From NCBI GenBank assembly GCA_963677595.1, contig OY782041.1, forward strand, positions 2,144,001-2,208,000: 64,000 nt of DNA. The letters are read 5' to 3'. The stretch's first letter is position 1, and each line of letters starts with the position of its first letter. The stretch comes from Spirochaetia bacterium. GTDB lineage: Bacteria > Spirochaetota > Spirochaetia > CAKZLE01. This document shows positions 1 to 64,000 of this stretch, piece after piece. The position numbers and the translations under genes were made by a program. A model generated the notes under the pieces. The model had not been told where the DNA came from and searched no databases. It saw only the letters and a list, made by a program, of their open reading frames with translations.

Positions 1-1
1 C

Positions 2-676
2 TACTCCTCGCTGAACCCGAGGAAGAAGGTATCGCAGATCATCGGGCAGCCGCTGCGCATCCACTCGGTCGGCAGTGCTGCTGAGCAGAACGAACGGATC
101 GATGCCCTCATGGATGAGGTCGGGCTGAACCCGAAGTTCAGGCGCCGATACCCCCACCAGTTCTCCGGGGGGCAGCGGCAGCGGATCGGGATCGCCCGGG
201 CCCTTGCCCTCGACCCCGAGTTCATCGTCTGCGATGAGGCGGTATCGGCTCTCGACGTCTCGGTGCAGGCGCAGATCCTGAACCTCCTGCTCGAGCTCCA
301 GGAGAAGCATGCCTTCACCTATATGTTCATCTCCCATGACCTCGCGGTCGTCGAGTTCATATCGACGCGGATCATGGTCATGTATCTCGGGAGGGTGGTA
401 GAGATCGCGGCTAAGGAAGAGTTGGTACGTGACCACCTCCATCCCTATACGAAGGCTCTCTTCGAGGCATTCCCCTCCACGGACCCGAGGGCGAGGGTCG
501 GGAAGAAGCGGGTAGTCATGGGCGATGTGCCGTCCCCGATCCATCCCCCTTCCGGCTGTCATTTCCATCCCCGGTGCCCCTATGCGACCGAACGCTGCAG
601 AGAAGAGTACCCGCCGTTGAAAGAGGTCGCCCCAGGCCACAGCGTGGTCTGCTGGGAGTTCGGGTCACAGGTTTGA
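2..676 (+). CDS. Oligopeptide/dipeptide ABC transporter ATP-binding subunit (OppF/DppF-like), 5' end outside window
   Basis: Frame open from base 2 ([10 protein letters not shown]...), [19 protein letters not shown] signature, CDEAVSALD Walker B, C-terminal GCHFHPRCP domain. Confidence 0.93.
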
Positions 677-1588
677 TGCCTTGAAGAAGGTCTGCCTGCT
701 CCGTTTCTCGATGAAATTGGTGAAGAGGTAGGAGAAGAAGAAGAGCAGGAGGTAGGCTGCGAGCGGGAAGACGATCAGCCACCACTGCGTGGTGCCGACC
801 TTCCCCATGTGCTGTCCGATGAGGCCTCCCCACTCCCTGGTGAACGATGAGAGCTCCGGGGGGTCGGTGGTCAGTCTCGTTCCCCCGATGAAGAGGGAGA
901 AGATCCCCAGCTGCCCGATCAGCGTCAGGGTCGCGATGATCTCATGCATGAACAGGAGACAGGTATCCTCTGAGAGATGGGGAAGCAGGTGCCTGTGCAG
1001 GATCCACATCCTCCCGCCGCCGCTGCTTCTAGCTGCCTCGATATAGCTGGTCTTGAGTTGCTGTGAGATCTTTTCCCGGAAGACAGGTATTGTGGAGGGC
1101 AGCCCGAAGATGGAGAAGAGTCCTATCTGGATAGCGGTGATCACCGGTGGCGGGACTGCCGGGTTGATGATGAAACCGAACATGATGAAGTAGATAATGA
1201 CGAAGATCGGGAGTCCCTGGACAACTGAGAAGCTCTGCTTTCGATTCTTGCCGTCCAGTGCCTGCCCATAACCGATGAGGAAGCCCCCGACGACTCTGGT
1301 GAAGGCAGTGAGGAGCATAGTCAGGATGGTATATTTCGCGCCGTAGAGCATTGATGTGAGCAGGTCATAGCCGAAGATGTCAGTGCCCATGGGATGCCGT
1401 GCAGAGGGGGCGAGGGGTGAGAAGAGGATCAATCTTCCCTCATCGGTCATGATGTCGATTATGTTCTCCGATTCATCAAATTCAAAAGGGGCAAAGAACG
1501 GCCCGATATAGGCAATGGCCAAGAGGCTGATGAGAAAGACCGCTATGGCGGTATAGAGCTGGTTATGAGATGAGGCTTTCATGGGCAC
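665..1588 (-). CDS. Peptide ABC transporter permease (DppC/OppC-like)
   Basis: [12 protein letters not shown] motif, EAA loop ([10 protein letters not shown]), multiple hydrophobic segments. Confidence 0.88.
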
Positions 1589-2486
1589 AGATCCTTCTGA
1601 GAAAGAAAATAAGCAATAAGCAGATGAGATAAGTCGCTGCCGAGATGGCGGCGATCAGGATGATCGCGGTCAGGGCGATCCTGAAATTGATGGAGTAGGC
1701 CGTGATCCCTCGGTAGGTACTGAACTCCATGTTGAACCCGAAATGGAAAAGCAGCCTGGTAAGGCCGGGAATGCTGAACATCCTCTCCACGATGAAGAGG
1801 CTCCCCGTTGTGATCGAGACCAGCTTGATGAGGTCACCCCGGAATCCGGAAAGGACTGCTGTCAGCATGTAACGGAAGATGATCACGGGCCTTGAGAGCC
1901 CCCTGGCCCGGGCGTAGAGAACATAGTCTTCGGTACCGATCTGCGTCATCTTCTGGGCGATAGTCCTGGAAACATATGACAGGGATATGATAACGAGGAT
2001 GATCAGGGGGAATCCCATTATCCCATCACGGATAGAATAGTTGATGTATCCGAGCCGTATTCCCAGGTTCTGGAAGGAGAGGACCATCAGCAGCTGCAGG
2101 ACCATGACCAGGATGAAATCCGGGACGGCGCTGAGCAGGGTGAGTCCGCCGAGGCCGAATTTCCGTTTGCGGGTTCCGAAGAAGACCCCGAGCAGGATGC
2201 CGAGCAGAAGGCTGATTACCGTCGCGATCATCAGGTGAAGAAATGATGCCCTGATGAAATCGGGGATGAACTCCATCATGTTCCTCGGGGTCTTCCCAAA
2301 CATGACCATGAGGAAGTCCTCCGAGCCGAGCTCGCTGAAAAAATCGGAGAGGACGGTGAGAGGTCCGTGCAGATTCAGCGCGTGGGCTCCCTCCTCAAAC
2401 ACGAAGAGGGCCGGAGCCGTGAGGATTGCAAGAAGGATGAACACTGACAGACTCAGTCTGAGCAGGAAACGAACAAGTTGTCTCAT
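1563..2486 (-). CDS. Peptide ABC transporter permease (DppB/OppB-like)
   Basis: DYVLYARARGL EAA-type loop, IVERMFSIPGL motif, hydrophobic helices; overlaps next permease. Confidence 0.88.
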   Translation of the reverse strand: MRQLVRFLLRLSLSVFILLAILTAPALFVFEEGAHALNLHGPLTVLSDFFSELGSEDFLMVMFGKTPRNMMEFIPDFIRASFLHLMIATVISLLLGILLGVFFGTRKRKFGLGGLTLLSAVPDFILVMVLQLLMVLSFQNLGIRLGYINYSIRDGIMGFPLIILVIISLSYVSRTIAQKMTQIGTEDYVLYARARGLSRPVIIFRYMLTAVLSGFRGDLIKLVSITTGSLFIVERMFSIPGLTRLLFHFGFNMEFSTYRGITAYSINFRIALTAIILIAAISAATYLICLLLIFFLRRICAHESLIS

Positions 2487-2530
2487 ATAGGAACTATACA
2501 GGAGATTGCCGTGATTGGCAAACCTGATGG

Positions 2531-2559
2531 TTGTAAAGAGCAGTTCGATTCGATATACT
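2531..2559 (+). promoter_or_regulatory. Putative sigma70 promoter of PFOR
   Basis: TTGTAA-17 bp-TATACT. Confidence 0.55.
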
Positions 2560-2662
2560 TGTCATGCTGGAATTGATTGGGGTGAACCCTGGTTAGTGGG
2601 TATTCAGGTTCATGTCATATTATGATCCAACACATATACTAAAATCTATGGAGTGTTTCATT

Positions 2663-6193
<3,531 letters not shown>

Positions 6194-6255
6194 TTTCAAG
6201 AGATCATGTAATTGAGATGTAAGTCTCTTACATCTTGGTCAATGGTATAACAATC

Positions 6256-6286
6256 GCCCCTGTCCGGTCTCCGGGCAGGGGCTTTC
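6256..6286 (+). terminator. Intrinsic terminator after PFOR
   Basis: GCCCCTGTCCGG-tct-CCGGGCAGGGGC followed by TTTT. Confidence 0.8.
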
Positions 6287-6304
6287 TCATTTATGTTCTG
6301 AGCC

Positions 6305-6350
6305 AAAAAAAGGCCCCGGACCCGTAGGTTACCGGAGCTCGATCCCTTAT
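6305..6350 (-). ncRNA. Candidate very short sRNA (~45 nt)
   Basis: Minus strand TTGACT-17 bp-TATGCT promoter (6383..6355) followed by a hairpin with cUACGg loop and T7; no ORF. Confidence 0.35.
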
Positions 6351-6452
6351 CTAAAGCATACTTGTGCTGCTGGTTGAAGTCAACGCTGGGAATTAGGTTG
6401 TAGTGACTACTCAGGTCCTCAGCTTCGTGAAGCCTGAGCAGGCCGGGTACAG

Positions 6453-7241
6453 CTATTCCCAGTTCTTCAGCATGCGGGCTACTGAACGGTTCATCTCCTG
6501 CATGAAGTCGCTGGTATGCTTACGGAAATAGTAGTAGTGGGCGAGGTCCGGGGTCCCCTCATCGAGTCTCCCCGTCTGCCGGTAGTACTCGTTGTGGGGA
6601 GCGAACATCTCCTGTAGCTCCTGGGCGTCCTTCCGTTTGTAGGTGTTCTCGTAAAAGATCTCCTCATGGCTGTGGCGCGGGGTGGGGGCGATACCGGTCT
6701 TCCATTCCCCCTTCGGGTAGCCGAAACAGATCATCGTGATCGGTAATACGAAATCCGGCAGGTCGAGCAGCTCCTGCACCTGTTCATAGTTCTCTAAGAT
6801 ATCACCGATGTAGCAGGACCCGATGTGGAGGGAGTCAGCCGCGGTCACGGCGCTCTGTGCGGCGATCAGCGCATCGCAGACGGAGAGCATGATGTCCCCC
6901 TGACCCAGGTCGCGGTGTGCGATCCCTTCGGCTTCTCCCTTCTGCACGGCACCTGATGATTGGAAGTAGTCCTCCCACTTCTGGTAGTCCGCCAGGAAGA
7001 GCCAGACCATCGGGGCCTTGGCGATCATCGGCTGGTCGTCGCAGAGGTCAGCAAGCCGGTCCTTGATACCCTGGTCGGTTATATCGAGGACGGAGTAGAG
7101 CATCATGTTGCCTGCCGTCGCGGCTCTCCTGGTCGCTTCCGAGATGATCCGCTTATGTCCAGGTTCGATCGGTCTCCCGTCGTAAGCCCGGAGTGATCTC
7201 CTCTCGAGCAGCAGCTGTATTGTCTCATTCGGGTAGTCCAC
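6453..7241 (-). CDS. Nitroreductase family protein (NfsA/FRP-like)
   Basis: RRSLRAY start motif, AATAGNMMLYS, IGSCYIG, ICFGYP. Confidence 0.9.
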   Translation of the reverse strand: MDYPNETIQLLLERRSLRAYDGRPIEPGHKRIISEATRRAATAGNMMLYSVLDITDQGIKDRLADLCDDQPMIAKAPMVWLFLADYQKWEDYFQSSGAVQKGEAEGIAHRDLGQGDIMLSVCDALIAAQSAVTAADSLHIGSCYIGDILENYEQVQELLDLPDFVLPITMICFGYPKGEWKTGIAPTPRHSHEEIFYENTYKRKDAQELQEMFAPHNEYYRQTGRLDEGTPDLAHYYYFRKHTSDFMQEMNRSVARMLKNWE

Positions 7242-7262
7242 GTCATTCTCCTTTTACCAAAT

Positions 7263-7286
7263 AAAAAGGCCTGCGTAACAGGCCTT
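7263..7286 (-). terminator. Terminator after rubredoxin
   Basis: AGGCCTG...CAGGCCT stem with T-run on minus strand. Confidence 0.65.
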
Positions 7287-7307
7287 GTGAATTCATGATA
7301 CGATGAT

Positions 7308-7469
7308 CTACTCTACTTCAGAGAAATCATCCTTTGATGCTCCGCACAGCGGGCATACCCAGTCTTCAGGGAGGTCAGCGAATGCTGTTCCTGCATCGAC
7401 ACCGTTGTCTGGATCGCCGTCAGCCGGATCATAGATATAACCGCACAGATCACATACGTACTTCTTCAT
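7308..7469 (-). CDS. Rubredoxin (53 aa; not in ORF track)
   Basis: Manual translation [53 protein letters not shown]; two CxxCG knuckles. Confidence 0.96.
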
Positions 7470-7494
7470 TGTTCATACCCCTTATCGTATTGTA

Positions 7495-7986
7495 TTATTG
7501 TCGAGCACCAAGCTCTTTATCGATCATGAAGAGACCGCGTCCCTCTTCCCCGACCTGGCCGATCATCTGGATGATGCCTTCGACTGTTGACTCTTCCTCG
7601 ACCTGTTCGCTGACGAACCAGTCTAAGAATATCTCGGTCGGGGTGTCATCAAGCTCCCTGGCCTTCTTCACCAGTGCTATGATTGACTCTGAGATGTACT
7701 GCTCATGAGCCAGGGCGCCCTCGAAGGCAGCCTTGAGTGAGTCCCAGGTCCCCTGGGGCTTGTCAAGCTGGGCGAATTCCGGCTTGCCGCCACGGTCGAG
7801 GATGTAGTCGTAGATCTTCCTGGCATGGGAGAGTTCCTCCTCAGCCTGCTTGAAGAACCAGAAACCAGCCCCTCTCCTTCCCTTATAGGTAGCATCTGAT
7901 GACATTGCCATATAGAGGTACCAGGAGTACATCTCTTTCGCGAATTGCCCATTCAGTGCATCGATCATCTCTTGTGTAATCTTCAT
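7495..7986 (-). CDS. ftnA: Non-heme ferritin
   Basis: KEMYSWYLYMAM, QAEEELSHA, HEQYIS, WFVSEQVEEE ferroxidase motifs. Confidence 0.93.
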   Translation of the reverse strand: MKITQEMIDALNGQFAKEMYSWYLYMAMSSDATYKGRRGAGFWFFKQAEEELSHARKIYDYILDRGGKPEFAQLDKPQGTWDSLKAAFEGALAHEQYISESIIALVKKARELDDTPTEIFLDWFVSEQVEEESTVEGIIQMIGQVGEEGRGLFMIDKELGARQ

Positions 7987-7989
7987 CTT

Positions 7990-8376
7990 CTATCCTTTCC
8001 ATAAACCGTGAACGTTGCAGTGTTCACGGGCTGAGACATCGGTGATGTCAGTGTTCGCGCAGAAGTATGCCTCCGGTACATCCCCGGGTTTCAGGTACTT
8101 CCTGGATGAGACACCGCCGATCGTCAGTTCGATCCATTCGATGTAGTGCTCCTCGGTCATAGGATGGAGGGTCGAACCCACATAGACCCGGAAACCGTCC
8201 TCGAGTTTCTCGATGACCGGTACATGTTTCTCGGTAGCAGAGTCTGCAGTCTTCTCTTCAAGAAGATCCATCGGCTTCCCGCAGCAGACCAGCTCGCCGC
8301 CGCCTACTCGTACCATCTCCACCATATTCCCGCACAGAGAACATACATAGATTCCGTCTTTAACCGCTTTAGCCAT
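7990..8376 (-). CDS. dfx: Desulfoferrodoxin (2Fe superoxide reductase)
   Basis: CSLCGN...CCGKPM desulforedoxin domain, [24 protein letters not shown]. Confidence 0.95.
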
Positions 8377-8389
8377 TGATACCTCCCAA

Positions 8390-8406
8390 ATTGTAATGAT
8401 TACAAT
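8390..8406. promoter_or_regulatory. PerR/Fur-like palindromic operator
   Basis: ATTGTAAT-G-ATTACAAT perfect palindrome just upstream of dfx RBS; resembles Per box TTATAATnATTATAA. Confidence 0.7.
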
Positions 8407-8437
8407 ATACAGAAATCCTCAGGATTAATCCAGAGCA

Positions 8438-9013
8438 TTATACAACTTCGTGGAAAACTTCGAAGTAAGCCTGCGGATGGTCGCATGCAGGGCACTTCTT
8501 GGGTGCTTCAGCCCCTTCGTAGATATAGCCGCAGTTGAGGCATCTCCAGACGACCGGCTGTCCCTGCTTGAACGATGTACCGTTCTGGACCTTCCTCAGG
8601 AGGGTCTTGTACCGGTCCTCATGGCGCTTCTCAGCAACACAGACAGCCCGGTAGACTGCCGCGATCACTGGGAATCCCTCCTCGTCGGCGACCCTGGCGA
8701 ACTCGGGATAGAGCTCTGTCCACTCCTCATGCTCACCTGCGGCAGCCTCGGTGAGGTTGTCTGCTGTCGTGCCGATCATCCCTGCAGGGTAGGCAGCCGT
8801 GATCTCGAGAGGGCCTCCCTCTAGGAATTTGAAGAACCGTTTTGCATGCTCCTTCTCCTGGTCTGCTGTCTCTGCGAAGATCTGGGATATAAGGACATAC
8901 CCCTCCTTCTTTGCGACACTCGCGAAATAAGTATATCGATTCCTTGCTTGAGATTCTCCCGCAAATGATTTCAATAGATTCTTCTCTGTCTGTGTTCCTT
9001 TGATACTTTTCAC
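8438..9013 (-). CDS. rbr: Rubrerythrin
   Basis: FAGESQARNRY, QEKEHAK, EKRHE diiron motifs; C-terminal CLNCGY...CPACDHP. Confidence 0.96.
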   Translation of the reverse strand: MKSIKGTQTEKNLLKSFAGESQARNRYTYFASVAKKEGYVLISQIFAETADQEKEHAKRFFKFLEGGPLEITAAYPAGMIGTTADNLTEAAAGEHEEWTELYPEFARVADEEGFPVIAAVYRAVCVAEKRHEDRYKTLLRKVQNGTSFKQGQPVVWRCLNCGYIYEGAEAPKKCPACDHPQAYFEVFHEVV

Positions 9014-9091
9014 CGATTTAGCCCTCCATTGTTCGGAATGAGATAGATGTGTCTACCTGTCATGATAAATGATTGGCATCCAAAAAGCAAT

Positions 9092-10054
9092 TTATTCAGG
9101 GTAAATGTCCAATATTTCACGTAAATATGAGGTGAAATAGGTGCGATACCCCTCCGGCCCTAGAACCTCGATCGACTTTCCACACTGTACGAGCCGTAGT
9201 ACCAGTTCGATGGAGTTCTCCGCGTTCATCCTGCAGTAGAGCTTCCCGTCCTCCCCAGTGTAGGTCTCGAGCTTGTCATAATAGATCGAGGAGAAGGAGT
9301 TGAGCGCTGAACGCTCTTTCAGCCTGAGTTCCAGGGGCACCATGTCGATCCCGCTGTACCGCTCCCCGGTATCAGGCTTCCTGAAGGGCCTGAGGTTGTC
9401 AGGGATGGTGTAGGTCTCATCGAGGATCTCCGCCGAATTGATCGCGTGGATGTCGATGGTCTCGATCTCCGAGGTGTGCCGCAGGCGTCCGGTAACGCTG
9501 ATCGGGCGGCGTCCTGAGGAGCTGTCCCGGTACCCGATGAAGTAGGGGGCGAACTCGGTCTCCTGTTCCTCGCCTTCAGCGATGGTATGGCTGATCTTGA
9601 GCATCTTGCCCGAGACCCAGGAGTCGATGATGACCTCGAGGGTGTCGGTGAAGGAGGGGTGCGGCCTCTCAGAGGTCGTCTCGATCTGCTCGGCTACCGC
9701 GTCGATATTATTACTCACATGGGGTGCATAGGTCCGCATGTTCCCGGCGATCTTCCGCAGCCCCGAAGCCAAATGGGGCGTCTGCATCGGCTCATACTTC
9801 GCCAGCATCTCCGCTGAGAGGTTCAGTGCCAGCGACTCGTAGACGCTGAGCTTCATCACGTCAATCTCTTCCCGTGCCTGGATCTTGATGAGGTACTTGT
9901 CCTCATAGACATCCGTATGTTTCTTCAGTTCATCAATATATCGTCCGATGGTGGATCTGTGGACCCCCAGTCTCCTGGCAATCTCAGCCCGCCTCATCCC
10001 CTCGGGATGTGAGAGCAGCAGCAGTTCCAACTGCATCAATCGTTCACCTTTCAT
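9092..10054 (-). CDS. HTH + WYL-type (YafY-like) transcriptional regulator
   Basis: N-terminal EIARRLGVHRSTIGRYI HTH; central PY motif region; C-terminal WCX-like GKSIEVLGPE; canonical WYL residues degenerate. Confidence 0.7.
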   Translation of the reverse strand: MKGERLMQLELLLLSHPEGMRRAEIARRLGVHRSTIGRYIDELKKHTDVYEDKYLIKIQAREEIDVMKLSVYESLALNLSAEMLAKYEPMQTPHLASGLRKIAGNMRTYAPHVSNNIDAVAEQIETTSERPHPSFTDTLEVIIDSWVSGKMLKISHTIAEGEEQETEFAPYFIGYRDSSSGRRPISVTGRLRHTSEIETIDIHAINSAEILDETYTIPDNLRPFRKPDTGERYSGIDMVPLELRLKERSALNSFSSIYYDKLETYTGEDGKLYCRMNAENSIELVLRLVQCGKSIEVLGPEGYRTYFTSYLREILDIYPE

Positions 10055-10335
10055 ACTATACTTATCCTATTCATGAGTTACCGGATTCCTGCAACATTCT
10101 GCATCATATACGGGAGATTATACCATAGAAACTGGAGTGTGGGGAAATTCACTTCAGGTACCGGCGTTCTTTTTGGGAGAGGAGGGGACTTATCGATAAA
10201 TACGGAGAGATTTGCCCTCTTTCACTTGAGCATTAGCTGATGATTGACTATCTTAGGAGGGTAAAGAAAAATAGTAACTAGCGGATGCCCGAAAGCCGGG
10301 ATCCGCGTCAATGACCGAATACAGGAGAAGACCAT

Positions 10336-11169
10336 ATGCACGGTTTACAGGGAGCTGAGCTCGAGGCCCAGAACAAGCGGCTGCAGGAGAGGATGTCACA
10401 GATCAGGTACAAGATCCTGGTCATGAGCGGTAAGGGAGGGGTCGGCAAGACCACGGTATCAGTCAACCTCGCGTTGTCGCTGGCTGCCAAGGGCCACAAG
10501 GTCGGTATCCTCGATACCGATATCCACGGGCCGAACGTGGCGAAGATGCTCGGCGTCCAGGGGGAGAAGATGTATTCCCAGGATGAGCATACCATCGAGC
10601 CATTTGAGGTCAACGAGAACCTCAAGGCTGTCAGTCTCGCCTTTGCTGGGAACGACGATGACACCCCCATCATCTGGAGGGGGCCGCTGAAGATCAGCGT
10701 CATCAAGCAGTTCCTCGCTGACGTGAACTGGGGAGCCCTGGACTACCTGATCATCGACTCCCCGCCGGGTACCGGCGATGAGCCGCTGACCGTCTGCCAG
10801 ATGATCCCGGAGCTCACGGGAAGCATCGTGGTCACGACCCCCCAGGAGGTCGCGATCCTCGATTCACGAAAGAGCATCACCTTCTCACGGCAGATCAAGG
10901 TCGCCCTGCTCGGGATCGTCGAGAATATGAGCGGCTATGTCTGCCCGCACTGCGGCGAGAGAGTGGACATCTTCGGCAAGGGCGGCGGAGAGGCTGCCTG
11001 CAGGGAGATGGATGCACCCTTCCTCGGGAGCATCCCGATCGACCCGGGTCTCATGCAGGCTGAGGACAGGGGTGTCTCCTACGTGAGCACAGCTCCTGAG
11101 AGCGCCTGTGCGATCGCGATCAATGCGATCGTGGACAAGATCGATTCTGCGCTGGCAAGCAGCAAGTAA
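10336..11169 (+). CDS. mrp: Mrp/NBP35 (ApbC) Fe-S carrier ATPase
   Basis: SGKGGVGKT, DIHGPN, DSPPGTGD, ENMS...CPHC. Confidence 0.94.
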   Translation: MHGLQGAELEAQNKRLQERMSQIRYKILVMSGKGGVGKTTVSVNLALSLAAKGHKVGILDTDIHGPNVAKMLGVQGEKMYSQDEHTIEPFEVNENLKAVSLAFAGNDDDTPIIWRGPLKISVIKQFLADVNWGALDYLIIDSPPGTGDEPLTVCQMIPELTGSIVVTTPQEVAILDSRKSITFSRQIKVALLGIVENMSGYVCPHCGERVDIFGKGGGEAACREMDAPFLGSIPIDPGLMQAEDRGVSYVSTAPESACAIAINAIVDKIDSALASSK

Positions 11170-11178
11170 GGACACCCC

Positions 11179-11751
11179 ATGAAACACCTCACATGGAAGA
11201 CGCTGGAACGGAAGAAGCTGCATGACTGCAGGATCTTCGATGTCCTCGAGACGAGCAGCATCACCGAAGACGGGAAGCAGGGTTCCTTCATCCAGGTGGA
11301 TGCACCGGACTGGATCACGGTCATGCCGGTGGTCCGGGACCAGATGGGCCACCCCTGTTTCCTGATGGTCAAGCAGTACCGTCACGGCACCGAGTCGCTG
11401 ACCCTCGAGTTCCCTGCAGGGACGGTGGAGAGGGGGGAGCAGCCGAAGGTAGCTGCCTACCGGGAGCTGCTCGAGGAGACCGGCTGTCGGCCGGCACGGC
11501 TCATCAAGGTCGGTGCCGTCTCCCCGAACCCGGCATTCATGATGAATACTGTAACCTACTACGTTGCTGAGGAGTTGGAATATATACAGGACCAGCAGCT
11601 TGATGAAGATGAGATGATCGACATCGAGCTGGTCCCGATCAATGAAGTGATCCATTCAATGGGTCATGGATACTACAACAACGCGATCATGATGGCGGCT
11701 CTCGCCTTCTACTTAAGATGGAGAGGGCTCGTGCGTGACGTCCGGGAGTAG
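11179..11751 (+). CDS. NUDIX hydrolase (ADP-ribose pyrophosphatase-like)
   Basis: Nudix box GTVERGEQPKVAAYRELLEETG; VKQYRH. Confidence 0.9.
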   Translation: MKHLTWKTLERKKLHDCRIFDVLETSSITEDGKQGSFIQVDAPDWITVMPVVRDQMGHPCFLMVKQYRHGTESLTLEFPAGTVERGEQPKVAAYRELLEETGCRPARLIKVGAVSPNPAFMMNTVTYYVAEELEYIQDQQLDEDEMIDIELVPINEVIHSMGHGYYNNAIMMAALAFYLRWRGLVRDVRE

Positions 11752-11772
11752 TATCCTACAAGGAGTTGTTGC

Positions 11773-12525
11773 GTGCAAACTAAAAGAACAGTATTGACAG
11801 CAGTCTTCCTGCTGTCGCTTGCAGCCCTGCTGCTGACCGGCTGCCTGACGCCGAACGGTAGCCAGGCTGCAGTCAGTGACCTGCCCGTGATCTCGGTGAA
11901 CGGGGTCGGTGTCGTGGAAGCCGAACCGGATGCCGCAAGGGTGACCGTCACGGTCTCTGAACTGCGGGATACCACCGCAGAGGCCCAGGGCGAAGTCAAC
12001 CGGAAGGTAGCCCAGGCGATCGATGCCTGCATCGCTGCCGGCATCGATGAGGAGAAGATCTCCACAGCCTCGATCGACTTCAACGCGGAGTATGACTGGA
12101 CCGATGAGGGACGGGTGCTGAAGGGCCAGCGGGTCAGCCAGACCCTGACCGTCATCGCATCAGGTATCGACGGGGACACCGAACTGCTCTCGAACCTCTT
12201 CGACGGCCTCGGCATGGTCTCGGGGATTGAGATCTCTTCGCTCTCCTTCTTCGTGGAAGATACCCAATCACTCTACCGGGAGGCCAGGGAGCTTGCCTTC
12301 ACCAAGGCAAAGCAGAAGGCAGAGGAGTATGCGCAGTTGGGCGGGGTAACCCTCGGTAAGCCGGTCGCGATCTCCGAGTACTCCTCGGACGCGACCGTGG
12401 CAGAGACCGCTGTGCGGGCAGTGAAGATGGCTGCGGCACCCATGGCGGAGTCCTACCCGACCCAGGTGCCCTCTGGTTCCTACAGCGTGACCCTGACGGT
12501 ACAGGTGCAGTTCCTCATCAACTGA
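11773..12525 (+). CDS. SIMPL (DUF541) domain lipoprotein
   Basis: Lipobox LLTGC; ISVNGVGVVEAEPD and AFTKAKQKAEEYA motifs. Confidence 0.85.
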   Translation: MQTKRTVLTAVFLLSLAALLLTGCLTPNGSQAAVSDLPVISVNGVGVVEAEPDAARVTVTVSELRDTTAEAQGEVNRKVAQAIDACIAAGIDEEKISTASIDFNAEYDWTDEGRVLKGQRVSQTLTVIASGIDGDTELLSNLFDGLGMVSGIEISSLSFFVEDTQSLYREARELAFTKAKQKAEEYAQLGGVTLGKPVAISEYSSDATVAETAVRAVKMAAAPMAESYPTQVPSGSYSVTLTVQVQFLIN

Positions 12526-13471
12526 GGACCTTCAGCATGTAGTGGTTCAGGTCATAGGACCCGTACATGAGCTCATAGAGTGCGTGCAGGAGGGGGAAGT
12601 CTTTCGTCAGGTTCTTCTCATGGATGAGTTCCCCCATCAGCCGTATGGTCTTCATCCCCTCGATGACGATCCCGCTCTGCGGGTCGTTGGCGAACCCCTT
12701 GCCGATCAGGAGCCCGAGGGTCCTGTTACGGCTCAGGTCATTGAGGGCGGTGAGCCCGAGATCCCCGATCCCGCAGTAGGAGAAGATCGTCTCGCTCTCG
12801 CATCCGTAGAGCTCAAGGATCTCCTTCATCTCGTTCACGGCCTTCGTCATCATGATGAAGTCCACGTTCGGTGAATTGTACTTCCCGGAGATGATCCCGA
12901 TCGCTATCGCGTACATGTTCTTCAGGATACTCAAGAGCTCAGCCCCCCGCATGTCCGGGGTGTAGTCCGAGATGATGCCCGTCTCGGGCAGCACCTGCGA
13001 GGTCAGCCGCTCGAAGTCCTCCCTGCGGCCGCCGAAGGTGAGGGCGGAGGGGACGCCGTTGAAGACCTCGACAGCGAAGGTCGGCCCCTTCATGACCGCG
13101 ACGTGGTCGAACGGGATCACCTCGGGGAGGAACCTCCCGTCGTTGGCAAAGCCCTTCGCCAAGTTGATCACGACACAGTCGGGCTTGATGATATCCTTGA
13201 TCGAGAGGCAGAACTGTTCGATGACCTTGGACGGGATGGCGAGGAAGAGGTAGTCTGCCCCGCTGCAGCAGGATATATCCATGGTGGCCGTGATATCTCT
13301 CCGGAGATGTCTCCCGGGGAAGTACTTCGTGTTCTGGTGGTGAGAGTTGATATCTTCGATGACATCCTCTTCTATGGTGTAGAGGGTGATACTGTTATCT
13401 GGGTTTGTCGCGAGTCTGTCCGCGAGGGCAGTGCCGAAGACGCCGGCCCCTGCCATGACGATGTTGTTCAT
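12518..13471 (-). CDS. gpsA: NAD(P)H-dependent glycerol-3-phosphate dehydrogenase
   Basis: GAGVFGTALA, LKNMYAIAIG, GIGDLGLT...SRNRTLG. Confidence 0.88.
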   Translation of the reverse strand: MNNIVMAGAGVFGTALADRLATNPDNSITLYTIEEDVIEDINSHHQNTKYFPGRHLRRDITATMDISCCSGADYLFLAIPSKVIEQFCLSIKDIIKPDCVVINLAKGFANDGRFLPEVIPFDHVAVMKGPTFAVEVFNGVPSALTFGGRREDFERLTSQVLPETGIISDYTPDMRGAELLSILKNMYAIAIGIISGKYNSPNVDFIMMTKAVNEMKEILELYGCESETIFSYCGIGDLGLTALNDLSRNRTLGLLIGKGFANDPQSGIVIEGMKTIRLMGELIHEKNLTKDFPLLHALYELMYGSYDLNHYMLKVLS

Positions 13472-13540
13472 ATGCTCCTCCAGTGATGGCAGATGACATA
13501 ATAAACAATATTCGAGAAAATGTCAAAAAAAGAGGAATAG

Positions 13541-14488
13541 TCAGAGACGCAAGGACATACTGATGTGGGGGATGTCTGCCTCCAAGAAGGGTTCCCCTGT
13601 CGGCCTGAACCCGAAGCTGGCGTAGAACTCCTCCAGGTAGCATTGGGCATGCATGGTCACCGAACCAAGGGATCGTTCCTTCGCTTGCTCGAGCGCGGCC
13701 TCTACCAGCCGCTTCCCGAAGCCGTAGCCCTGGAACCGGTCAAGCACGGCAAGCCGTTCGAGCTTCACCGTGCCGGGTTTGGAGGTGTTGAGCCGTACGC
13801 AGCCGGCAGGCTCCTCCCCATAGGAGAGGAGCACATGGTCGAAGATCTCATCCCTGCCGTCCAGGTCGATCTCCACCGGCACATCCTGCCCGATGATGAA
13901 GACCACCCTGCGGATCTCCTGGCAGGCTGCTATGACCTCCTGGTGGCGGGTATCCCCCGGGGTAGAGAGCGTCATCGTGACCTTCGGGGGGAGGTATTCC
14001 ATGGCAACATACTCACGGTCTCCCTCAAGCACGGACCCGAGGAGGGTGAAGCCCCTCCGTGCGTACATATCGATGAGGTGCCGCTCGCTGTCGATGACCT
14101 CGAGCCGGATCGACCGGGTCCCGCGGCGGACCGCATGGCGGAGGGCATGGGCGAAGAGCTGCCTGCCGAGTCCCTGTCCCTGGTAGGCAGGATCGATGCA
14201 CAGCCGCGCGATCTCGAGGCAGCCGTCATCCGGTCCCTGCCACGTGATCTCGCGCAGGGCTCGCTCGTACATGTGAGGTGTCACCGTGACGTTCCCAGCC
14301 AGGGTATCGTCCTGGTAGAGCAGGAAGACCGTCCCTTCGGTGATGTCCTGCAGCAGGAGTTCGGGAAAGGGGTACTCCTCGTTCCAGTTGTTGATGCCCC
14401 GGGTTATCATATCGGCGCGGCAGATGTCGATGGTGTGCATGACAGCCTCGATATCGCCGGGTACTGCGGTCCTGATCGTTGTGTTCAT
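13541..14488 (-). CDS. Tandem GNAT acetyltransferase (two GNAT domains; second ElaA/YjcF-like)
   Basis: Two QGxGxG acetyl-CoA motifs; IRRVVFIIGQ and FLEADIPH; start 14488 chosen from promoter TTGTCC-17-TATACT 6 nt upstream. Confidence 0.8.
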   Translation of the reverse strand: MNTTIRTAVPGDIEAVMHTIDICRADMITRGINNWNEEYPFPELLLQDITEGTVFLLYQDDTLAGNVTVTPHMYERALREITWQGPDDGCLEIARLCIDPAYQGQGLGRQLFAHALRHAVRRGTRSIRLEVIDSERHLIDMYARRGFTLLGSVLEGDREYVAMEYLPPKVTMTLSTPGDTRHQEVIAACQEIRRVVFIIGQDVPVEIDLDGRDEIFDHVLLSYGEEPAGCVRLNTSKPGTVKLERLAVLDRFQGYGFGKRLVEAALEQAKERSLGSVTMHAQCYLEEFYASFGFRPTGEPFLEADIPHISMSLRL

Positions 14489-14532
14489 GGGGGAAGTATA
14501 GCTGTTTGTCATGGTTCGGACAAGTACGGGAA

Positions 14533-15249
14533 TCAGCTGTTGCCCTTGATCGTCACGGTCCGGGCACAGGGGGCCATCATCTGAGCATAACGATGGAGGA
14601 GGTCGGGGGAGGTCCGCTTCTTCGTCCGCATCTCGGGGTCGGGGAGGTTGTCCCGGGGGACGAAAGGCTGCAGGGTATAGGTATCTGCCCCCTCTATGAG
14701 TTCCATGATGCGCTCCATCTGGTCTGCGGTGTGGAAATCCTCGAGCACGGTCGTGCGGAATTCCGCATGCCCCTCCCATTCTAGGAGGAGGTCCACTGAC
14801 TGCTGGATGTTGTCCGTGCGGTGGTAGGAGACAAAGTCGGGATAGGACTCGAGTGCACACTTGATGTCCATGGCGACGTAGTCGAGGTCCGGCAGCAGCC
14901 CCTTGAGCATCTGCGGGTTCGAGCCGTTGGTGTCGAGCTTGACCTCGAGGTTCTGGTCCTTGAACCAGCGGATCAGCTGCGGGAGGTGTTCGAGCAGGGT
15001 AGGTTCCCCACCGCTGACAGTCACGCCGTTGATCCAGTCCTTGGTCTTGAACCGCTTGACGGTTGCCTTGAGTTCCTCTGCCGAGAGCCCTGCCGTGCGT
15101 TTGCCGAGCAGGGGCGCGTTGTGGCAGTAGCCGCAGCGGAAGTTGCAGCCAGAGGTGAAGTACACTGCCGTGATGTGCCCGGGGTAATCGACCAGTGAGG
15201 GTTTCTGGAGGTAGCCGTAGATCCCGGTCTCGAGCGGGAGTACAGCCAT
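14533..15249 (-). CDS. nrdG: Anaerobic ribonucleotide reductase activating radical SAM enzyme
   Basis: CNFRCGYCHN radical SAM motif, SLVDYPG, SGGEPT; downstream of nrdD. Confidence 0.92.
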   Translation of the reverse strand: MAVLPLETGIYGYLQKPSLVDYPGHITAVYFTSGCNFRCGYCHNAPLLGKRTAGLSAEELKATVKRFKTKDWINGVTVSGGEPTLLEHLPQLIRWFKDQNLEVKLDTNGSNPQMLKGLLPDLDYVAMDIKCALESYPDFVSYHRTDNIQQSVDLLLEWEGHAEFRTTVLEDFHTADQMERIMELIEGADTYTLQPFVPRDNLPDPEMRTKKRTSPDLLHRYAQMMAPCARTVTIKGNS

Positions 15250-15250
15250 C

Positions 15251-15646
15251 TCAGACAGCCTGGGCAGACTCGAGGATGCTCTTCACCATCTTCGGGGTGA
15301 TCGTCCCTGTGGAGGAGTAGTCGGTCTGGACGCCGAGATAGGTATAGAGCTTGAAGCTCCCGCAGACAGCATCCTCCCTGCCCGGCTGGGGGTTCTCGAT
15401 ATATTCATAGAGCCCGGTCTCGGAGGAGTACTTCCTGACCGTCATGGCCGGGATCCTCTGCGGGTTGATGCACTCGGTATTGCAGAACTCGATGAGTCCC
15501 TCCTCGGTCAGTACATCGACATAGGTCTTGGTGAAGGAGGCGAACTCCTCCTTCTTAAGCAGTTTATCTATACGCTGGTTGAGGGCATGGCACTTCTGGC
15601 AGCCCTCCTTGCCGAATACTACGATCTCATATGGATGTTGTGTCAT
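15251..15646 (-). CDS. Thioredoxin/glutaredoxin-like protein
   Basis: VFGKEGCQKC CxxC and RIP cis-Pro motif; sits between nrdD and nrdG. Confidence 0.7.
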   Translation of the reverse strand: MTQHPYEIVVFGKEGCQKCHALNQRIDKLLKKEEFASFTKTYVDVLTEEGLIEFCNTECINPQRIPAMTVRKYSSETGLYEYIENPQPGREDAVCGSFKLYTYLGVQTDYSSTGTITPKMVKSILESAQAV

Positions 15647-15660
15647 AGCTGTCTCTCTCC

Positions 15661-18360
15661 TTATGCGCCCTTGATCGATACGACTTCTTCGTCTGCGGTC
15701 TCTACCGCGTAGGTCCCTGCCTGCCGTGCCTTCAGTTCCCCATACCGTTTCGACTTGTTCCAGTTCTGAACCCTGCTGAAGTAGCCGACGACCCGGGTCT
15801 CCCCAAAGACATCGGATGATCCGCAGCGTTCACAGCTCTCATGCAAACCCCTGAAGGTATGGTTGCAGGTGTTGCAGTAGGTGAACTCCGGCGAGATGGT
15901 GACCTGTGCGCTCTGGGTCCTGAAGAAGACCTCCTTCATGAGCAGGGCGATCGATTCAGCCGAAGGCTGCTCCTCGCCGACGAACGCATGGGTGATCGCC
16001 CCGGATTCGATGAGGCTGTGGTACTTGCTCTGCTGGGAGATACGCTCCACCAGTGATACCGGGGCATCCGCGGTGAGGTGTACCGAGTTGGTGTAGTAGG
16101 CTGAGTCCTCGTCTCCCTTGACGATCCCCTCTGCCTCCTTCTCGAAGTAGATGAGGTCGGTCTTGGCCAGTCGCCGTGCGGCGCTCTCTGCCGGTGACTC
16201 CTCGAGGCTGAATTTCAGGTTATGCTTGGCAGCGAGCTTCTTGGCCTTCAGGTACATATGGGCGACGATCTGCAGGCCGAGGTCCATCGCCTTCTTCTCC
16301 TCGTGGAGCTCGGTCCCTGTCAGGAAGTTGACGGTGTCGTTGACGCCGATGAGCCCGAGGATGTAGGTGCACTTGTCAAGCTCGACGTAGGGTCGGCCGT
16401 CGCAGGCCGGCTTGCCGATCTGGTAGAGCGGCCGTCCCGGTTCCTTGATCATCTCGGCGATCTTGGCCTTCTTCTCGAGGTGGGCCTGGACTGCCAGGTC
16501 CATGGTGGCATCGAGCTCCGTGAAGAGCCCCTCGAGGTTCTTCTTCCCCTTCCGTGCCGCACGGTATGCAGCCTGGGGGATGTTGATGGTGACGTTCTGG
16601 AAACCGCAGAATCTCATCGATTCCGGGTGTTTCAGCATCCGGTTGTCCTGGATGGTCGTTCGAAGTCTGCAGCAGGCAGAAAGGGTAACCTCATCTCGGT
16701 CAAAGATGAAATAGGTAGAACCGTTCCCGCTCGCCAGTTTGCAGGCTTCCATGTAGATGGCATACTGGGCCGGATCGGTGAAGGTTTCGTCGCTGATGTG
16801 GAAGTCGCACTTCGGGAACTCGAAGACACGCCCGTTGCGGTCTCCCTCACCCCAGACCTCAAGCAGTGCCGAAGCAAAGTCGCGAGTCTCTCTGGTATAG
16901 TCGCCGTAGGTGACGATCCTCCATCCCTTCTCTCCCAGGTACGTCTCGATCTCTTCATCATACACGATCCCGTTCTCGCTGTCCGCGAGTTCTCTCAGGA
17001 CGACATGCTCCATACCGCTCTCGTCGGTGTAGAGTAGATCCATGAGCCGGTTCCCGGCCGGGTCGAGGTCTTCCCTGAGCACCTCTACCAGTTCGACCTT
17101 CTCATCGGCTATCCACATCATGTAGGTACCGCCGGGGCCGATGGCCGGGACGGTCTGCATGTACTTGGGAACACCAGTGTGGATATTGAAGTCGAGGAAG
17201 AGCGTCTGTCCTCCCCGTGAGAATGCGTTCTGGGAACCGTTGAAGATCATCTCCTGCGCAATCTGCTTGAGATGGGTCCGGTCCATCCCCTCGAGGAAGG
17301 GTGCATAGAGGATGTTGATGTAGGCGATCCCGAGGGCACCGGCATAGTTCGCCTGCATGCTCGCCAGGAAGGTGTTGAGGTGGCCGGTGAGGACGCTTGC
17401 GCTCCTCGCGGGCTTCGATTCGGTATTGAGGTTGCTCAGGCCCTGGAGCCCGTACTTCTTGATATACTCGATGGAGTGGGAGGAGCAGTAGACCCGGTGG
17501 GGGTAGCCGAGGTCGTGGAGGTGGATCGCCCCGGTATCATGGGCTCGCTTGATCTCAGGGGAGAAGATGGTGTCAAGGCCCCACTGCTTGAGGACCAGTT
17601 CAGCCAGCCCAAGGTTGACCGCCTCCGGGTTGTTGTTCACGATATTGCTGTTCTCGGTAGGCTTGGTGTACATGAGCTGTTCAACGAACTTCTTCGGGAC
17701 CCGGTAGATCGAGAGGTCCTGGAGCTGCTCTGAATGGTTCCGGTCTGAGAGTACGTTGTTCACCAGCTCCCTGATCAGGGCGGTGTTCAGGGTCTTGATC
17801 GAGCTCTTGATGACCATGTTCTCGACCTCTTTGGCCACACTGCCGGCAAAGTTGACCGAGAGATCGGTCTCCTCGACGATCTGCCGCACGATCTCCTTCC
17901 GGTCCCAGGGCCTGGTGATGTTCCCCGAGGTGGACTCTACGAGGAGGAGGCCTGCATCGGTGACGTCCATCGCCGACTCAGCATCCTCGCTCCTGACGCG
18001 GATCTCCTTTCGGGCGAGGTCACGCTGCTTCCGGTAGCGCTTGTAGGCGGTGAAGACGAGGGGGAGGTTCTCCTCTGCCAGCACGATCTCCACGAGGTCC
18101 TGGACATCCTCGATATGTGGTACCCGCAGTCTCTTGGCATTCTCCCGTACATAGTACTCGGAGGAGGGGGAGTTGAGCTGGATGAGCACCTGCTCGGTAA
18201 GCTCGGAAGCCCTTCTGGTATCGATGCCAGGATCATCTCCAGCACGCTTCACGGCAGCCGCTGCATTGAGGATCGCCTGTTCGATCTTATCTCTGCTGAA
18301 TGGGACGATGTCCCCGCTGCGTTTCTTGAATCCGTCAAACTGAAGTATCTGGTCGAGCAT
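15661..18360 (-). CDS. nrdD: Class III (anaerobic) ribonucleoside-triphosphate reductase with two ATP-cones
   Basis: IHLHDLG, SACCRL, CNTC...CERC Zn site, RVVGYF glycyl radical loop. Confidence 0.95.
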   Translation of the reverse strand: MLDQILQFDGFKKRSGDIVPFSRDKIEQAILNAAAAVKRAGDDPGIDTRRASELTEQVLIQLNSPSSEYYVRENAKRLRVPHIEDVQDLVEIVLAEENLPLVFTAYKRYRKQRDLARKEIRVRSEDAESAMDVTDAGLLLVESTSGNITRPWDRKEIVRQIVEETDLSVNFAGSVAKEVENMVIKSSIKTLNTALIRELVNNVLSDRNHSEQLQDLSIYRVPKKFVEQLMYTKPTENSNIVNNNPEAVNLGLAELVLKQWGLDTIFSPEIKRAHDTGAIHLHDLGYPHRVYCSSHSIEYIKKYGLQGLSNLNTESKPARSASVLTGHLNTFLASMQANYAGALGIAYINILYAPFLEGMDRTHLKQIAQEMIFNGSQNAFSRGGQTLFLDFNIHTGVPKYMQTVPAIGPGGTYMMWIADEKVELVEVLREDLDPAGNRLMDLLYTDESGMEHVVLRELADSENGIVYDEEIETYLGEKGWRIVTYGDYTRETRDFASALLEVWGEGDRNGRVFEFPKCDFHISDETFTDPAQYAIYMEACKLASGNGSTYFIFDRDEVTLSACCRLRTTIQDNRMLKHPESMRFCGFQNVTINIPQAAYRAARKGKKNLEGLFTELDATMDLAVQAHLEKKAKIAEMIKEPGRPLYQIGKPACDGRPYVELDKCTYILGLIGVNDTVNFLTGTELHEEKKAMDLGLQIVAHMYLKAKKLAAKHNLKFSLEESPAESAARRLAKTDLIYFEKEAEGIVKGDEDSAYYTNSVHLTADAPVSLVERISQQSKYHSLIESGAITHAFVGEEQPSAESIALLMKEVFFRTQSAQVTISPEFTYCNTCNHTFRGLHESCERCGSSDVFGETRVVGYFSRVQNWNKSKRYGELKARQAGTYAVETADEEVVSIKGA

Positions 18361-18537
18361 GTATTCCCCCTGTTGTGAGCACTCAATGAAACCCCGGTAG
18401 TGTTGGGCTCTACCGGATAAGATGAGTCACAGTATGTTTGCATATAATTTGATGAATATCGGTACTATGCTGGTGCCGGTACCGATTCCCCACACGTCTG
18501 ATCAGCTACATCCCTTACGTCCTGAACCAAACTATAT

Positions 18538-18583
18538 ACACTATATCTTGTGTATGCAGTCCAAGTCAATCTAAATGTAGTGT
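18538..18583. promoter_or_regulatory. Tandem NrdR boxes overlapping nrdD promoter
   Basis: ACACTATATCTTGTGT (18538-18553) and AATCTAAATGTAGTGT (18568-18583) match acaCwAtATaTwGtgt; minus-strand TTGACT-18-TATAGT overlaps them. Confidence 0.8.
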
Positions 18584-18611
18584 TTTTTTCTCATGTTGTG
18601 GGATCTTCCCC

Positions 18612-19511
18612 CTAGAGGTCATCCCCGGGGGCAGAAGGTGCTCTGACTGCCCTCAGGCTGTTGGTCCAGGTGATGGCGGAGACCGGGCAGACCCCTTTGC
18701 AGGTACCGCACCTGATGCACTCAGGACTGCTGAGTTCGCTGACGGGGTCGAGACCCATCGGGCAGGAGGTCTGGCACTTCCCGCAGGAGATGCAGGTTGA
18801 ACTCTCGACCTCGAGGCGGAAGACCGCGATCCGGTTCCCGAGGCTGTAGGCTGCCCCGAGCGGGCAGGCGAACTTGCAGAACGGGCGGTTCTCGAAGAGG
18901 GAGAGGACGATGAACCCGGCAGCGATCACGGCCTTCCATATGAACTGCCAGCCGAGGATCTCCCTGAGTCCCTCGGCTGAGAGCAGCAGCGGGAGGGCTG
19001 CCTCCACGGTACCTGCGGGGCAGACGTAGGCGCAGAACCAGGTGGTCCCGAGACCGACATCGCTCCTGATGAGAGCCGGCAGGAGGAAGACGAAGAGGAT
19101 GAGGATGAGGTACTTGAGCAGCCGCAGCCTGGTCTTGGGGACCGGGGTCCCCGAGGCGGTCTTCGTATGGGAGAACTTCCTCACCGGGATCCGATAGAGA
19201 CTCTCCTGGATCAGCCCGAAGGGGCAGAGCCAACCGCAGGTCAGCCGGCCGGTCAGGGTCGCTGCCATCGTGAGAAAGCCCACGACATAGAGGGATACCC
19301 GCTGGCCGAAGCCTGCTAGGGTCGTCTGGATCGCCCCGATGGGGCAGGAGAAGAGAGCTCCGGGACAGGAGTAGCAGTTCAGCCCCGGGACACAGATATG
19401 CTTGGCTCCACCGCGGTAGATCCTGCCGGTGAAGAACCCCTTCAGGTAGCTGTTGGTAGCCAGGGTGAAGAGCAGCTGGACATGCAGCCTCTTGAACCAT
19501 CTGAACTTCAT
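18612..19511 (-). CDS. Membrane 4Fe-4S binding protein (NapH/MauN-like polyferredoxin)
   Basis: CVPGLNCYSCP, CGWLCPFG, CKFACPLG, two C-terminal ferredoxin motifs. Confidence 0.85.
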   Translation of the reverse strand: MKFRWFKRLHVQLLFTLATNSYLKGFFTGRIYRGGAKHICVPGLNCYSCPGALFSCPIGAIQTTLAGFGQRVSLYVVGFLTMAATLTGRLTCGWLCPFGLIQESLYRIPVRKFSHTKTASGTPVPKTRLRLLKYLILILFVFLLPALIRSDVGLGTTWFCAYVCPAGTVEAALPLLLSAEGLREILGWQFIWKAVIAAGFIVLSLFENRPFCKFACPLGAAYSLGNRIAVFRLEVESSTCISCGKCQTSCPMGLDPVSELSSPECIRCGTCKGVCPVSAITWTNSLRAVRAPSAPGDDL

Positions 19512-19513
19512 GG

Positions 19514-19663
19514 CTAGCCGATCCCTATGCAGGAGAGGCAGATCGTGATGCCCTTCTGGTAGATCTCGGCAGCTTCCCCGCGGAAGACGCCGATACCGAT
19601 CGCCGTGACCGATGCCGCAAGGAGGGAGATGATCAGGATCCTGTATCTGGTGCTGCTTCTCAT
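19514..19663 (-). CDS. CD1871A-family small CxxC membrane protein
   Basis: One TM helix and terminal ICLSCIGIG, directly upstream of the 4Fe-4S protein; start 19663 follows TTTACA-17-TACTAT. Confidence 0.8.
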   Translation of the reverse strand: MRSSTRYRILIISLLAASVTAIGIGVFRGEAAEIYQKGITICLSCIGIG

Positions 19664-19770
19664 CCCTCTATAGTACGGTAGATCGGCATGGCTGTAAACA
19701 GGAACCGTTACGCCCTCCCCCGGCCTTTCTCGTTGTTCCCTCACTCCCCATTCTGTAGTATAGTGCTCTC

Positions 19771-21642
19771 ATGAACCTGATATCGATCGAGAACATCTCG
19801 AAGACAGTGAAGGACCAGCCCCTCTTCGAAGGCGCGACGCTCGGGCTCGACGAGGGGGAGCGGGTAGGGCTCATAGGCCGTAACGGCACGGGGAAGTCGA
19901 CCTTCCTCAAGGTCCTCTACGGCTTGCTCCCCCCTGATACCGGCACGATCGCCAAGAACAGCATACTGCGCATCAGCATGCTCGACCAGGTCCCGGAAGT
20001 CCCCGAAGGAGCGACAGTCGCCTCCTTCCTCTTCTCCGACACCTCCTACAAGGTCAGGATCCTCAACGAGTACCGATCCTGCCTGGAGGCCTATGAGTAT
20101 GACGGGTCGGCAGAACGGCGGTTCTCCGAACTCTCAGCGCTCATGGATAAGGAGGAGTGCTGGACGATCGAGCACGAGTACCTCTCGAGGCTGACGGAGC
20201 TGGGGATCACCGATCCGGGGTTGCCGATGGCCCAGCTTTCCGGCGGCATGGTGAAGAAGGCAGCCCTGGCACGGGCAATAGCCTCGAAGCCGAACATGGT
20301 CATCCTCGATGAACCGACGAACCACCTCGATATACGGACGATCGAGTGGCTGGAGAACTACCTGGTCTCGAGCCAGGCCGGCTGCATCATGGTCACCCAT
20401 GACCGCTACATCCTCGATGCGGTCTGCACGAAGATCCTCGAGATCGATGACGGGTCCCTCTATGCCTATGAGGGGAACTATTCGGTATTCCTCGAACGGA
20501 GGGCAGAGCGTATCCAGCAGATGCACCGGTACCAGGAGAAGATCACCAACATCCTGCGCAGGGAACAGGAGTGGCTCATGCGCGGGCCGAAGGCCCGCAG
20601 CAGCAAGAACAAGCTCAGGATCCAGAAGGTCTACGACCTCATGGACGAGCGGGTGAGCCTCCAGCAGGATGCGATGGAGTTCAGCTCGACCGACAGGCGC
20701 CTGGGCAAGAAGATCCTGGAGCTGAAGCATATCGAGAAGTGGTACGGGGACCGACAGGTCATCGCCCCCTTCAGCCACAGCTTCAAGCGGGGGGAGCGTA
20801 TCGGCATCCTCGGCCCGAACGGGTCAGGGAAGACGACCTTCCTCGACCTGGTCACCGGGAGGGTGCCGCTCTCCGGCGGGGAGATGGATCTCGGGATCAA
20901 TACCCATATAGCCTATTACGACCAGCTCAGCAGGCCCCTGAAGGAGGAGCTCACGGTACTCGAGTACCTCGAGGAGCTCGTTGACGTGGTGACCGTTGAG
21001 CCGGGGGTCCGGATCTCAGCCTCCCAGTTCCTCGAGCGGTTCAACTTCCCGGTGAGCATGCACCGCATAGCGATCAGCCGCCTCTCGGGCGGGGAGAAGC
21101 GCAGGCTCTACCTCATCAGCCTGCTGATGACCCATCCCAACTTCCTCATCCTCGATGAGCCGACCAACGATCTCGACATCGAGACGCTTCGTGCCCTCGA
21201 GGAGTATATCGAGGAGTTCAACGGCTGCCTCCTGGTGGTCTCCCATGACCGGGCCTTCTTGGACCGTGTCACCGACTACCTCTTCGTCTTCGACGGGAGC
21301 GGACGCGTCCTCGGGGTGTCGGGGAGCTACAGCGACTACCAGCTCTATGAGAAGCAGCGGCAGGAGGCGCAGTCTTCCCCTCCCGCCGCCAAGGTGCAGA
21401 AGCAGGTGAAGCGGGAAGGGAAGAAGGGCCTGTCGTTCAAGGAGCGGCGGGAGTACGAGTCCATCGAGGAGGTCATCGAGGGACTCGAGGAGGAGAAGTC
21501 TTCCCTCGAGCAGGATTTCTGCCGGGTCGACATACCTCCTGAGAGGATGCGGGAACTGCATGAGCGCTACCAGGTCGTGGAAGCGGAACTTGAGGCGAAG
21601 ATCGAGCGCTGGGAGTACCTCGCAGAGCTCGATATGGAATAG
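19771..21642 (+). CDS. ABC-F family ATPase (Uup-like)
   Basis: Two ABC cassettes (GRNGTGKST, GPNGSGKTT; two LDEPTN), no TM, C-terminal coiled coil ending RWEYL. Confidence 0.92.
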   Translation: MNLISIENISKTVKDQPLFEGATLGLDEGERVGLIGRNGTGKSTFLKVLYGLLPPDTGTIAKNSILRISMLDQVPEVPEGATVASFLFSDTSYKVRILNEYRSCLEAYEYDGSAERRFSELSALMDKEECWTIEHEYLSRLTELGITDPGLPMAQLSGGMVKKAALARAIASKPNMVILDEPTNHLDIRTIEWLENYLVSSQAGCIMVTHDRYILDAVCTKILEIDDGSLYAYEGNYSVFLERRAERIQQMHRYQEKITNILRREQEWLMRGPKARSSKNKLRIQKVYDLMDERVSLQQDAMEFSSTDRRLGKKILELKHIEKWYGDRQVIAPFSHSFKRGERIGILGPNGSGKTTFLDLVTGRVPLSGGEMDLGINTHIAYYDQLSRPLKEELTVLEYLEELVDVVTVEPGVRISASQFLERFNFPVSMHRIAISRLSGGEKRRLYLISLLMTHPNFLILDEPTNDLDIETLRALEEYIEEFNGCLLVVSHDRAFLDRVTDYLFVFDGSGRVLGVSGSYSDYQLYEKQRQEAQSSPPAAKVQKQVKREGKKGLSFKERREYESIEEVIEGLEEEKSSLEQDFCRVDIPPERMRELHERYQVVEAELEAKIERWEYLAELDME

Positions 21643-21653
21643 CTTGTTTTCAC

Positions 21654-21682
21654 TCCCCCGGCAGATGCCGGGGGGGGGAAGA
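21654..21682. terminator. Hairpin between convergent genes
   Basis: CCCCCGGCA-ga-TGCCGGGGG. Confidence 0.65.
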
Positions 21683-21689
21683 GAACCTG

Positions 21690-22853
21690 TTACCGGAATG
21701 AAGCCCGGTAGATCTTCACGGCATTCTCATCGGTGAGGGGGATTCGGTCCATGTCATAGAGACCGCCCATAGTATGACGTGCATTCACCGCGAGGGCCGG
21801 CAGCTCCTCTTCGGTGATGCCGTAATCGGACATCTTCAATGCCTCGACACCGCAGCTGACCTGCATCTTCTTCAGGGCAGTGAGGAAGTCATCCGGGGAG
21901 GAACCTTCCTCTCCCATCACCTTCGCCATGTCCATCAGCCGTTGAGGTGCTGCTTCCGCGAAATGGGCGAAGTAGGCAGAAGAGAGCATGATCAGCCCTG
22001 CCCCGTGGGCGAGTTCCGGGTGGAACGCACTCAGTGCATGCTCGAGGGAGTGCTCGGAGGTACAGGAGGAGGTGGACTCGACCATCCCTGAGAGGGTGTT
22101 GGCTAGTGCTACCTTCGACCGTGCCTCGAGGTCGCTCCCGTCTGCCACGGCAGCGGGAAGGTACTCAGCGAGGAGGGCGATGCTCCGCAGGGCGAAAGCG
22201 TCGCTGATCGGGGTCGCGATGGTCGCGATGTAACCCTCGGCTGCATGGAAGAAGGCATCGAACCCCTGGTATGCTGTCAGGTGCTTCGGGACGGTGAGCA
22301 TCAGCTCCGGGTCCACGATCGAGAGGACGGGGAAGGTGTCGTCGTTGCCAAACCCGATCTTCTCGTTGCGTTCCTCATGGGTGACGACCGTCCAGGGATC
22401 CGCCTCGGTACCCGTACCTGCCGTCGTCGTGATCGCGACGATCGGGAGCACCGGCTCGGTGACAGGCATCCCCTTGCCTGAACCGCCGCCGACGTAGTCC
22501 CAGTAGTCCCCGGGATTGTTCACCATGATCGCGATACTCTTGGACGAGTCGATGCTGCTCCCGCCGCCGAGGCCGAGGATGAAGTCGCAGCCGGTCTCCC
22601 GTGCGAGGGCGGCCCCCTCCATGATCTGGACGAGGGTGGGGTTCGGCTGGATCTTGTCATAGACCACCGATTCGACCTGCTGGGAGGCCAGCAGCTTCTG
22701 GACACGGTCAAGGTACCCGTTGCTCCTGATCGACTTGCCTGATGAGATGACGATGAGTGCCCGCTTCCCCGGGAGGGGGAGGCTCTCGAGCTGGTTCAGC
22801 GACCCGGGGCCGAAGATGACCCGTGTCGGGATATAATAGGAAAAATTGTTCAT
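21690..22853 (-). CDS. Iron-containing alcohol dehydrogenase
   Basis: GLGGGSSID, TTAGTGTE, DAFFHAAE, HSLEHALS...HGAGL. Confidence 0.93.
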   Translation of the reverse strand: MNNFSYYIPTRVIFGPGSLNQLESLPLPGKRALIVISSGKSIRSNGYLDRVQKLLASQQVESVVYDKIQPNPTLVQIMEGAALARETGCDFILGLGGGSSIDSSKSIAIMVNNPGDYWDYVGGGSGKGMPVTEPVLPIVAITTTAGTGTEADPWTVVTHEERNEKIGFGNDDTFPVLSIVDPELMLTVPKHLTAYQGFDAFFHAAEGYIATIATPISDAFALRSIALLAEYLPAAVADGSDLEARSKVALANTLSGMVESTSSCTSEHSLEHALSAFHPELAHGAGLIMLSSAYFAHFAEAAPQRLMDMAKVMGEEGSSPDDFLTALKKMQVSCGVEALKMSDYGITEEELPALAVNARHTMGGLYDMDRIPLTDENAVKIYRASFR

Positions 22854-22896
22854 ATCATGGACTCCTTGTATATGGGTGTTACCCTGTATATGGACA

Positions 22897-22927
22897 ATTG
22901 TAGAACTTGGAGTTCACTCCAAGTCAA
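22897..22927 (-). promoter_or_regulatory. MerR-type promoter/operator of the ADH gene
   Basis: TTGACT-19 bp-TACAAT with palindrome ACTTGGAGT-tc-ACTCCAAGT (22905-22924). Confidence 0.85.
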
Positions 22928-22970
22928 GAGCGAACTTGCTTTTTTCCCGGAATGCATCTAGACTTTTCCC

Positions 22971-23372
22971 ATGAACAGACAACGACCAGAGAAGACGACC
23001 TATACCATGCAGGAGATAGGCGAGAGGACCGGCCTCTCAGCCGACACCCTTCGCTTCTATGAGAAGGACGGGGTCCTCGCAGATGTCTTCAGGCTCCCGA
23101 ACGGCCATCGCCGCTATGACCCTGCTGACCTCGACTGGCTCAACTTCGTCGTATGCCTCAGGACGACCGGGATGCCCCTGAAGGATATTAGGAGGTTCCG
23201 GGAACTGTTCGAGGAGGGGGACGAGAGCATCCCCGAGCGGCTGCAGCTGCTGCTTGACCAGAAGGAGAGCCTGCTCGAGAGCATCGGGGAGCTGGAGCGT
23301 GCCCTGAGGAAGATCGAGCACAAGATCGCCTATTATGAGGGGAGAGGGCCGGCTGACTGTGAAGGGGTGTGA
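22971..23372 (+). CDS. MerR family regulator (AdhR-like)
   Basis: TGLSADTLRFYEKDG, NGHRRY, CLRTTGMPLKDI; divergent from ADH. Confidence 0.92.
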   Translation: MNRQRPEKTTYTMQEIGERTGLSADTLRFYEKDGVLADVFRLPNGHRRYDPADLDWLNFVVCLRTTGMPLKDIRRFRELFEEGDESIPERLQLLLDQKESLLESIGELERALRKIEHKIAYYEGRGPADCEGV

Positions 23373-23376
23373 TCTG

Positions 23377-23685
23377 TCATGCCTTGAGCATGAGCTGGTC
23401 TATGAGATCAGGATCGTCCCTGAGCAGCTGAAGGAGCCTGCGGGAGGGACCTTCGGGTGAGTTCCTGCCGCACTCCCAAGCCTCGACAGTCTTCTTTGAG
23501 ACTCCAAGGGTGGATGCGAAGAGTACCTGCGTCAGAGAGAGGTCCTTCCGTATCTGCTTGATATCTTCACTGCTGAACAGTTCAACCGGTTTGACAGCGA
23601 TCTTTGTACGTCTGACAGGTATCTTTCCTTCCTGATATTGGACAGCCTCATCCAGTCCCCGCATGATGCTTGTATAGACACTCAT
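23377..23685 (-). CDS. XRE/HigA-type HTH antitoxin
   Basis: MSVYTSIMRGLDEAV..., LTQVLFASTLGVSKKTVEAWECGR; GGAG RBS. Confidence 0.8.
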   Translation of the reverse strand: MSVYTSIMRGLDEAVQYQEGKIPVRRTKIAVKPVELFSSEDIKQIRKDLSLTQVLFASTLGVSKKTVEAWECGRNSPEGPSRRLLQLLRDDPDLIDQLMLKA

Positions 23686-23805
23686 TTCCTTGACTCCTGT
23701 CTCCTGAGACCTGCTTCCAATCTTTTGATCATCTTGGCGATCTCGTTCCTTTCCGCTGCAGGATCTCTTATCCTTGCTTTCATCTCTCATGACTTCACTG
23801 TTCAT
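23682..23805 (-). pseudogene. Fused stubs of two toxin genes (AbiEii-like 5' end, RelE/HigB-like 3' end)
   Basis: ATG overlapping abiEi stop gives MNSEVMR then one frame over MKARIRD-PAAERNEIAKMIKRLEAGLRRQESRK* whose stop overlaps the antitoxin ATG. Confidence 0.5.
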
Positions 23806-24413
23806 AGGAGCACCTCCAGGTACTGATGCAAAGGAGTCTCAACTCTCAAATTTCTTGCATAGTCTGAGAGTAGCATGAAGTTGGCAGATGGAGATACTAC
23901 GAATTTCTTTAGAGCCTCTGTACGTATGTGTGTATCGATGGTGTTCCTGTTGCGAATCAGGTCACAAATCGTACGTTCTCTATCATATAATCTTATGGTA
24001 TTGCCGAAAGAGGTTTCCCCCTCGATCTGTCCTAGGTCGTGGTATGCACGTTTCATATAATACAGCTTGCAGTTCTCTGACAGGTTCTGGACTGCTTTGT
24101 ACCCGCTAGGTACTGTTGCTGTGTACACGGCAGGAGTCCTGTCGGTGAGCCCATGAATGAATAAGGCAGTCTCATGTGAATAGATGATCTGTGGATATTT
24201 TCTCTGCAGATAGAACATCACATCTTCTATCGCATCTGTCATGACATATACTCCCCTGGAGACTTTATCCAGGACTCCTTCAGATACAAGCTTATGCAGA
24301 TAACTTCGGGGAATGTTCTGTTCAGTGAGATCTGAGGTCAAGAGGGTCCCTGATTGACTCCGGGCTATATCCAGGATCAGCTGTTCATGATTCTTTGTGT
24401 TTGCTACATTCAT
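23802..24413 (-). CDS. Type IV TA antitoxin, AbiEi family
   Basis: N-terminal wHTH (KVSRGVY), IYSHETALFIHGLTDRTP, YDRERTICD, terminal YLEVLL. Confidence 0.85.
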   Translation of the reverse strand: MNVANTKNHEQLILDIARSQSGTLLTSDLTEQNIPRSYLHKLVSEGVLDKVSRGVYVMTDAIEDVMFYLQRKYPQIIYSHETALFIHGLTDRTPAVYTATVPSGYKAVQNLSENCKLYYMKRAYHDLGQIEGETSFGNTIRLYDRERTICDLIRNRNTIDTHIRTEALKKFVVSPSANFMLLSDYARNLRVETPLHQYLEVLL

Positions 24414-24463
24414 ACTTATATAATATATAAAATAAGTAAAATTGTATATAGCAGCAAACAAAC

Positions 24464-24492
24464 AAAAAGGCCGCTGCCTGTAGCAGCGACCT
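24464..24492 (-). terminator. Terminator after hpf
   Basis: AGGTCGCTGC...GCAGCGGCCT stem then TTTT on minus strand. Confidence 0.65.
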
Positions 24493-24513
24493 CCAGTCTA
24501 CCTGTCCTATCTG

Positions 24514-24804
24514 TCAGTGTTCCTTGACTTTTCCCTTTTCCTTGCGGATGACTCCTTCGAGTTTATCCACGAAGAGTTCGATGGCCTCATATAGTTCATG
24601 ATCCGTCTCGTTGACCATTTTGGTCTTGCTCCATTGGAAATGAACTTTCCCTTCGATCTTATAGCCCTGCGGCTCCTTGATCACCAGGATTGAAAGGTCA
24701 ATGACATACTCTTTTGCGAAATCGATCCGTTCCAGTTTCTTGTCCAGAAACTCCCGAGTAGTGTCACTGATATTGTAGTGAATACCTCTAACATCTAGAT
24801 TCAT
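24514..24804 (-). CDS. hpf: Ribosome hibernation promoting factor (RaiA/HPF)
   Basis: 96 aa, ELYEAIELFVDKLE motif, directly after rpoN; GGAGG RBS. Confidence 0.88.
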   Translation of the reverse strand: MNLDVRGIHYNISDTTREFLDKKLERIDFAKEYVIDLSILVIKEPQGYKIEGKVHFQWSKTKMVNETDHELYEAIELFVDKLEGVIRKEKGKVKEH

Positions 24805-24895
24805 AGCCACCTCCTGAATTCTTAGGGTATATCTAAAAGATAAACCCCTGAGGACCATATGTCAAAGGAAAGCGGGTAATCTCTGACCCGGCAGG

Positions 24896-26278
24896 TCAGT
24901 TTCTATGGAAGGATGAATCGATGTTCAGCTCTTTTCGGTACTTTGCCACGGTCCTGCGGGCGACGGAGATGTTCCGATCCTGCAGCATGTTGGAGATCTT
25001 CTGGTCGGAGAGTTTCTTCTTGCCCTCATAGCCCTCGATGATCTCTCTGATGACCTCCTTGACCCCGATCTTGGAGATCTCCTTCCCGTCATCGCTCTGC
25101 CCTGAGACGGCGTTGGTAAAGAAGAACTTGATAGGGTAGATCCCGAAATCGGTCTGGATGTACTTCGCGTTGGAGATACGGGAGATGGTGGTCTCATGGA
25201 CCTCCACCTCTTCTGCGATATCTTTCAGGGTGAGGGGGCGAAGGTACTTCGGCCCGTTATTGAAGAAGTCGAACTGGTGCCTGATCAGGGCGGCACCGAC
25301 CTTCCGCAGGGTCACGTTCCGCATCCTGATACTGTCGATGAGCCAGTTAGCATCCTTCAGGGAGCGCTGGATGTATTTCTCGGTATCCTTCGCCCCATCG
25401 GCTGGAGCCATGTCATCGAGCAGGTGCTCGAACTCTGTGTCGATGCTGAGGCTGGGGATCTGTTCCGTGTTGAGCCGCATGGTCAGCTTCCCCTCGATGT
25501 TCCTGATGATCAGGTCGGGGATCACGTACTGGGTCTCGTTGCTGGAGTAGAGACTGCCGGGGAAGGGGTTGAGGGTCTTGATGAACTCTATTGCCTCCTC
25601 GACATCCTCCAGGTCCGCATCAAGGTCCTTCGCGATCTGGTCCAGCTTCCCGCGGCGTACCGACTCCAGGTGCCCCTCGATGATCTGCTCACTGAGTTCG
25701 TGGGTGAAGTCATCGAGCTCGCACTGGAGGACCAGTGACTCGGTGTAATCGGCTACGCAGATCCCCGGGGGATCGAAGGTCTGGATGATGTTGATCATCG
25801 TCTCCGCCAGGGACGGGTCCGTCCCCTCCGGGAGGATGGAGAAGGGGTCCTCACGGTGGAACCCGTTGTCATCGAGGTTGGAGATGATCAGCTCCCCGAT
25901 CGCCTCCTTCTCCGGGGTGAGGGTATGGAGGTGCAGCTGGGCGATGAGGTGCTGCTGCAGGGATTCGGATCGGGAGAGTGCCCCTTCCATGAACTGCTGC
26001 TTGGAGTTCTCGCTGATATGGGATGACTTGCGGATATAGCCCGGGTCCGAGCTGTTCTCGAAGAAGTCATACTCGCTGCTCTGGGTCGCCTTCGAATACC
26101 GGTCATAGGAGACATCGGATGAGGAGGCCAGCTCCAGGGCCGGGTTCTTCTCGATCTCATCGCGTATGCGTGCCTGGAGGTCCTGGATGGGCATGGCAAG
26201 CAGTTCCAGGGACTGGTACATCTGGGGACTGAGTTTGAGCTGCTGTTTCTGGGTCAGTACGATACGTTGGGACTGCAT
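24896..26278 (-). CDS. rpoN: RNA polymerase sigma-54 factor
   Basis: Gln-rich N-terminus, HETTISR HTH, RpoN box ARRTVAKYR. Confidence 0.97.
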   Translation of the reverse strand: MQSQRIVLTQKQQLKLSPQMYQSLELLAMPIQDLQARIRDEIEKNPALELASSSDVSYDRYSKATQSSEYDFFENSSDPGYIRKSSHISENSKQQFMEGALSRSESLQQHLIAQLHLHTLTPEKEAIGELIISNLDDNGFHREDPFSILPEGTDPSLAETMINIIQTFDPPGICVADYTESLVLQCELDDFTHELSEQIIEGHLESVRRGKLDQIAKDLDADLEDVEEAIEFIKTLNPFPGSLYSSNETQYVIPDLIIRNIEGKLTMRLNTEQIPSLSIDTEFEHLLDDMAPADGAKDTEKYIQRSLKDANWLIDSIRMRNVTLRKVGAALIRHQFDFFNNGPKYLRPLTLKDIAEEVEVHETTISRISNAKYIQTDFGIYPIKFFFTNAVSGQSDDGKEISKIGVKEVIREIIEGYEGKKKLSDQKISNMLQDRNISVARRTVAKYRKELNIDSSFHRN

Positions 26279-26340
26279 TACTCCGGGTTCCTGCTAGGCT
26301 CCTTTCCTTATAGGTATTCTCAGAAGGGATGATAGCATAA

Positions 26341-27087
26341 TCAGAGACTAAAGTCTTCACCAAAGTAGGAATCCCGGGCTATCTGGCTCGAGGCGATCTT
26401 CTCCTTGGAACCGGAGTCCACGATCTCACCCTGTTTTATTATATAGGTGCAGTCGGTGATATCGAGTGTGTCGCGGGCGTTGTGGTCGGTGATGAGCACG
26501 CCGATGCCTCGGCGTGAGAGTACCCGGATGATCGACTTGATCTCCTGGACCGTCTTCGGGTCGATCCCGGCGAAGGGTTCGTCGAGCAGGAGGAACTTCG
26601 GGTCCACGGCCAGGTTCCTCGCGATCTCGGTCCGTCTCCGTTCCCCGCCGGAGAGCTTGTACGCCTCCTGGTGCCGCAGGTCCTGGATGCCGAAGCTCTC
26701 CAGCAGTTCCTCGAGGAACTCCTTCTTCTGTGCCTTCGTCAGGTCGCCACGGGTCTCGAGGATCCCCCATATATTGTTCTCCACCGACAGCTTGCTGAAG
26801 ATGGAAGGTTCCTGGGCAAGGTAGGAGATGCCCATGCGTGCCCGCTTGTACATGGGAAGCCGGGTGATGGGCTTGTCATTGAGGAAGATGTCACCCCGGG
26901 TCGGGTGGATGAAGCCGACGATCATGTAGAAGACCGTGGTCTTCCCCGCCCCGTTGGGGCCGAGCAGTCCTACCACCTCCCCTGAGGTCATGGAGAAGGA
27001 GACATCCTCCACGGCGGTCTTCCTGCCGTATACCTTCTTCAGGCCCTCGACGCCCAGGACCATCCGCTCTGCTGTCGATCTACTCAT
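26341..27087 (-). CDS. lptB: LPS export ABC transporter ATPase
   Basis: GLLGPNGAGKTT, YLAQEPSIF, LSGGERRR, ITDHN; upstream of rpoN. Confidence 0.93.
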   Translation of the reverse strand: MSRSTAERMVLGVEGLKKVYGRKTAVEDVSFSMTSGEVVGLLGPNGAGKTTVFYMIVGFIHPTRGDIFLNDKPITRLPMYKRARMGISYLAQEPSIFSKLSVENNIWGILETRGDLTKAQKKEFLEELLESFGIQDLRHQEAYKLSGGERRRTEIARNLAVDPKFLLLDEPFAGIDPKTVQEIKSIIRVLSRRGIGVLITDHNARDTLDITDCTYIIKQGEIVDSGSKEKIASSQIARDSYFGEDFSL

Positions 27088-27733
27088 TGATGATTCCCTT
27101 GACTCTTCCTTTCAGGGTGATCTCGTTGTCCGCGAGGTTCACGGTGATCTGTGAGGCCTCGTAGGAACTGCCCTTCCAATATACTACCGAGTTGCCGGTC
27201 ATCGCAAGCGTCTGGTTCCTGCTGTCATAGACGGCAGAGTCCGTCATACAGACCATCGGTCCGTCTTCGGTGTGCTTGTAGATCTTCACGCTGATCTGGA
27301 GCAGCGAGATACCGGTCTCCTGGGAGTTCTCCAGGTAGGCCGCCTTCGCGATGATCCCGTTGGCGGTATCCTCCATCTCCGCCCAGCCGTCGATCCTCAG
27401 CAGCGAGCGGTTCCGGTCATAGTAGAGCTCCTCAGCTCGTACGGAGATTCCCTGTTCCCCATCGATGATGTTCACTCCCCCGGTACAGGAGACATACCGC
27501 GACTGGGCCCCGTAGATCTCGATCGCATCGGCGCTGATCGTGGTAGACCCCGTCTCGATCCTGGCGCTCCCCGATAGGAGGAGTGACTTCATGTCGTCAT
27601 GGAGCGAGGCGCGGGTATAGTCGCTGGAGAAGTTGATGGCGTTGCGTGTGCCCGTCTCCTGGGAGAAGAGGGGGAGGGAGGAGATCACCAGTACTATGCA
27701 GAACAGGAGTATGCGTTCTTTCATGCTACTCAT
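27080..27733 (-). CDS. LptA/OstA-like periplasmic protein
   Basis: Signal peptide, beta-jellyroll pattern, position between lptC and lptB. Confidence 0.75.
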   Translation of the reverse strand: MSSMKERILLFCIVLVISSLPLFSQETGTRNAINFSSDYTRASLHDDMKSLLLSGSARIETGSTTISADAIEIYGAQSRYVSCTGGVNIIDGEQGISVRAEELYYDRNRSLLRIDGWAEMEDTANGIIAKAAYLENSQETGISLLQISVKIYKHTEDGPMVCMTDSAVYDSRNQTLAMTGNSVVYWKGSSYEASQITVNLADNEITLKGRVKGIINE

Positions 27734-28283
27734 ACTGTACTACACCTTGGGTCTCTTTGGCAAACTCTATGGCTCGCAGGGTGAAATCAGCTGAGAAGCC
27801 GTACCCCGAGACGACAGAGCCGTCGTCATAGGTCACGGAGACAGGGACCTCGGGAGGGGAGGAGAGCAGCTGGTCCTCATGGTCCCAGTAGAGGGTGTCG
27901 GTGGCGATCCGGATCTCCTCGGTCTGGGAGTAGAGCATGATGTTCCCGTCCAGGATGGTGTCGTTCGTGTCGGTATCGATGGTCGCCGAGTCGGAGGACC
28001 CATTGACGATGACCTTGCCGTCTGCATCCTTCTGCTCGAAGGTGACTTCGGTCAGGTGTACCGAGTGCTCCCTGCTGAAGAACTCAGCATGGCCGGCAGT
28101 GAAGGTGATCGGGTCGGTATAGCTTCTTGAGACAGTGTAGGTGGTGTGCTCCAGGATGAAGTCGGGATGCTCCGTCTCCTCGACCTCAGCGGCCTGCTGG
28201 TAGTCGAAGGAGCATCCCGCCAGGATGGGGAGTACGAGGGAACAGGCTAAGAGCAGGACGGCAGCATGGAGAGTATGGTTCAT
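27726..28283 (-). CDS. LptC-like lipoprotein
   Basis: Lipobox LAGC; TDTLYWD and GYGFSAD motifs; synteny; start could be 28325. Confidence 0.75.
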   Translation of the reverse strand: MNHTLHAAVLLLACSLVLPILAGCSFDYQQAAEVEETEHPDFILEHTTYTVSRSYTDPITFTAGHAEFFSREHSVHLTEVTFEQKDADGKVIVNGSSDSATIDTDTNDTILDGNIMLYSQTEEIRIATDTLYWDHEDQLLSSPPEVPVSVTYDDGSVVSGYGFSADFTLRAIEFAKETQGVVQYE

Positions 28284-28308
28284 GCTGCCGCTGCTGCGGT
28301 GTTCCCTG

Positions 28309-29922
28309 TCAGTCCTTCTTCCCATGTTCGATGCTTGCCTTGATGAAGCTTGCGAACAACGGGTGCGGTTCGATCGGGGTCGACTTGAATTCCGGGTGGA
28401 ACTGCACGCCTACACCCCAGGGGTGGTCAGGCCATTCCACAGATTCGACGAGTTCCCCTTCAGGGGTGTACCCGCTGATGACCATACCCCCATCACTGAA
28501 GGCATCCCGGTAATGGTTGTTGAACTCATACCGGTGCCGGTGACGTTCGAAGACGATCTCATTGTTGTAGCTGGCAAGGATCTTCGTGCCCGACTGCAGG
28601 TGTGACTCACTCTTCCCGAGCCTCATGGTCCCGCCCATCTCGGTGATGTCGAGCTGCTCTTCGAGCAGGCTGATCACGGGGTGGGGTGTCTCAGGCTTGA
28701 ACTCGGTACTGTCCGCATCGGCGAAGCCGAGGACATCCCTTGCGTACTCGATGACGAAGATCTGCATGCCGAGGCAGATGCCGAAACAGGGCAGTTTCGT
28801 GGTCCTGCAGAACTCTACCGCCTTGATCATACCCAAAACGCCGCGGGAGCCGAAGCCGCCGGGGATGAGGATGCCGTCCACACCGCCCAAGGCTGCAGCG
28901 AGTTCCTCTGATGAGATGTTCTCAAGATCCTCAGAATCGATCTTCACCAGCTCTACCTTGGCCTCGTTGGCGATACCGCCGTGCTTCAGGGCTTCGTAGA
29001 TCGATTTATAGGAATCCGGCAGGTGGATATACTTGCCGACGACGCCGATCTTCACGACATCGACCGCATTCTTGCAGATCTCCACCATGCGTGTCCATTT
29101 GGTCAGGTCCGGCTCATCGGCATTGAGCTTGAGCTTCTCTATGACGATGTCATCGACCTTCTGCTCGCGGTAGACCAGCGGGAGCTCGTGGATCTCCTTC
29201 AGGTCGTAGCCGACGATGACCGCCTCTTTCTTCACGTTGGTGAAGGAGGAGATCTTGTGTATCATGTCATTCTCGAGCATCACCGGTGCACGGCAGATCA
29301 GGATATCGGGCTGGATACCGAGCTCCCTGAGCTCCTTGACCGAGTGCTGTGTCGGTTTCGTCTTCAGTTCACCGCCGCCTACTTCAGGCACCAGGGTCAG
29401 GTGGACGAAGAGGACGTTCTCGGAGCCGAGGTCGCTTCCCATCTGACGTGCAGCCTCGAGGTAGGGGATCGACTCGTAGTCACCTACGGTACCCCCGATC
29501 TCGATGAGGGTCACATCGACCCCGGGACGCTTCCCGACCACGGAGATCCTGCGCTTGATCTCATCCGTGATGTGGGGAATGATCTGGACGGTCCTTCCCA
29601 GGTACCGGCCCTCACGCTCCTTGCTGATGACCGACTGGTAGATCTGTCCTGTGGTGATCGAATTCTCTTTCCTGATGGAAGCCCGGGTGAATCGTGCGTA
29701 GCTTCCGAGGTCGAGGTCTGTCTCTGCGCCGTCATCGGTGACGTAGACCTCTCCATGCTGATAGGGACTCATCGTTCCTGCATCCACGTTGAGATACGGG
29801 TCGATCTTTATCATCTGAATGTTCAGTCCCCTGCTTTCGAGCAGGTTCGCAAGAGAGGTCGCAGCCAGCCCCTTCCCAAGACTTGAACACACACCGCCGC
29901 TGATAAAAATGTATTTCTTCAT
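28309..29922 (-). CDS. pyrG: CTP synthase
   Basis: [42 protein letters not shown]. Confidence 0.97.
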
Positions 29923-29994
29923 GTAAGAGAAGTATAGTGATTTTACCCTCGTTGCGCAACGTATCGGGACAGGGTTCTCTGATAAAAAGAGACG

Positions 29995-30198
29995 AGAAAA
30001 GGGATCCGCCAACGGTGGATCCCTTTGAAAGTATAGCTAAACATGAACAAGGAGGTATGGATTACGTATGTACACTTCATGCCAGTCTCATGGTTTCCGG
30101 CAGTCATGTATGGGAGTAAGAGGTGAGGCAGCTTTTACTGCACCGATCTCCGTATGCCTCCTGTCCTGGTATGGCGATCAGTCCTCTTGAATCCCTCT
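29995..30198 (-). ncRNA. Candidate ~200 nt sRNA
   Basis: TTGCCT-17-TATATT promoter (30233..30205), terminator at 29997-30026, no convincing ORF, internal anti-SD stretch CCAUACCUCCUU. Confidence 0.5.
29997..30026 (-). terminator. Intrinsic terminator
   Basis: AAAGGGATCCACC-gtt-GGCGGATCCCTTTT. Confidence 0.8.
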
Positions 30199-30239
30199 AT
30201 ATTCAATATAAATGGTGGGGAGCCCAAAGGCAAGGGTTT

Positions 30240-30255
30240 TTGTAATGATTACAAT
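30240..30255. promoter_or_regulatory. Second PerR/Fur-like operator
   Basis: TTGTAATGATTACAAT, identical to 8391-8406. Confidence 0.65.
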
Positions 30256-30274
30256 TTAAAAGATTGGTTTCATC

Positions 30275-31084
30275 CTACAGCAGTGCATCTACCCAGTCAC
30301 GGGGGTGGGCGGTGCGGGGCCGAAAGAACTGTACCGGGATGCGGGGTTCCAGATGCCGGGAGAGGAAGCCCGAGACCAGTGGGGGAAAGCGGTAGGCTAT
30401 CTTCCTGGCATTTGCGGGGCATGAGTCTACGCAGGCATAGCAGCGCAGGCAAGAGCCTTTCGCGATAGCGAAGGTCTTCTTCTCAATGATCCCGATCGGG
30501 CAGGCCCGTACACACCTGCCGCAGCGGGTGCAGGCATCCAAGTCAACCTTCGGTTCCCGTGCGAGGAGCCGGTGGCTGTTCTCGGGCATGACCAGGCTCA
30601 TGAAGTCAGGCTTCGTCGGTGTCCGCAGCTCTTCCGGTTTCCCGTTTCTCAAGATCTCGAAGTCCTCGATGTCAGGTCGGCCGACTCCCAGGGGTACCTG
30701 TTCGATGGCAAAGGAGTGGCGGGCGATCGCGGCGATGCTGCAGAAGGGGGAGAGCCCCATCGAGGCTGCGAGCTGCTCGAACTCCAGGAGCACGGCCCCG
30801 AACTCGACCTGCCCGTAGCTGACGAGGCAGACAGTCGGGACCGAGGTGCCGTGGAACTTCTTCAACCGTTCAACAGCCGGTTTCGGCAGGTGACCGTTAT
30901 AGACCGGGGCTGCCAGGACGATGAGGTCAGCGCTCAGGTCCTCCTCGGCAGGTATCTCCTTCGAGGTTGTGATGTCGATCTCGCGGATCGAGGCTGCGGG
31001 ATACCTGCTGCAGAACCCCCTGACGCAGGAACGTGTCCCTCCCGTGGGGGAGAAGGTGATCGTTATGATGGACTGGACGCTCAT
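30275..31084 (-). CDS. Flavodoxin-ferredoxin fusion (EFR1-like)
   Basis: FSPTGGT flavodoxin loop; CTRCGRCVRACP and CLRCYACVDSCP. Confidence 0.85.
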   Translation of the reverse strand: MSVQSIITITFSPTGGTRSCVRGFCSRYPAASIREIDITTSKEIPAEEDLSADLIVLAAPVYNGHLPKPAVERLKKFHGTSVPTVCLVSYGQVEFGAVLLEFEQLAASMGLSPFCSIAAIARHSFAIEQVPLGVGRPDIEDFEILRNGKPEELRTPTKPDFMSLVMPENSHRLLAREPKVDLDACTRCGRCVRACPIGIIEKKTFAIAKGSCLRCYACVDSCPANARKIAYRFPPLVSGFLSRHLEPRIPVQFFRPRTAHPRDWVDALL

Positions 31085-31085
31085 G

Positions 31086-31814
31086 CTATTTCTTCGGCGG
31101 TGCTGCATGCTCGATGATATAGGAGAGGTTCTCCGCGAACGGGGGATTCTCCCTCCTGATATCCTGCAGGTAGGCAGCCGTGTCGTAGGTGACGCGCTTC
31201 TGGATCGGGAAGACCCCGTCGCCGGTGATGTCGACGATGCCGTAGCCGGCTCTCCGGTCGCTGTCGAAGGAGTAACCGATCGCCCCGAAGTTGATCACCT
31301 GCATGTCCCCGAGCATGAACTGTCCCGGCAGGTGGGTGTGGCCGCAGAAGAGTGTCTGGAGCTCGAGGTCGAGGATCTGCCGCTTCGAGGCACCGCTCAG
31401 GTCATCCCCAGTCATCTTCTCCTCGAAGTCCATCGGGGTACCGTGGCAGAACCCGATGGGTTCTTCCTCCATGAGGCGCTGCTCGAAGATCTCCCAGGAG
31501 GAGATCTCATCGAGGGCGCTCCCCGGTACCTGCGCTGCGGCATACGCATCGAGGAGCTGTGCGTACTGTTCATTCGGGGCAGTGGGTTCGGGGTTCATGA
31601 GGAAGTACTCGTGGAAGCCGTCGGTGTTACCCTTGATGCAAATGTCAGGTTCGAGATCGGAGAGCAGGTCCCAGCACTCCCTGGGGTAGAGCCCGTTGAT
31701 GATGAGGTCGCCGAGGAAGATGACCTGGTCAGGCTTCTCCCTCCTGAGGTCCTTCACGACCGCCTCGAATGCATAGATATTCGCATGGATATCAGAAAGG
31801 ACAGCTAACCGCAT
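31086..31814 (-). CDS. Calcineurin-like metallophosphoesterase
   Basis: SDIHAN, LGDLI, KGNTD, CGHTH. Confidence 0.88.
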   Translation of the reverse strand: MRLAVLSDIHANIYAFEAVVKDLRREKPDQVIFLGDLIINGLYPRECWDLLSDLEPDICIKGNTDGFHEYFLMNPEPTAPNEQYAQLLDAYAAAQVPGSALDEISSWEIFEQRLMEEEPIGFCHGTPMDFEEKMTGDDLSGASKRQILDLELQTLFCGHTHLPGQFMLGDMQVINFGAIGYSFDSDRRAGYGIVDITGDGVFPIQKRVTYDTAAYLQDIRRENPPFAENLSYIIEHAAPPKK

Positions 31815-31815
31815 A

Positions 31816-32232
31816 TCATTCCTCCCGGTCCTGGTGGATCCCTGTGATCACCGGCTGATAGGTCTTCTTCTTGATCAGCCCGAATATATATCCTATAAGA
31901 AAACCTGCTGCAAGTCCAATGAATCCTCCGAGTGCCTGCAGGCCATCCCCGGCGCCGGGGACGGCTGCCCGGACTCCCAGCAGCCCTGCGAGGAAGAGGA
32001 TCAGGGGGAAGATGAGGATCATGAAGCCGGAGAAGATGGTCTTTCCCGGCGGCAGGTAGACATCCACGGTGTCGCCGACCTTGATGGAGAGTTTCTCCGG
32101 ATTGATCGCCGTGAAGGTCTTCCCCTGGATATTGCAGAAGGAACTGCCGCTGCAGGCCTTACAGCTCGTCGTGATGCACCCGAGGGTGACGTGGTGTCTC
32201 TCTATCGATATGACCTGTGTGATCTCTGTCAT
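31816..32232 (-). CDS. RseC/MucC family protein
   Basis: CKAC...C motif, KVGDTVDV, two TM helices. Confidence 0.8.
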   Translation of the reverse strand: MTEITQVISIERHHVTLGCITTSCKACSGSSFCNIQGKTFTAINPEKLSIKVGDTVDVYLPPGKTIFSGFMILIFPLILFLAGLLGVRAAVPGAGDGLQALGGFIGLAAGFLIGYIFGLIKKKTYQPVITGIHQDREE

Positions 32233-33041
32233 CTCTTTCTCTCCTCTTCAGGGGTCTCTATCGGCAGCCTGACCAGCTCGATCGACTCAGCCTTCCCATC
32301 ATCCCCGATGGTGAAGAGGGCCCCTTGGAGCTCGAGTGATTCCCAGCAGTCCTGGGACCGTTCCGGGACCGCCGTGAGGAACTTCCGGATCTCGATCTCG
32401 GGGTCGAGTCCCCCGACCCCGTGGAGGGAGCCGCACCGGCCGTTGTCGGTGAGGACGGCGGTCCCCTTGGGGAAGACCTCGGCATCGGCGGTCAATGCCT
32501 TGTTGTGGGTGCCGATCACTGCTGACACGGCACCGTCGGTATGGAAGAACATCGCCCGTTTCTCGGCAGTGGTGGCTGCATGGAACTGGATGATGACGTA
32601 GGGCGTGATGCTCCGTATCTTCTCGATGATCATGTCGAAGAAGCTGAAGGGATTGCTCAGGTGGACCCGCGGGTACTCCGACTGGCCGAGCAGGTTGAGT
32701 ACTGCCACCTTCTTATCGCCGACATCGTAGGTCCTCCACCCCCTGCCGGGGTTGCCGGGCGGGTAGTTCGCCGGCCTGAGAAGGTAGGGAGCCTTCCCGA
32801 TCTGGTCGACCATATCTTTCTTGTAGTAGGTCTTCTCCCCGGTGGTCACCACGTCGATGCCGATCTTCTTCAGGTATATGGAATGGTTCTTCCCGATCCC
32901 GAACCCCCCGGTCGTCCCTTCGCCGTTGGCGATGACCAGGTCGATGGGCCCCTGCTTCCTCAGCTGCTTGAGCCCCTGTTTGACGGTATAGATACCGGGT
33001 CGTCCCACGATCTCGCCTAAGGCCAATATTCTCATGCTCAT
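32229..33041 (-). CDS. YmdB-like (TIGR00282) metallophosphoesterase
   Basis: ALGEIVGRPG, LRPANYPPGNPGRG, FHAATTAEK, VIGTH. Confidence 0.88.
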   Translation of the reverse strand: MSMRILALGEIVGRPGIYTVKQGLKQLRKQGPIDLVIANGEGTTGGFGIGKNHSIYLKKIGIDVVTTGEKTYYKKDMVDQIGKAPYLLRPANYPPGNPGRGWRTYDVGDKKVAVLNLLGQSEYPRVHLSNPFSFFDMIIEKIRSITPYVIIQFHAATTAEKRAMFFHTDGAVSAVIGTHNKALTADAEVFPKGTAVLTDNGRCGSLHGVGGLDPEIEIRKFLTAVPERSQDCWESLELQGALFTIGDDGKAESIELVRLPIETPEEERKR

Positions 33042-33155
33042 GGCTACAATGTAGTCATGTTTTGCCCGATTTGCAAGCGATTACCCCTCCTATTCGTAGA
33101 GTTAGCCTGCAAAGCATGCTATGATGAGGTATGACCGCAGGCGGGGGAGGCTCCC

Positions 33156-35294
33156 ATGTTCGACAAGCTCAAGCAGCGTTTTTTGCAGAGAAGAATGAGA
33201 CAGTATGCTGGAGACCCCCACCGTGTCCTGCCGGCAGGTATAGTCCCCCCGGAGTCAGGGTTCTCTGAAGCTCCTGGGGAACGTGCCGCACGTATCATCA
33301 GTGACATGACGTTAGACGAGAAGATAGACTGCCTCTCCGGGACTGACACCTTCGCGGTGAAGGGACTGCCCCGGCTGGGTCTCCCCTCCATCTACATGGC
33401 CGATGCGACCTCAGGGGTATGCGGCCTTGGTGAGGCAACAGGGTTCCCTGCTGCCGTGGCGCTTGCCGCGACATGGGACCGGGGGCTTTTACACCAGGTC
33501 GGTGAGGCGATCGGCGAGGAGTGCCGCGCCAAGGGGGCGGGCATCCTGCTCGGGCCCGGGGTGAACATCGCGAGGGTCCCTACCTGTGGGAGGAACTTCG
33601 AGTATTTGGGGGAGGATCCCTACCTTGCCGGTGAGCTGGCTGCCGCTTATATTACGGGAGCTCAAGGCAGGGGGGTGATCACCACGGTGAAGCACTTCGC
33701 CTGCAACAACAGTGAGTATGACCGCCATAAGAGCAACTCTGTCGTGGATGAGCGGACTCTCCATGAGATCTATCTTCCGGCATTCAGGAAGGCTGTCCAG
33801 AAGGGGGAGAGCTTAGGCATCATGTCCTCCTATAACCAGTTGAACGGTACCTATGCCAGTGAGAACAGCTACCTGCTGCAGGAGGTCCTCCGGGAGCAGT
33901 GGGGCTTCGACGGGTTCGTGGTCTCGGACTGGAATTCCCTCTACAGCACTATAGACCCGGTCAAGCATGGCCTTGACCTTGAGATGCCCGGTCCGAGATG
34001 GCTGAGCCGTAAGAATATATCGAAGGCACTGGACGATCAGGAGATCACTGAAAAAGAGATCGACCAGATGCTCACCCACCTGCTCACTACGTTCATCAGG
34101 GCGGGGATCCTTGACCGGCCGATGGTCGACCCTGCAGCGGAGCTGAAGTCGAAGAGGCACCGGATCATCGCCGCGAAGGCGGCAGATGAGGCGGTCGTCC
34201 TCCTGAAGAACAACCGGGACCTCCTGCCGCTCAAGGATATCCACCGGATAGCCGTGGTGGGGAATAATGGCCTGGTCACTGCTACCGGGGGCGGCGGGTC
34301 GAGTTACATGCTGCCGGAGGAGGGTATGAACAGTATCTATGATGCCCTCAGGCTCATGAACCCGGAAGCGGAGGTCGAGTATATCGAAGCAAGGCGCGGC
34401 CTGGTGGACAGGAGGGATCTCCCCTCTGTCATGAAGGCCGATGCCGTGGTCATCGCGACGGGTTTCAATCACGTCACCGAGAGTGAGGCATATGACCGGA
34501 GCTGGAAGCTCCCTGACCGGCAGGATCGTCTGATCGAGCAGATGACTGCCGTGAACAGGAACTGCATCGTCATCCTCCACGGCGGCGGCGCCGTGGACTG
34601 TGCACCCTGGATTGGGCAGGCGACCGCAGTACTCCATGCCATGTACCTCGGGCAGGAGGCGGGGAATGCCGTGGCGCGGGTCATCTATGGCTGGACCAAC
34701 CCCTCCGGGCACCTGCCGTTCTCGATGGCCGAGAAGTATGAGGATTATGAATCGGTGATGCACTATGTTGAGACACCGGAGAAGATGGAACTGCGGCGGG
34801 TGTTCATCGGGCAGGGCAACCCGAACAGGCGGAGCATCAGTGATATGATCTATGCAGAGGGCCTGAAGGTAGGATACCGGGGACTCGAGGCAGACGGCAG
34901 GAAGCCGCTCTTCCCCTTCGGTCATGGCTTGTCCTATACGAAGTTCTCTCTCATGAAGATGGCGATACAGAAGCCCGAAGGGAGCCAGTTCCCTCTCGAG
35001 GTCTCCCTGACGGTGAAGAACACCGGCAAGGTAGCCGGTGCGGCAGTAGTGCAGCTCTATGTCCATGATGCGGCTTCCCGTGTCTTCAGACCCCCGAAGG
35101 AGCTGAAGAACTTCCTGCGGGTCGAGCTCAAGGCCGGGAGACAGCAGAGGATCTCCTTGGAACTGGCAGAAGAGGCCTTCAGCTTCTATGATGCTGCACA
35201 GCACCAATGGGTCCTGGAACCCGGCACATTCACCATCCTTGCAGGACTGAGTTCTTCTGATATAAGATTACAGAATGATATTGACATTGGTTAG
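33156..35294 (+). CDS. GH3 beta-glucosidase
   Basis: GRNFEYLGEDP, KHFACN, VVSDW nucleophile, PLFPFGHGLSYT, C-terminal Fn3-like domain. Confidence 0.93.
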   Translation: MFDKLKQRFLQRRMRQYAGDPHRVLPAGIVPPESGFSEAPGERAARIISDMTLDEKIDCLSGTDTFAVKGLPRLGLPSIYMADATSGVCGLGEATGFPAAVALAATWDRGLLHQVGEAIGEECRAKGAGILLGPGVNIARVPTCGRNFEYLGEDPYLAGELAAAYITGAQGRGVITTVKHFACNNSEYDRHKSNSVVDERTLHEIYLPAFRKAVQKGESLGIMSSYNQLNGTYASENSYLLQEVLREQWGFDGFVVSDWNSLYSTIDPVKHGLDLEMPGPRWLSRKNISKALDDQEITEKEIDQMLTHLLTTFIRAGILDRPMVDPAAELKSKRHRIIAAKAADEAVVLLKNNRDLLPLKDIHRIAVVGNNGLVTATGGGGSSYMLPEEGMNSIYDALRLMNPEAEVEYIEARRGLVDRRDLPSVMKADAVVIATGFNHVTESEAYDRSWKLPDRQDRLIEQMTAVNRNCIVILHGGGAVDCAPWIGQATAVLHAMYLGQEAGNAVARVIYGWTNPSGHLPFSMAEKYEDYESVMHYVETPEKMELRRVFIGQGNPNRRSISDMIYAEGLKVGYRGLEADGRKPLFPFGHGLSYTKFSLMKMAIQKPEGSQFPLEVSLTVKNTGKVAGAAVVQLYVHDAASRVFRPPKELKNFLRVELKAGRQQRISLELAEEAFSFYDAAQHQWVLEPGTFTILAGLSSSDIRLQNDIDIG

Positions 35295-35308
35295 CTACTT
35301 GGTATAGT
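35281..35308 (+). promoter_or_regulatory. tRNA promoter
   Basis: TTGACA-16-TATAGT with TG extended -10. Confidence 0.7.
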
Positions 35309-35321
35309 ATTCATTCCGCAA

Positions 35322-35405
35322 GCCCGAATGGCGGAATTGGTAGACGCGCTAGTTTCAGGGACTAGTGACCTCGCGGTCGTGGAAGTTCGAGTCTTCTTTC
35401 GGGCA
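35322..35405 (+). tRNA. tRNA-Leu (anticodon CAG), CCA not encoded
   Basis: GCCCGAA/TTCGGGC acceptor, GGCGGAATTGGTAGACGC D arm, CTAGT-TTCAGGG-ACTAG anticodon arm, long variable arm, GTTCGAGT T loop. Confidence 0.96.
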
Positions 35406-35436
35406 TCTTTATAAGACGAAATTGATACAAATTATG

Positions 35437-35466
35437 AAAGCCGGTCCTTTGTGATTGGCTTTTTTT
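35437..35466 (+). terminator. Terminator after tRNA
   Basis: AAAGCCGGTC...GATTGGCTTT then T-run. Confidence 0.65.
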
Positions 35467-35532
35467 AACACCAATTGTATCTTTTGGAAGAAACGTTGGC
35501 TTGATTTCCCAATGACACCCAATTAATAATAA

Positions 35533-35609
35533 AGGTTATTACCCGAATCCCATTTAAAATGGAAGTCACCAGACCTGTTATAAACAGAACGGGAATCGAG
35601 TAATAACCT
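35533..35609. repeat. Long imperfect inverted repeat with two internal hairpins
   Basis: AGGTTATTACCCGAATCCC / GGGAATCGAGTAATAACCT (17/19), enclosing CCATTT-a-AAATGG and CTGTT-ata-AACAG. Confidence 0.7.
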
Positions 35610-35686
35610 CTATTAAATACTTAGTATTGTTCGCAAAGTATCTCCTAAATCATTCCACTTGTCAATCCAAACAATTCTAACACCTA

Positions 35687-36837
35687 TAGTAAACGACATA
35701 AGTAATTGTGCTTGAATAGCCGAGCAGAGACATGGTATACTATTCTCAGGAGAATTATATGCCAAGTCGTACATACCATACCGATCCTGCACAACTGTTA
35801 GCTGAAGGGCAGATGATCGTTAATTCTACAAATGATGCAAAGTTCCAGCACAAAGTAGAAATTGTCAATCTTGTGTTAGGGGGACTGACCCCCTCGTTTC
35901 TCAGCAAGTACTGCGGAGAAAGCAAGAATACCATCACGCTTTGGGTCAAGACTGCTGATGAACAGGGCTTTGATGCGCTCAAAGTCAAGAAACAGTCCGG
36001 TAGGCCCATGAAGCTCTCTCCGGAACAAATAGCCACTATCAAGACTGTACTCGAAGAGGATGACCCGAAGAAATACGGGTATCAGGTCTGGGATGGCCCG
36101 GGTCTTTCTGCCTACATTAAAACCACCTATTCGGTGCACTTAAGCGTAAGACAATGTCAGCGAATGTTTCACAACCTCGGGTTCTCGCTCGTTCGTCCTC
36201 AGACGTTTCCCGGGAAGGATGAAGAGAACACAGAACAGCGGGAAGACTTTAAAAAAAACTGAAAAATCTTGAGGAAGAGGGCGCAACCATTGTATTTCAG
36301 GATGAGGTGCACTTTCAGATCACGACCTCTGTCACACGCAAATGGGTAGTGAAAGGATCAAGGCCGACGGTAAAGTCTGCTCCCGGTAGAAAGAGTGTGG
36401 CGTATAGCGGCTTTGTGATTCCTTCAACAGGGGAGCTCATCCTCAACAAACCAGAATGGTTCAACTTTGAAACCGTAATCAACTCTTTCCGTGAGTTCAT
36501 CAAAGACTATCCATCTGAAAAGAGGATGCATATGATTCTTGACAATGCCCCCTGGCATAAGAAGGCAGTACGCCTGGTCCAAACTGAAACGCTTCCTGAA
36601 TATCAGGACATCAGGGACAGGCTCACCTTCTTGTTTCTTCCGCCATATTCACCGGACTTGAATCCAATCGAACAATGTTGGAGGATCACAAGACGAGAAA
36701 TGACCCACAATACCTACTACCAGAACATTGATTCCCTCACTGATGCACTTGACGGGTACTTTTCTCAATACAGAGATCCAAACGAAAAGTTTGCTTCTTT
36801 ATGTTCATTCAAGTACTAATATTTATGTCGTTTACTA
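35687..36837 (+). mobile_element. IS630-family insertion sequence
   Basis: Terminal IRs TAGTAAACGACATAA / TTATGTCGTTTACTA flanked by TA duplications. Confidence 0.92.
35759..36819 (+). CDS. IS630 transposase, two ORFs joined by -1 frameshift
   Basis: OrfA HTH ends FKKN* at TTT-A8-C (36248-36259); OrfB in -1 frame with QDE, LDNAPWH, LPPYSPDLNPIE. Confidence 0.88.
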
Positions 36838-37319
36838 TAAATGGTATACAAGTGATTCAAGAATCTCTTTCTCATAAATAGAATCAGGTGCACGTTCTAT
36901 CCAAAAATGCTGAGTTGATGGTTTGTTCTTTGAAAGAGATACTTCACTAATATCATCAGCTCTTGCTTTTTGAACCCAAGATAACCATTTTCTAATATTA
37001 CTATCACACAGAGATCATGAATTTTAATTAAATTTGTACTAGAAATAGCACAATTCTTTCCCAGTTAACAACATAGAGCTTTACAATCCTATGACCACAA
37101 ATAACAGTTGGAACAGAGCAACTACCGAAGCGAAAAGAACATACCGACTTAGCGAGACAGAAATATCAAGTATATGAAATCATGACATCGAAGAAAACCT
37201 CCTTCACAGCACCGTAAATGCAGGGTAGTATGAAACTACGCCGTAGAAACGGTTGGTTAAAGTATTAAGTATATGCTATAATGTATTCTATAAACATATA
37301 CTTAATACAGGAGGCTGGT

Positions 37320-37982
37320 ATGATCCCGCAGGAATTGAAACATGAGGTCATGCAGACATTTCGCAGACGGAAGACGATGACCATCGAACAGTTGAGATCC
37401 TTGCTGCAGTGTTCGGTTCCGGCAGTCCGGAAGTACCTGAAGCAGTGGGGTGCCGTGACAAGTTACAATAACAACGGGCGCTATTATGTCCTGCCGGATG
37501 TCCCGACGTTCGATGAACACGGACTCTGGGAGTATAAGGGGATACGGTTTTCCCGGTTTGGCACGTTGAAAGAGACGGTCGTTCACCTGGTCAATGATGC
37601 TCCGCAAGGGTTGAGCTCTGCAGAGCTTGGGACGCTGCTTGGCTTGGAGCCGCGATCGTTCATGAGTCATTATAAAGCGCTTCCCGAGCTGAAAAGAAAG
37701 AAACTTGACGGCCGGTATGTGTATCTGAGTGATGATGAGCAGATCGGTGCAAGGCAGCAGGAGAATCGGGAAGCATCAGCAGCGCAGGCATCATTGCAGA
37801 AGATCTCTGATCATGATGCGGTCCTGGTGTTCGCAGACTTCATCAAGCATCCGGAGACCGCATTAGAGAACCGGGTGAACCGTCTGCAGCGGCAGGGCAT
37901 CTCGGTTGATACCGGGAAGATCACGGCCTTACTGCAGTTCCATGGGCTGTTGGAAAAAAAAACGGATCAGCTGGATTCCTAA
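37320..37982 (+). CDS. IS-B OrfA, winged-helix-like protein
   Basis: GGAGG RBS, HTH-like segments, ends just after an A9 run (37954-37962). Confidence 0.7.
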   Translation: MIPQELKHEVMQTFRRRKTMTIEQLRSLLQCSVPAVRKYLKQWGAVTSYNNNGRYYVLPDVPTFDEHGLWEYKGIRFSRFGTLKETVVHLVNDAPQGLSSAELGTLLGLEPRSFMSHYKALPELKRKKLDGRYVYLSDDEQIGARQQENREASAAQASLQKISDHDAVLVFADFIKHPETALENRVNRLQRQGISVDTGKITALLQFHGLLEKKTDQLDS

Positions 37983-38808
37983 AGGCGTTTATCTATCACC
38001 GGAAGCGTGTTCAGCATGCGCTTGAGAATCGACAGGTGTTCAGAGAACCTCCGGTGGTAGTCTTCCGGCAGGATGATGCTGCCTGTCCCTGCTGTCAGCA
38101 TACGATGCAGGTGCAGAAGACACGAAAGCGAACCGTCGTCCTGTATGCTATCGGACCGATCTCGGCTTGTGAGACGATCCTGATTTGTCCGAACTGCGGA
38201 CATACCAGTGGATCAGCGGAACTGGGCACCCTTGTCCCGCCACGGCACCGCTTTGCCTATGATGTGATCACCTATATCGGTGAAGCCGTCTTTCGGGCAT
38301 GCCGGAGTCAGGCAGAGATACAGGAGCATCTGGAAGCACGAGGGATCCGCATCAGTACCAGTGAGATCGCGCTGCTCACAAAGAAATACATCGGGTATCT
38401 TGCTGTAGCACACCGGGAGAGCAGTGAGGTGCTGCGACTGCATCTGGAAGATCAAGGAGGATACATCCTTCATCTTGACGGGACGTGTGATGGGGAGAGC
38501 CCCCATCTGTTCGTAGGGCTTGATGAGATCTCATCAATCGTCCTGAACTCGGTAAAGATCCCCTCCGAAAAGCGTGATGCTATCATCCCCTTCCTGAATG
38601 GGTTGAAGCGAGCCTATGGAGAACCGGCAGCCCTGGTACATGACATGGGAGCAGGCATACTCAGTGCGGTGGCACAGGTTTTTCCCGATGTCCCTGATTA
38701 TATCTGTCATTTTCACTTCCTCCGGGACATCGGAAAAGACCTGTTGTCGAGTGAGCATGACCGGCTGCGGCGTAGATTCCGCTGTCATGGCATTCAGACA
38801 AAGCTGAG

Positions 38809-40879
38809 CACCGATTTTCATGGAATTAACTAACCCCTAACCCTCTCCATCTGAATCCGACCATAAAGAGCCATAGAACCCTCCTGCCAGTAGTTCATCT
38901 ACACTATCCCTAGTTTCCTACTCACGGCATCTAGGGTTATTACCTACAACTATAGAAATCTTTCTAATCATTAAAACCTATCAGGACTTCCTAAAACCTA
39001 TGAATAATAGCCATATATGCGCATTTCTCGCTTGACTTTACCCACAACTAATGATTTAATAACAAGTATAGAATAGCTTTCATGGTAATATCTTACCCTA
39101 TACGGAGGAGCATGGACCCACGCCAATTCTTTTTAGAGCCAACGACAACCAAACAGCGCCAGTATGAGGCGCTCCGCCGGTACTTCCACGACGGCTTCAC
39201 CGCAGATCAGGTCGCTCAACGGTTCGGCTATACCAAAGCCTCTGTCTACTCCCTCATCCGGGACTTCAAGCAGCAGCTCGCATCAGGGGAGAACCCGTTC
39301 TTCACCGATGTCAAACAGGGGCGAAAGCCCATGGACCATACCGGGGAGTTGACGGAACTGATCGTATCGCTCCGAAAGAAATATCTCTCAGTTCCTGACA
39401 TCACAGCCGCTGTCGCTGCGAAGGGCCATACGGTATCAGAGAAGTACGTCTACAATGTGATCAACCAGGAAGGGTTTGACCGGCTTCCCCGCCGTACCAA
39501 CGAGATCAAGCAGCATGCAACTTCAACGATACCAATCGCTGCACCGAAGACCTTGAAACTGGACTTTGATCCTGAGACCTTCATCTCACAGAATGCTCTC
39601 GGGGTTCTTACCCTGTTGCCGTATGCGCAACGGTATGGGATCCTTGACCTGATCGGGTCATCAGCGTATCCAGAAACGAAGAGCATGAATCGAGTGAACT
39701 CGATCCTGAGCTTTGTTGCACTCAAGCTCTCGCATGCACGGCGCTACACTGCAGATGATGCCTGGTGCATGGACCGGGGCCTCGGACTATTCGCTGGACT
39801 GAACGTGCTGCCGAAATCCGCGTGGTTCAGTTCCTATTCCCATCGGGTGACCCGAGAGATGAACACGAGCTTGCTGAAACACCTGTACAAGCTTCTTGAT
39901 ACACATGGATTACTCTCTGATACGGTGAACCTTGACTTCACGACGATTCCCTACTGGGGAGATGATTCACACCTGGAGAACAACTGGTCGGGGAAACGGG
40001 GAAGAGGATTGGCATCGATGCTGGCCCTCATCTGCCAGGATCCCGGCTCCGGGATGCTCACGTATGGGGATACGACGATCAGGCATGACCGGGAAGGAAA
40101 TGCCTCAGTGGAGTTTCTAGACTTCTCCCGAAAGCATGGGAGCGGGGATCTGCGATACCTGGTGTTCGACTCCCGGTTCACGACGTATGAGAACCTTGCA
40201 CGGCTTGATGAGGATGTGAACTTCCTGACCATCCGACGAAGAGGGAAGAACATCGTCGATGCATTGGCTAAGGTTTCGCCATCAAGCTGGAAGAAGGTCC
40301 GTGTCACCCGTTCGAACGGGAAGGGACAGACGCTGAGAATCTATGACTCGACCGTATTCCTGAAAGCCTATGGGAAGGAGATCAGGCAGATAGCGATCGA
40401 AGGACATGGGAAGATCAAGCCTGCGATCCTGATCACGAATGACTTCGATCGACCAACCAAGGAGCTGGTGCAGATCTATGCACGCAGGTGGCTTGTTGAG
40501 AAGTCTATCAGTGAACAGATAGAGTTCTTCCATCTCAACCGGGTATCATCCTCCATGGTAATCAAGGTTGACTTCGATCTTACCATGACGATTCTTGCTC
40601 ATAACCTGCTGAGGCTGCTGGCGATGGACCTGCCTGGATTCACCCACTGTACTGCGATGAGCCTGTATGAGAAATTCCTTGATACTGGAGGTTCGGTATC
40701 GATCAAGGAGGACCAGATCGTGGTGGATCTGAAGAAGAAGCGGAATCTGCCTGCTTTGCTGACTGCACTGCAGCCGTACCAGGAAACAGCTGTCTCAGCT
40801 CTGAACAATCTGCCGATCGTCTTTCAGGGAAATACAAGATCCTGAATTAGGGGTGCTATCTGTACCATGAAAATCGGTG
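38809..40879 (+). mobile_element. IS-C insertion sequence (IS4-superfamily-like)
   Basis: 15 bp IRs CACCGATTTTCATGG; 5 bp TSD CTGAG at 38804-38808 and 40880-40884. Confidence 0.9.
39082..40845 (+). CDS. IS-C DDE transposase (start 39082 or 39112)
   Basis: N-terminal HTH, NLDFTT, VFDSRF, YARRWLVE (YxxRxxxE). Confidence 0.82.
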   Translation: MVISYPIRRSMDPRQFFLEPTTTKQRQYEALRRYFHDGFTADQVAQRFGYTKASVYSLIRDFKQQLASGENPFFTDVKQGRKPMDHTGELTELIVSLRKKYLSVPDITAAVAAKGHTVSEKYVYNVINQEGFDRLPRRTNEIKQHATSTIPIAAPKTLKLDFDPETFISQNALGVLTLLPYAQRYGILDLIGSSAYPETKSMNRVNSILSFVALKLSHARRYTADDAWCMDRGLGLFAGLNVLPKSAWFSSYSHRVTREMNTSLLKHLYKLLDTHGLLSDTVNLDFTTIPYWGDDSHLENNWSGKRGRGLASMLALICQDPGSGMLTYGDTTIRHDREGNASVEFLDFSRKHGSGDLRYLVFDSRFTTYENLARLDEDVNFLTIRRRGKNIVDALAKVSPSSWKKVRVTRSNGKGQTLRIYDSTVFLKAYGKEIRQIAIEGHGKIKPAILITNDFDRPTKELVQIYARRWLVEKSISEQIEFFHLNRVSSSMVIKVDFDLTMTILAHNLLRLLAMDLPGFTHCTAMSLYEKFLDTGGSVSIKEDQIVVDLKKKRNLPALLTALQPYQETAVSALNNLPIVFQGNTRS

Positions 40880-42396
40880 CTGAGAGCGATCTTGAGAAAG
40901 ATTCGTACCACGCAGGCAGGAGCTTTGGTGGACATGGAAGCCTTCAGTACAGATGTGAGATCGGTACCGAAAGGAGGCAGTCCCTACTCCGAGGAAACAT
41001 ACCTGTACACCCTCATCGAATGGGCACTCGCCGGTAAGAACGTAGGAGATGGGTACGGGTTCCCCTTTGACCAGGCCTACCTATCCTTCCTGAATCGGCT
41101 GTATGAGCTGAGAAGGACCCTGCGCCTGATGAAGCTGGATACACGGTCCTCATTTGCTGGAGACGTGCTGGCGGTATTGAGACCGGTATGGTACGATGGG
41201 GAGATTAGTACTGCGTATGAATCCCTACAGAAGAAGGTAGTGGTCTTTGACCGACTCCGATGTGCTATGAGGATTGCGGAACCCGGCGGCAAGTTGGGAT
41301 TGAATGATCCCGGAAGTGGGGAGATCGATACCATCAAAGAGCAGGTGGAACAGTTTCTGGTGCAACTGTGCAAGGATGACAGTCTGCAGGGGAACAGGTT
41401 GTTGAAGATGAGGCTGCAGTTAGAGAAGTATTGGGAGAAGCTCTTCACGGCTCCGATACCCATCACTCGACAGGGAGAGACTTATATGATCTACCCCCAG
41501 CGTACGAATAATTCCTGTGAACAATTTTTTAGAGGCTTAAAGCATGGGTATTGCCGAACAAGCGGGCATGCCGGCATGACGAAAACACTGTCCGCAATGC
41601 TCTCAGCAACACCATTGGTTCGGAATCTTGGCAGTCAGGATTACCTGAACCTGATATGTGGTGGAGCGTCCAGTTTGGAAGAGCGGTTCGCACAGATTGA
41701 TGTAGCAAAGATCAGGAAGATGCTGGCGGTTGAATCTGAATCGGTTCAGACCGTGCATCCCAAGATCAAGAAATTGGTGAAGGACCCTGGGTTGCCAAAA
41801 CGGCTCCTCAAGCTCTTTCGAAAGTCTGCTTGACCTGAATCCAACTGTTATTTGTGGTCATAGTTACAATCCTCCTTTTAAATAGTACAATTAGCTATTA
41901 ACAGGAGGGACGCACATGGCCAGACCGCCCAGGAACGATGACAAGATCTATCTTAACCTCCATATCAATCAAGGATACCGATACGCTCGTGCTCAGGTTC
42001 CGTACAAAACTGAATCAGGGGTGAAGCGGTACAAATCTGTCCATTTCGGGACAGTCACCGATGAGCTTGTATTCAATCCGAATCATAAGTTTCTCTATGC
42101 ATCTGAACAGGTACGGAAGGCCCTCGTGTTTCCTCCTGAGTGGAATGTGACAGCTGCCTTCAAGGAGATTCACCCGCCGCCGGGGAGACCGGAATCCTCA
42201 GATGAGGATACGAACCGCCTGTATGGCCATATCTGGCTTCTCGAGAAGATTGCAGAAGCTACCGGAATCCGCAAGGACCTCCTGCAGGTCTTCCATGGCA
42301 ATAAGGCCCTGGTGAACGATATCCTTACCCTTGCCATGTTCCCCTATGTTACCGGGTACACCTATAACCGCATGAATTTTGATTTATTTTGTACTA

Positions 42397-44178
42397 TTAA
42401 TTCTCGATACGCGGCTTCCGTGGTCGACCTCTCTTCTTCTTTGGCTCAACTTTCCTGATCTCATACCCGACATCACAACCCGGCGGGATCTCAAAGCCAA
42501 AAGCATTACAGATCTCTCGCTGTTTGCCTACAAAGGCTGTTATATGTTTTGCTGTTCCTGCATGCTCAATACACCTGATCGGCTTCATCTCATCAAGTAT
42601 TTCAAGCGATGTCGAGAATTGCTTTGTCAACGATTGTTTCCACGTATACCGCACCTGAGAGGCCAGCACCAGCGAGACGTACAGGATGAAGAGCCTTCCT
42701 GTCTTCCCTTCTTCCGACCAGTTTCGCTGTCGGTCACTGACCATCTGACTCTTCATCTGCTGGAAGTACTTCTCCTGTTCATCACGAAGATTGTAGGTCT
42801 CAAGCACTTCCATGCCGCCCATAGTCAGGTTGTGACTGGTAATGGAGAAGAAGCCAGACAACTCTTTGGCTTTACTGATCTTCTTGGCATCTCGCGTATA
42901 TCCAGTAATACGGTTCTCCTCTGAATCATAGGTCACGCTATAGTATTTGAACTGTTTCTTTATCTCAGCAGCAGTGTAGGGAGCGTCTTTCCCGATGAGT
43001 TCATCCAGCTCCTCCTGCATATCATAGAGGTCATCGGCAAGTTTCTTCAGTTCCAGCGTTCTCCGCATGGGATCAAAATAGAGGTTTACACAGAGGTTCT
43101 TCGCATGCGTTATCTTGTCCTTCTGGACACTCTGTACCGCATAGTCAACTCGCTGCTGCAGATAATAGATGCCAGATTCCCGGTCATATGACATCTCTTC
43201 GGGGCTATCAGTAAATGGAGCAAGCGACTTGATCACGTTCTTCACCAAGGTTTGCTGAACCTTGGTGCACATGATCATGGCCTTCCCTTTCAGGATATAG
43301 GTCTCAAGCGTCTCTATCTTTTCATAGCCACGGTCGGTCACCAGGATGGTGTCCGGGAATCCGGCATCATCAAGATCCTTGAAGATGGTCCGCAAGGATC
43401 TGCTGTCAATCATGTTCCCCGGGAATGTCCGGTAGTATACCGGTACATGGCTGCTGAGCGAGTAGACTACTACTTCATTGGTCTGGGGAAGTTTCAGCCC
43501 CTCCTTGTTCTTGCCCCAGCGAATGTCTGCAAGAGCGCTGCCATACGCAGTCCGGGACGTGGAATCAACAGCGCAGACTTCCCCCTTTTCGAGCCGGTTC
43601 AACCGTAGTCGCAACAGATCCATGCGATGCTGCTCGGTAATGCTCTGCGTCAGATGCGTAATGGCTGGCGGGTTCAGCGGTCTGTCTGACGGAGCTTTTA
43701 CAATCCGCTGCCAGCGTTCAACCCGGTTATAGGTGTACCCGGTAACATAGGGGAACATGGCAAGGGTAAGGATATCGTTCACCAGGGCCTTATTGCCATG
43801 GAAGACCTGCAGGAGGTCCTTGCGGATTCCGGTAGCTTCTGCAATCTTCTCGAGAAGCCAGATATGGCCATACAGGCGGTTCGTATCCTCATCTGAGGAT
43901 TCCGGTCTCCCCGGCGGCGGGTGAATCTCCTTGAAGGCAGCTGTCACATTCCACTCAGGAGGAAACACGAGGGCCTTCCGTACCTGTTCAGATGCATAGA
44001 GAAACTTATGATTCGGATTGAATACAAGCTCATCGGTGACTGTCCCGAAATGGACAGATTTGTACCGCTTCACCCCTGATTCAGTTTTGTACGGAACCTG
44101 AGCACGAGCGTATCGGTATCCTTGATTGATATGGAGGTTAAGATAGATCTTGTCATCGTTCCTGGGCGGTCTGGCCAT
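42397..44178 (-). CDS. IS1634-like transposase (IS-A), intact
   Basis: AVDSTS, WGKNKEG, PGNMID, TDRGY, YNLRDEQEKYF, GRLFI. Confidence 0.88.
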   Translation of the reverse strand: MARPPRNDDKIYLNLHINQGYRYARAQVPYKTESGVKRYKSVHFGTVTDELVFNPNHKFLYASEQVRKALVFPPEWNVTAAFKEIHPPPGRPESSDEDTNRLYGHIWLLEKIAEATGIRKDLLQVFHGNKALVNDILTLAMFPYVTGYTYNRVERWQRIVKAPSDRPLNPPAITHLTQSITEQHRMDLLRLRLNRLEKGEVCAVDSTSRTAYGSALADIRWGKNKEGLKLPQTNEVVVYSLSSHVPVYYRTFPGNMIDSRSLRTIFKDLDDAGFPDTILVTDRGYEKIETLETYILKGKAMIMCTKVQQTLVKNVIKSLAPFTDSPEEMSYDRESGIYYLQQRVDYAVQSVQKDKITHAKNLCVNLYFDPMRRTLELKKLADDLYDMQEELDELIGKDAPYTAAEIKKQFKYYSVTYDSEENRITGYTRDAKKISKAKELSGFFSITSHNLTMGGMEVLETYNLRDEQEKYFQQMKSQMVSDRQRNWSEEGKTGRLFILYVSLVLASQVRYTWKQSLTKQFSTSLEILDEMKPIRCIEHAGTAKHITAFVGKQREICNAFGFEIPPGCDVGYEIRKVEPKKKRGRPRKPRIEN

Positions 44179-44246
44179 GTGCGTCCCTCCTGTTAATAGC
44201 TAATTGTACTATTAAAAAGGAGGATTGTAAAGCTCTATGTTGTTAA

Positions 44247-46161
44247 CCTGAATTTCGTGAATTTTGTACATAGAGAATTTCTCGGTCAGTCGACCGGCAG
44301 TCCATGCTTCAGTTTCCGCTTCTTTAGCTCGTTCCTGACCAGCCGGGGAATGTCACTGCGGAGGTTCGACTCCTTGGTTACTGAGAACAGGTAGAACAGC
44401 TTCTGTACCTCTAACGGCAGCTCACACCACTGTCCCTTATCGAACGTCTTGCCGGCGGGCTTCCTCCATTTGGCACTGAATACCTCATCCCGTAGATCAC
44501 CGAATGTGTACTTGTCATACAGCAGGTACTCATCCATCTTACGCCTGATGTACATCTCCAGGATCGTAGTAAGGTAGACAAGAAAGATCTTCCCTTCCAG
44601 GTGTTCTTCCAAACTGTGTTTCGGGCGGCGCATCCGGCTCTTATAGGCCTCATAGTCCTTCTCGATGTAATCCCGGTTTCTCGTGATGGCCAGTACCCGC
44701 TGGGGAGTCAGCCCCACCGGTCCCAGAAACCCGAAGAACCCACATTCGTTTCTCTTCCGCGTCTGGGCTTCCTTATCATGCCTGGCAGCTATTACCTGGC
44801 CCTTGGCATCCCGGTCCACCTCAAAGTAGCGTCCGTAGAAATTGTTCGGTTTCCAGAGACTCCCATCCGCCTGCAGCGCCTCGAGACTATCAGCGAACTT
44901 CATGCTGAGCGCCTGCCGTTCCGCGATCTGTTTCTCCGCATTCACGAACAGGTACAGGCATACCTCATGCCGGTTGGGGCCTCGCCCCCTCCGGGGGGCA
45001 TCAATGCTGATCACCTTGGTGTAGGCATGTATCCGTTCTGATCGACAGAAGTTCTCCGTGTCGAGGATGACCGGTGCCGCTTCCTGGATGGCATCCTTAT
45101 AGATCCCGGCACTCAATGGCATCCCCATGAGGAACCGGAAGTTACTCTTGAGCACCATCTTCACGTTCGCCTGTGAGTAGAAGCCCCGGTCCATGACGAT
45201 GATCGCACCCTTGCGAAACTCAGCAGCACGCAATTCCTTGAGCGTGGTATCCAAGACGGTAGTGTCCGAATAGTTCCCTGGAAGTGAGCGGTAATACAGC
45301 GGGATGCCGCTGGCATTATCGCAGATCATCAGCAGGTTGATCTGCTGAAGGTCATCCCCTTCCTTGTTCTTCCCGTATTTCGCCGCTTCCAGCATCGCTG
45401 AATACGTCGAGATACTCGTCGTATCCAGGGCGCAGACAATCATCTCCTCGACTGGGTCTGCGGCAATGCGATGCTGCTGCATACGACGCTCAAAGTCGGT
45501 GAAGAACCGCTCCGTGGCGGCCGGGTCCACCGCTTCAAGTGCTGCGTTGATCCCGTATTCGGTCGGTTTGTCCACCAAGGTATGCCAGCACACATCATGG
45601 AAGTGCTTGGGCCGGAATAAGGCCCGGTGCGGATAGCTCATCATCGACTCGACGATCGTGAGCATCATCCGCCAATGTGAGGGAAAGACTTTCTTCAGAG
45701 CCAGCCAGAGTCCGGTCTGTTTGGCAGCAGCTTCCAACAATGCCGTGAACCCGTACATCTTGGATTCATAGGTATCAAGATCCCCGCGGACATAGGGGGC
45801 ATAGTACGGTTCTTCAACCAAACCGGTAGCCAACTGCTCTGCAGCGGAGAATGAGAGGAAGGTCTTGTTCGGTTCAAATTCACCCCTGGAATCGATCTTT
45901 CCGATGCAGTTTTTCTCGACTTTGGGGTACTTGTTGCCCGGAATATAGACCGAATGCCCCCAATAGAGGTAAGTGACACCAGATTTCTTGTTTTTATGGC
46001 GAATAATCTTGTTCTCAGCACTCATATATGTACAAGATTATACATATATAATCGCAGGTTGTCAACGCCGCAGAGAGAATCTATTTCTTTTTATTACAGA
46101 ATTTTATGCACACCGGAAAGGTGCCGAGAGGGACCTATGTACAAAAATACGGAAATTCAGG
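44247..46161 (-). mobile_element. IS-D (IS1634-like)
   Basis: Imperfect IRs CCTGAATTTCGTGAATTTTGTACATAG / CTATGTACAAAAATACGGAAATTCAGG; TSD TTGTTAA (7 bp; 9 bp GTTGTTAAC equally consistent). Confidence 0.88.
44286..46025 (-). CDS. IS1634-like transposase (IS-D)
   Basis: ALDTTSIS, YGKNKEGD, PGNYSD, MDRGFYS, RDYIEKDY, GKIFL. Confidence 0.88.
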   Translation of the reverse strand: MSAENKIIRHKNKKSGVTYLYWGHSVYIPGNKYPKVEKNCIGKIDSRGEFEPNKTFLSFSAAEQLATGLVEEPYYAPYVRGDLDTYESKMYGFTALLEAAAKQTGLWLALKKVFPSHWRMMLTIVESMMSYPHRALFRPKHFHDVCWHTLVDKPTEYGINAALEAVDPAATERFFTDFERRMQQHRIAADPVEEMIVCALDTTSISTYSAMLEAAKYGKNKEGDDLQQINLLMICDNASGIPLYYRSLPGNYSDTTVLDTTLKELRAAEFRKGAIIVMDRGFYSQANVKMVLKSNFRFLMGMPLSAGIYKDAIQEAAPVILDTENFCRSERIHAYTKVISIDAPRRGRGPNRHEVCLYLFVNAEKQIAERQALSMKFADSLEALQADGSLWKPNNFYGRYFEVDRDAKGQVIAARHDKEAQTRKRNECGFFGFLGPVGLTPQRVLAITRNRDYIEKDYEAYKSRMRRPKHSLEEHLEGKIFLVYLTTILEMYIRRKMDEYLLYDKYTFGDLRDEVFSAKWRKPAGKTFDKGQWCELPLEVQKLFYLFSVTKESNLRSDIPRLVRNELKKRKLKHGLPVD

Positions 46162-46465
46162 TTGTTAACTGGGAAAGAATTGTGCTATTTCTAGTACAAA
46201 TTTAATTAAAATTCATGATAACCGGGTTGAACGCTGGCAGCGGATTGTAAAAGCTCCGTCAGACAGACCGCTGAACCCGCCAGCCATTACGCATCTGACG
46301 CAGAGCATTACCGAGCAGCATCGCATGGATCTGTTGCGACTACGGTTGAACCGGCTCGAAAAGGGGGAAGTCTGCGCTGTTGATTCCACGTGAATATTCG
46401 CCCGCAATAGCACCGGTGGTGGCAAGAGCCAGCACCGGTGCCTCGCATGTTTAGCACCACCTAGA

Positions 46466-47221
46466 TCAGGCAGATCCTACCGAGCGTACCGTACTCATCG
46501 CTTCCCTCATATTGAGTTCTCCGGAGTCAAAGAAGATCGTAGAATGCACTATCCGATCAGTGATGGCATCAGCCTGGGGGCCTCCGCCGAGTCTATCTAG
46601 CCACTCTTCTGGGGTAAATTGCGTACAGAAGATGGTACTTCCGTTCTGGTATCGAGACTCGATCACCTCAAATACAAACGAAACCTGTATGGCATCCAAG
46701 ACGGATGACATCCATTCATCAATGATCAGCAGATCACAACTCTGTAACTTTCTTACCAGCTTACGCCGTCCTCCGACTTTGGGCTCTTGAAGCAGGAACT
46801 CTTCAAGAAGATCGGGCATGCGGTAATATCTCACCTTGTAACCGCTTATACAGGCCTGCTTCCCGATTGCACACGCCAGCCAGGTCTTCCCAACGCCGGT
46901 AGGACCACTGAAAGCGACATTATGCATGCATTTCACGAACGCACAGGATCCGAGCTGCAGCAAGAGACTTCTGTCGATGCCTCTCTTTTCGTAATGCACG
47001 GAGTGAATGTCTGCAGTCGGATACCGGAAATGGGCTCCCTTGACGAGACGTTTAATCTTGGCATCCTGCTTGAGTTGATACACATAGTCGATGATATATT
47101 GCATCCGCTCGTCGAAAGGCATTGTGTTAAATAGTACGTCATCCTGCTGCTTTTGGAGGATTTCGACCATTTCCGGTAAGTTAAGTTCTCTCAGCTTCCT
47201 GATGGATTCGTCATTGATCAC
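46466..47221 (-). CDS. istB: IS21 helper ATPase IstB
   Basis: GPTGVGKTWLA, LLIIDEW, ADAITDRIVH. Confidence 0.92.
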   Translation of the reverse strand: MINDESIRKLRELNLPEMVEILQKQQDDVLFNTMPFDERMQYIIDYVYQLKQDAKIKRLVKGAHFRYPTADIHSVHYEKRGIDRSLLLQLGSCAFVKCMHNVAFSGPTGVGKTWLACAIGKQACISGYKVRYYRMPDLLEEFLLQEPKVGGRRKLVRKLQSCDLLIIDEWMSSVLDAIQVSFVFEVIESRYQNGSTIFCTQFTPEEWLDRLGGGPQADAITDRIVHSTIFFDSGELNMREAMSTVRSVGSA

Positions 47222-48165
47222 TGGTTGCCTCCCTTGCCGAAGTTGCTGTAGTAATCGGCCCCTCTGGTGAACAGGGTTGGCTGATTGCTCTCCTTCTGTT
47301 TTGTTTCGAGGTCCTCCAGGTAGATCTGGTCTTGATTCGAGCTGAGGATAGAATTAAGATGGGCATACCGAGGGCTCCCGAACCCCTGCTTGAGGGCAAT
47401 CTGGCAAGCGATCTCGAGTCTCTCGTAGGTGTATTTCCTTCCAAGGCGAAGGATGGACAGGGCTGGGTTGAAGCCCTGTTCTTTCACCTCGACACTATCG
47501 AACACCCGCTGTACAATCACCGTGGTATTGTTGCCGATTTCGCAGGCCCACGCCAGGATGCGCTCCATCGACCATTCCTGAAACTGGCCATCTTTTGGCA
47601 TATCTTCCTGATCTGTCCGGTATTTGTTCTTGGCATACGGGCCAAAGACCTGATGGGTCTTGATCCGCTCCCCATTGTGGAAAATCTCAATTCGGCTTGT
47701 CATGACCTTGAGGTCCACTTTCTTTCCCAGATAGGCGTGGGGACAGGAGTAGAAGTTCTTCTTGAAGGCAACATGGCTGTTGAGCTGAACCTTTCGGTTG
47801 TAATACCAGGTGCTTGCCTCGTACGGATATTTCGGCAAGGGGTTCAGCCGGGGAAGCTCTTCTTCCGTGAAGCACAGATACCGACTCTTCTCCCGTTTCT
47901 GGAACTCCTCAGTATTGTATTCAGCGAGCTTCTCTTTAACGGCCTGTTTCAAGGATGCAAGCGAGGTAAAGGTGGTATTCCTGAGGCGTGCAATGATAGC
48001 CGTGGCCACATCCCCCACCACACCCTCAACCGTCGGCTTCTGTTTGGGTTTGCGGACCCCAGCGGGGAGGATGGCCGTCTTGTAATGAATGGCAAGTTCT
48101 TCATAGGCATCATTGAGGATGATCTCACCCTCCTTTGGATGTGCCGTAACACCCGTGAGCAGGTT
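47218..48165 (-). pseudogene. istA: IS21 transposase IstA, 5'-truncated
   Basis: NLLTGV, RKPKQKPTVEG, NFYSCP; sequence above 48165 is unrelated AT-rich DNA. Confidence 0.82.
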
Positions 48166-48268
48166 TAATGTAAAGAAATCATAATGGCAACGGATGTGGC
48201 TAATATAATTACTTGTAAGTAAATAATTAATGTTATTCTTACCATTATAAATCTCAACCAGGAGGTTC

Positions 48269-49510
48269 ATGATGGATGAACAACGAACAATTAAAGAATC
48301 GATTACGTTGATAAGAGATGTCATCGTTAATCACACAGAACAAAGTAAGGTCTTCTACGAACGCATTTTTAACCGCATCGAAAGCTTTGCGGAAGGCTAT
48401 CCTGAAGAAGCATCTGAAAAGGAAATTCTTTTTGCATTCTATGAAGATTTGACAGGAGAAAAACCTTTCTTAAAACCATCATCTGCGAAAGTGGGTTTTA
48501 TTCGAAAGACAGGGATTGTAATAAATCTCTACAGAATTATGTGTGGTCAGGAATTCGGCAAAAAAGCAGTATTCTTCGATGCAAATCAACGTATATGGTT
48601 TTCTCCAATGCTTGAAGCTTATGCTGACTGGCAGCAGGACTGTGGGAAAAGCAAGTTAACAATAGGAACGAGAATTGGAAGAATTAAGGTTCTGTTCAAT
48701 TACTTGGATCAAAGAGGGCTTTCAAGCATTTCAGATGCAAGCATTGAGGACTTTATTGAGTTCCCAGGTTACCTGAAAAATAGAGGTTACACTTCTCAGG
48801 GGTGTCACAACATACTCTATACCGTCAGAGATTACCTGAAGTCACCTAACGTGAAGAGGATGATTGGATGCAACCCCATGCCAATCTTTTCTCGAATGCA
48901 CACAAACAAGCATGAACGACTGCCATCTTACTATTCTGCAGAGGAAATCAGGAAGGTTTTGAGTTCGATAGATAGAGAGACATACATCGGTCGACTAGCC
49001 TACGCCTTCATGCTACTAGGATGTGTTTACGGTATCAGAAGCTGTGACATAAAGAACCTGAAGCTTGACTCCATCAACTGGGATGAAAGCAAGATTTCGT
49101 TTGTTCAGCACAAAACCAAAGTGCCGGTGGAATTTCCATTGCTGACTGAGGTCAAATTTGCACTCCTCGACTACATAAAGAATGCAAGACCAAAATGTGA
49201 TCTGCCTTTTGTATTCTTGCGAACCAGACCACCTATATCACCTTTTAGTCAGAACAATCACCTGTCTGATGTAATCAGGAAAGTATTCGAAAAAGCTGGC
49301 ATTGATACGACGGGAAAGCATTGCGGGCTACATTCTCTAAGGCATAGTCTTGCTACAACACTGACAGAGATGTCTGTGCCAATCAATGAAATCACGACGA
49401 TTCTTGGACATTCTTCAATGACACCTACACTCTCATACATTTGGTCCGACATCCCTCATCTACGACTTGCTGCAGAGGAGGTGCCGATCTATGCCAAGAC
49501 GTCCAAGTAA
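48269..49510 (+). CDS. Tyrosine recombinase (RitA-like)
   Basis: YGIRSCDI, QHKT, HSLRHSLAT, ILGH, catalytic Y, C-terminal LRLAAEEVP. Confidence 0.88.
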   Translation: MMDEQRTIKESITLIRDVIVNHTEQSKVFYERIFNRIESFAEGYPEEASEKEILFAFYEDLTGEKPFLKPSSAKVGFIRKTGIVINLYRIMCGQEFGKKAVFFDANQRIWFSPMLEAYADWQQDCGKSKLTIGTRIGRIKVLFNYLDQRGLSSISDASIEDFIEFPGYLKNRGYTSQGCHNILYTVRDYLKSPNVKRMIGCNPMPIFSRMHTNKHERLPSYYSAEEIRKVLSSIDRETYIGRLAYAFMLLGCVYGIRSCDIKNLKLDSINWDESKISFVQHKTKVPVEFPLLTEVKFALLDYIKNARPKCDLPFVFLRTRPPISPFSQNNHLSDVIRKVFEKAGIDTTGKHCGLHSLRHSLATTLTEMSVPINEITTILGHSSMTPTLSYIWSDIPHLRLAAEEVPIYAKTSK

Positions 49511-49561
49511 CCACATTATTGACCAGTTTGAAGACAATTGCTTTAAACCATACTTCATTAG
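49491..49561 (+). pseudogene. 5' stub of next RIT gene, cut by IS-E
   Basis: GGAGG RBS and ATG overlapping the recombinase end; frame cut by IS end at 49562. Confidence 0.45.
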
Positions 49562-51408
49562 CCTACGATAAACCGAAAAGTAGAACCATAATTTCGGCTT
49601 AACTCAAGCCCTTCATGCCTGCAGCTTCAGGGTCTCGGACTTGAACATCTTGAGGCTCAGAGAAGCCGGTACCTTCACCTTCAACTTCTGGTAGAAATCC
49701 CGTACCTGCTTGTTCGGGACTTCTACCAGCACCGTTCCGTCCCGCTTCTTCATACACATGAGTGATTGGGTCTTCCCGATCAACCGATTCGTGGAGATGC
49801 CCGGTCCTGAGAGCCTGCTTCGTAACTGCAGCAGGGCAATAGTCGCGATGATGTCTGAAAGCAACTTGCCCCTGACGGTGAGATCTGACCACTTTGACAG
49901 CGGCAGCAGATTCAGGTACTCCTTGCTGGTCTTGAATACCGTCTCGATCTGCGTCCTGCCGAAATAGTCATCAAGCTTTTCGTCAGCCTCCTTGAGTTCA
50001 GTGGAAAGCAGGATAAAGAACCCGAAGCGCACCGCATACCAGTTCTTCTCCTTATCGGTCATCTTACCGTACTCCGCTTCATGGTTCAGGCGGTACTTCC
50101 TATTCCCCTCCAAAGCATTGTCCTTGTCCACGTAGACATATGCATGCATCGGGCACCCGAAGACCTCGACCTCATAGTGCTTGCCGAAATAGGTATGTCC
50201 TTGGCGGATAAACTCATACTTGGCATTACTCATCAGTTTCTTAGCCTGATGATAGAGGGGTTTGTACGGGTATCCCTTCTTTGCCGGCATTCGGACAGTG
50301 ATGGTCTTCCCCTCTTCGTTTCCGCACTGGAACGCTTCGATCAGCTCCCGGCTGGCATAGCCTGCATCCAGTACGAAGTTGTTGATGCACACATCCAGAC
50401 TCTCTGCGACATCGGACATGGTCGATCGAAGCGTGCTCAGATCAAGGAGGTTTCCCGGGATCACGGTATACCATACCGGCAGGCCAGTCTTCTCATCAAG
50501 AATGAGCACCAGCCTCGTCTGGATGGAGGTGGAGGTGATCCCATGACTGCACAACGCATTGAACGGGTTGTCCCGAATGGTATTGGGTAAGGGCGTAGAA
50601 TCCACATAGCAGCCAACACCGAACTGTGGGTCCTTACGTCTCATATGGGAGACGAACGCCTTGAAGAATGCCATTCGGCTTGTATCCTCACCCATGAGAG
50701 AGAAGTAGACCGTATCGCTTCCCAGGGAGCCCAACGGGATGTTCTCAAAGAGGTAGGAGGCGAATGACTTCCCGATGAAGTCATCACAGGAGACCCGGGA
50801 ACCATCTTTCAAGACAGAGTGAAGGAGGTGGGTGAGTACGCGCTCATACTCCTTATCGTGGGAAAAAGCCCTCCTCAATACGGCAAGTAGCCCTGATTTT
50901 TCACACACGGTAAGAAAGAGGTACGCATCACCGAATACCGTATGGATCTCTGGTTCGGGGAACAGTACCTGTGATGAGATTCTCGGATCTTCCCGTTCGA
51001 CACTCGTAAAGGCATCAGGGACTGAATCATAGGCTACCAGCCCGCGTGTGGGAGACAGGAAGACCCCGCTTTTCCTGTCAGGGGAAATAGATACCACTTT
51101 CCCGAGTTTCTCTCGGGTGGTGTGGCGGGACCTCCCCTTGTAGGATGGATCATATTCAGTATCCATGATGGAAGCACTGCCGGAGCGGACACTGCCGTCA
51201 GGATCGAGAACCAATTTCTGCACTTTGATGAAAGCCATGAACCGGTACCTGCCTTTCCGAAGATATGGTGCTATGTAGAACCATACCTATAGTACAACAG
51301 AACAGGTAAACATGCAAGGGATACCGCAGGAATGCACGGAGAATGCAGGAATTTATAGGTTTTGCGTATCAGCAAGGACTATGGTTCTACTTTTCTGTTT
51401 ATCGTAGG
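49562..51408 (-). mobile_element. IS-E (IS1634/IS4-like), no target duplication
   Basis: 29 bp IRs CCTACGATAAAC(C/A)GAAAAGTAGAACCATA with 1 mismatch; flanks differ. Confidence 0.88.
49613..51238 (-). CDS. IS-E DDE transposase
   Basis: YVDSTP, PGNLLD, LDAGY, YFGRTQIETVFKTSK, GKLL. Confidence 0.86.
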   Translation of the reverse strand: MAFIKVQKLVLDPDGSVRSGSASIMDTEYDPSYKGRSRHTTREKLGKVVSISPDRKSGVFLSPTRGLVAYDSVPDAFTSVEREDPRISSQVLFPEPEIHTVFGDAYLFLTVCEKSGLLAVLRRAFSHDKEYERVLTHLLHSVLKDGSRVSCDDFIGKSFASYLFENIPLGSLGSDTVYFSLMGEDTSRMAFFKAFVSHMRRKDPQFGVGCYVDSTPLPNTIRDNPFNALCSHGITSTSIQTRLVLILDEKTGLPVWYTVIPGNLLDLSTLRSTMSDVAESLDVCINNFVLDAGYASRELIEAFQCGNEEGKTITVRMPAKKGYPYKPLYHQAKKLMSNAKYEFIRQGHTYFGKHYEVEVFGCPMHAYVYVDKDNALEGNRKYRLNHEAEYGKMTDKEKNWYAVRFGFFILLSTELKEADEKLDDYFGRTQIETVFKTSKEYLNLLPLSKWSDLTVRGKLLSDIIATIALLQLRSRLSGPGISTNRLIGKTQSLMCMKKRDGTVLVEVPNKQVRDFYQKLKVKVPASLSLKMFKSETLKLQA

Positions 51409-51696
51409 TTGAGTCAGCCGGTGTTCATTACTGATGGTAATGATTTATCAGAATATGATGAGCTTGCCAGTCGGTATGAGACGATCCAGAATCGGCTCAG
51501 GCACATCTCATTAGAGGTCACTAACCGGAAGCAGAAGATATCACAAATAGGACGGTTCTGCCGGATGATACAAGAGACTGATGAAGTCATCACGGAGTTC
51601 TACCCCGAGCAGTTTATTGTCTTGGTGGATTACATGGCGGTGTATTATGGAAAGGGGGATATCAGGGTGACATTTAGGGATGGGACAACGTTATAG
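51409..51696 (+). pseudogene. C-terminal remnant of a large serine recombinase-like gene
   Basis: Coiled coil then ITEF...LVDYMAVY..GDIRVTFRDGT typical of these C-termini. Confidence 0.6.
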
Positions 51697-51984
51697 TTAT
51701 ATTTCTTATCTAAGCAGAGAATACCTATAACACGCACGATGACTCTGAGGTGAGAAAGTATCTGCAGTTGGTAAGAAAGTCAAAATCACTATGTCATAGA
51801 TAGCTATCTATAAATTATAGGCAGTAATCAGAATTATTTATTGAATTTCTGCACGAATACATTTATGATTTTATTGAGTAATGGTAAATATGATCGAACT
51901 CTTTAGATTATTATAAGTTTAATTACTTATGAGTCAGGCAAAACTTGTACCCGAAATAAGTATGCAAATTCCAAGGGGGAAGTT

Positions 51985-52662
51985 GTGAGAAAGATTCAAG
52001 TTGCCATTTTCGTTTTGATTACTATTGTACTTTTCGTATCTTGTGTGTCTTCTAGTGAGTATGTGGGTATTCTTGGAAAATTACCAGCAAATTGGTGGGA
52101 AAAAGATATCGCAGAAATTCAAAATCGATTCAGGAATACAAGCACAGGTGAATCAAAGAATGTTCTTATATTTGTTGGATATAGCGATTTCCCTTCAAAT
52201 AAAACGCAAACGATAGCAATCTATCAAGCCCGACTAGATGCACAAATGCAGCTATCACAATATCTAACCCAAAAATTAACAGGTATTGTCCAATCAAAGA
52301 ACTTCTCCACTACATTAGAAGAGGAACTTAAAGATGCTGGAGCTTCTAATGAAGAAATTATTACCTCAAAAGGTATATTAGAATCTGCCTTCTCACAGTT
52401 TATGTCAGACTTTGCTTCAACTCAGTTTTCATCTTTTAAAGAGGAAAGTCATCATACAAACAAAGCTGATGGGTATTATGAAGCATGGGTTTGTTATTCT
52501 GTATCAGATCAAATTCTTGAAGAGAGTCAAAAATTACAAGATCAAGCTTTCAGAACATTACTAGAAGAATCTGGAGCATATAAAGAAACTATGATAGCTG
52601 TTAATGAAGAAATAGCTCTTCAAGTTAAAGATGCACTGATCTCGGAAGTATTTAATGAATAA
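51985..52662 (+). CDS. Lipoprotein, LPP20-like
   Basis: Lipobox FVSC; PANWW, FVGYS, AIYQARLDAQMQLS, YYEAWVCY pattern. Confidence 0.6.
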   Translation: MRKIQVAIFVLITIVLFVSCVSSSEYVGILGKLPANWWEKDIAEIQNRFRNTSTGESKNVLIFVGYSDFPSNKTQTIAIYQARLDAQMQLSQYLTQKLTGIVQSKNFSTTLEEELKDAGASNEEIITSKGILESAFSQFMSDFASTQFSSFKEESHHTNKADGYYEAWVCYSVSDQILEESQKLQDQAFRTLLEESGAYKETMIAVNEEIALQVKDALISEVFNE

Positions 52663-52710
52663 ACAGTTCCTATACGGTGACCTCTAATGGATCACCGTAA
52701 GAGAATTTTT

Positions 52711-54081
52711 ATGAAAGAAATTAAATACTTATTCTTTATAATAATAATATCTCACTTTCCCATCCTTATTGGTTGTACATCTTTGCAGGATACTACACCG
52801 AATTGGATAAGCATAACACCCGAGAGGAATGAGAATGTAGAATTCTTTGTTGGAGGACCAAGTACAGATATTGCTGAATCAAAAGAGATGGCTCTCTCTG
52901 AAATATCACATACTATTTCTACAGCAGTGAGTGCAATAAGTTCTTCATACACATATGCCTCCTATGAAGACATCAATGAAAGTATTAATGAGAAAATGCT
53001 ATCTACATTTGACAACTCATCTGAAGCAATAAGTTTTACAGTTTTTTCAGGAGTGAAAATAATTGAACGATGGTATGATCCTAACAATGACGAGTGGTGG
53101 GTATTAGCTTCGGTTTGTCAGTCTGATTTACTTAAAGGGATAGATGAAACTGCTGAGCAAATTGAGAAGAATGCAGAAGAAAAGCTGCAGTTTTCTAATC
53201 AAGTGAAACAGTTAGTAGAATCAATTACGGAAAGCGAATCAAAGTCAGGATTCTTTGATTTGTTGCTACGCTATATTGAAGTTTATAATCTTTTCCCAAG
53301 TAGTCAGTATAGAGATCATATTTATGCTGAGATTGATGGGCAGTATCTGAATATTTTCTCCTTCATTAAAACTAAAATAAATCAGTTATTAGCCAGCAAC
53401 ACTATCACTGCTGAGCCCCAGAATACTATCCTGATGAAAAACAATAATAAGACCATCATATTATCCAGGGAACCCAATAAGGATCATCTTGGAAAACTGA
53501 GAATGGTCGTTGAGAATGGTACTAAGGAAATAATCTACAGCGATCTGTGGGACTTAACACAACCCATCTGTGATTTGAAAATCTCAAGCGAAAAGTTACC
53601 TATGGGGGAATCTCTACTACATATCTATCCTGACTATACTAGTGTGGGTATAATGATACCCGAAGAAATGGTTATCCCGGTCTTGAATATTCCTATCACG
53701 ATCATTGATCAGATACCAAGCGTTGAGTTTGATTTATCGAAAAGTATCCTTATAGAAAATGTTAGCGAGCATCTTGAGGCACTACTGACTGATAAGTCTG
53801 TTGATTACATTATCTCGGATGAAGAGTCTTTTCCCAAAATAGTTATTTCACTGAATCAGGAGGAAGGTTCCAAGCTTGGAGCCATGCAGGCAGTACGCAC
53901 TGAAATAGTTATTTCGTATGAAGCTGAAAAAGGGGAGTCTTATGTCTTTATTTCGGCCCCAGTTAAAGGTTATGGGAGTAGTTTAAGGGAAGCCGCAAAG
54001 GACTCTTTTCAGAAAGCATTAGCGGAAACACAAATGAATCCGCAGTGTGGTGCATTTATTGAGAGTTATATAACCAAGTAA
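52711..54081 (+). CDS. Lipoprotein with N-terminal LPP20-like domain
   Basis: Lipobox LIGC; PNWI, FFVG, ALSEISHTI, GVKIIERWYD..WWVLASV. Confidence 0.7.
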   Translation: MKEIKYLFFIIIISHFPILIGCTSLQDTTPNWISITPERNENVEFFVGGPSTDIAESKEMALSEISHTISTAVSAISSSYTYASYEDINESINEKMLSTFDNSSEAISFTVFSGVKIIERWYDPNNDEWWVLASVCQSDLLKGIDETAEQIEKNAEEKLQFSNQVKQLVESITESESKSGFFDLLLRYIEVYNLFPSSQYRDHIYAEIDGQYLNIFSFIKTKINQLLASNTITAEPQNTILMKNNNKTIILSREPNKDHLGKLRMVVENGTKEIIYSDLWDLTQPICDLKISSEKLPMGESLLHIYPDYTSVGIMIPEEMVIPVLNIPITIIDQIPSVEFDLSKSILIENVSEHLEALLTDKSVDYIISDEESFPKIVISLNQEEGSKLGAMQAVRTEIVISYEAEKGESYVFISAPVKGYGSSLREAAKDSFQKALAETQMNPQCGAFIESYITK

Positions 54082-54151
54082 ATAGAAGAGATTAACAAAT
54101 CTCTAGCTTTATGGATTTTAAAGTACTACATGCTATCGGAGGGGAAGAAAG

Positions 54152-54967
54152 ATGATTACAAAAAAACTATGGATGCTTATAGGTTTAATACTAATGATAT
54201 CATCAACCGTATTCGCACTTGATATAAATACTGTAGCAGTTATCCCCTTTGATGGTAAGGTAATATCACAGGAAGAAGCAACTACCTTGTCTAATACACT
54301 GCAAAATAGATTAGCCCAATATGGTACTTACGATCTTGTGAGTAGAATTAAGATTAATGAAGTAATGAAAGAACATGAATTCTCATCTTCTGATTTTGTT
54401 AACCAAGAAACTGCAATTCGAGCAGGAGAACTACTATCAGCACATTGGTTATTCGTAGGATCCGTTAGTAAACTTGGTAATGCTTACCTTGTTTATGTTG
54501 AATTGGTTAATACTGAAACTGGAAGGATTGTTACGGGTGCTGATGGGGAAGCAAAGACAATAGAAGGTCTAAAAACAGAAGTTGAGAATTTAGCAAAGAA
54601 GTTATCAACCTTTGTCTTATCCAGCTTTAACTATTCATTTGATGTATCTGGTACAGTCATGCTCCATAATCTGGATATACATTCCCTTGGGGTAAATTTA
54701 GGTTTCACCTATAACCTGATAAGAGGTATCTCAGCTGGAGCCTGGATTGGTATGCATGTCCGCAGTGAAGATAGTGAAATGGATCTGATGTATGGTGGGA
54801 CCCTTATGCTGGGGGATCCCAGAAAACAAGCACTTACTGTCAAGGTGGGGCACATACCCGCAATAGGGATTGTTTTCCACCAAGCCTTCATTGAAGTTTC
54901 TCCGCTCATGTTGTTAGGGTATGAAGATGCAATGGGTATCTCAATGGGGTATTCAGTTTGTTTTTAG
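54152..54967 (+). CDS. CsgG/HfaB (TolB_N-like) domain protein with C-terminal beta-strand region
   Basis: SPI signal; VAVIPF, LVSRIKINEVMKEHEF, AGELLSAHWLFVGSV, LVNTETGRIV; terminal GISMGYSVCF resembles an outer-membrane beta signal. Confidence 0.75.
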   Translation: MITKKLWMLIGLILMISSTVFALDINTVAVIPFDGKVISQEEATTLSNTLQNRLAQYGTYDLVSRIKINEVMKEHEFSSSDFVNQETAIRAGELLSAHWLFVGSVSKLGNAYLVYVELVNTETGRIVTGADGEAKTIEGLKTEVENLAKKLSTFVLSSFNYSFDVSGTVMLHNLDIHSLGVNLGFTYNLIRGISAGAWIGMHVRSEDSEMDLMYGGTLMLGDPRKQALTVKVGHIPAIGIVFHQAFIEVSPLMLLGYEDAMGISMGYSVCF

Positions 54968-54977
54968 GTAAGAATGT

Positions 54978-56873
54978 ATGAAAAAAAGTTTTATATTGCT
55001 GAGTATCTTGGTTTTCACTATTGCAGGATTGCTTTTGAGCTGCGATCTATTCTCATTGGATGAGTGGTTTGATTTTCCAACCAAAGCCATAATCACAACA
55101 GAAGATACTGGTGAAGTGAAAATCGGGGATACCATTACCCTTAATGGCAACACCAGTGTATGCGGCATGAATGAAACTTTGACCTACTCTTGGGAGATCA
55201 CCCAAAAGCCAGCAGGATCAACTGTAGCCTTAGAGACTCCAACGTCAAAACAATCGTCGTTAATTCCCGATTATGCAGGTATCTATAACATAAGACTAAC
55301 AGTAGAGGACGACGATGAAGATAGTGATAGCTGTGAATATACCCTAGAGGTATCAGCAGTCATCACCGCTTCAGCCGGAACAGGAGGGAGTATCAACCCG
55401 AGTGGAGATGTAAGTGTAACTTATGGAAGTGATAAGACGTTTACGATAACACCAGAAACAGGGTATGAGGTTTCTGATGTGCTCGTTGATGGAGTGAGTG
55501 TTGGAGCTGTTACGAGTCATACCTTCGATGATGTAACTGAGAACCATACGATAAGTGCAACGTTCTCATTAGTTGAGTATGTGATTACTGCCACCGCAGG
55601 AACAGGAGGAAGCATCAGTTCGAGTGGGGATGTGAGTGTGACTCATGGGAATGATAAGACGTTTACAATAACACCAGAAACAGGATATGAGATTTCAGAT
55701 GTTCTTGTAGATGGGACGAGTGTTGGAGCGGTTTCAAACTATACATTCACAGATGTGATAGAAAACCATACGATTAGTGCGACATTCGCATTAGTTGAGT
55801 ATGTGATTACTGCCACCGCAGGAACAGGAGGAAGCATCAGTTCGAGTGGGGATGTAAGTGTAACGCATGGGAATGATAAGACGTTTACAATAACACCAGA
55901 AACAGGATATGAGATTTCAGATGTTCTGGTTGATGGGACAAGTGTTGGTACGGTTTCAAACTATACATTCACAGATGTGATAGAAAACCATACGATCAGT
56001 GTGACGTTCTCATTAGTTGAGTATGTGATTACTGCCACTGCAGGAACTGGAGGAAACATCAGTCCGAGTGGGGATGTGAGTATAACCCATGGGAGCGATA
56101 AGACATTTACGATAACACCAAATACTGGATATGAGATCTCTGATGTATTGGTAGATGGGACAAGTGTTGGAGTTGTAACGAGTCATACTTTCAATGATGT
56201 AATAGAGACTCATACGATTAGTGTGACATTCGTGCAGAGTGAACTCACAATTACATTTAATAAGAATGCAACAGATGCAATAGGCACAATGCCTACAGAG
56301 ACTGTAACAAATGGGGAAGAGATAACTCTACCTGCAGTTGGGTTCAGCAGGTCTGGATATACCTTCTCTGGTTGGTCATTGAGTGCTAGTGGTGCAGTAG
56401 TGTATGAAGATCAGGTAACAGTGACGATGGGTTCTTCAGATGTAACATTGTATGCGGTGTGGGAAATTACAGAGTACAGTATTGGTTCTTTAGGTCCAGC
56501 CGGTGGGTATATATTTTATGATAAAGGTACATATTCCGATGAATGGAGATATTTAGAAGCAGCACCATATGGATGGTATAGTGGAGCAGTCGATCCACTT
56601 AAAGATTGGATGAACGCCTTATTAGTATGTGCAGATATTGAAATTCAGGGATTTTCTGATTGGGAATTACCATCAAAACAGTATTTAGATTTAATGTATC
56701 ATAACTTGCATGTTTTAGGTCTCGGAAGTTTTACAAGTGGATCTTATTATAGCTCAACAAGGTATGATGATGAAAATGTTTGGTCTTTAAACTTCAATAT
56801 CCAATATGATGGATATTGGCATGATGATAATACGTCTCTTCAAAGATATGTACGTCCGATAAGGAAATTTTAG
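54978..56873 (+). CDS. Surface lipoprotein 1: PKD-like + 4x 74-aa repeats + 1 InlB-B/Flg_new repeat + DUF1566-like tip
   Basis: Lipobox LLSC; GPAGGYIFYDKG..WRYLEAAP, DWELPS, YVRPIRKF. Confidence 0.8.
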   Translation: MKKSFILLSILVFTIAGLLLSCDLFSLDEWFDFPTKAIITTEDTGEVKIGDTITLNGNTSVCGMNETLTYSWEITQKPAGSTVALETPTSKQSSLIPDYAGIYNIRLTVEDDDEDSDSCEYTLEVSAVITASAGTGGSINPSGDVSVTYGSDKTFTITPETGYEVSDVLVDGVSVGAVTSHTFDDVTENHTISATFSLVEYVITATAGTGGSISSSGDVSVTHGNDKTFTITPETGYEISDVLVDGTSVGAVSNYTFTDVIENHTISATFALVEYVITATAGTGGSISSSGDVSVTHGNDKTFTITPETGYEISDVLVDGTSVGTVSNYTFTDVIENHTISVTFSLVEYVITATAGTGGNISPSGDVSITHGSDKTFTITPNTGYEISDVLVDGTSVGVVTSHTFNDVIETHTISVTFVQSELTITFNKNATDAIGTMPTETVTNGEEITLPAVGFSRSGYTFSGWSLSASGAVVYEDQVTVTMGSSDVTLYAVWEITEYSIGSLGPAGGYIFYDKGTYSDEWRYLEAAPYGWYSGAVDPLKDWMNALLVCADIEIQGFSDWELPSKQYLDLMYHNLHVLGLGSFTSGSYYSSTRYDDENVWSLNFNIQYDGYWHDDNTSLQRYVRPIRKF

Positions 56874-56915
56874 ATTTGCATTTCTTGAGATAAAAAAATT
56901 TTAGGGATTTCTAAA

Positions 56916-59900
56916 ATGGGGAAAAAAGTACTAATAATAAGTTTAATTGCTTGCTTTTTTTTCAATGTAATAAGTTGTGATCTCTTTTCTTTAGAAGAAT
57001 GGTTTGATTTCCCAACTAAAGCCGTTATCACAACGAATGATATCTCTGATATACATATAGGAGAAACTGTTTCTCTTGATGGTAGTACCAGTGAATGTGG
57101 CATGAATGAGACTTTGATTTATACATGGGAAATAGCAGAAAAACCATTAGGATCAATAGCTACTCTTGATCATCCTACATCTAAAACTTCTTCTTTTACT
57201 CCAGATTATGCAGGAACTTATATAATTAGCCTAACCGTAGTAGATGATGATGAAGATAGCAATAGCTGTAACTATTCAATCGATGTTTCCGCTATTATTA
57301 CTACTTCAGCTGGAACAGGAGGGAGTATCACCCCTAGTGGGGCTGTGAGTGTTACACAGGGGAGTGATAAGACCTTTACCATTACACCAGAAACAGGGTA
57401 TGAGATATCTGATGTGTTCGTAGATGGCGAAAGTGTTGGAGCTGTAACGAGTCATACCTTTAGTGATGTAACTGAGAACCATACTATCAGTGCGTCGTTC
57501 TTATTAGTTGAATATGTCATAACAGCATCCGCGGGAACTGGGGGAAGTATCAATCCGAGCGGAGATGTGAGTGTAACTCATGGAAGTGATAAAACGTTTA
57601 CGATTACCTCAGAGACAGGATATGAGGTGTCTGATGTACTTGTAGATGGAAAGAGTGTTGGAGCTGTTACGAGTCATACCTTCGATGATGTAACTGAGAA
57701 CCATACGATAAGTGTAACATTCTCATTAGTTGATTATGTAATTACTGCTTCAGCCGGAACAGGAGGGAGTATCAATCCGAGCGGAGATGTGAGTGTAACG
57801 CATGGGGATGATCAGACATTCACCATTACACCAGAAACAGGGTATGAGATAGCAGATGTGTTCGTAGATGGCGAAAGTGTTGGAGCTGTAACGAGTCATA
57901 CCTTCAATGATGTAACTGAGAACCATACGATAAGTGCAACATTCTCATTGGTAGATTATGTAATTACTGCTTCGGCTGGAACAGGAGGGAGTATCAATCC
58001 GAGCGGAGATGTGAGTGTAACGCATGGGGATGATAAGACATTCACCATTACACCAGAAACAGGATATGAGGTATCTGATGTGCTCGTTGATGAAGTGAGT
58101 GTTGGAGCTGTAACGAGTTATACTTTTTATGATGTAACAGAGAACCATACTATCAGTGTTTCATTCGTTTTAGGTGAATATACAATTACATTTTATAAGA
58201 ATGCGACAGATGCGATAGGAGTAATGCCACCAGAAGATGTTATAAATGGAGAAACAATAGTCTTACCTATTGTTGGATTCAGTAGAGCAGGGTATACCTT
58301 TTCTGGATGGTCTACAAGTTCCGGTGGTGAAGTGGAATTTACTGATCAATCATCATTTACAGTTGGATCCTCGAATGTCACACTATTTGCGATATGGGAA
58401 GGTAATACATATATAATCACATTTGATAAAAATGATGAAAGTGCAATAGGAACTATGCCAGACCAGAATGTAAAAAGTGGTATTGTAGTAAATCTTAATG
58501 CAAATGTGTATGAAAAAGTCGGAAGTATTTTTACTGGTTGGGCAACTAATCCTAGTGGGCCTGTAGTATACGAAGACCAAGCTTCTTTCATGATTGGTAT
58601 TTCAAATGTGACACTATATGCGCAATGGGAAGAAGTGAAGAACTTGCTTCCTACAAATGGCACTACAACAATTGATACTACACCTACTTTCAGTTGGAGT
58701 GAGATTAACTATTCAACTGGATATCATTTTCAGCTAGTTAAAGATGAAGCACTTTTTGATTCTAGTGATTATATCCCTGTAACTTCAAATTCTTATGTCC
58801 CAGAGGAAGTATTAGATAATTTGAGTACATATTATTGGCGGTTACGAGTAGCTAACAATGAAAAACTGGGTAGCTGGACAGAAGCCAATTCTTTCAGTAT
58901 TGATTTTGGTGATGTAAATAATCTTCTACCAGTAAGTGGTTCTGGAACATCCGACACTACTCCTTTATTTAGCTGGGATGAAGTACCAGGAGCTATAAAC
59001 TATGAATTTCAAATATCTGAAAGTGAACCAGATTTAGATACTGCTACTAAAGAAAATTGTGTTTCAAATGAGTACGAACCCTCTAACGCGCTAGAAAACA
59101 CAAAAACGTATTATTGGCGTGTGAGAGCGAGAAATAATGATGGAGTATATGGAGAGTGGAGTGGTAATAACAGTATTTCAATCAATTGGTTGGGAGAAAT
59201 TACTGATAAAGTCCCAGTTGATGGATCTGTAACGATTGATCAGACCCCAAGATTAAGTTGGGATGTAAATGATAGTGCTACCTCATATGAATTACAGTTT
59301 TCTGAAGTTGGATTTGATTTAAATGATTCCGAAATTCGAATCATAGACAATAAGTATTTCTATCTTGAAGATGAATTAATCATTGGTGAAGAATATCAGT
59401 GGCGAGTTAGGGCTAAAGATAGTGGAGGCTCTTATGGTTCTTGGAGCGAAATAAACAAGTTTACTGTAAAATCATCCTTCTCAATTCGAGATACTAGAAC
59501 AAAAGGGAGCATTATATTCTATGACAAGGGATCATATAGTGATGGTTGGAGATATTTAGAAGTCGCACCCTATGGTTGGTATAACGGGGGGAATGATCCA
59601 TTATATGATTGGGGTGTTTGGTCCTATACTGTGAGTCCCTCTGCAACAGCTAGAGGAATCGGATATGGAAGTATAAATACAACTAATATCGTTTTATTTC
59701 ATGATCGCCTTGGAACAGAGGGGTATCTCGGTTATGCAGAAGGATGGGGAAGTTATTATGAAAATCCTTCGGCATATAATACTTGGAGTAATGGGCAGGT
59801 AGCTGCAAAACTTTGTGTAGAGGCTGAGATTGTAGGATATACTGATTGGTTCTTACCTTCAGCAGATGAATTAAAACAAATCTACAATATTCTATATCTC

Positions 59901-60056
59901 TCAGGAATCGGTAACTTTATGGCGAATGGTACACCATATTGGAGTTCAAGTGAATATGATTCAAAAGAAGCAATGAGATTAGGATTTAATCCATATTATT
60001 ACAAAGATCTTTCAAAATCATCTAGTTGTTATATTAGGCCTGTTAGGAGTTTCTAG
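56916..60056 (+). CDS. Surface lipoprotein 2: PKD-like + 4 repeats + 2 Flg_new + 3 Fn3-like + DUF1566-like tip
   Basis: Lipobox VISC; three TP.(F/L)SW...Y.WR.R units; IFYDKGSYSDGWRYLEVAP, DWFLPS, YIRPVRSF. Confidence 0.8.
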   Translation: MGKKVLIISLIACFFFNVISCDLFSLEEWFDFPTKAVITTNDISDIHIGETVSLDGSTSECGMNETLIYTWEIAEKPLGSIATLDHPTSKTSSFTPDYAGTYIISLTVVDDDEDSNSCNYSIDVSAIITTSAGTGGSITPSGAVSVTQGSDKTFTITPETGYEISDVFVDGESVGAVTSHTFSDVTENHTISASFLLVEYVITASAGTGGSINPSGDVSVTHGSDKTFTITSETGYEVSDVLVDGKSVGAVTSHTFDDVTENHTISVTFSLVDYVITASAGTGGSINPSGDVSVTHGDDQTFTITPETGYEIADVFVDGESVGAVTSHTFNDVTENHTISATFSLVDYVITASAGTGGSINPSGDVSVTHGDDKTFTITPETGYEVSDVLVDEVSVGAVTSYTFYDVTENHTISVSFVLGEYTITFYKNATDAIGVMPPEDVINGETIVLPIVGFSRAGYTFSGWSTSSGGEVEFTDQSSFTVGSSNVTLFAIWEGNTYIITFDKNDESAIGTMPDQNVKSGIVVNLNANVYEKVGSIFTGWATNPSGPVVYEDQASFMIGISNVTLYAQWEEVKNLLPTNGTTTIDTTPTFSWSEINYSTGYHFQLVKDEALFDSSDYIPVTSNSYVPEEVLDNLSTYYWRLRVANNEKLGSWTEANSFSIDFGDVNNLLPVSGSGTSDTTPLFSWDEVPGAINYEFQISESEPDLDTATKENCVSNEYEPSNALENTKTYYWRVRARNNDGVYGEWSGNNSISINWLGEITDKVPVDGSVTIDQTPRLSWDVNDSATSYELQFSEVGFDLNDSEIRIIDNKYFYLEDELIIGEEYQWRVRAKDSGGSYGSWSEINKFTVKSSFSIRDTRTKGSIIFYDKGSYSDGWRYLEVAPYGWYNGGNDPLYDWGVWSYTVSPSATARGIGYGSINTTNIVLFHDRLGTEGYLGYAEGWGSYYENPSAYNTWSNGQVAAKLCVEAEIVGYTDWFLPSADELKQIYNILYLSGIGNFMANGTPYWSSSEYDSKEAMRLGFNPYYYKDLSKSSSCYIRPVRSF

Positions 60057-60130
60057 TAGTAAGATGATTTATGTAGAAAATTTTTGTAATTATAAATATT
60101 TATTAAAGAACATTTATAAGGTTTTGAGTT

Positions 60131-62554
60131 ATGAAAAGAAGTCTGGTACTATTTACTATCTTAGTAGTCATTATAGCATGTCTGATCAGCTGTGATCTAT
60201 TCTCCTTAGAGGATTGGTTCGACTTTGCAACAAAAGCAGTAATCACTTCTAATGATACCTCTGATATACATATAGGAGAAGCTGTTTCTCTTGATGGTAG
60301 CACCAGTGAATGTGGCATGAATGAGACTTTGATTTATACATGGGAAATAGCAGAAAAACCATTAGGATCAATAGCTACTCTTGATCATCCTACATCTAAA
60401 ACTTCTTCTTTTACTCCAGATTATGCAGGAACTTATATAATTAGCCTAACCGTAGTAGATGATGATGAAGATAGCAATAACTGTAACTATTCAATCGATG
60501 TTTCCGCTATTATTACTGCTTCAGCTGGAACAGGAGGGAGTATCACCCCTAGTGGGGCTGTGAGTGTTACACAGGGGAGTGATAAGACATTCACGATTAC
60601 ACCAGAAATAGGTTATGAGATAACAGATATCGTAGTGGATGATAGTAGCATAGGGGCTGTATCTACATACACCTTCTCAGATGTTTCAGAGAACCATACA
60701 ATCAATGCGACATTCTCATTAGTAGATTATGTCATTTCTGCTTCAGCAGGAACTGGAGGAAGTATTAGTCCAAATGGCGATGTAAGTGTAACTTATGGAA
60801 GTGATAAGGCGTTTACGATTACCTCAGAGACAGGATATGAGGTGTTTGATGTACTTGTAGATGGAAAGAGTGTTGGAGCTGTTACGAGTCATACCTTCAA
60901 TGATGTAACTGAGAACCATACGATAAGTGCAACATTCTCATTGGTAGATTATGTAATTACTGCTTCGGCTGGAACAGGAGGGAGTATCAATCCGAGCGGA
61001 GATGTGAGTGTAACGCATGGGGATGATCAGACATTCACCCTTACACCAGAAACAGGATATGAGGTATCTGATGTGCTCGTTGATGAAGTGAGTGTTGGAG
61101 CTGTAACAAGTTATACTTTTTATGATGTAACAGAGAACCATACTATCAGTGCGTCGTTCTTATTAGTTGAATATGTCATAACAGCATCCGCGGGAACTGG
61201 GGGAAGTATCAATCCGAGCGGAGATGTAAGTGTAACTCATGGGGATGATCAGACATTTACGATAACTCCAAATACTGGATATGAGATCTCTGATGTTCTA
61301 GTGGATGGATTGAGTGTAGGTGCAGTGATAAGCTATACGTTCATTGATGTGACAGAGAATCATACGATCAATGCGTCGTTCTCATTAGTTGAATATGTCA
61401 TAACAGTATCAGCAGGGACAGGGGGCAGTATTACTCCAAATGGCGATGTAAGTGTAACACATGGAAGTAATAAGACATTTACGATTACATCAGAGACAGG
61501 ATATGAGGTGTCTGATGTGCTAATAGATGGATCTAGTGTTGGAGCTGTAACGAGTCATACCTTCTATGATGTAACTGAGAACCATACGATCAGTGCGTTG
61601 TTCACATTAATTGAATATGTCATAACAGCATCAGCGGGGACTGGAGGGAATATCAGCCCAAGTGGCGATGTAAGTATAACTCATGGGAGTGATAAGACGT
61701 ACACCATCACACCAAATACAGGATATGAGATATCTGATGTACTCGTAGATGGATCTAGTGTTGGAGCTGTAACGAGTCATACTTTCAATGATGTGACTGA
61801 GAACCATACGATCAGTGTTACTTTTTCTCAGAGTGAATTTACCATTACATTTATTAAAAATGCTGCTGATGCAACTGGTACTATGTCTTCTGAAACAGTA
61901 AAAAGTGGAGATGCAATTTCTCTTCCTACCGTTGGATACACCAGAGTAGGGTATACCTTCTCAGGTTGGGCAACGAGTTCTGAAGGGATCGTAGTATATG
62001 CTAATCAGGCGTCGTTTACAATGGATTCTTCGGATATGACGTTATATGCAATTTGGACACGTAAAGAGTATGCTATTGGGACAGTAGGTCCTGGAGGCGG
62101 TTATGTTTTTTATGATAAAGGGTCTGATGTTGACGGTTGGCGGTATATTGAAGCGGCGCCATATGGTTGGTTTGATGGAGGAGATGATCCGCTGATGATT
62201 TGGGGTGGGTATGGAATTAGTATTGGTACAGCAGAATCGGTGGGTACTGGTCGGAATAATACTGAATTAATTGTAAATGAATTAGGAAATAATTATTATG
62301 CTGCAAAAATATGTGAATCTGCAATAATTAATGATCTATCAGATTGGTTTTTACCTTCGATTGAAGAAGTTAATTTAATGTATGATATTCTGTTATTAAA
62401 CAATCTCGGGAATCTCTTAAATGAGTATGATTATTGGAGTTCTTCAGATTCAGATAGTATTTCTCATGCTTTATCTAAATTGTTTAGTAATGGTGGCGTT
62501 ATGGGGGAATTAAAAAATACTCATAATTGGGTAAGACCTGTTAGATATTTCTAG
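60131..62554 (+). CDS. Surface lipoprotein 3: PKD-like + 6 repeats + 1 Flg_new + DUF1566-like tip
   Basis: Lipobox LISC; GPGGGYVFYDKG, DWFLPS, YWSSS, WVRPVRYF. Confidence 0.8.
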   Translation: MKRSLVLFTILVVIIACLISCDLFSLEDWFDFATKAVITSNDTSDIHIGEAVSLDGSTSECGMNETLIYTWEIAEKPLGSIATLDHPTSKTSSFTPDYAGTYIISLTVVDDDEDSNNCNYSIDVSAIITASAGTGGSITPSGAVSVTQGSDKTFTITPEIGYEITDIVVDDSSIGAVSTYTFSDVSENHTINATFSLVDYVISASAGTGGSISPNGDVSVTYGSDKAFTITSETGYEVFDVLVDGKSVGAVTSHTFNDVTENHTISATFSLVDYVITASAGTGGSINPSGDVSVTHGDDQTFTLTPETGYEVSDVLVDEVSVGAVTSYTFYDVTENHTISASFLLVEYVITASAGTGGSINPSGDVSVTHGDDQTFTITPNTGYEISDVLVDGLSVGAVISYTFIDVTENHTINASFSLVEYVITVSAGTGGSITPNGDVSVTHGSNKTFTITSETGYEVSDVLIDGSSVGAVTSHTFYDVTENHTISALFTLIEYVITASAGTGGNISPSGDVSITHGSDKTYTITPNTGYEISDVLVDGSSVGAVTSHTFNDVTENHTISVTFSQSEFTITFIKNAADATGTMSSETVKSGDAISLPTVGYTRVGYTFSGWATSSEGIVVYANQASFTMDSSDMTLYAIWTRKEYAIGTVGPGGGYVFYDKGSDVDGWRYIEAAPYGWFDGGDDPLMIWGGYGISIGTAESVGTGRNNTELIVNELGNNYYAAKICESAIINDLSDWFLPSIEEVNLMYDILLLNNLGNLLNEYDYWSSSDSDSISHALSKLFSNGGVMGELKNTHNWVRPVRYF

Positions 62555-62665
62555 GGTTTAGAAAATGTTTTTTGTATACCTCATATTGGTACCTAATACA
62601 GTCAAAAAAACATTAGATATTTCTGTGGGATATTTTGTTTGTAGGGCGGAAACTTAGGGTATAAA

Positions 62666-64000
62666 ATGATGAACAAAAAAATTGTAATAATATGTACCAT
62701 CATTCTTATTCTTGTAGGAATAGCCAGTTGTGATCTGTTTTCATTAAACGAATGGTTTGATTTTCCTACAGAAGCAGTTATAACAATCGATGATTCAACA
62801 GTCCCAATTATTGGAGATTCTATTACCCTAGATGGTAGTTCGAGCAAATGTGGTATGAATGAATCATTAATCTATAATTGGGAGGTAATACAAAGACCGT
62901 TAGGTTCTGTTGCCACACTAGAACAAACTACTGCACAGCAATCCTCGTTAATTCCTGATTATGCAGGAACATATATAATTAGATTAACCGTAGTAGATGA
63001 TGATGAAGATAGCAATAGCTGTAACTATTCAATCGATGTTTCCGCTATTATTACTGCTACAGCTGGAACAGGAGGGAGTATCACCCCCAGTGGTGATGTG
63101 AGTGCTACACAGGGGAGTGATAAAACATTTACGATTACACCAGAAACAGGGTATGAGATAGCAGATGTGTTCGTAGATGGCGAAAGTGTTGGAGCTGTTA
63201 CGAGTCATACCTTCGATGATGTAACTGAGAACCATACGATAAGTGCAACATTCTCATTGGTAGATTATGTAATTACTGCTTCAGCCGGAACAGGAGGGAG
63301 TATCAATCCGAGCGGAGATGTGAGTGTAACGCATGGGGATGATAAGACATTCACCATTACACCAGAAACAGGGTATGAGATAGCAGATATCATAGTGGAT
63401 GATAGCGGCATAGGTGTTGTATCTACTTACACCTTCTCAGAAGTTTCAGAAAACCATACAATCAGTGCAACATTTGTGCAGAGTGAATTCACGATTACAT
63501 TTGTTAAGAATTCAACTGATGCAACTGGTACTATGTCTCCAGAATCAGTAACAAGTGGTGATACCATCTCTCTCCCTGCTGTTGGATATACGAGATCAGG
63601 GTATACCTTCTCTGGATGGGCAACGAGTTCTGTAGGAACCGTAGTATATACTGATCAGGCGTCATATACGATGGGATCATCAGATGTAACGCTATATGCC
63701 GTTTGGCAGAGTACCGTTCAATATATGGTAAGTTTCGATAAGAATGATAGTGCAGCAACAGGAAGCATGTTAAGCCAATGGATTACGCAAGGGCAGACTG
63801 AGAATCTTGATCCCAACGGGTATAGTAAGGAAGGTTGGTCATTCGTAGGTTGGTCTATGACAAGTAGTGGGAGTATTGCATATGTTGATCAAGCCCCATT
63901 TACCATGGGAAGTAATCATGTACCTTTGTATGCTTTATGGAAAATAAATGATTATACTATAACCTTTGATAAAAATGACGAGTTAGCTGAAGGAGAGATG
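62666..64000 (+). CDS. Surface lipoprotein 4 (runs off window; not in ORF track)
   Basis: MMNKKIVIICTIILILVGIASCDLFSLNEWFDFPTEAVIT...; 2 repeats then at least 2 full Flg_new units and the start of a third. Confidence 0.85.
   Translation, partial: MMNKKIVIICTIILILVGIASCDLFSLNEWFDFPTEAVITIDDSTVPIIGDSITLDGSSSKCGMNESLIYNWEVIQRPLGSVATLEQTTAQQSSLIPDYAGTYIIRLTVVDDDEDSNSCNYSIDVSAIITATAGTGGSITPSGDVSATQGSDKTFTITPETGYEIADVFVDGESVGAVTSHTFDDVTENHTISATFSLVDYVITASAGTGGSINPSGDVSVTHGDDKTFTITPETGYEIADIIVDDSGIGVVSTYTFSEVSENHTISATFVQSEFTITFVKNSTDATGTMSPESVTSGDTISLPAVGYTRSGYTFSGWATSSVGTVVYTDQASYTMGSSDVTLYAVWQSTVQYMVSFDKNDSAATGSMLSQWITQGQTENLDPNGYSKEGWSFVGWSMTSSGSIAYVDQAPFTMGSNHVPLYALWKINDYTITFDKNDELAEGEM

Follow-up and report, generated by a model that had tools for sequence, protein, structure and literature searches.

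A predicted two-domain outer-membrane barrel protein as putative dedicated partner of modular surface lipoproteins in a spirochete

Proteins with a CsgG-like domain are routinely read as curli pores (for example 10.1101/2025.01.03.631275). CsgG shares with the protein at the center of this work, g3, its alpha/beta domain fold and an outer-membrane location, which for g3 is predicted. CsgG is a lipoprotein with long membrane hairpins and a curlin substrate, whereas g3 has none of these three and carries a predicted barrel of its own. Slam proteins combine TPRs with a larger barrel, whereas the partner barrel described here is predicted to be eight-stranded. An eight-stranded barrel domain is common to the substrates of Slam (PMC5449769, partial text), while the cargo here shares an N-terminal base or motif. 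For PorP/SprF, the shuttle-anchors of type B substrates of the T9SS, the barrel gene is linked to that of its cognate surface protein, and substrates that are orphans occur too (PMC12618676; PMC9143113, partial texts). The PorP/SprF families are unrelated to g3, and here, by comparison, the cargo is lipid-anchored, its conserved part is N-terminal, and g3 has a periplasmic TolB_N-like domain. For Myxococcus TraA/TraB, a variable surface receptor is reported to work as adhesin only together with a partner that combines a barrel and a periplasmic domain (PMC6626042, partial text); homology of TraB to g3 is not expected.

In the set of genes accompanying it, the locus resembles Helicobacter HP1454/HP1456 (Lpp20)/HP1457 and Vibrio FlgO/FlgP/FlgT, in which two Lpp20-fold proteins go together with one LpoB/TolB_N-fold protein, as g1 and g2, with their tentatively Lpp20-like folds, do with g3. 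We know of no such set that is fused to a barrel or tied to an adhesin array, and unlike those organisms, the hosts here have no FliG or class-A PBP matches. HP1454 and HP1456 are reported to be encoded in one operon and to have the same fold (PMC11756786, partial text), and HP1457 is described as an LpoB homologue (PMC11394524, partial text). Among spirochetes, the surface lipoprotein route of Borrelia is partly settled via an LptD homologue (10.1101/2022.12.21.521298, partial text). The available text of PMC11358297 states the Leptospira translocase to be unknown and discusses, as a possible one, a noNterm Omp85 whose gene is directly followed by that of a DUF1566 lipoprotein. That barrel belongs to the Omp85 family, whereas g3 would combine eight strands with a TolB_N-like domain.

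The operon lies in the window, the whole 64,000-nucleotide stretch of DNA analyzed, which is part of a single-contig genome of 95% completeness. A literature search, with most subscription papers outside its scope, retrieved no description of the operon or of the gene pairing. The features are as follows.

35322..35405, + strand: tRNA-Leu(CAG), island integration site
35404..35445, + strand: imperfect 42-bp direct repeat, left copy
51985..52662, + strand: g1, lipoprotein, 225 aa
52687..54081, + strand: g2, lipoprotein, 464 aa, likely start 52711
54152..54967, + strand: g3, predicted two-domain barrel protein, 271 aa
54152..54619, + strand: N-terminal part of g3; aa 25-156, TolB_N/LpoB/FlgT/PelC/CsgG-superfamily domain, predicted periplasmic
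54620..54967, + strand: C-terminal part of g3; aa 157-271, predicted 8-stranded OmpA-like outer-membrane barrel
54978..56873, + strand: L1, lipoprotein, 631 aa; PKD base, 4 Flg_new_2, 1 Flg_new, Lcl_C tip
56916..60056, + strand: L2, lipoprotein, 1046 aa; PKD base, 4 Flg_new_2, 2 Flg_new, 3 Fn3/Ig-like units, Lcl_C tip
60131..62554, + strand: L3, lipoprotein, 807 aa; PKD base, 6 Flg_new_2, 1 Flg_new, Lcl_C tip
62666..65119 (past the window end at 64000), + strand: L4, lipoprotein, 817 aa; PKD base, 2 Flg_new_2, about 5 Flg_new, Lcl_C tip
65172-65213, beyond the window, just 3' of L4: further repeat copy
77316-77366, beyond the window, with a tRNA 3' end: further repeat copy

The original observation of seven AT-rich, co-oriented genes with short gaps and at least four modular lipoproteins was borne out. 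The seven open reading frames stand on the + strand at the coordinates first given, with intergenic gaps of 10-111 bp and a GC content of 37.8% (54.6% genome-wide), and the array has exactly four members because TRAP transporter genes come after L4, beyond the window. The proposed horizontal acquisition at tRNA-Leu is supported as well, as the three repeat copies place the operon in an att-flanked island. An open reading frame at 51343-51696 resembles, by eye, the C-terminal end of large serine recombinases, an identity that neither Pfam nor NCBIfam nor tblastn supported. Contigs of a public run span the junctions g1-g2-g3-L1, L1-L2, L2-L3 and L3-L4 with zero mismatches, the run being probably the source sample and not independent. 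A promoter and terminator scan returned nothing exceeding shuffled controls.

Lipobox-type cysteines are present in g1, g2 and L1-L4. In contrast, the signal peptide of g3 is cleavable and without Cys; residues 1-40 contain no Cys and hence no lipobox, and none is conserved across eight family members. The N-terminal part matches Pfam CsgG above cut-off (E 2e-6), over profile positions 30-102 of 210 only, and LpoB (E 9e-6). Its structural model aligns with TolB 7mx5 (Z 12.0, rmsd 2.5, 113 aligned), LpoB 4q6l (Z 11.1, rmsd 2.7, 109 aligned) and CsgG (Z 10.0, rmsd 4.2, 114 of 206 residues), and TolB, FlgT-ring, LpoB and PelC chains match it as well as CsgG or better. Judged by this modeled alpha/beta domain, g3 is a member of the TolB_N/LpoB/PelC/FlgT/CsgG fold superfamily. 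The C-terminal part is predicted to be an OmpA-like barrel, with eight amphipathic strands and a C-terminal Phe behind the cleavable signal peptide; the model resembles OmpA 3nb3 (Z 11.0, rmsd 2.8, 104 aligned), and a single hydrophobic face is seen in seven of the eight strands, strand 2 being weaker. Since soluble 8-stranded barrels score just 1-2 Z lower, the membrane assignment is carried by amphipathy. Searches with the barrel in the Atlas gave leads below 0.9 only, and a word-index search retrieved only four g3 relatives.

The reading of g1 and g2 as LPP20-like stood, weakly, for their folds and failed for the Pfam family. The lipoprotein g1 (Cys20), of a small family seen in spirochetes, is predicted to adopt an Lpp20/Tip-alpha-like fold with helical insertions. 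Foldseek matches it to Lpp20 5ok8 (E 0.032, prob 0.99), in an alignment (Z 8.2, rmsd 3.4, 111/114 aligned) that does not rise above the helical background, and LPP20 occurs in 14% of the members of its Atlas cluster at 0.91. In g2, the LPP20-like domain at the N-terminus is homologous to g1 (hhalign 95.5%) and is joined by further domains; the protein scores 18.6 bits on Pfam LPP20 (E 0.0026), below the gathering score of 25.9. The same profile (PF02169) does not match g1, and none of 15 g1 family members exceeds the gathering score. Sequence searches of the PDB with both proteins yielded nothing meaningful. For g1, the word index held one close variant only, and a full HMMER search gave 17 matches, from which three long repeat proteins were removed; one fragment and a near-identical copy were also left out of the alignment.

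Seven full-length g3 loci were found in four genomes, one of them (L184) discovered after the alignments were built. At all seven, g3 has a neighboring lipoprotein gene whose product starts with a PKD-like base, downstream of g3 in five and upstream in two. A paralogous locus lies at C1:3236227-3242876. The g1-g2 pair is present at five of these loci, the remaining two having g3 and cargo alone, and three of eight g1 loci are without adjacent g3. The conserved unit is g3 with the N-terminal PKD base, g1-g2 being optional. It had been expected that the trio would co-occur with DUF1566 (Lcl_C) arrays elsewhere. A Pfam scan of five other g3 loci found no Lcl_C-tipped neighbor at any of them, and such tips adjoin g3 in this window only; what did recur is that the upstream genes are linked to lipoproteins of large, modular build. 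A link between g3 and Lcl_C tips was rejected accordingly, the tips being missing at the five scanned g3 loci and present in relatives without g3: Lcl_C matches occur in 4/5 relatives, though g3 in just 1/5, and of the 13 matches that this genome contains, 9 are not part of the operon. The four relatives without g3 likewise have no strong base match, in a partly circular comparison, since neighbors of g3 served to build the base profile. In 13 other Spirochaetia genomes, none of 17 related-PKD loci has a CsgG-like gene upstream (within ~1.5 kb), leaving the base unsupported as a universal g3-specific signal outside the g3 clade. A metagenome scan gave 23 loci with the N-domain only; four were inspected and none entered the counts.

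A wider view comes from 82 CsgG-like genes sampled across the phylum Spirochaetota, in 80 regions of 39 genomes; the regions are top-scoring matches and the genomes are related. L1-L4 lack the RxNPxDP motif discussed below, which has no match in this genome, and hence the phylum statistics concern g3 relatives with other membrane anchors. Where CsgG-like genes encode an outer-membrane-type C-terminus and have a co-oriented downstream gene, a lipoprotein gene comes next in 27/41 cases, compared with 2/16 for CsgG-like genes without such a C-terminus, 34/304 for other genes and 1/12 for other barrel-like genes of this genome. These counts use a custom lipobox heuristic with a relaxed rule written after the result of the strict rule was known; the strict rule gave 21/57 downstream, 7/48 upstream and 24/269 for others. 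Over all cases of the same C-terminus class, a lipoprotein follows 27/52 CsgG-like genes (16/21 genomes), a rate similar to that at which Slam genes adjoin lipobox genes, 185/353 (PMC5449769, partial text). The passenger folds differ widely, yet in 18 of the 27 following lipoproteins the Cys is succeeded by a common RxNPxDP-like motif. In the reverse test, motif lipoproteins outside the training set have a CsgG-like gene directly upstream in 14/47 cases (2/114 for other genes), and 30/47 have none in the fetched region.

Contact between g3 and its cargo was approached by complex prediction. The g3 and L2 base complex scores 0.39 (best of three controls, 0.01), with contact agreement of at least 84% between runs and partner pLDDT of at least 76. 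The mark applied is reached by 116/157 solved and 2/215 mismatched pairs; at scores of 0.60 or less, it is reached by only 18/157 solved pairs and by both mismatched pairs, so that the modeled contact of g3 with the lipoprotein base receives weak support.

The recurrence of barrel-plus-lipoprotein gene pairs across spirochetes indicates that the barrel is likely a dedicated partner keeping the lipoproteins at the surface. Our best explanation, to which we assign an even chance, is that g3 is a putative dedicated outer-membrane partner or anchor for surface lipoproteins, of a kind not described before and with PorP/SprF, TraB or Slam as analogues. BamA would insert g3, the genome having an Omp85, and the lipoproteins would take a general route across the outer membrane, perhaps assisted by g3. 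There, g3 likely binds the membrane-proximal base and holds or stabilizes L1-L4, while g1 and g2 may form an inner-leaflet scaffold with its periplasmic domain, as in FlgP/FlgT, PelC and HP1454/HP1456. A more speculative generalization, which we consider possible if on the doubtful side, is that membrane-anchored CsgG/LpoB-like proteins are the membrane part of a phylum-wide two-partner lipoprotein display. The partner would read a cognate N-terminal signal (RxNPxDP, or the tether and PKD base here) and flip or dock the cargo, elaborated in this operon with an Lpp20-fold scaffold and a four-adhesin repertoire. The CsgG-like domain occurs in 266/401 Spirochaetota genomes, often with numerous copies per genome, and these proteins would gain a concrete candidate role, that of cognate partner to surface lipoproteins, with RxNPxDP as candidate targeting motif and this compact operon as a system testable in a laboratory host.

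Inheritance of operons alone yields synteny, and g3 might belong to a co-inherited envelope cassette, sharing islands, promoter and regulator with lipoproteins that it never touches. We find this unlikely. It would fit the att-flanked island, a second g3 locus with a GC content just as low (38.5%) and further lipoprotein genes around it, the restriction of the g3 clade to four genomes, the weak complex score, and the 17 PKD loci and 30 motif lipoproteins without a CsgG-like partner. Adjacency nevertheless outlasts changes of gene order, loss of g1-g2 and replacement of stalk and tip, lipoprotein genes are enriched specifically beside membrane-anchored members and downstream of them, and one locus, L260, which has an RxNPxDP pair, alternates partner-cargo pairs. 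If co-inheritance were all, only the correction of an annotation and an island of adhesin genes would be left.

Distinctly unlikely, in our estimate, is a Slam-like translocon, in which g3, with g1-g2, flips anchor and tether through lateral opening or an oligomer-centered channel. The Slam-like adjacency rate and the conserved post-Cys motif of the wider family, resembling a targeting signal, are in line with it. So are barrel strands 5-7, of only 6-8 residues in the model, with Pro236 and Pro251 invariant, as PagP and OmpW have lateral gates made by proline; PelC, FlgT and CsgG build rings from the N-domain fold. Eight-stranded barrels, however, have no polypeptide-sized lumen, and by its size the modeled g3 barrel is unlikely to pass Ig chains. 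Many similar lipoproteins lack an adjacent partner, some Lcl_C genomes lack a g3 match, and Borrelia surface lipoproteins are reported to be flipped generally by the LptD homologue (10.1101/2022.12.21.521298, partial text). By Pfam, g3 does not match SlipAM (PF04575) and the cargo has no TbpB-like barrel; the genome search with SlipAM matched nothing anywhere, controls included, and is not evidence of absence. Nor is absence implied for LptD_2, with no match in this genome and one partial match among six genomes.

A periplasmic scaffold of g1-g3 bracing the outer membrane, with the long lipoproteins periplasm-facing or independent passengers, appears improbable. TolB_N and Lpp20 folds are known in envelope-stabilizing proteins (PMC11756786, partial text), and the host seems to be without class-A PBPs, Transgly being matched in none of the four trio genomes. 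Against bracing, the module is island-borne and patchy (missing in 4/5 relatives), Lcl_C, Fn3, Kelch and LamG are passengers typically seen on surface proteins, and a Leptospira DUF1566 lipoprotein is reported to be surface-exposed and laminin-binding (PMC11358297, partial text). The initial view that Lcl_C-tipped adhesins are secreted through g3 as an oligomeric pore of the CsgG type (type VIII) is largely refuted and very improbable: despite the Pfam and structural matches to CsgG, g3 has no lipobox, its Pfam match stops at position 102, other superfamily chains score equal or higher, the model has a separate barrel and, in place of the two long CsgG hairpins from which a joint oligomeric barrel is assembled, a short E99-108/E111-120 hairpin only, and curlin (PF07012) matches in 0/6 genomes of the order, with the E. 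coli control positive. A flagellar accessory ring (FlgO/FlgP/FlgT-like) or PBP1b activator (LpoB-like) is scarcely credible despite the folds in common, as FliG_C and Transgly profiles match neither this genome nor the three other trio genomes (control matches in 4 and 10 of 14 genomes), and g3, devoid of a lipobox, reaches 40 bits on TIGR02722 against a cut-off of 110.

L1-L4 are likely surface adhesins, putatively binding different ligands at different reach through their tips. Treponema TvpA is a DGR-diversified C-type-lectin lipoprotein with an Lcl_C/CLec-type tip. In contrast, DGR-driven tip variation was rejected here: the sole reverse transcriptase reaches 400 bits with TIGR04416 (group II intron RT/maturase), and no near-identical second tip copy, as expected of a template repeat, is among the blastn matches listed. 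Pfam finds PKD, Flg_new_2, Flg_new and Lcl_C (PF07603) in L1-L3, Lcl_C exceeding the cut-off in L2 alone, and for the tip of L4 the Lcl_C match has E 3e-4; the shortest tip is that of L1. The tips are 41-47% identical and the bases 62-94%, those of L2 and L3 being the 94% pair. The Flg_new_2 units (4, 4, 6 and 2 in L1 to L4) are 68-96% identical in DNA, as similar between genes (78%) as within them (79%), and stalk units may have been shuffled by recombination.

The locus is a real, ordinary-looking adhesin island, and its upstream barrel gene points to a partner-plus-lipoprotein module that is widespread in Spirochaetota and apparently undescribed; no account of the operon or of the gene pairing was found in the literature searched. 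All seven co-oriented, AT-rich genes are present, with intergenic gaps of 10-111 bp and a GC content of 37.8% against 54.6% for the genome, a single 4.33-Mb contig. Two lipoprotein genes (g1, g2) and a third gene (g3) precede the modular lipoproteins L1-L4. The original count of at least four paralogs can be narrowed to four, since L4 ends at 65119 in window numbering and TRAP transporter genes come next. An imperfect 42-bp repeat marks the island (window coordinates; those above 64000 lie beyond its end):

35404-35445, copy 1, beginning at the 3' end of tRNA-Leu
65172-65213, copy 2, just after L4, 81% identical
77316-77366, copy 3, together with the tRNA 3' end, 90% identical over 51 bp

Several transposases and a tyrosine integrase lie between tRNA-Leu and the operon; with these, the repeat copies and the low GC, the proposed horizontal acquisition at tRNA-Leu is well supported. 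The interval 35732-51340 is a dense insertion-sequence cluster with the integrase at 48269-49510, and ORF 41916-42458 duplicates, on the opposite strand, the N-terminal part of the transposase encoded at 42397-44178. Between copies 2 and 3 comes a second island segment (G000:C1:2209513-2221366, equivalent to 65513-77366), whose genes include those for a TRAP transporter and for sugar catabolism; this suggests that integration occurred in tandem at a single site. Elsewhere in this genome, tRNA-Leu(TAA) is likewise followed by this att-like repeat (L013, G000:C1:4050930-4061412), with a second copy 10 kb away; the two enclose genes resembling a glycyl-radical enzyme and its activase, and no integrase was seen between them.

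L1-L4 display the order first noted, of lipid anchor, PKD-like base, variable stalk and divergent DUF1566-like tip. Each has a lipobox, their PKD bases share 62-94% identity, and their tips, assigned to Lcl_C (former DUF1566), share 41-47%. The stalks hold 4, 4, 6 and 2 Flg_new_2 units in L1 to L4 and 1 to about 5 Flg_new units per lipoprotein, with three additional Fn3/Ig units in L2. Stalk units are equally alike between and within genes (78% vs 79% DNA identity, up to 96%), suggesting that they may have been shuffled by recombination. Lcl_C is not tied to the upstream genes, because 9 of its 13 matches in this genome lie outside the operon and four of five relatives carry Lcl_C vs only one of five with g3. 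The tips were also considered as DGR targets and rejected, since the only reverse transcriptase belongs to a group II intron and the matches listed include no template repeat.

Several other sites in this genome were noted. The group II intron reverse transcriptase adjoins tRNA-Pro (L001, G000:C1:3464555-3465979). The tip most closely related to that of L2 is carried by a 1526-aa lipoprotein (L186:8456-13036, G000:C1:2880455-2885035) adjoining IS and serine recombinase genes, without any of g1-g3. A prophage-like region by tRNA-Ala (G000:C1:527557-537812) carries an integrase and a collagen-like protein with a segment resembling Lcl_C tips. Another cluster of paralogous large lipoproteins, one interrupted by a transposase (G000:C1:3205077-3228888), is followed, by eye, by a LolA-like protein, an MMPL transporter, an outer-membrane barrel and then Lcl_C proteins; L011 takes in just the end of this stretch.

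The AlphaFold model of g3 (5 sequences, mean pLDDT 84) has two domains. Residues 25-156 resemble TolB_N (Z 12.0, rmsd 2.5, 113 aligned), a chain of the LPHT flagellar ring (Z 12.6, rmsd 4.5), LpoB (Z 11.1), PelC (Z 10.9) and CsgG (Z 10.0, 114 of 206), while residues 157-271 resemble OmpA (Z 11.0, rmsd 2.8, 104 aligned), with OprF also matched. The barrel has eight amphipathic strands and a Phe at its end, strands 5-7 being short with two invariant prolines. Since residues 1-40 also lack Cys, g3 is predicted to combine a small barrel in the outer membrane with a domain in the periplasm, rather than to form a CsgG pore. As to the two proposed LPP20-like lipoproteins, g2 has an LPP20-like N-domain to which g1 is homologous; the g1 model itself only weakly resembles H. 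pylori Lpp20 and Tip-alpha. The g1 family is small (14 plausible representatives among 17 matches; 3 of 401 phylum genomes).

Full-length g3 loci number seven in four genomes (window, L011, L021, L023, L086, L082 and L184, the last found after the profiles had been built; contexts of P0002 and P0003 excluded). L011 is paralogous to the window locus and shares its genome, with g1, g2 and g3 about 42, 30 and 26% identical to the window's; L021 and L023 both lie in G001, and L086 comes from a Sphaerochaetaceae genome. At all seven, g3 adjoins the gene of a lipoprotein whose N-terminal domain is PKD-like (downstream in five, upstream in two), so that the two are linked; g1-g2 are present at five. 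The expected co-occurrence of the upstream genes with DUF1566 arrays in other genomes did not hold, as only the window has Lcl_C tips, the others having Fn3 stalks and other ends (five scanned, L184 by eye). Five of eight g1 loci contain g3; in L083, whose genome has no g3 match, g1 stands with an LPP20-like gene and a large lipoprotein, in L080 it precedes an LPP20-like/DUF4384 protein where the contig ends, and L081 is a 3.5-kb contig. By eye, a NarL-like response regulator is encoded upstream of g1 in divergent orientation at L011:8178-8879 (G000:C1:3233177-3233878) and L021:10974-11645, and is missing from the window locus.

The N-domain of g3 is matched in 266 of 401 Spirochaetota genomes, often in several copies. 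We sampled 80 regions at top-scoring matches (drawn from the best 150 of 854), comprising 39 genomes and 82 distinct genes, here termed CsgG-like. By a strict lipobox rule, lipoproteins make up 21/57 of their downstream neighbours vs 7/48 upstream; controls gave 24/269 other genes and 122/3432 ORFs of this genome. By a relaxed rule, written after that result, a lipoprotein comes next after 27 of 41 CsgG-like genes with an outer-membrane-type C-terminal signal (a further 11 had no co-oriented neighbour and stand outside the 41) and after 2 of 16 without it, 34 of 304 control genes being lipoproteins. The pattern is seen in 16 of 21 genomes; for other barrel-like genes of this genome the figure is 1/12. 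Anchors vary (DUF5683-like, PEGA-containing, OMP barrel), as do passenger domains (Kelch, FG-GAP, LamG, NHL, LRR, PKD, and Lcl_C in three). An RxNPxDP-like motif just after the lipobox Cys, not found in the window's own lipoproteins, occurs in 18 of the 27 downstream lipoproteins. In a reverse test on 47 motif lipoproteins outside the training set (many sharing genomes with it; two more dropped for short contigs), a CsgG-like membrane-type gene lies directly upstream of 14 (control 2/114), such a gene is within the region for 17 and absent for 30, and another membrane-type gene end is upstream in 8. Counts are given without P values because related genomes are not independent.

Complex prediction for g3 (23-271) with the L2 base (21-126) scores 0.39 (best control 0.01), with runs agreeing in at least 84% of contacts and partner pLDDT at least 76. 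The score mark is reached by 116 of 157 solved and 2 of 215 mismatched pairs, with 18 of the solved and both mismatches at 0.60 or under, so this predicted contact lends weak support. The reading we favour, at about even probability, is that g3 would serve the lipoproteins as their dedicated partner in the outer membrane, binding their membrane-proximal base and anchoring or stabilising them at the cell surface, with g1-g2 as an optional periplasmic scaffold. Its way of working would resemble that of PorP/SprF with type B substrates (PMC12618676), TraB with TraA (PMC6626042) or Slam (PMC5449769); we claim membership of none of these families for g3.

Co-inheritance without g3-lipoprotein contact is rather unlikely. 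The predicted contact speaks weakly for the favoured partner role; on the other side, at 17 loci with related PKD domains in 13 other Spirochaetia genomes, the roughly 1.5 kb upstream hold no CsgG-like gene, and another barrel-like gene lies there in two of the 17. At L199 and L201, in two other genomes, PKD-based lipoproteins are directly preceded by a different protein, possibly an alternative partner, whose C-terminus is of barrel type. That g3 is a true flippase we consider unlikely: its barrel is small. Borrelia lipoproteins are flipped by an LptD homologue (10.1101/2022.12.21.521298), and Leptospira noNterm Omp85 genes directly precede a DUF1566 lipoprotein (PMC11358297). An envelope scaffold is improbable. 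In their folds, g1-g3 recall the H. pylori trio HP1454/HP1456/HP1457 (PMC11756786, PMC11394524). The CsgG secretion pore first proposed for g3, with its matching N-domain fold, is highly improbable: besides the Cys-free N-terminus and separate OmpA-like barrel, curlin was found in no genome of the order searched (6 genomes). In a Brachyspira preprint, a protein annotated as CsgG is taken to be part of a curli system (10.1101/2025.01.03.631275). Flagellar-ring and PBP-activator roles, which the LPHT and LpoB likenesses would recall, can be practically dismissed, since the four genomes with g1-g2-g3 (G000, G001, G406, G407) have no FliG_C or Transgly matches, which removes the known jobs of these folds needing a motor or class-A PBP. 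Sphaerochaeta-type spirochetes are likewise not known to have FliG_C or a class-A PBP transglycosylase; an Omp85, by contrast, is present in G000.

Other arrangements were seen among the surveyed regions. CsgG-like membrane genes and RxNPxDP lipoproteins alternate in pairs at L260 (G269:C6:17000-26800) and generally across L247-L286, while L256, L277 and L278 hold tandem arrays of motif lipoproteins with no partner visible. At L144 (G191:C1:2598695-2606168), L162 and L165, tandem CsgG-like genes carry, in place of a membrane anchor, a fused soluble C-terminal domain that by eye looks carbohydrate-binding-like or ankyrin-like.
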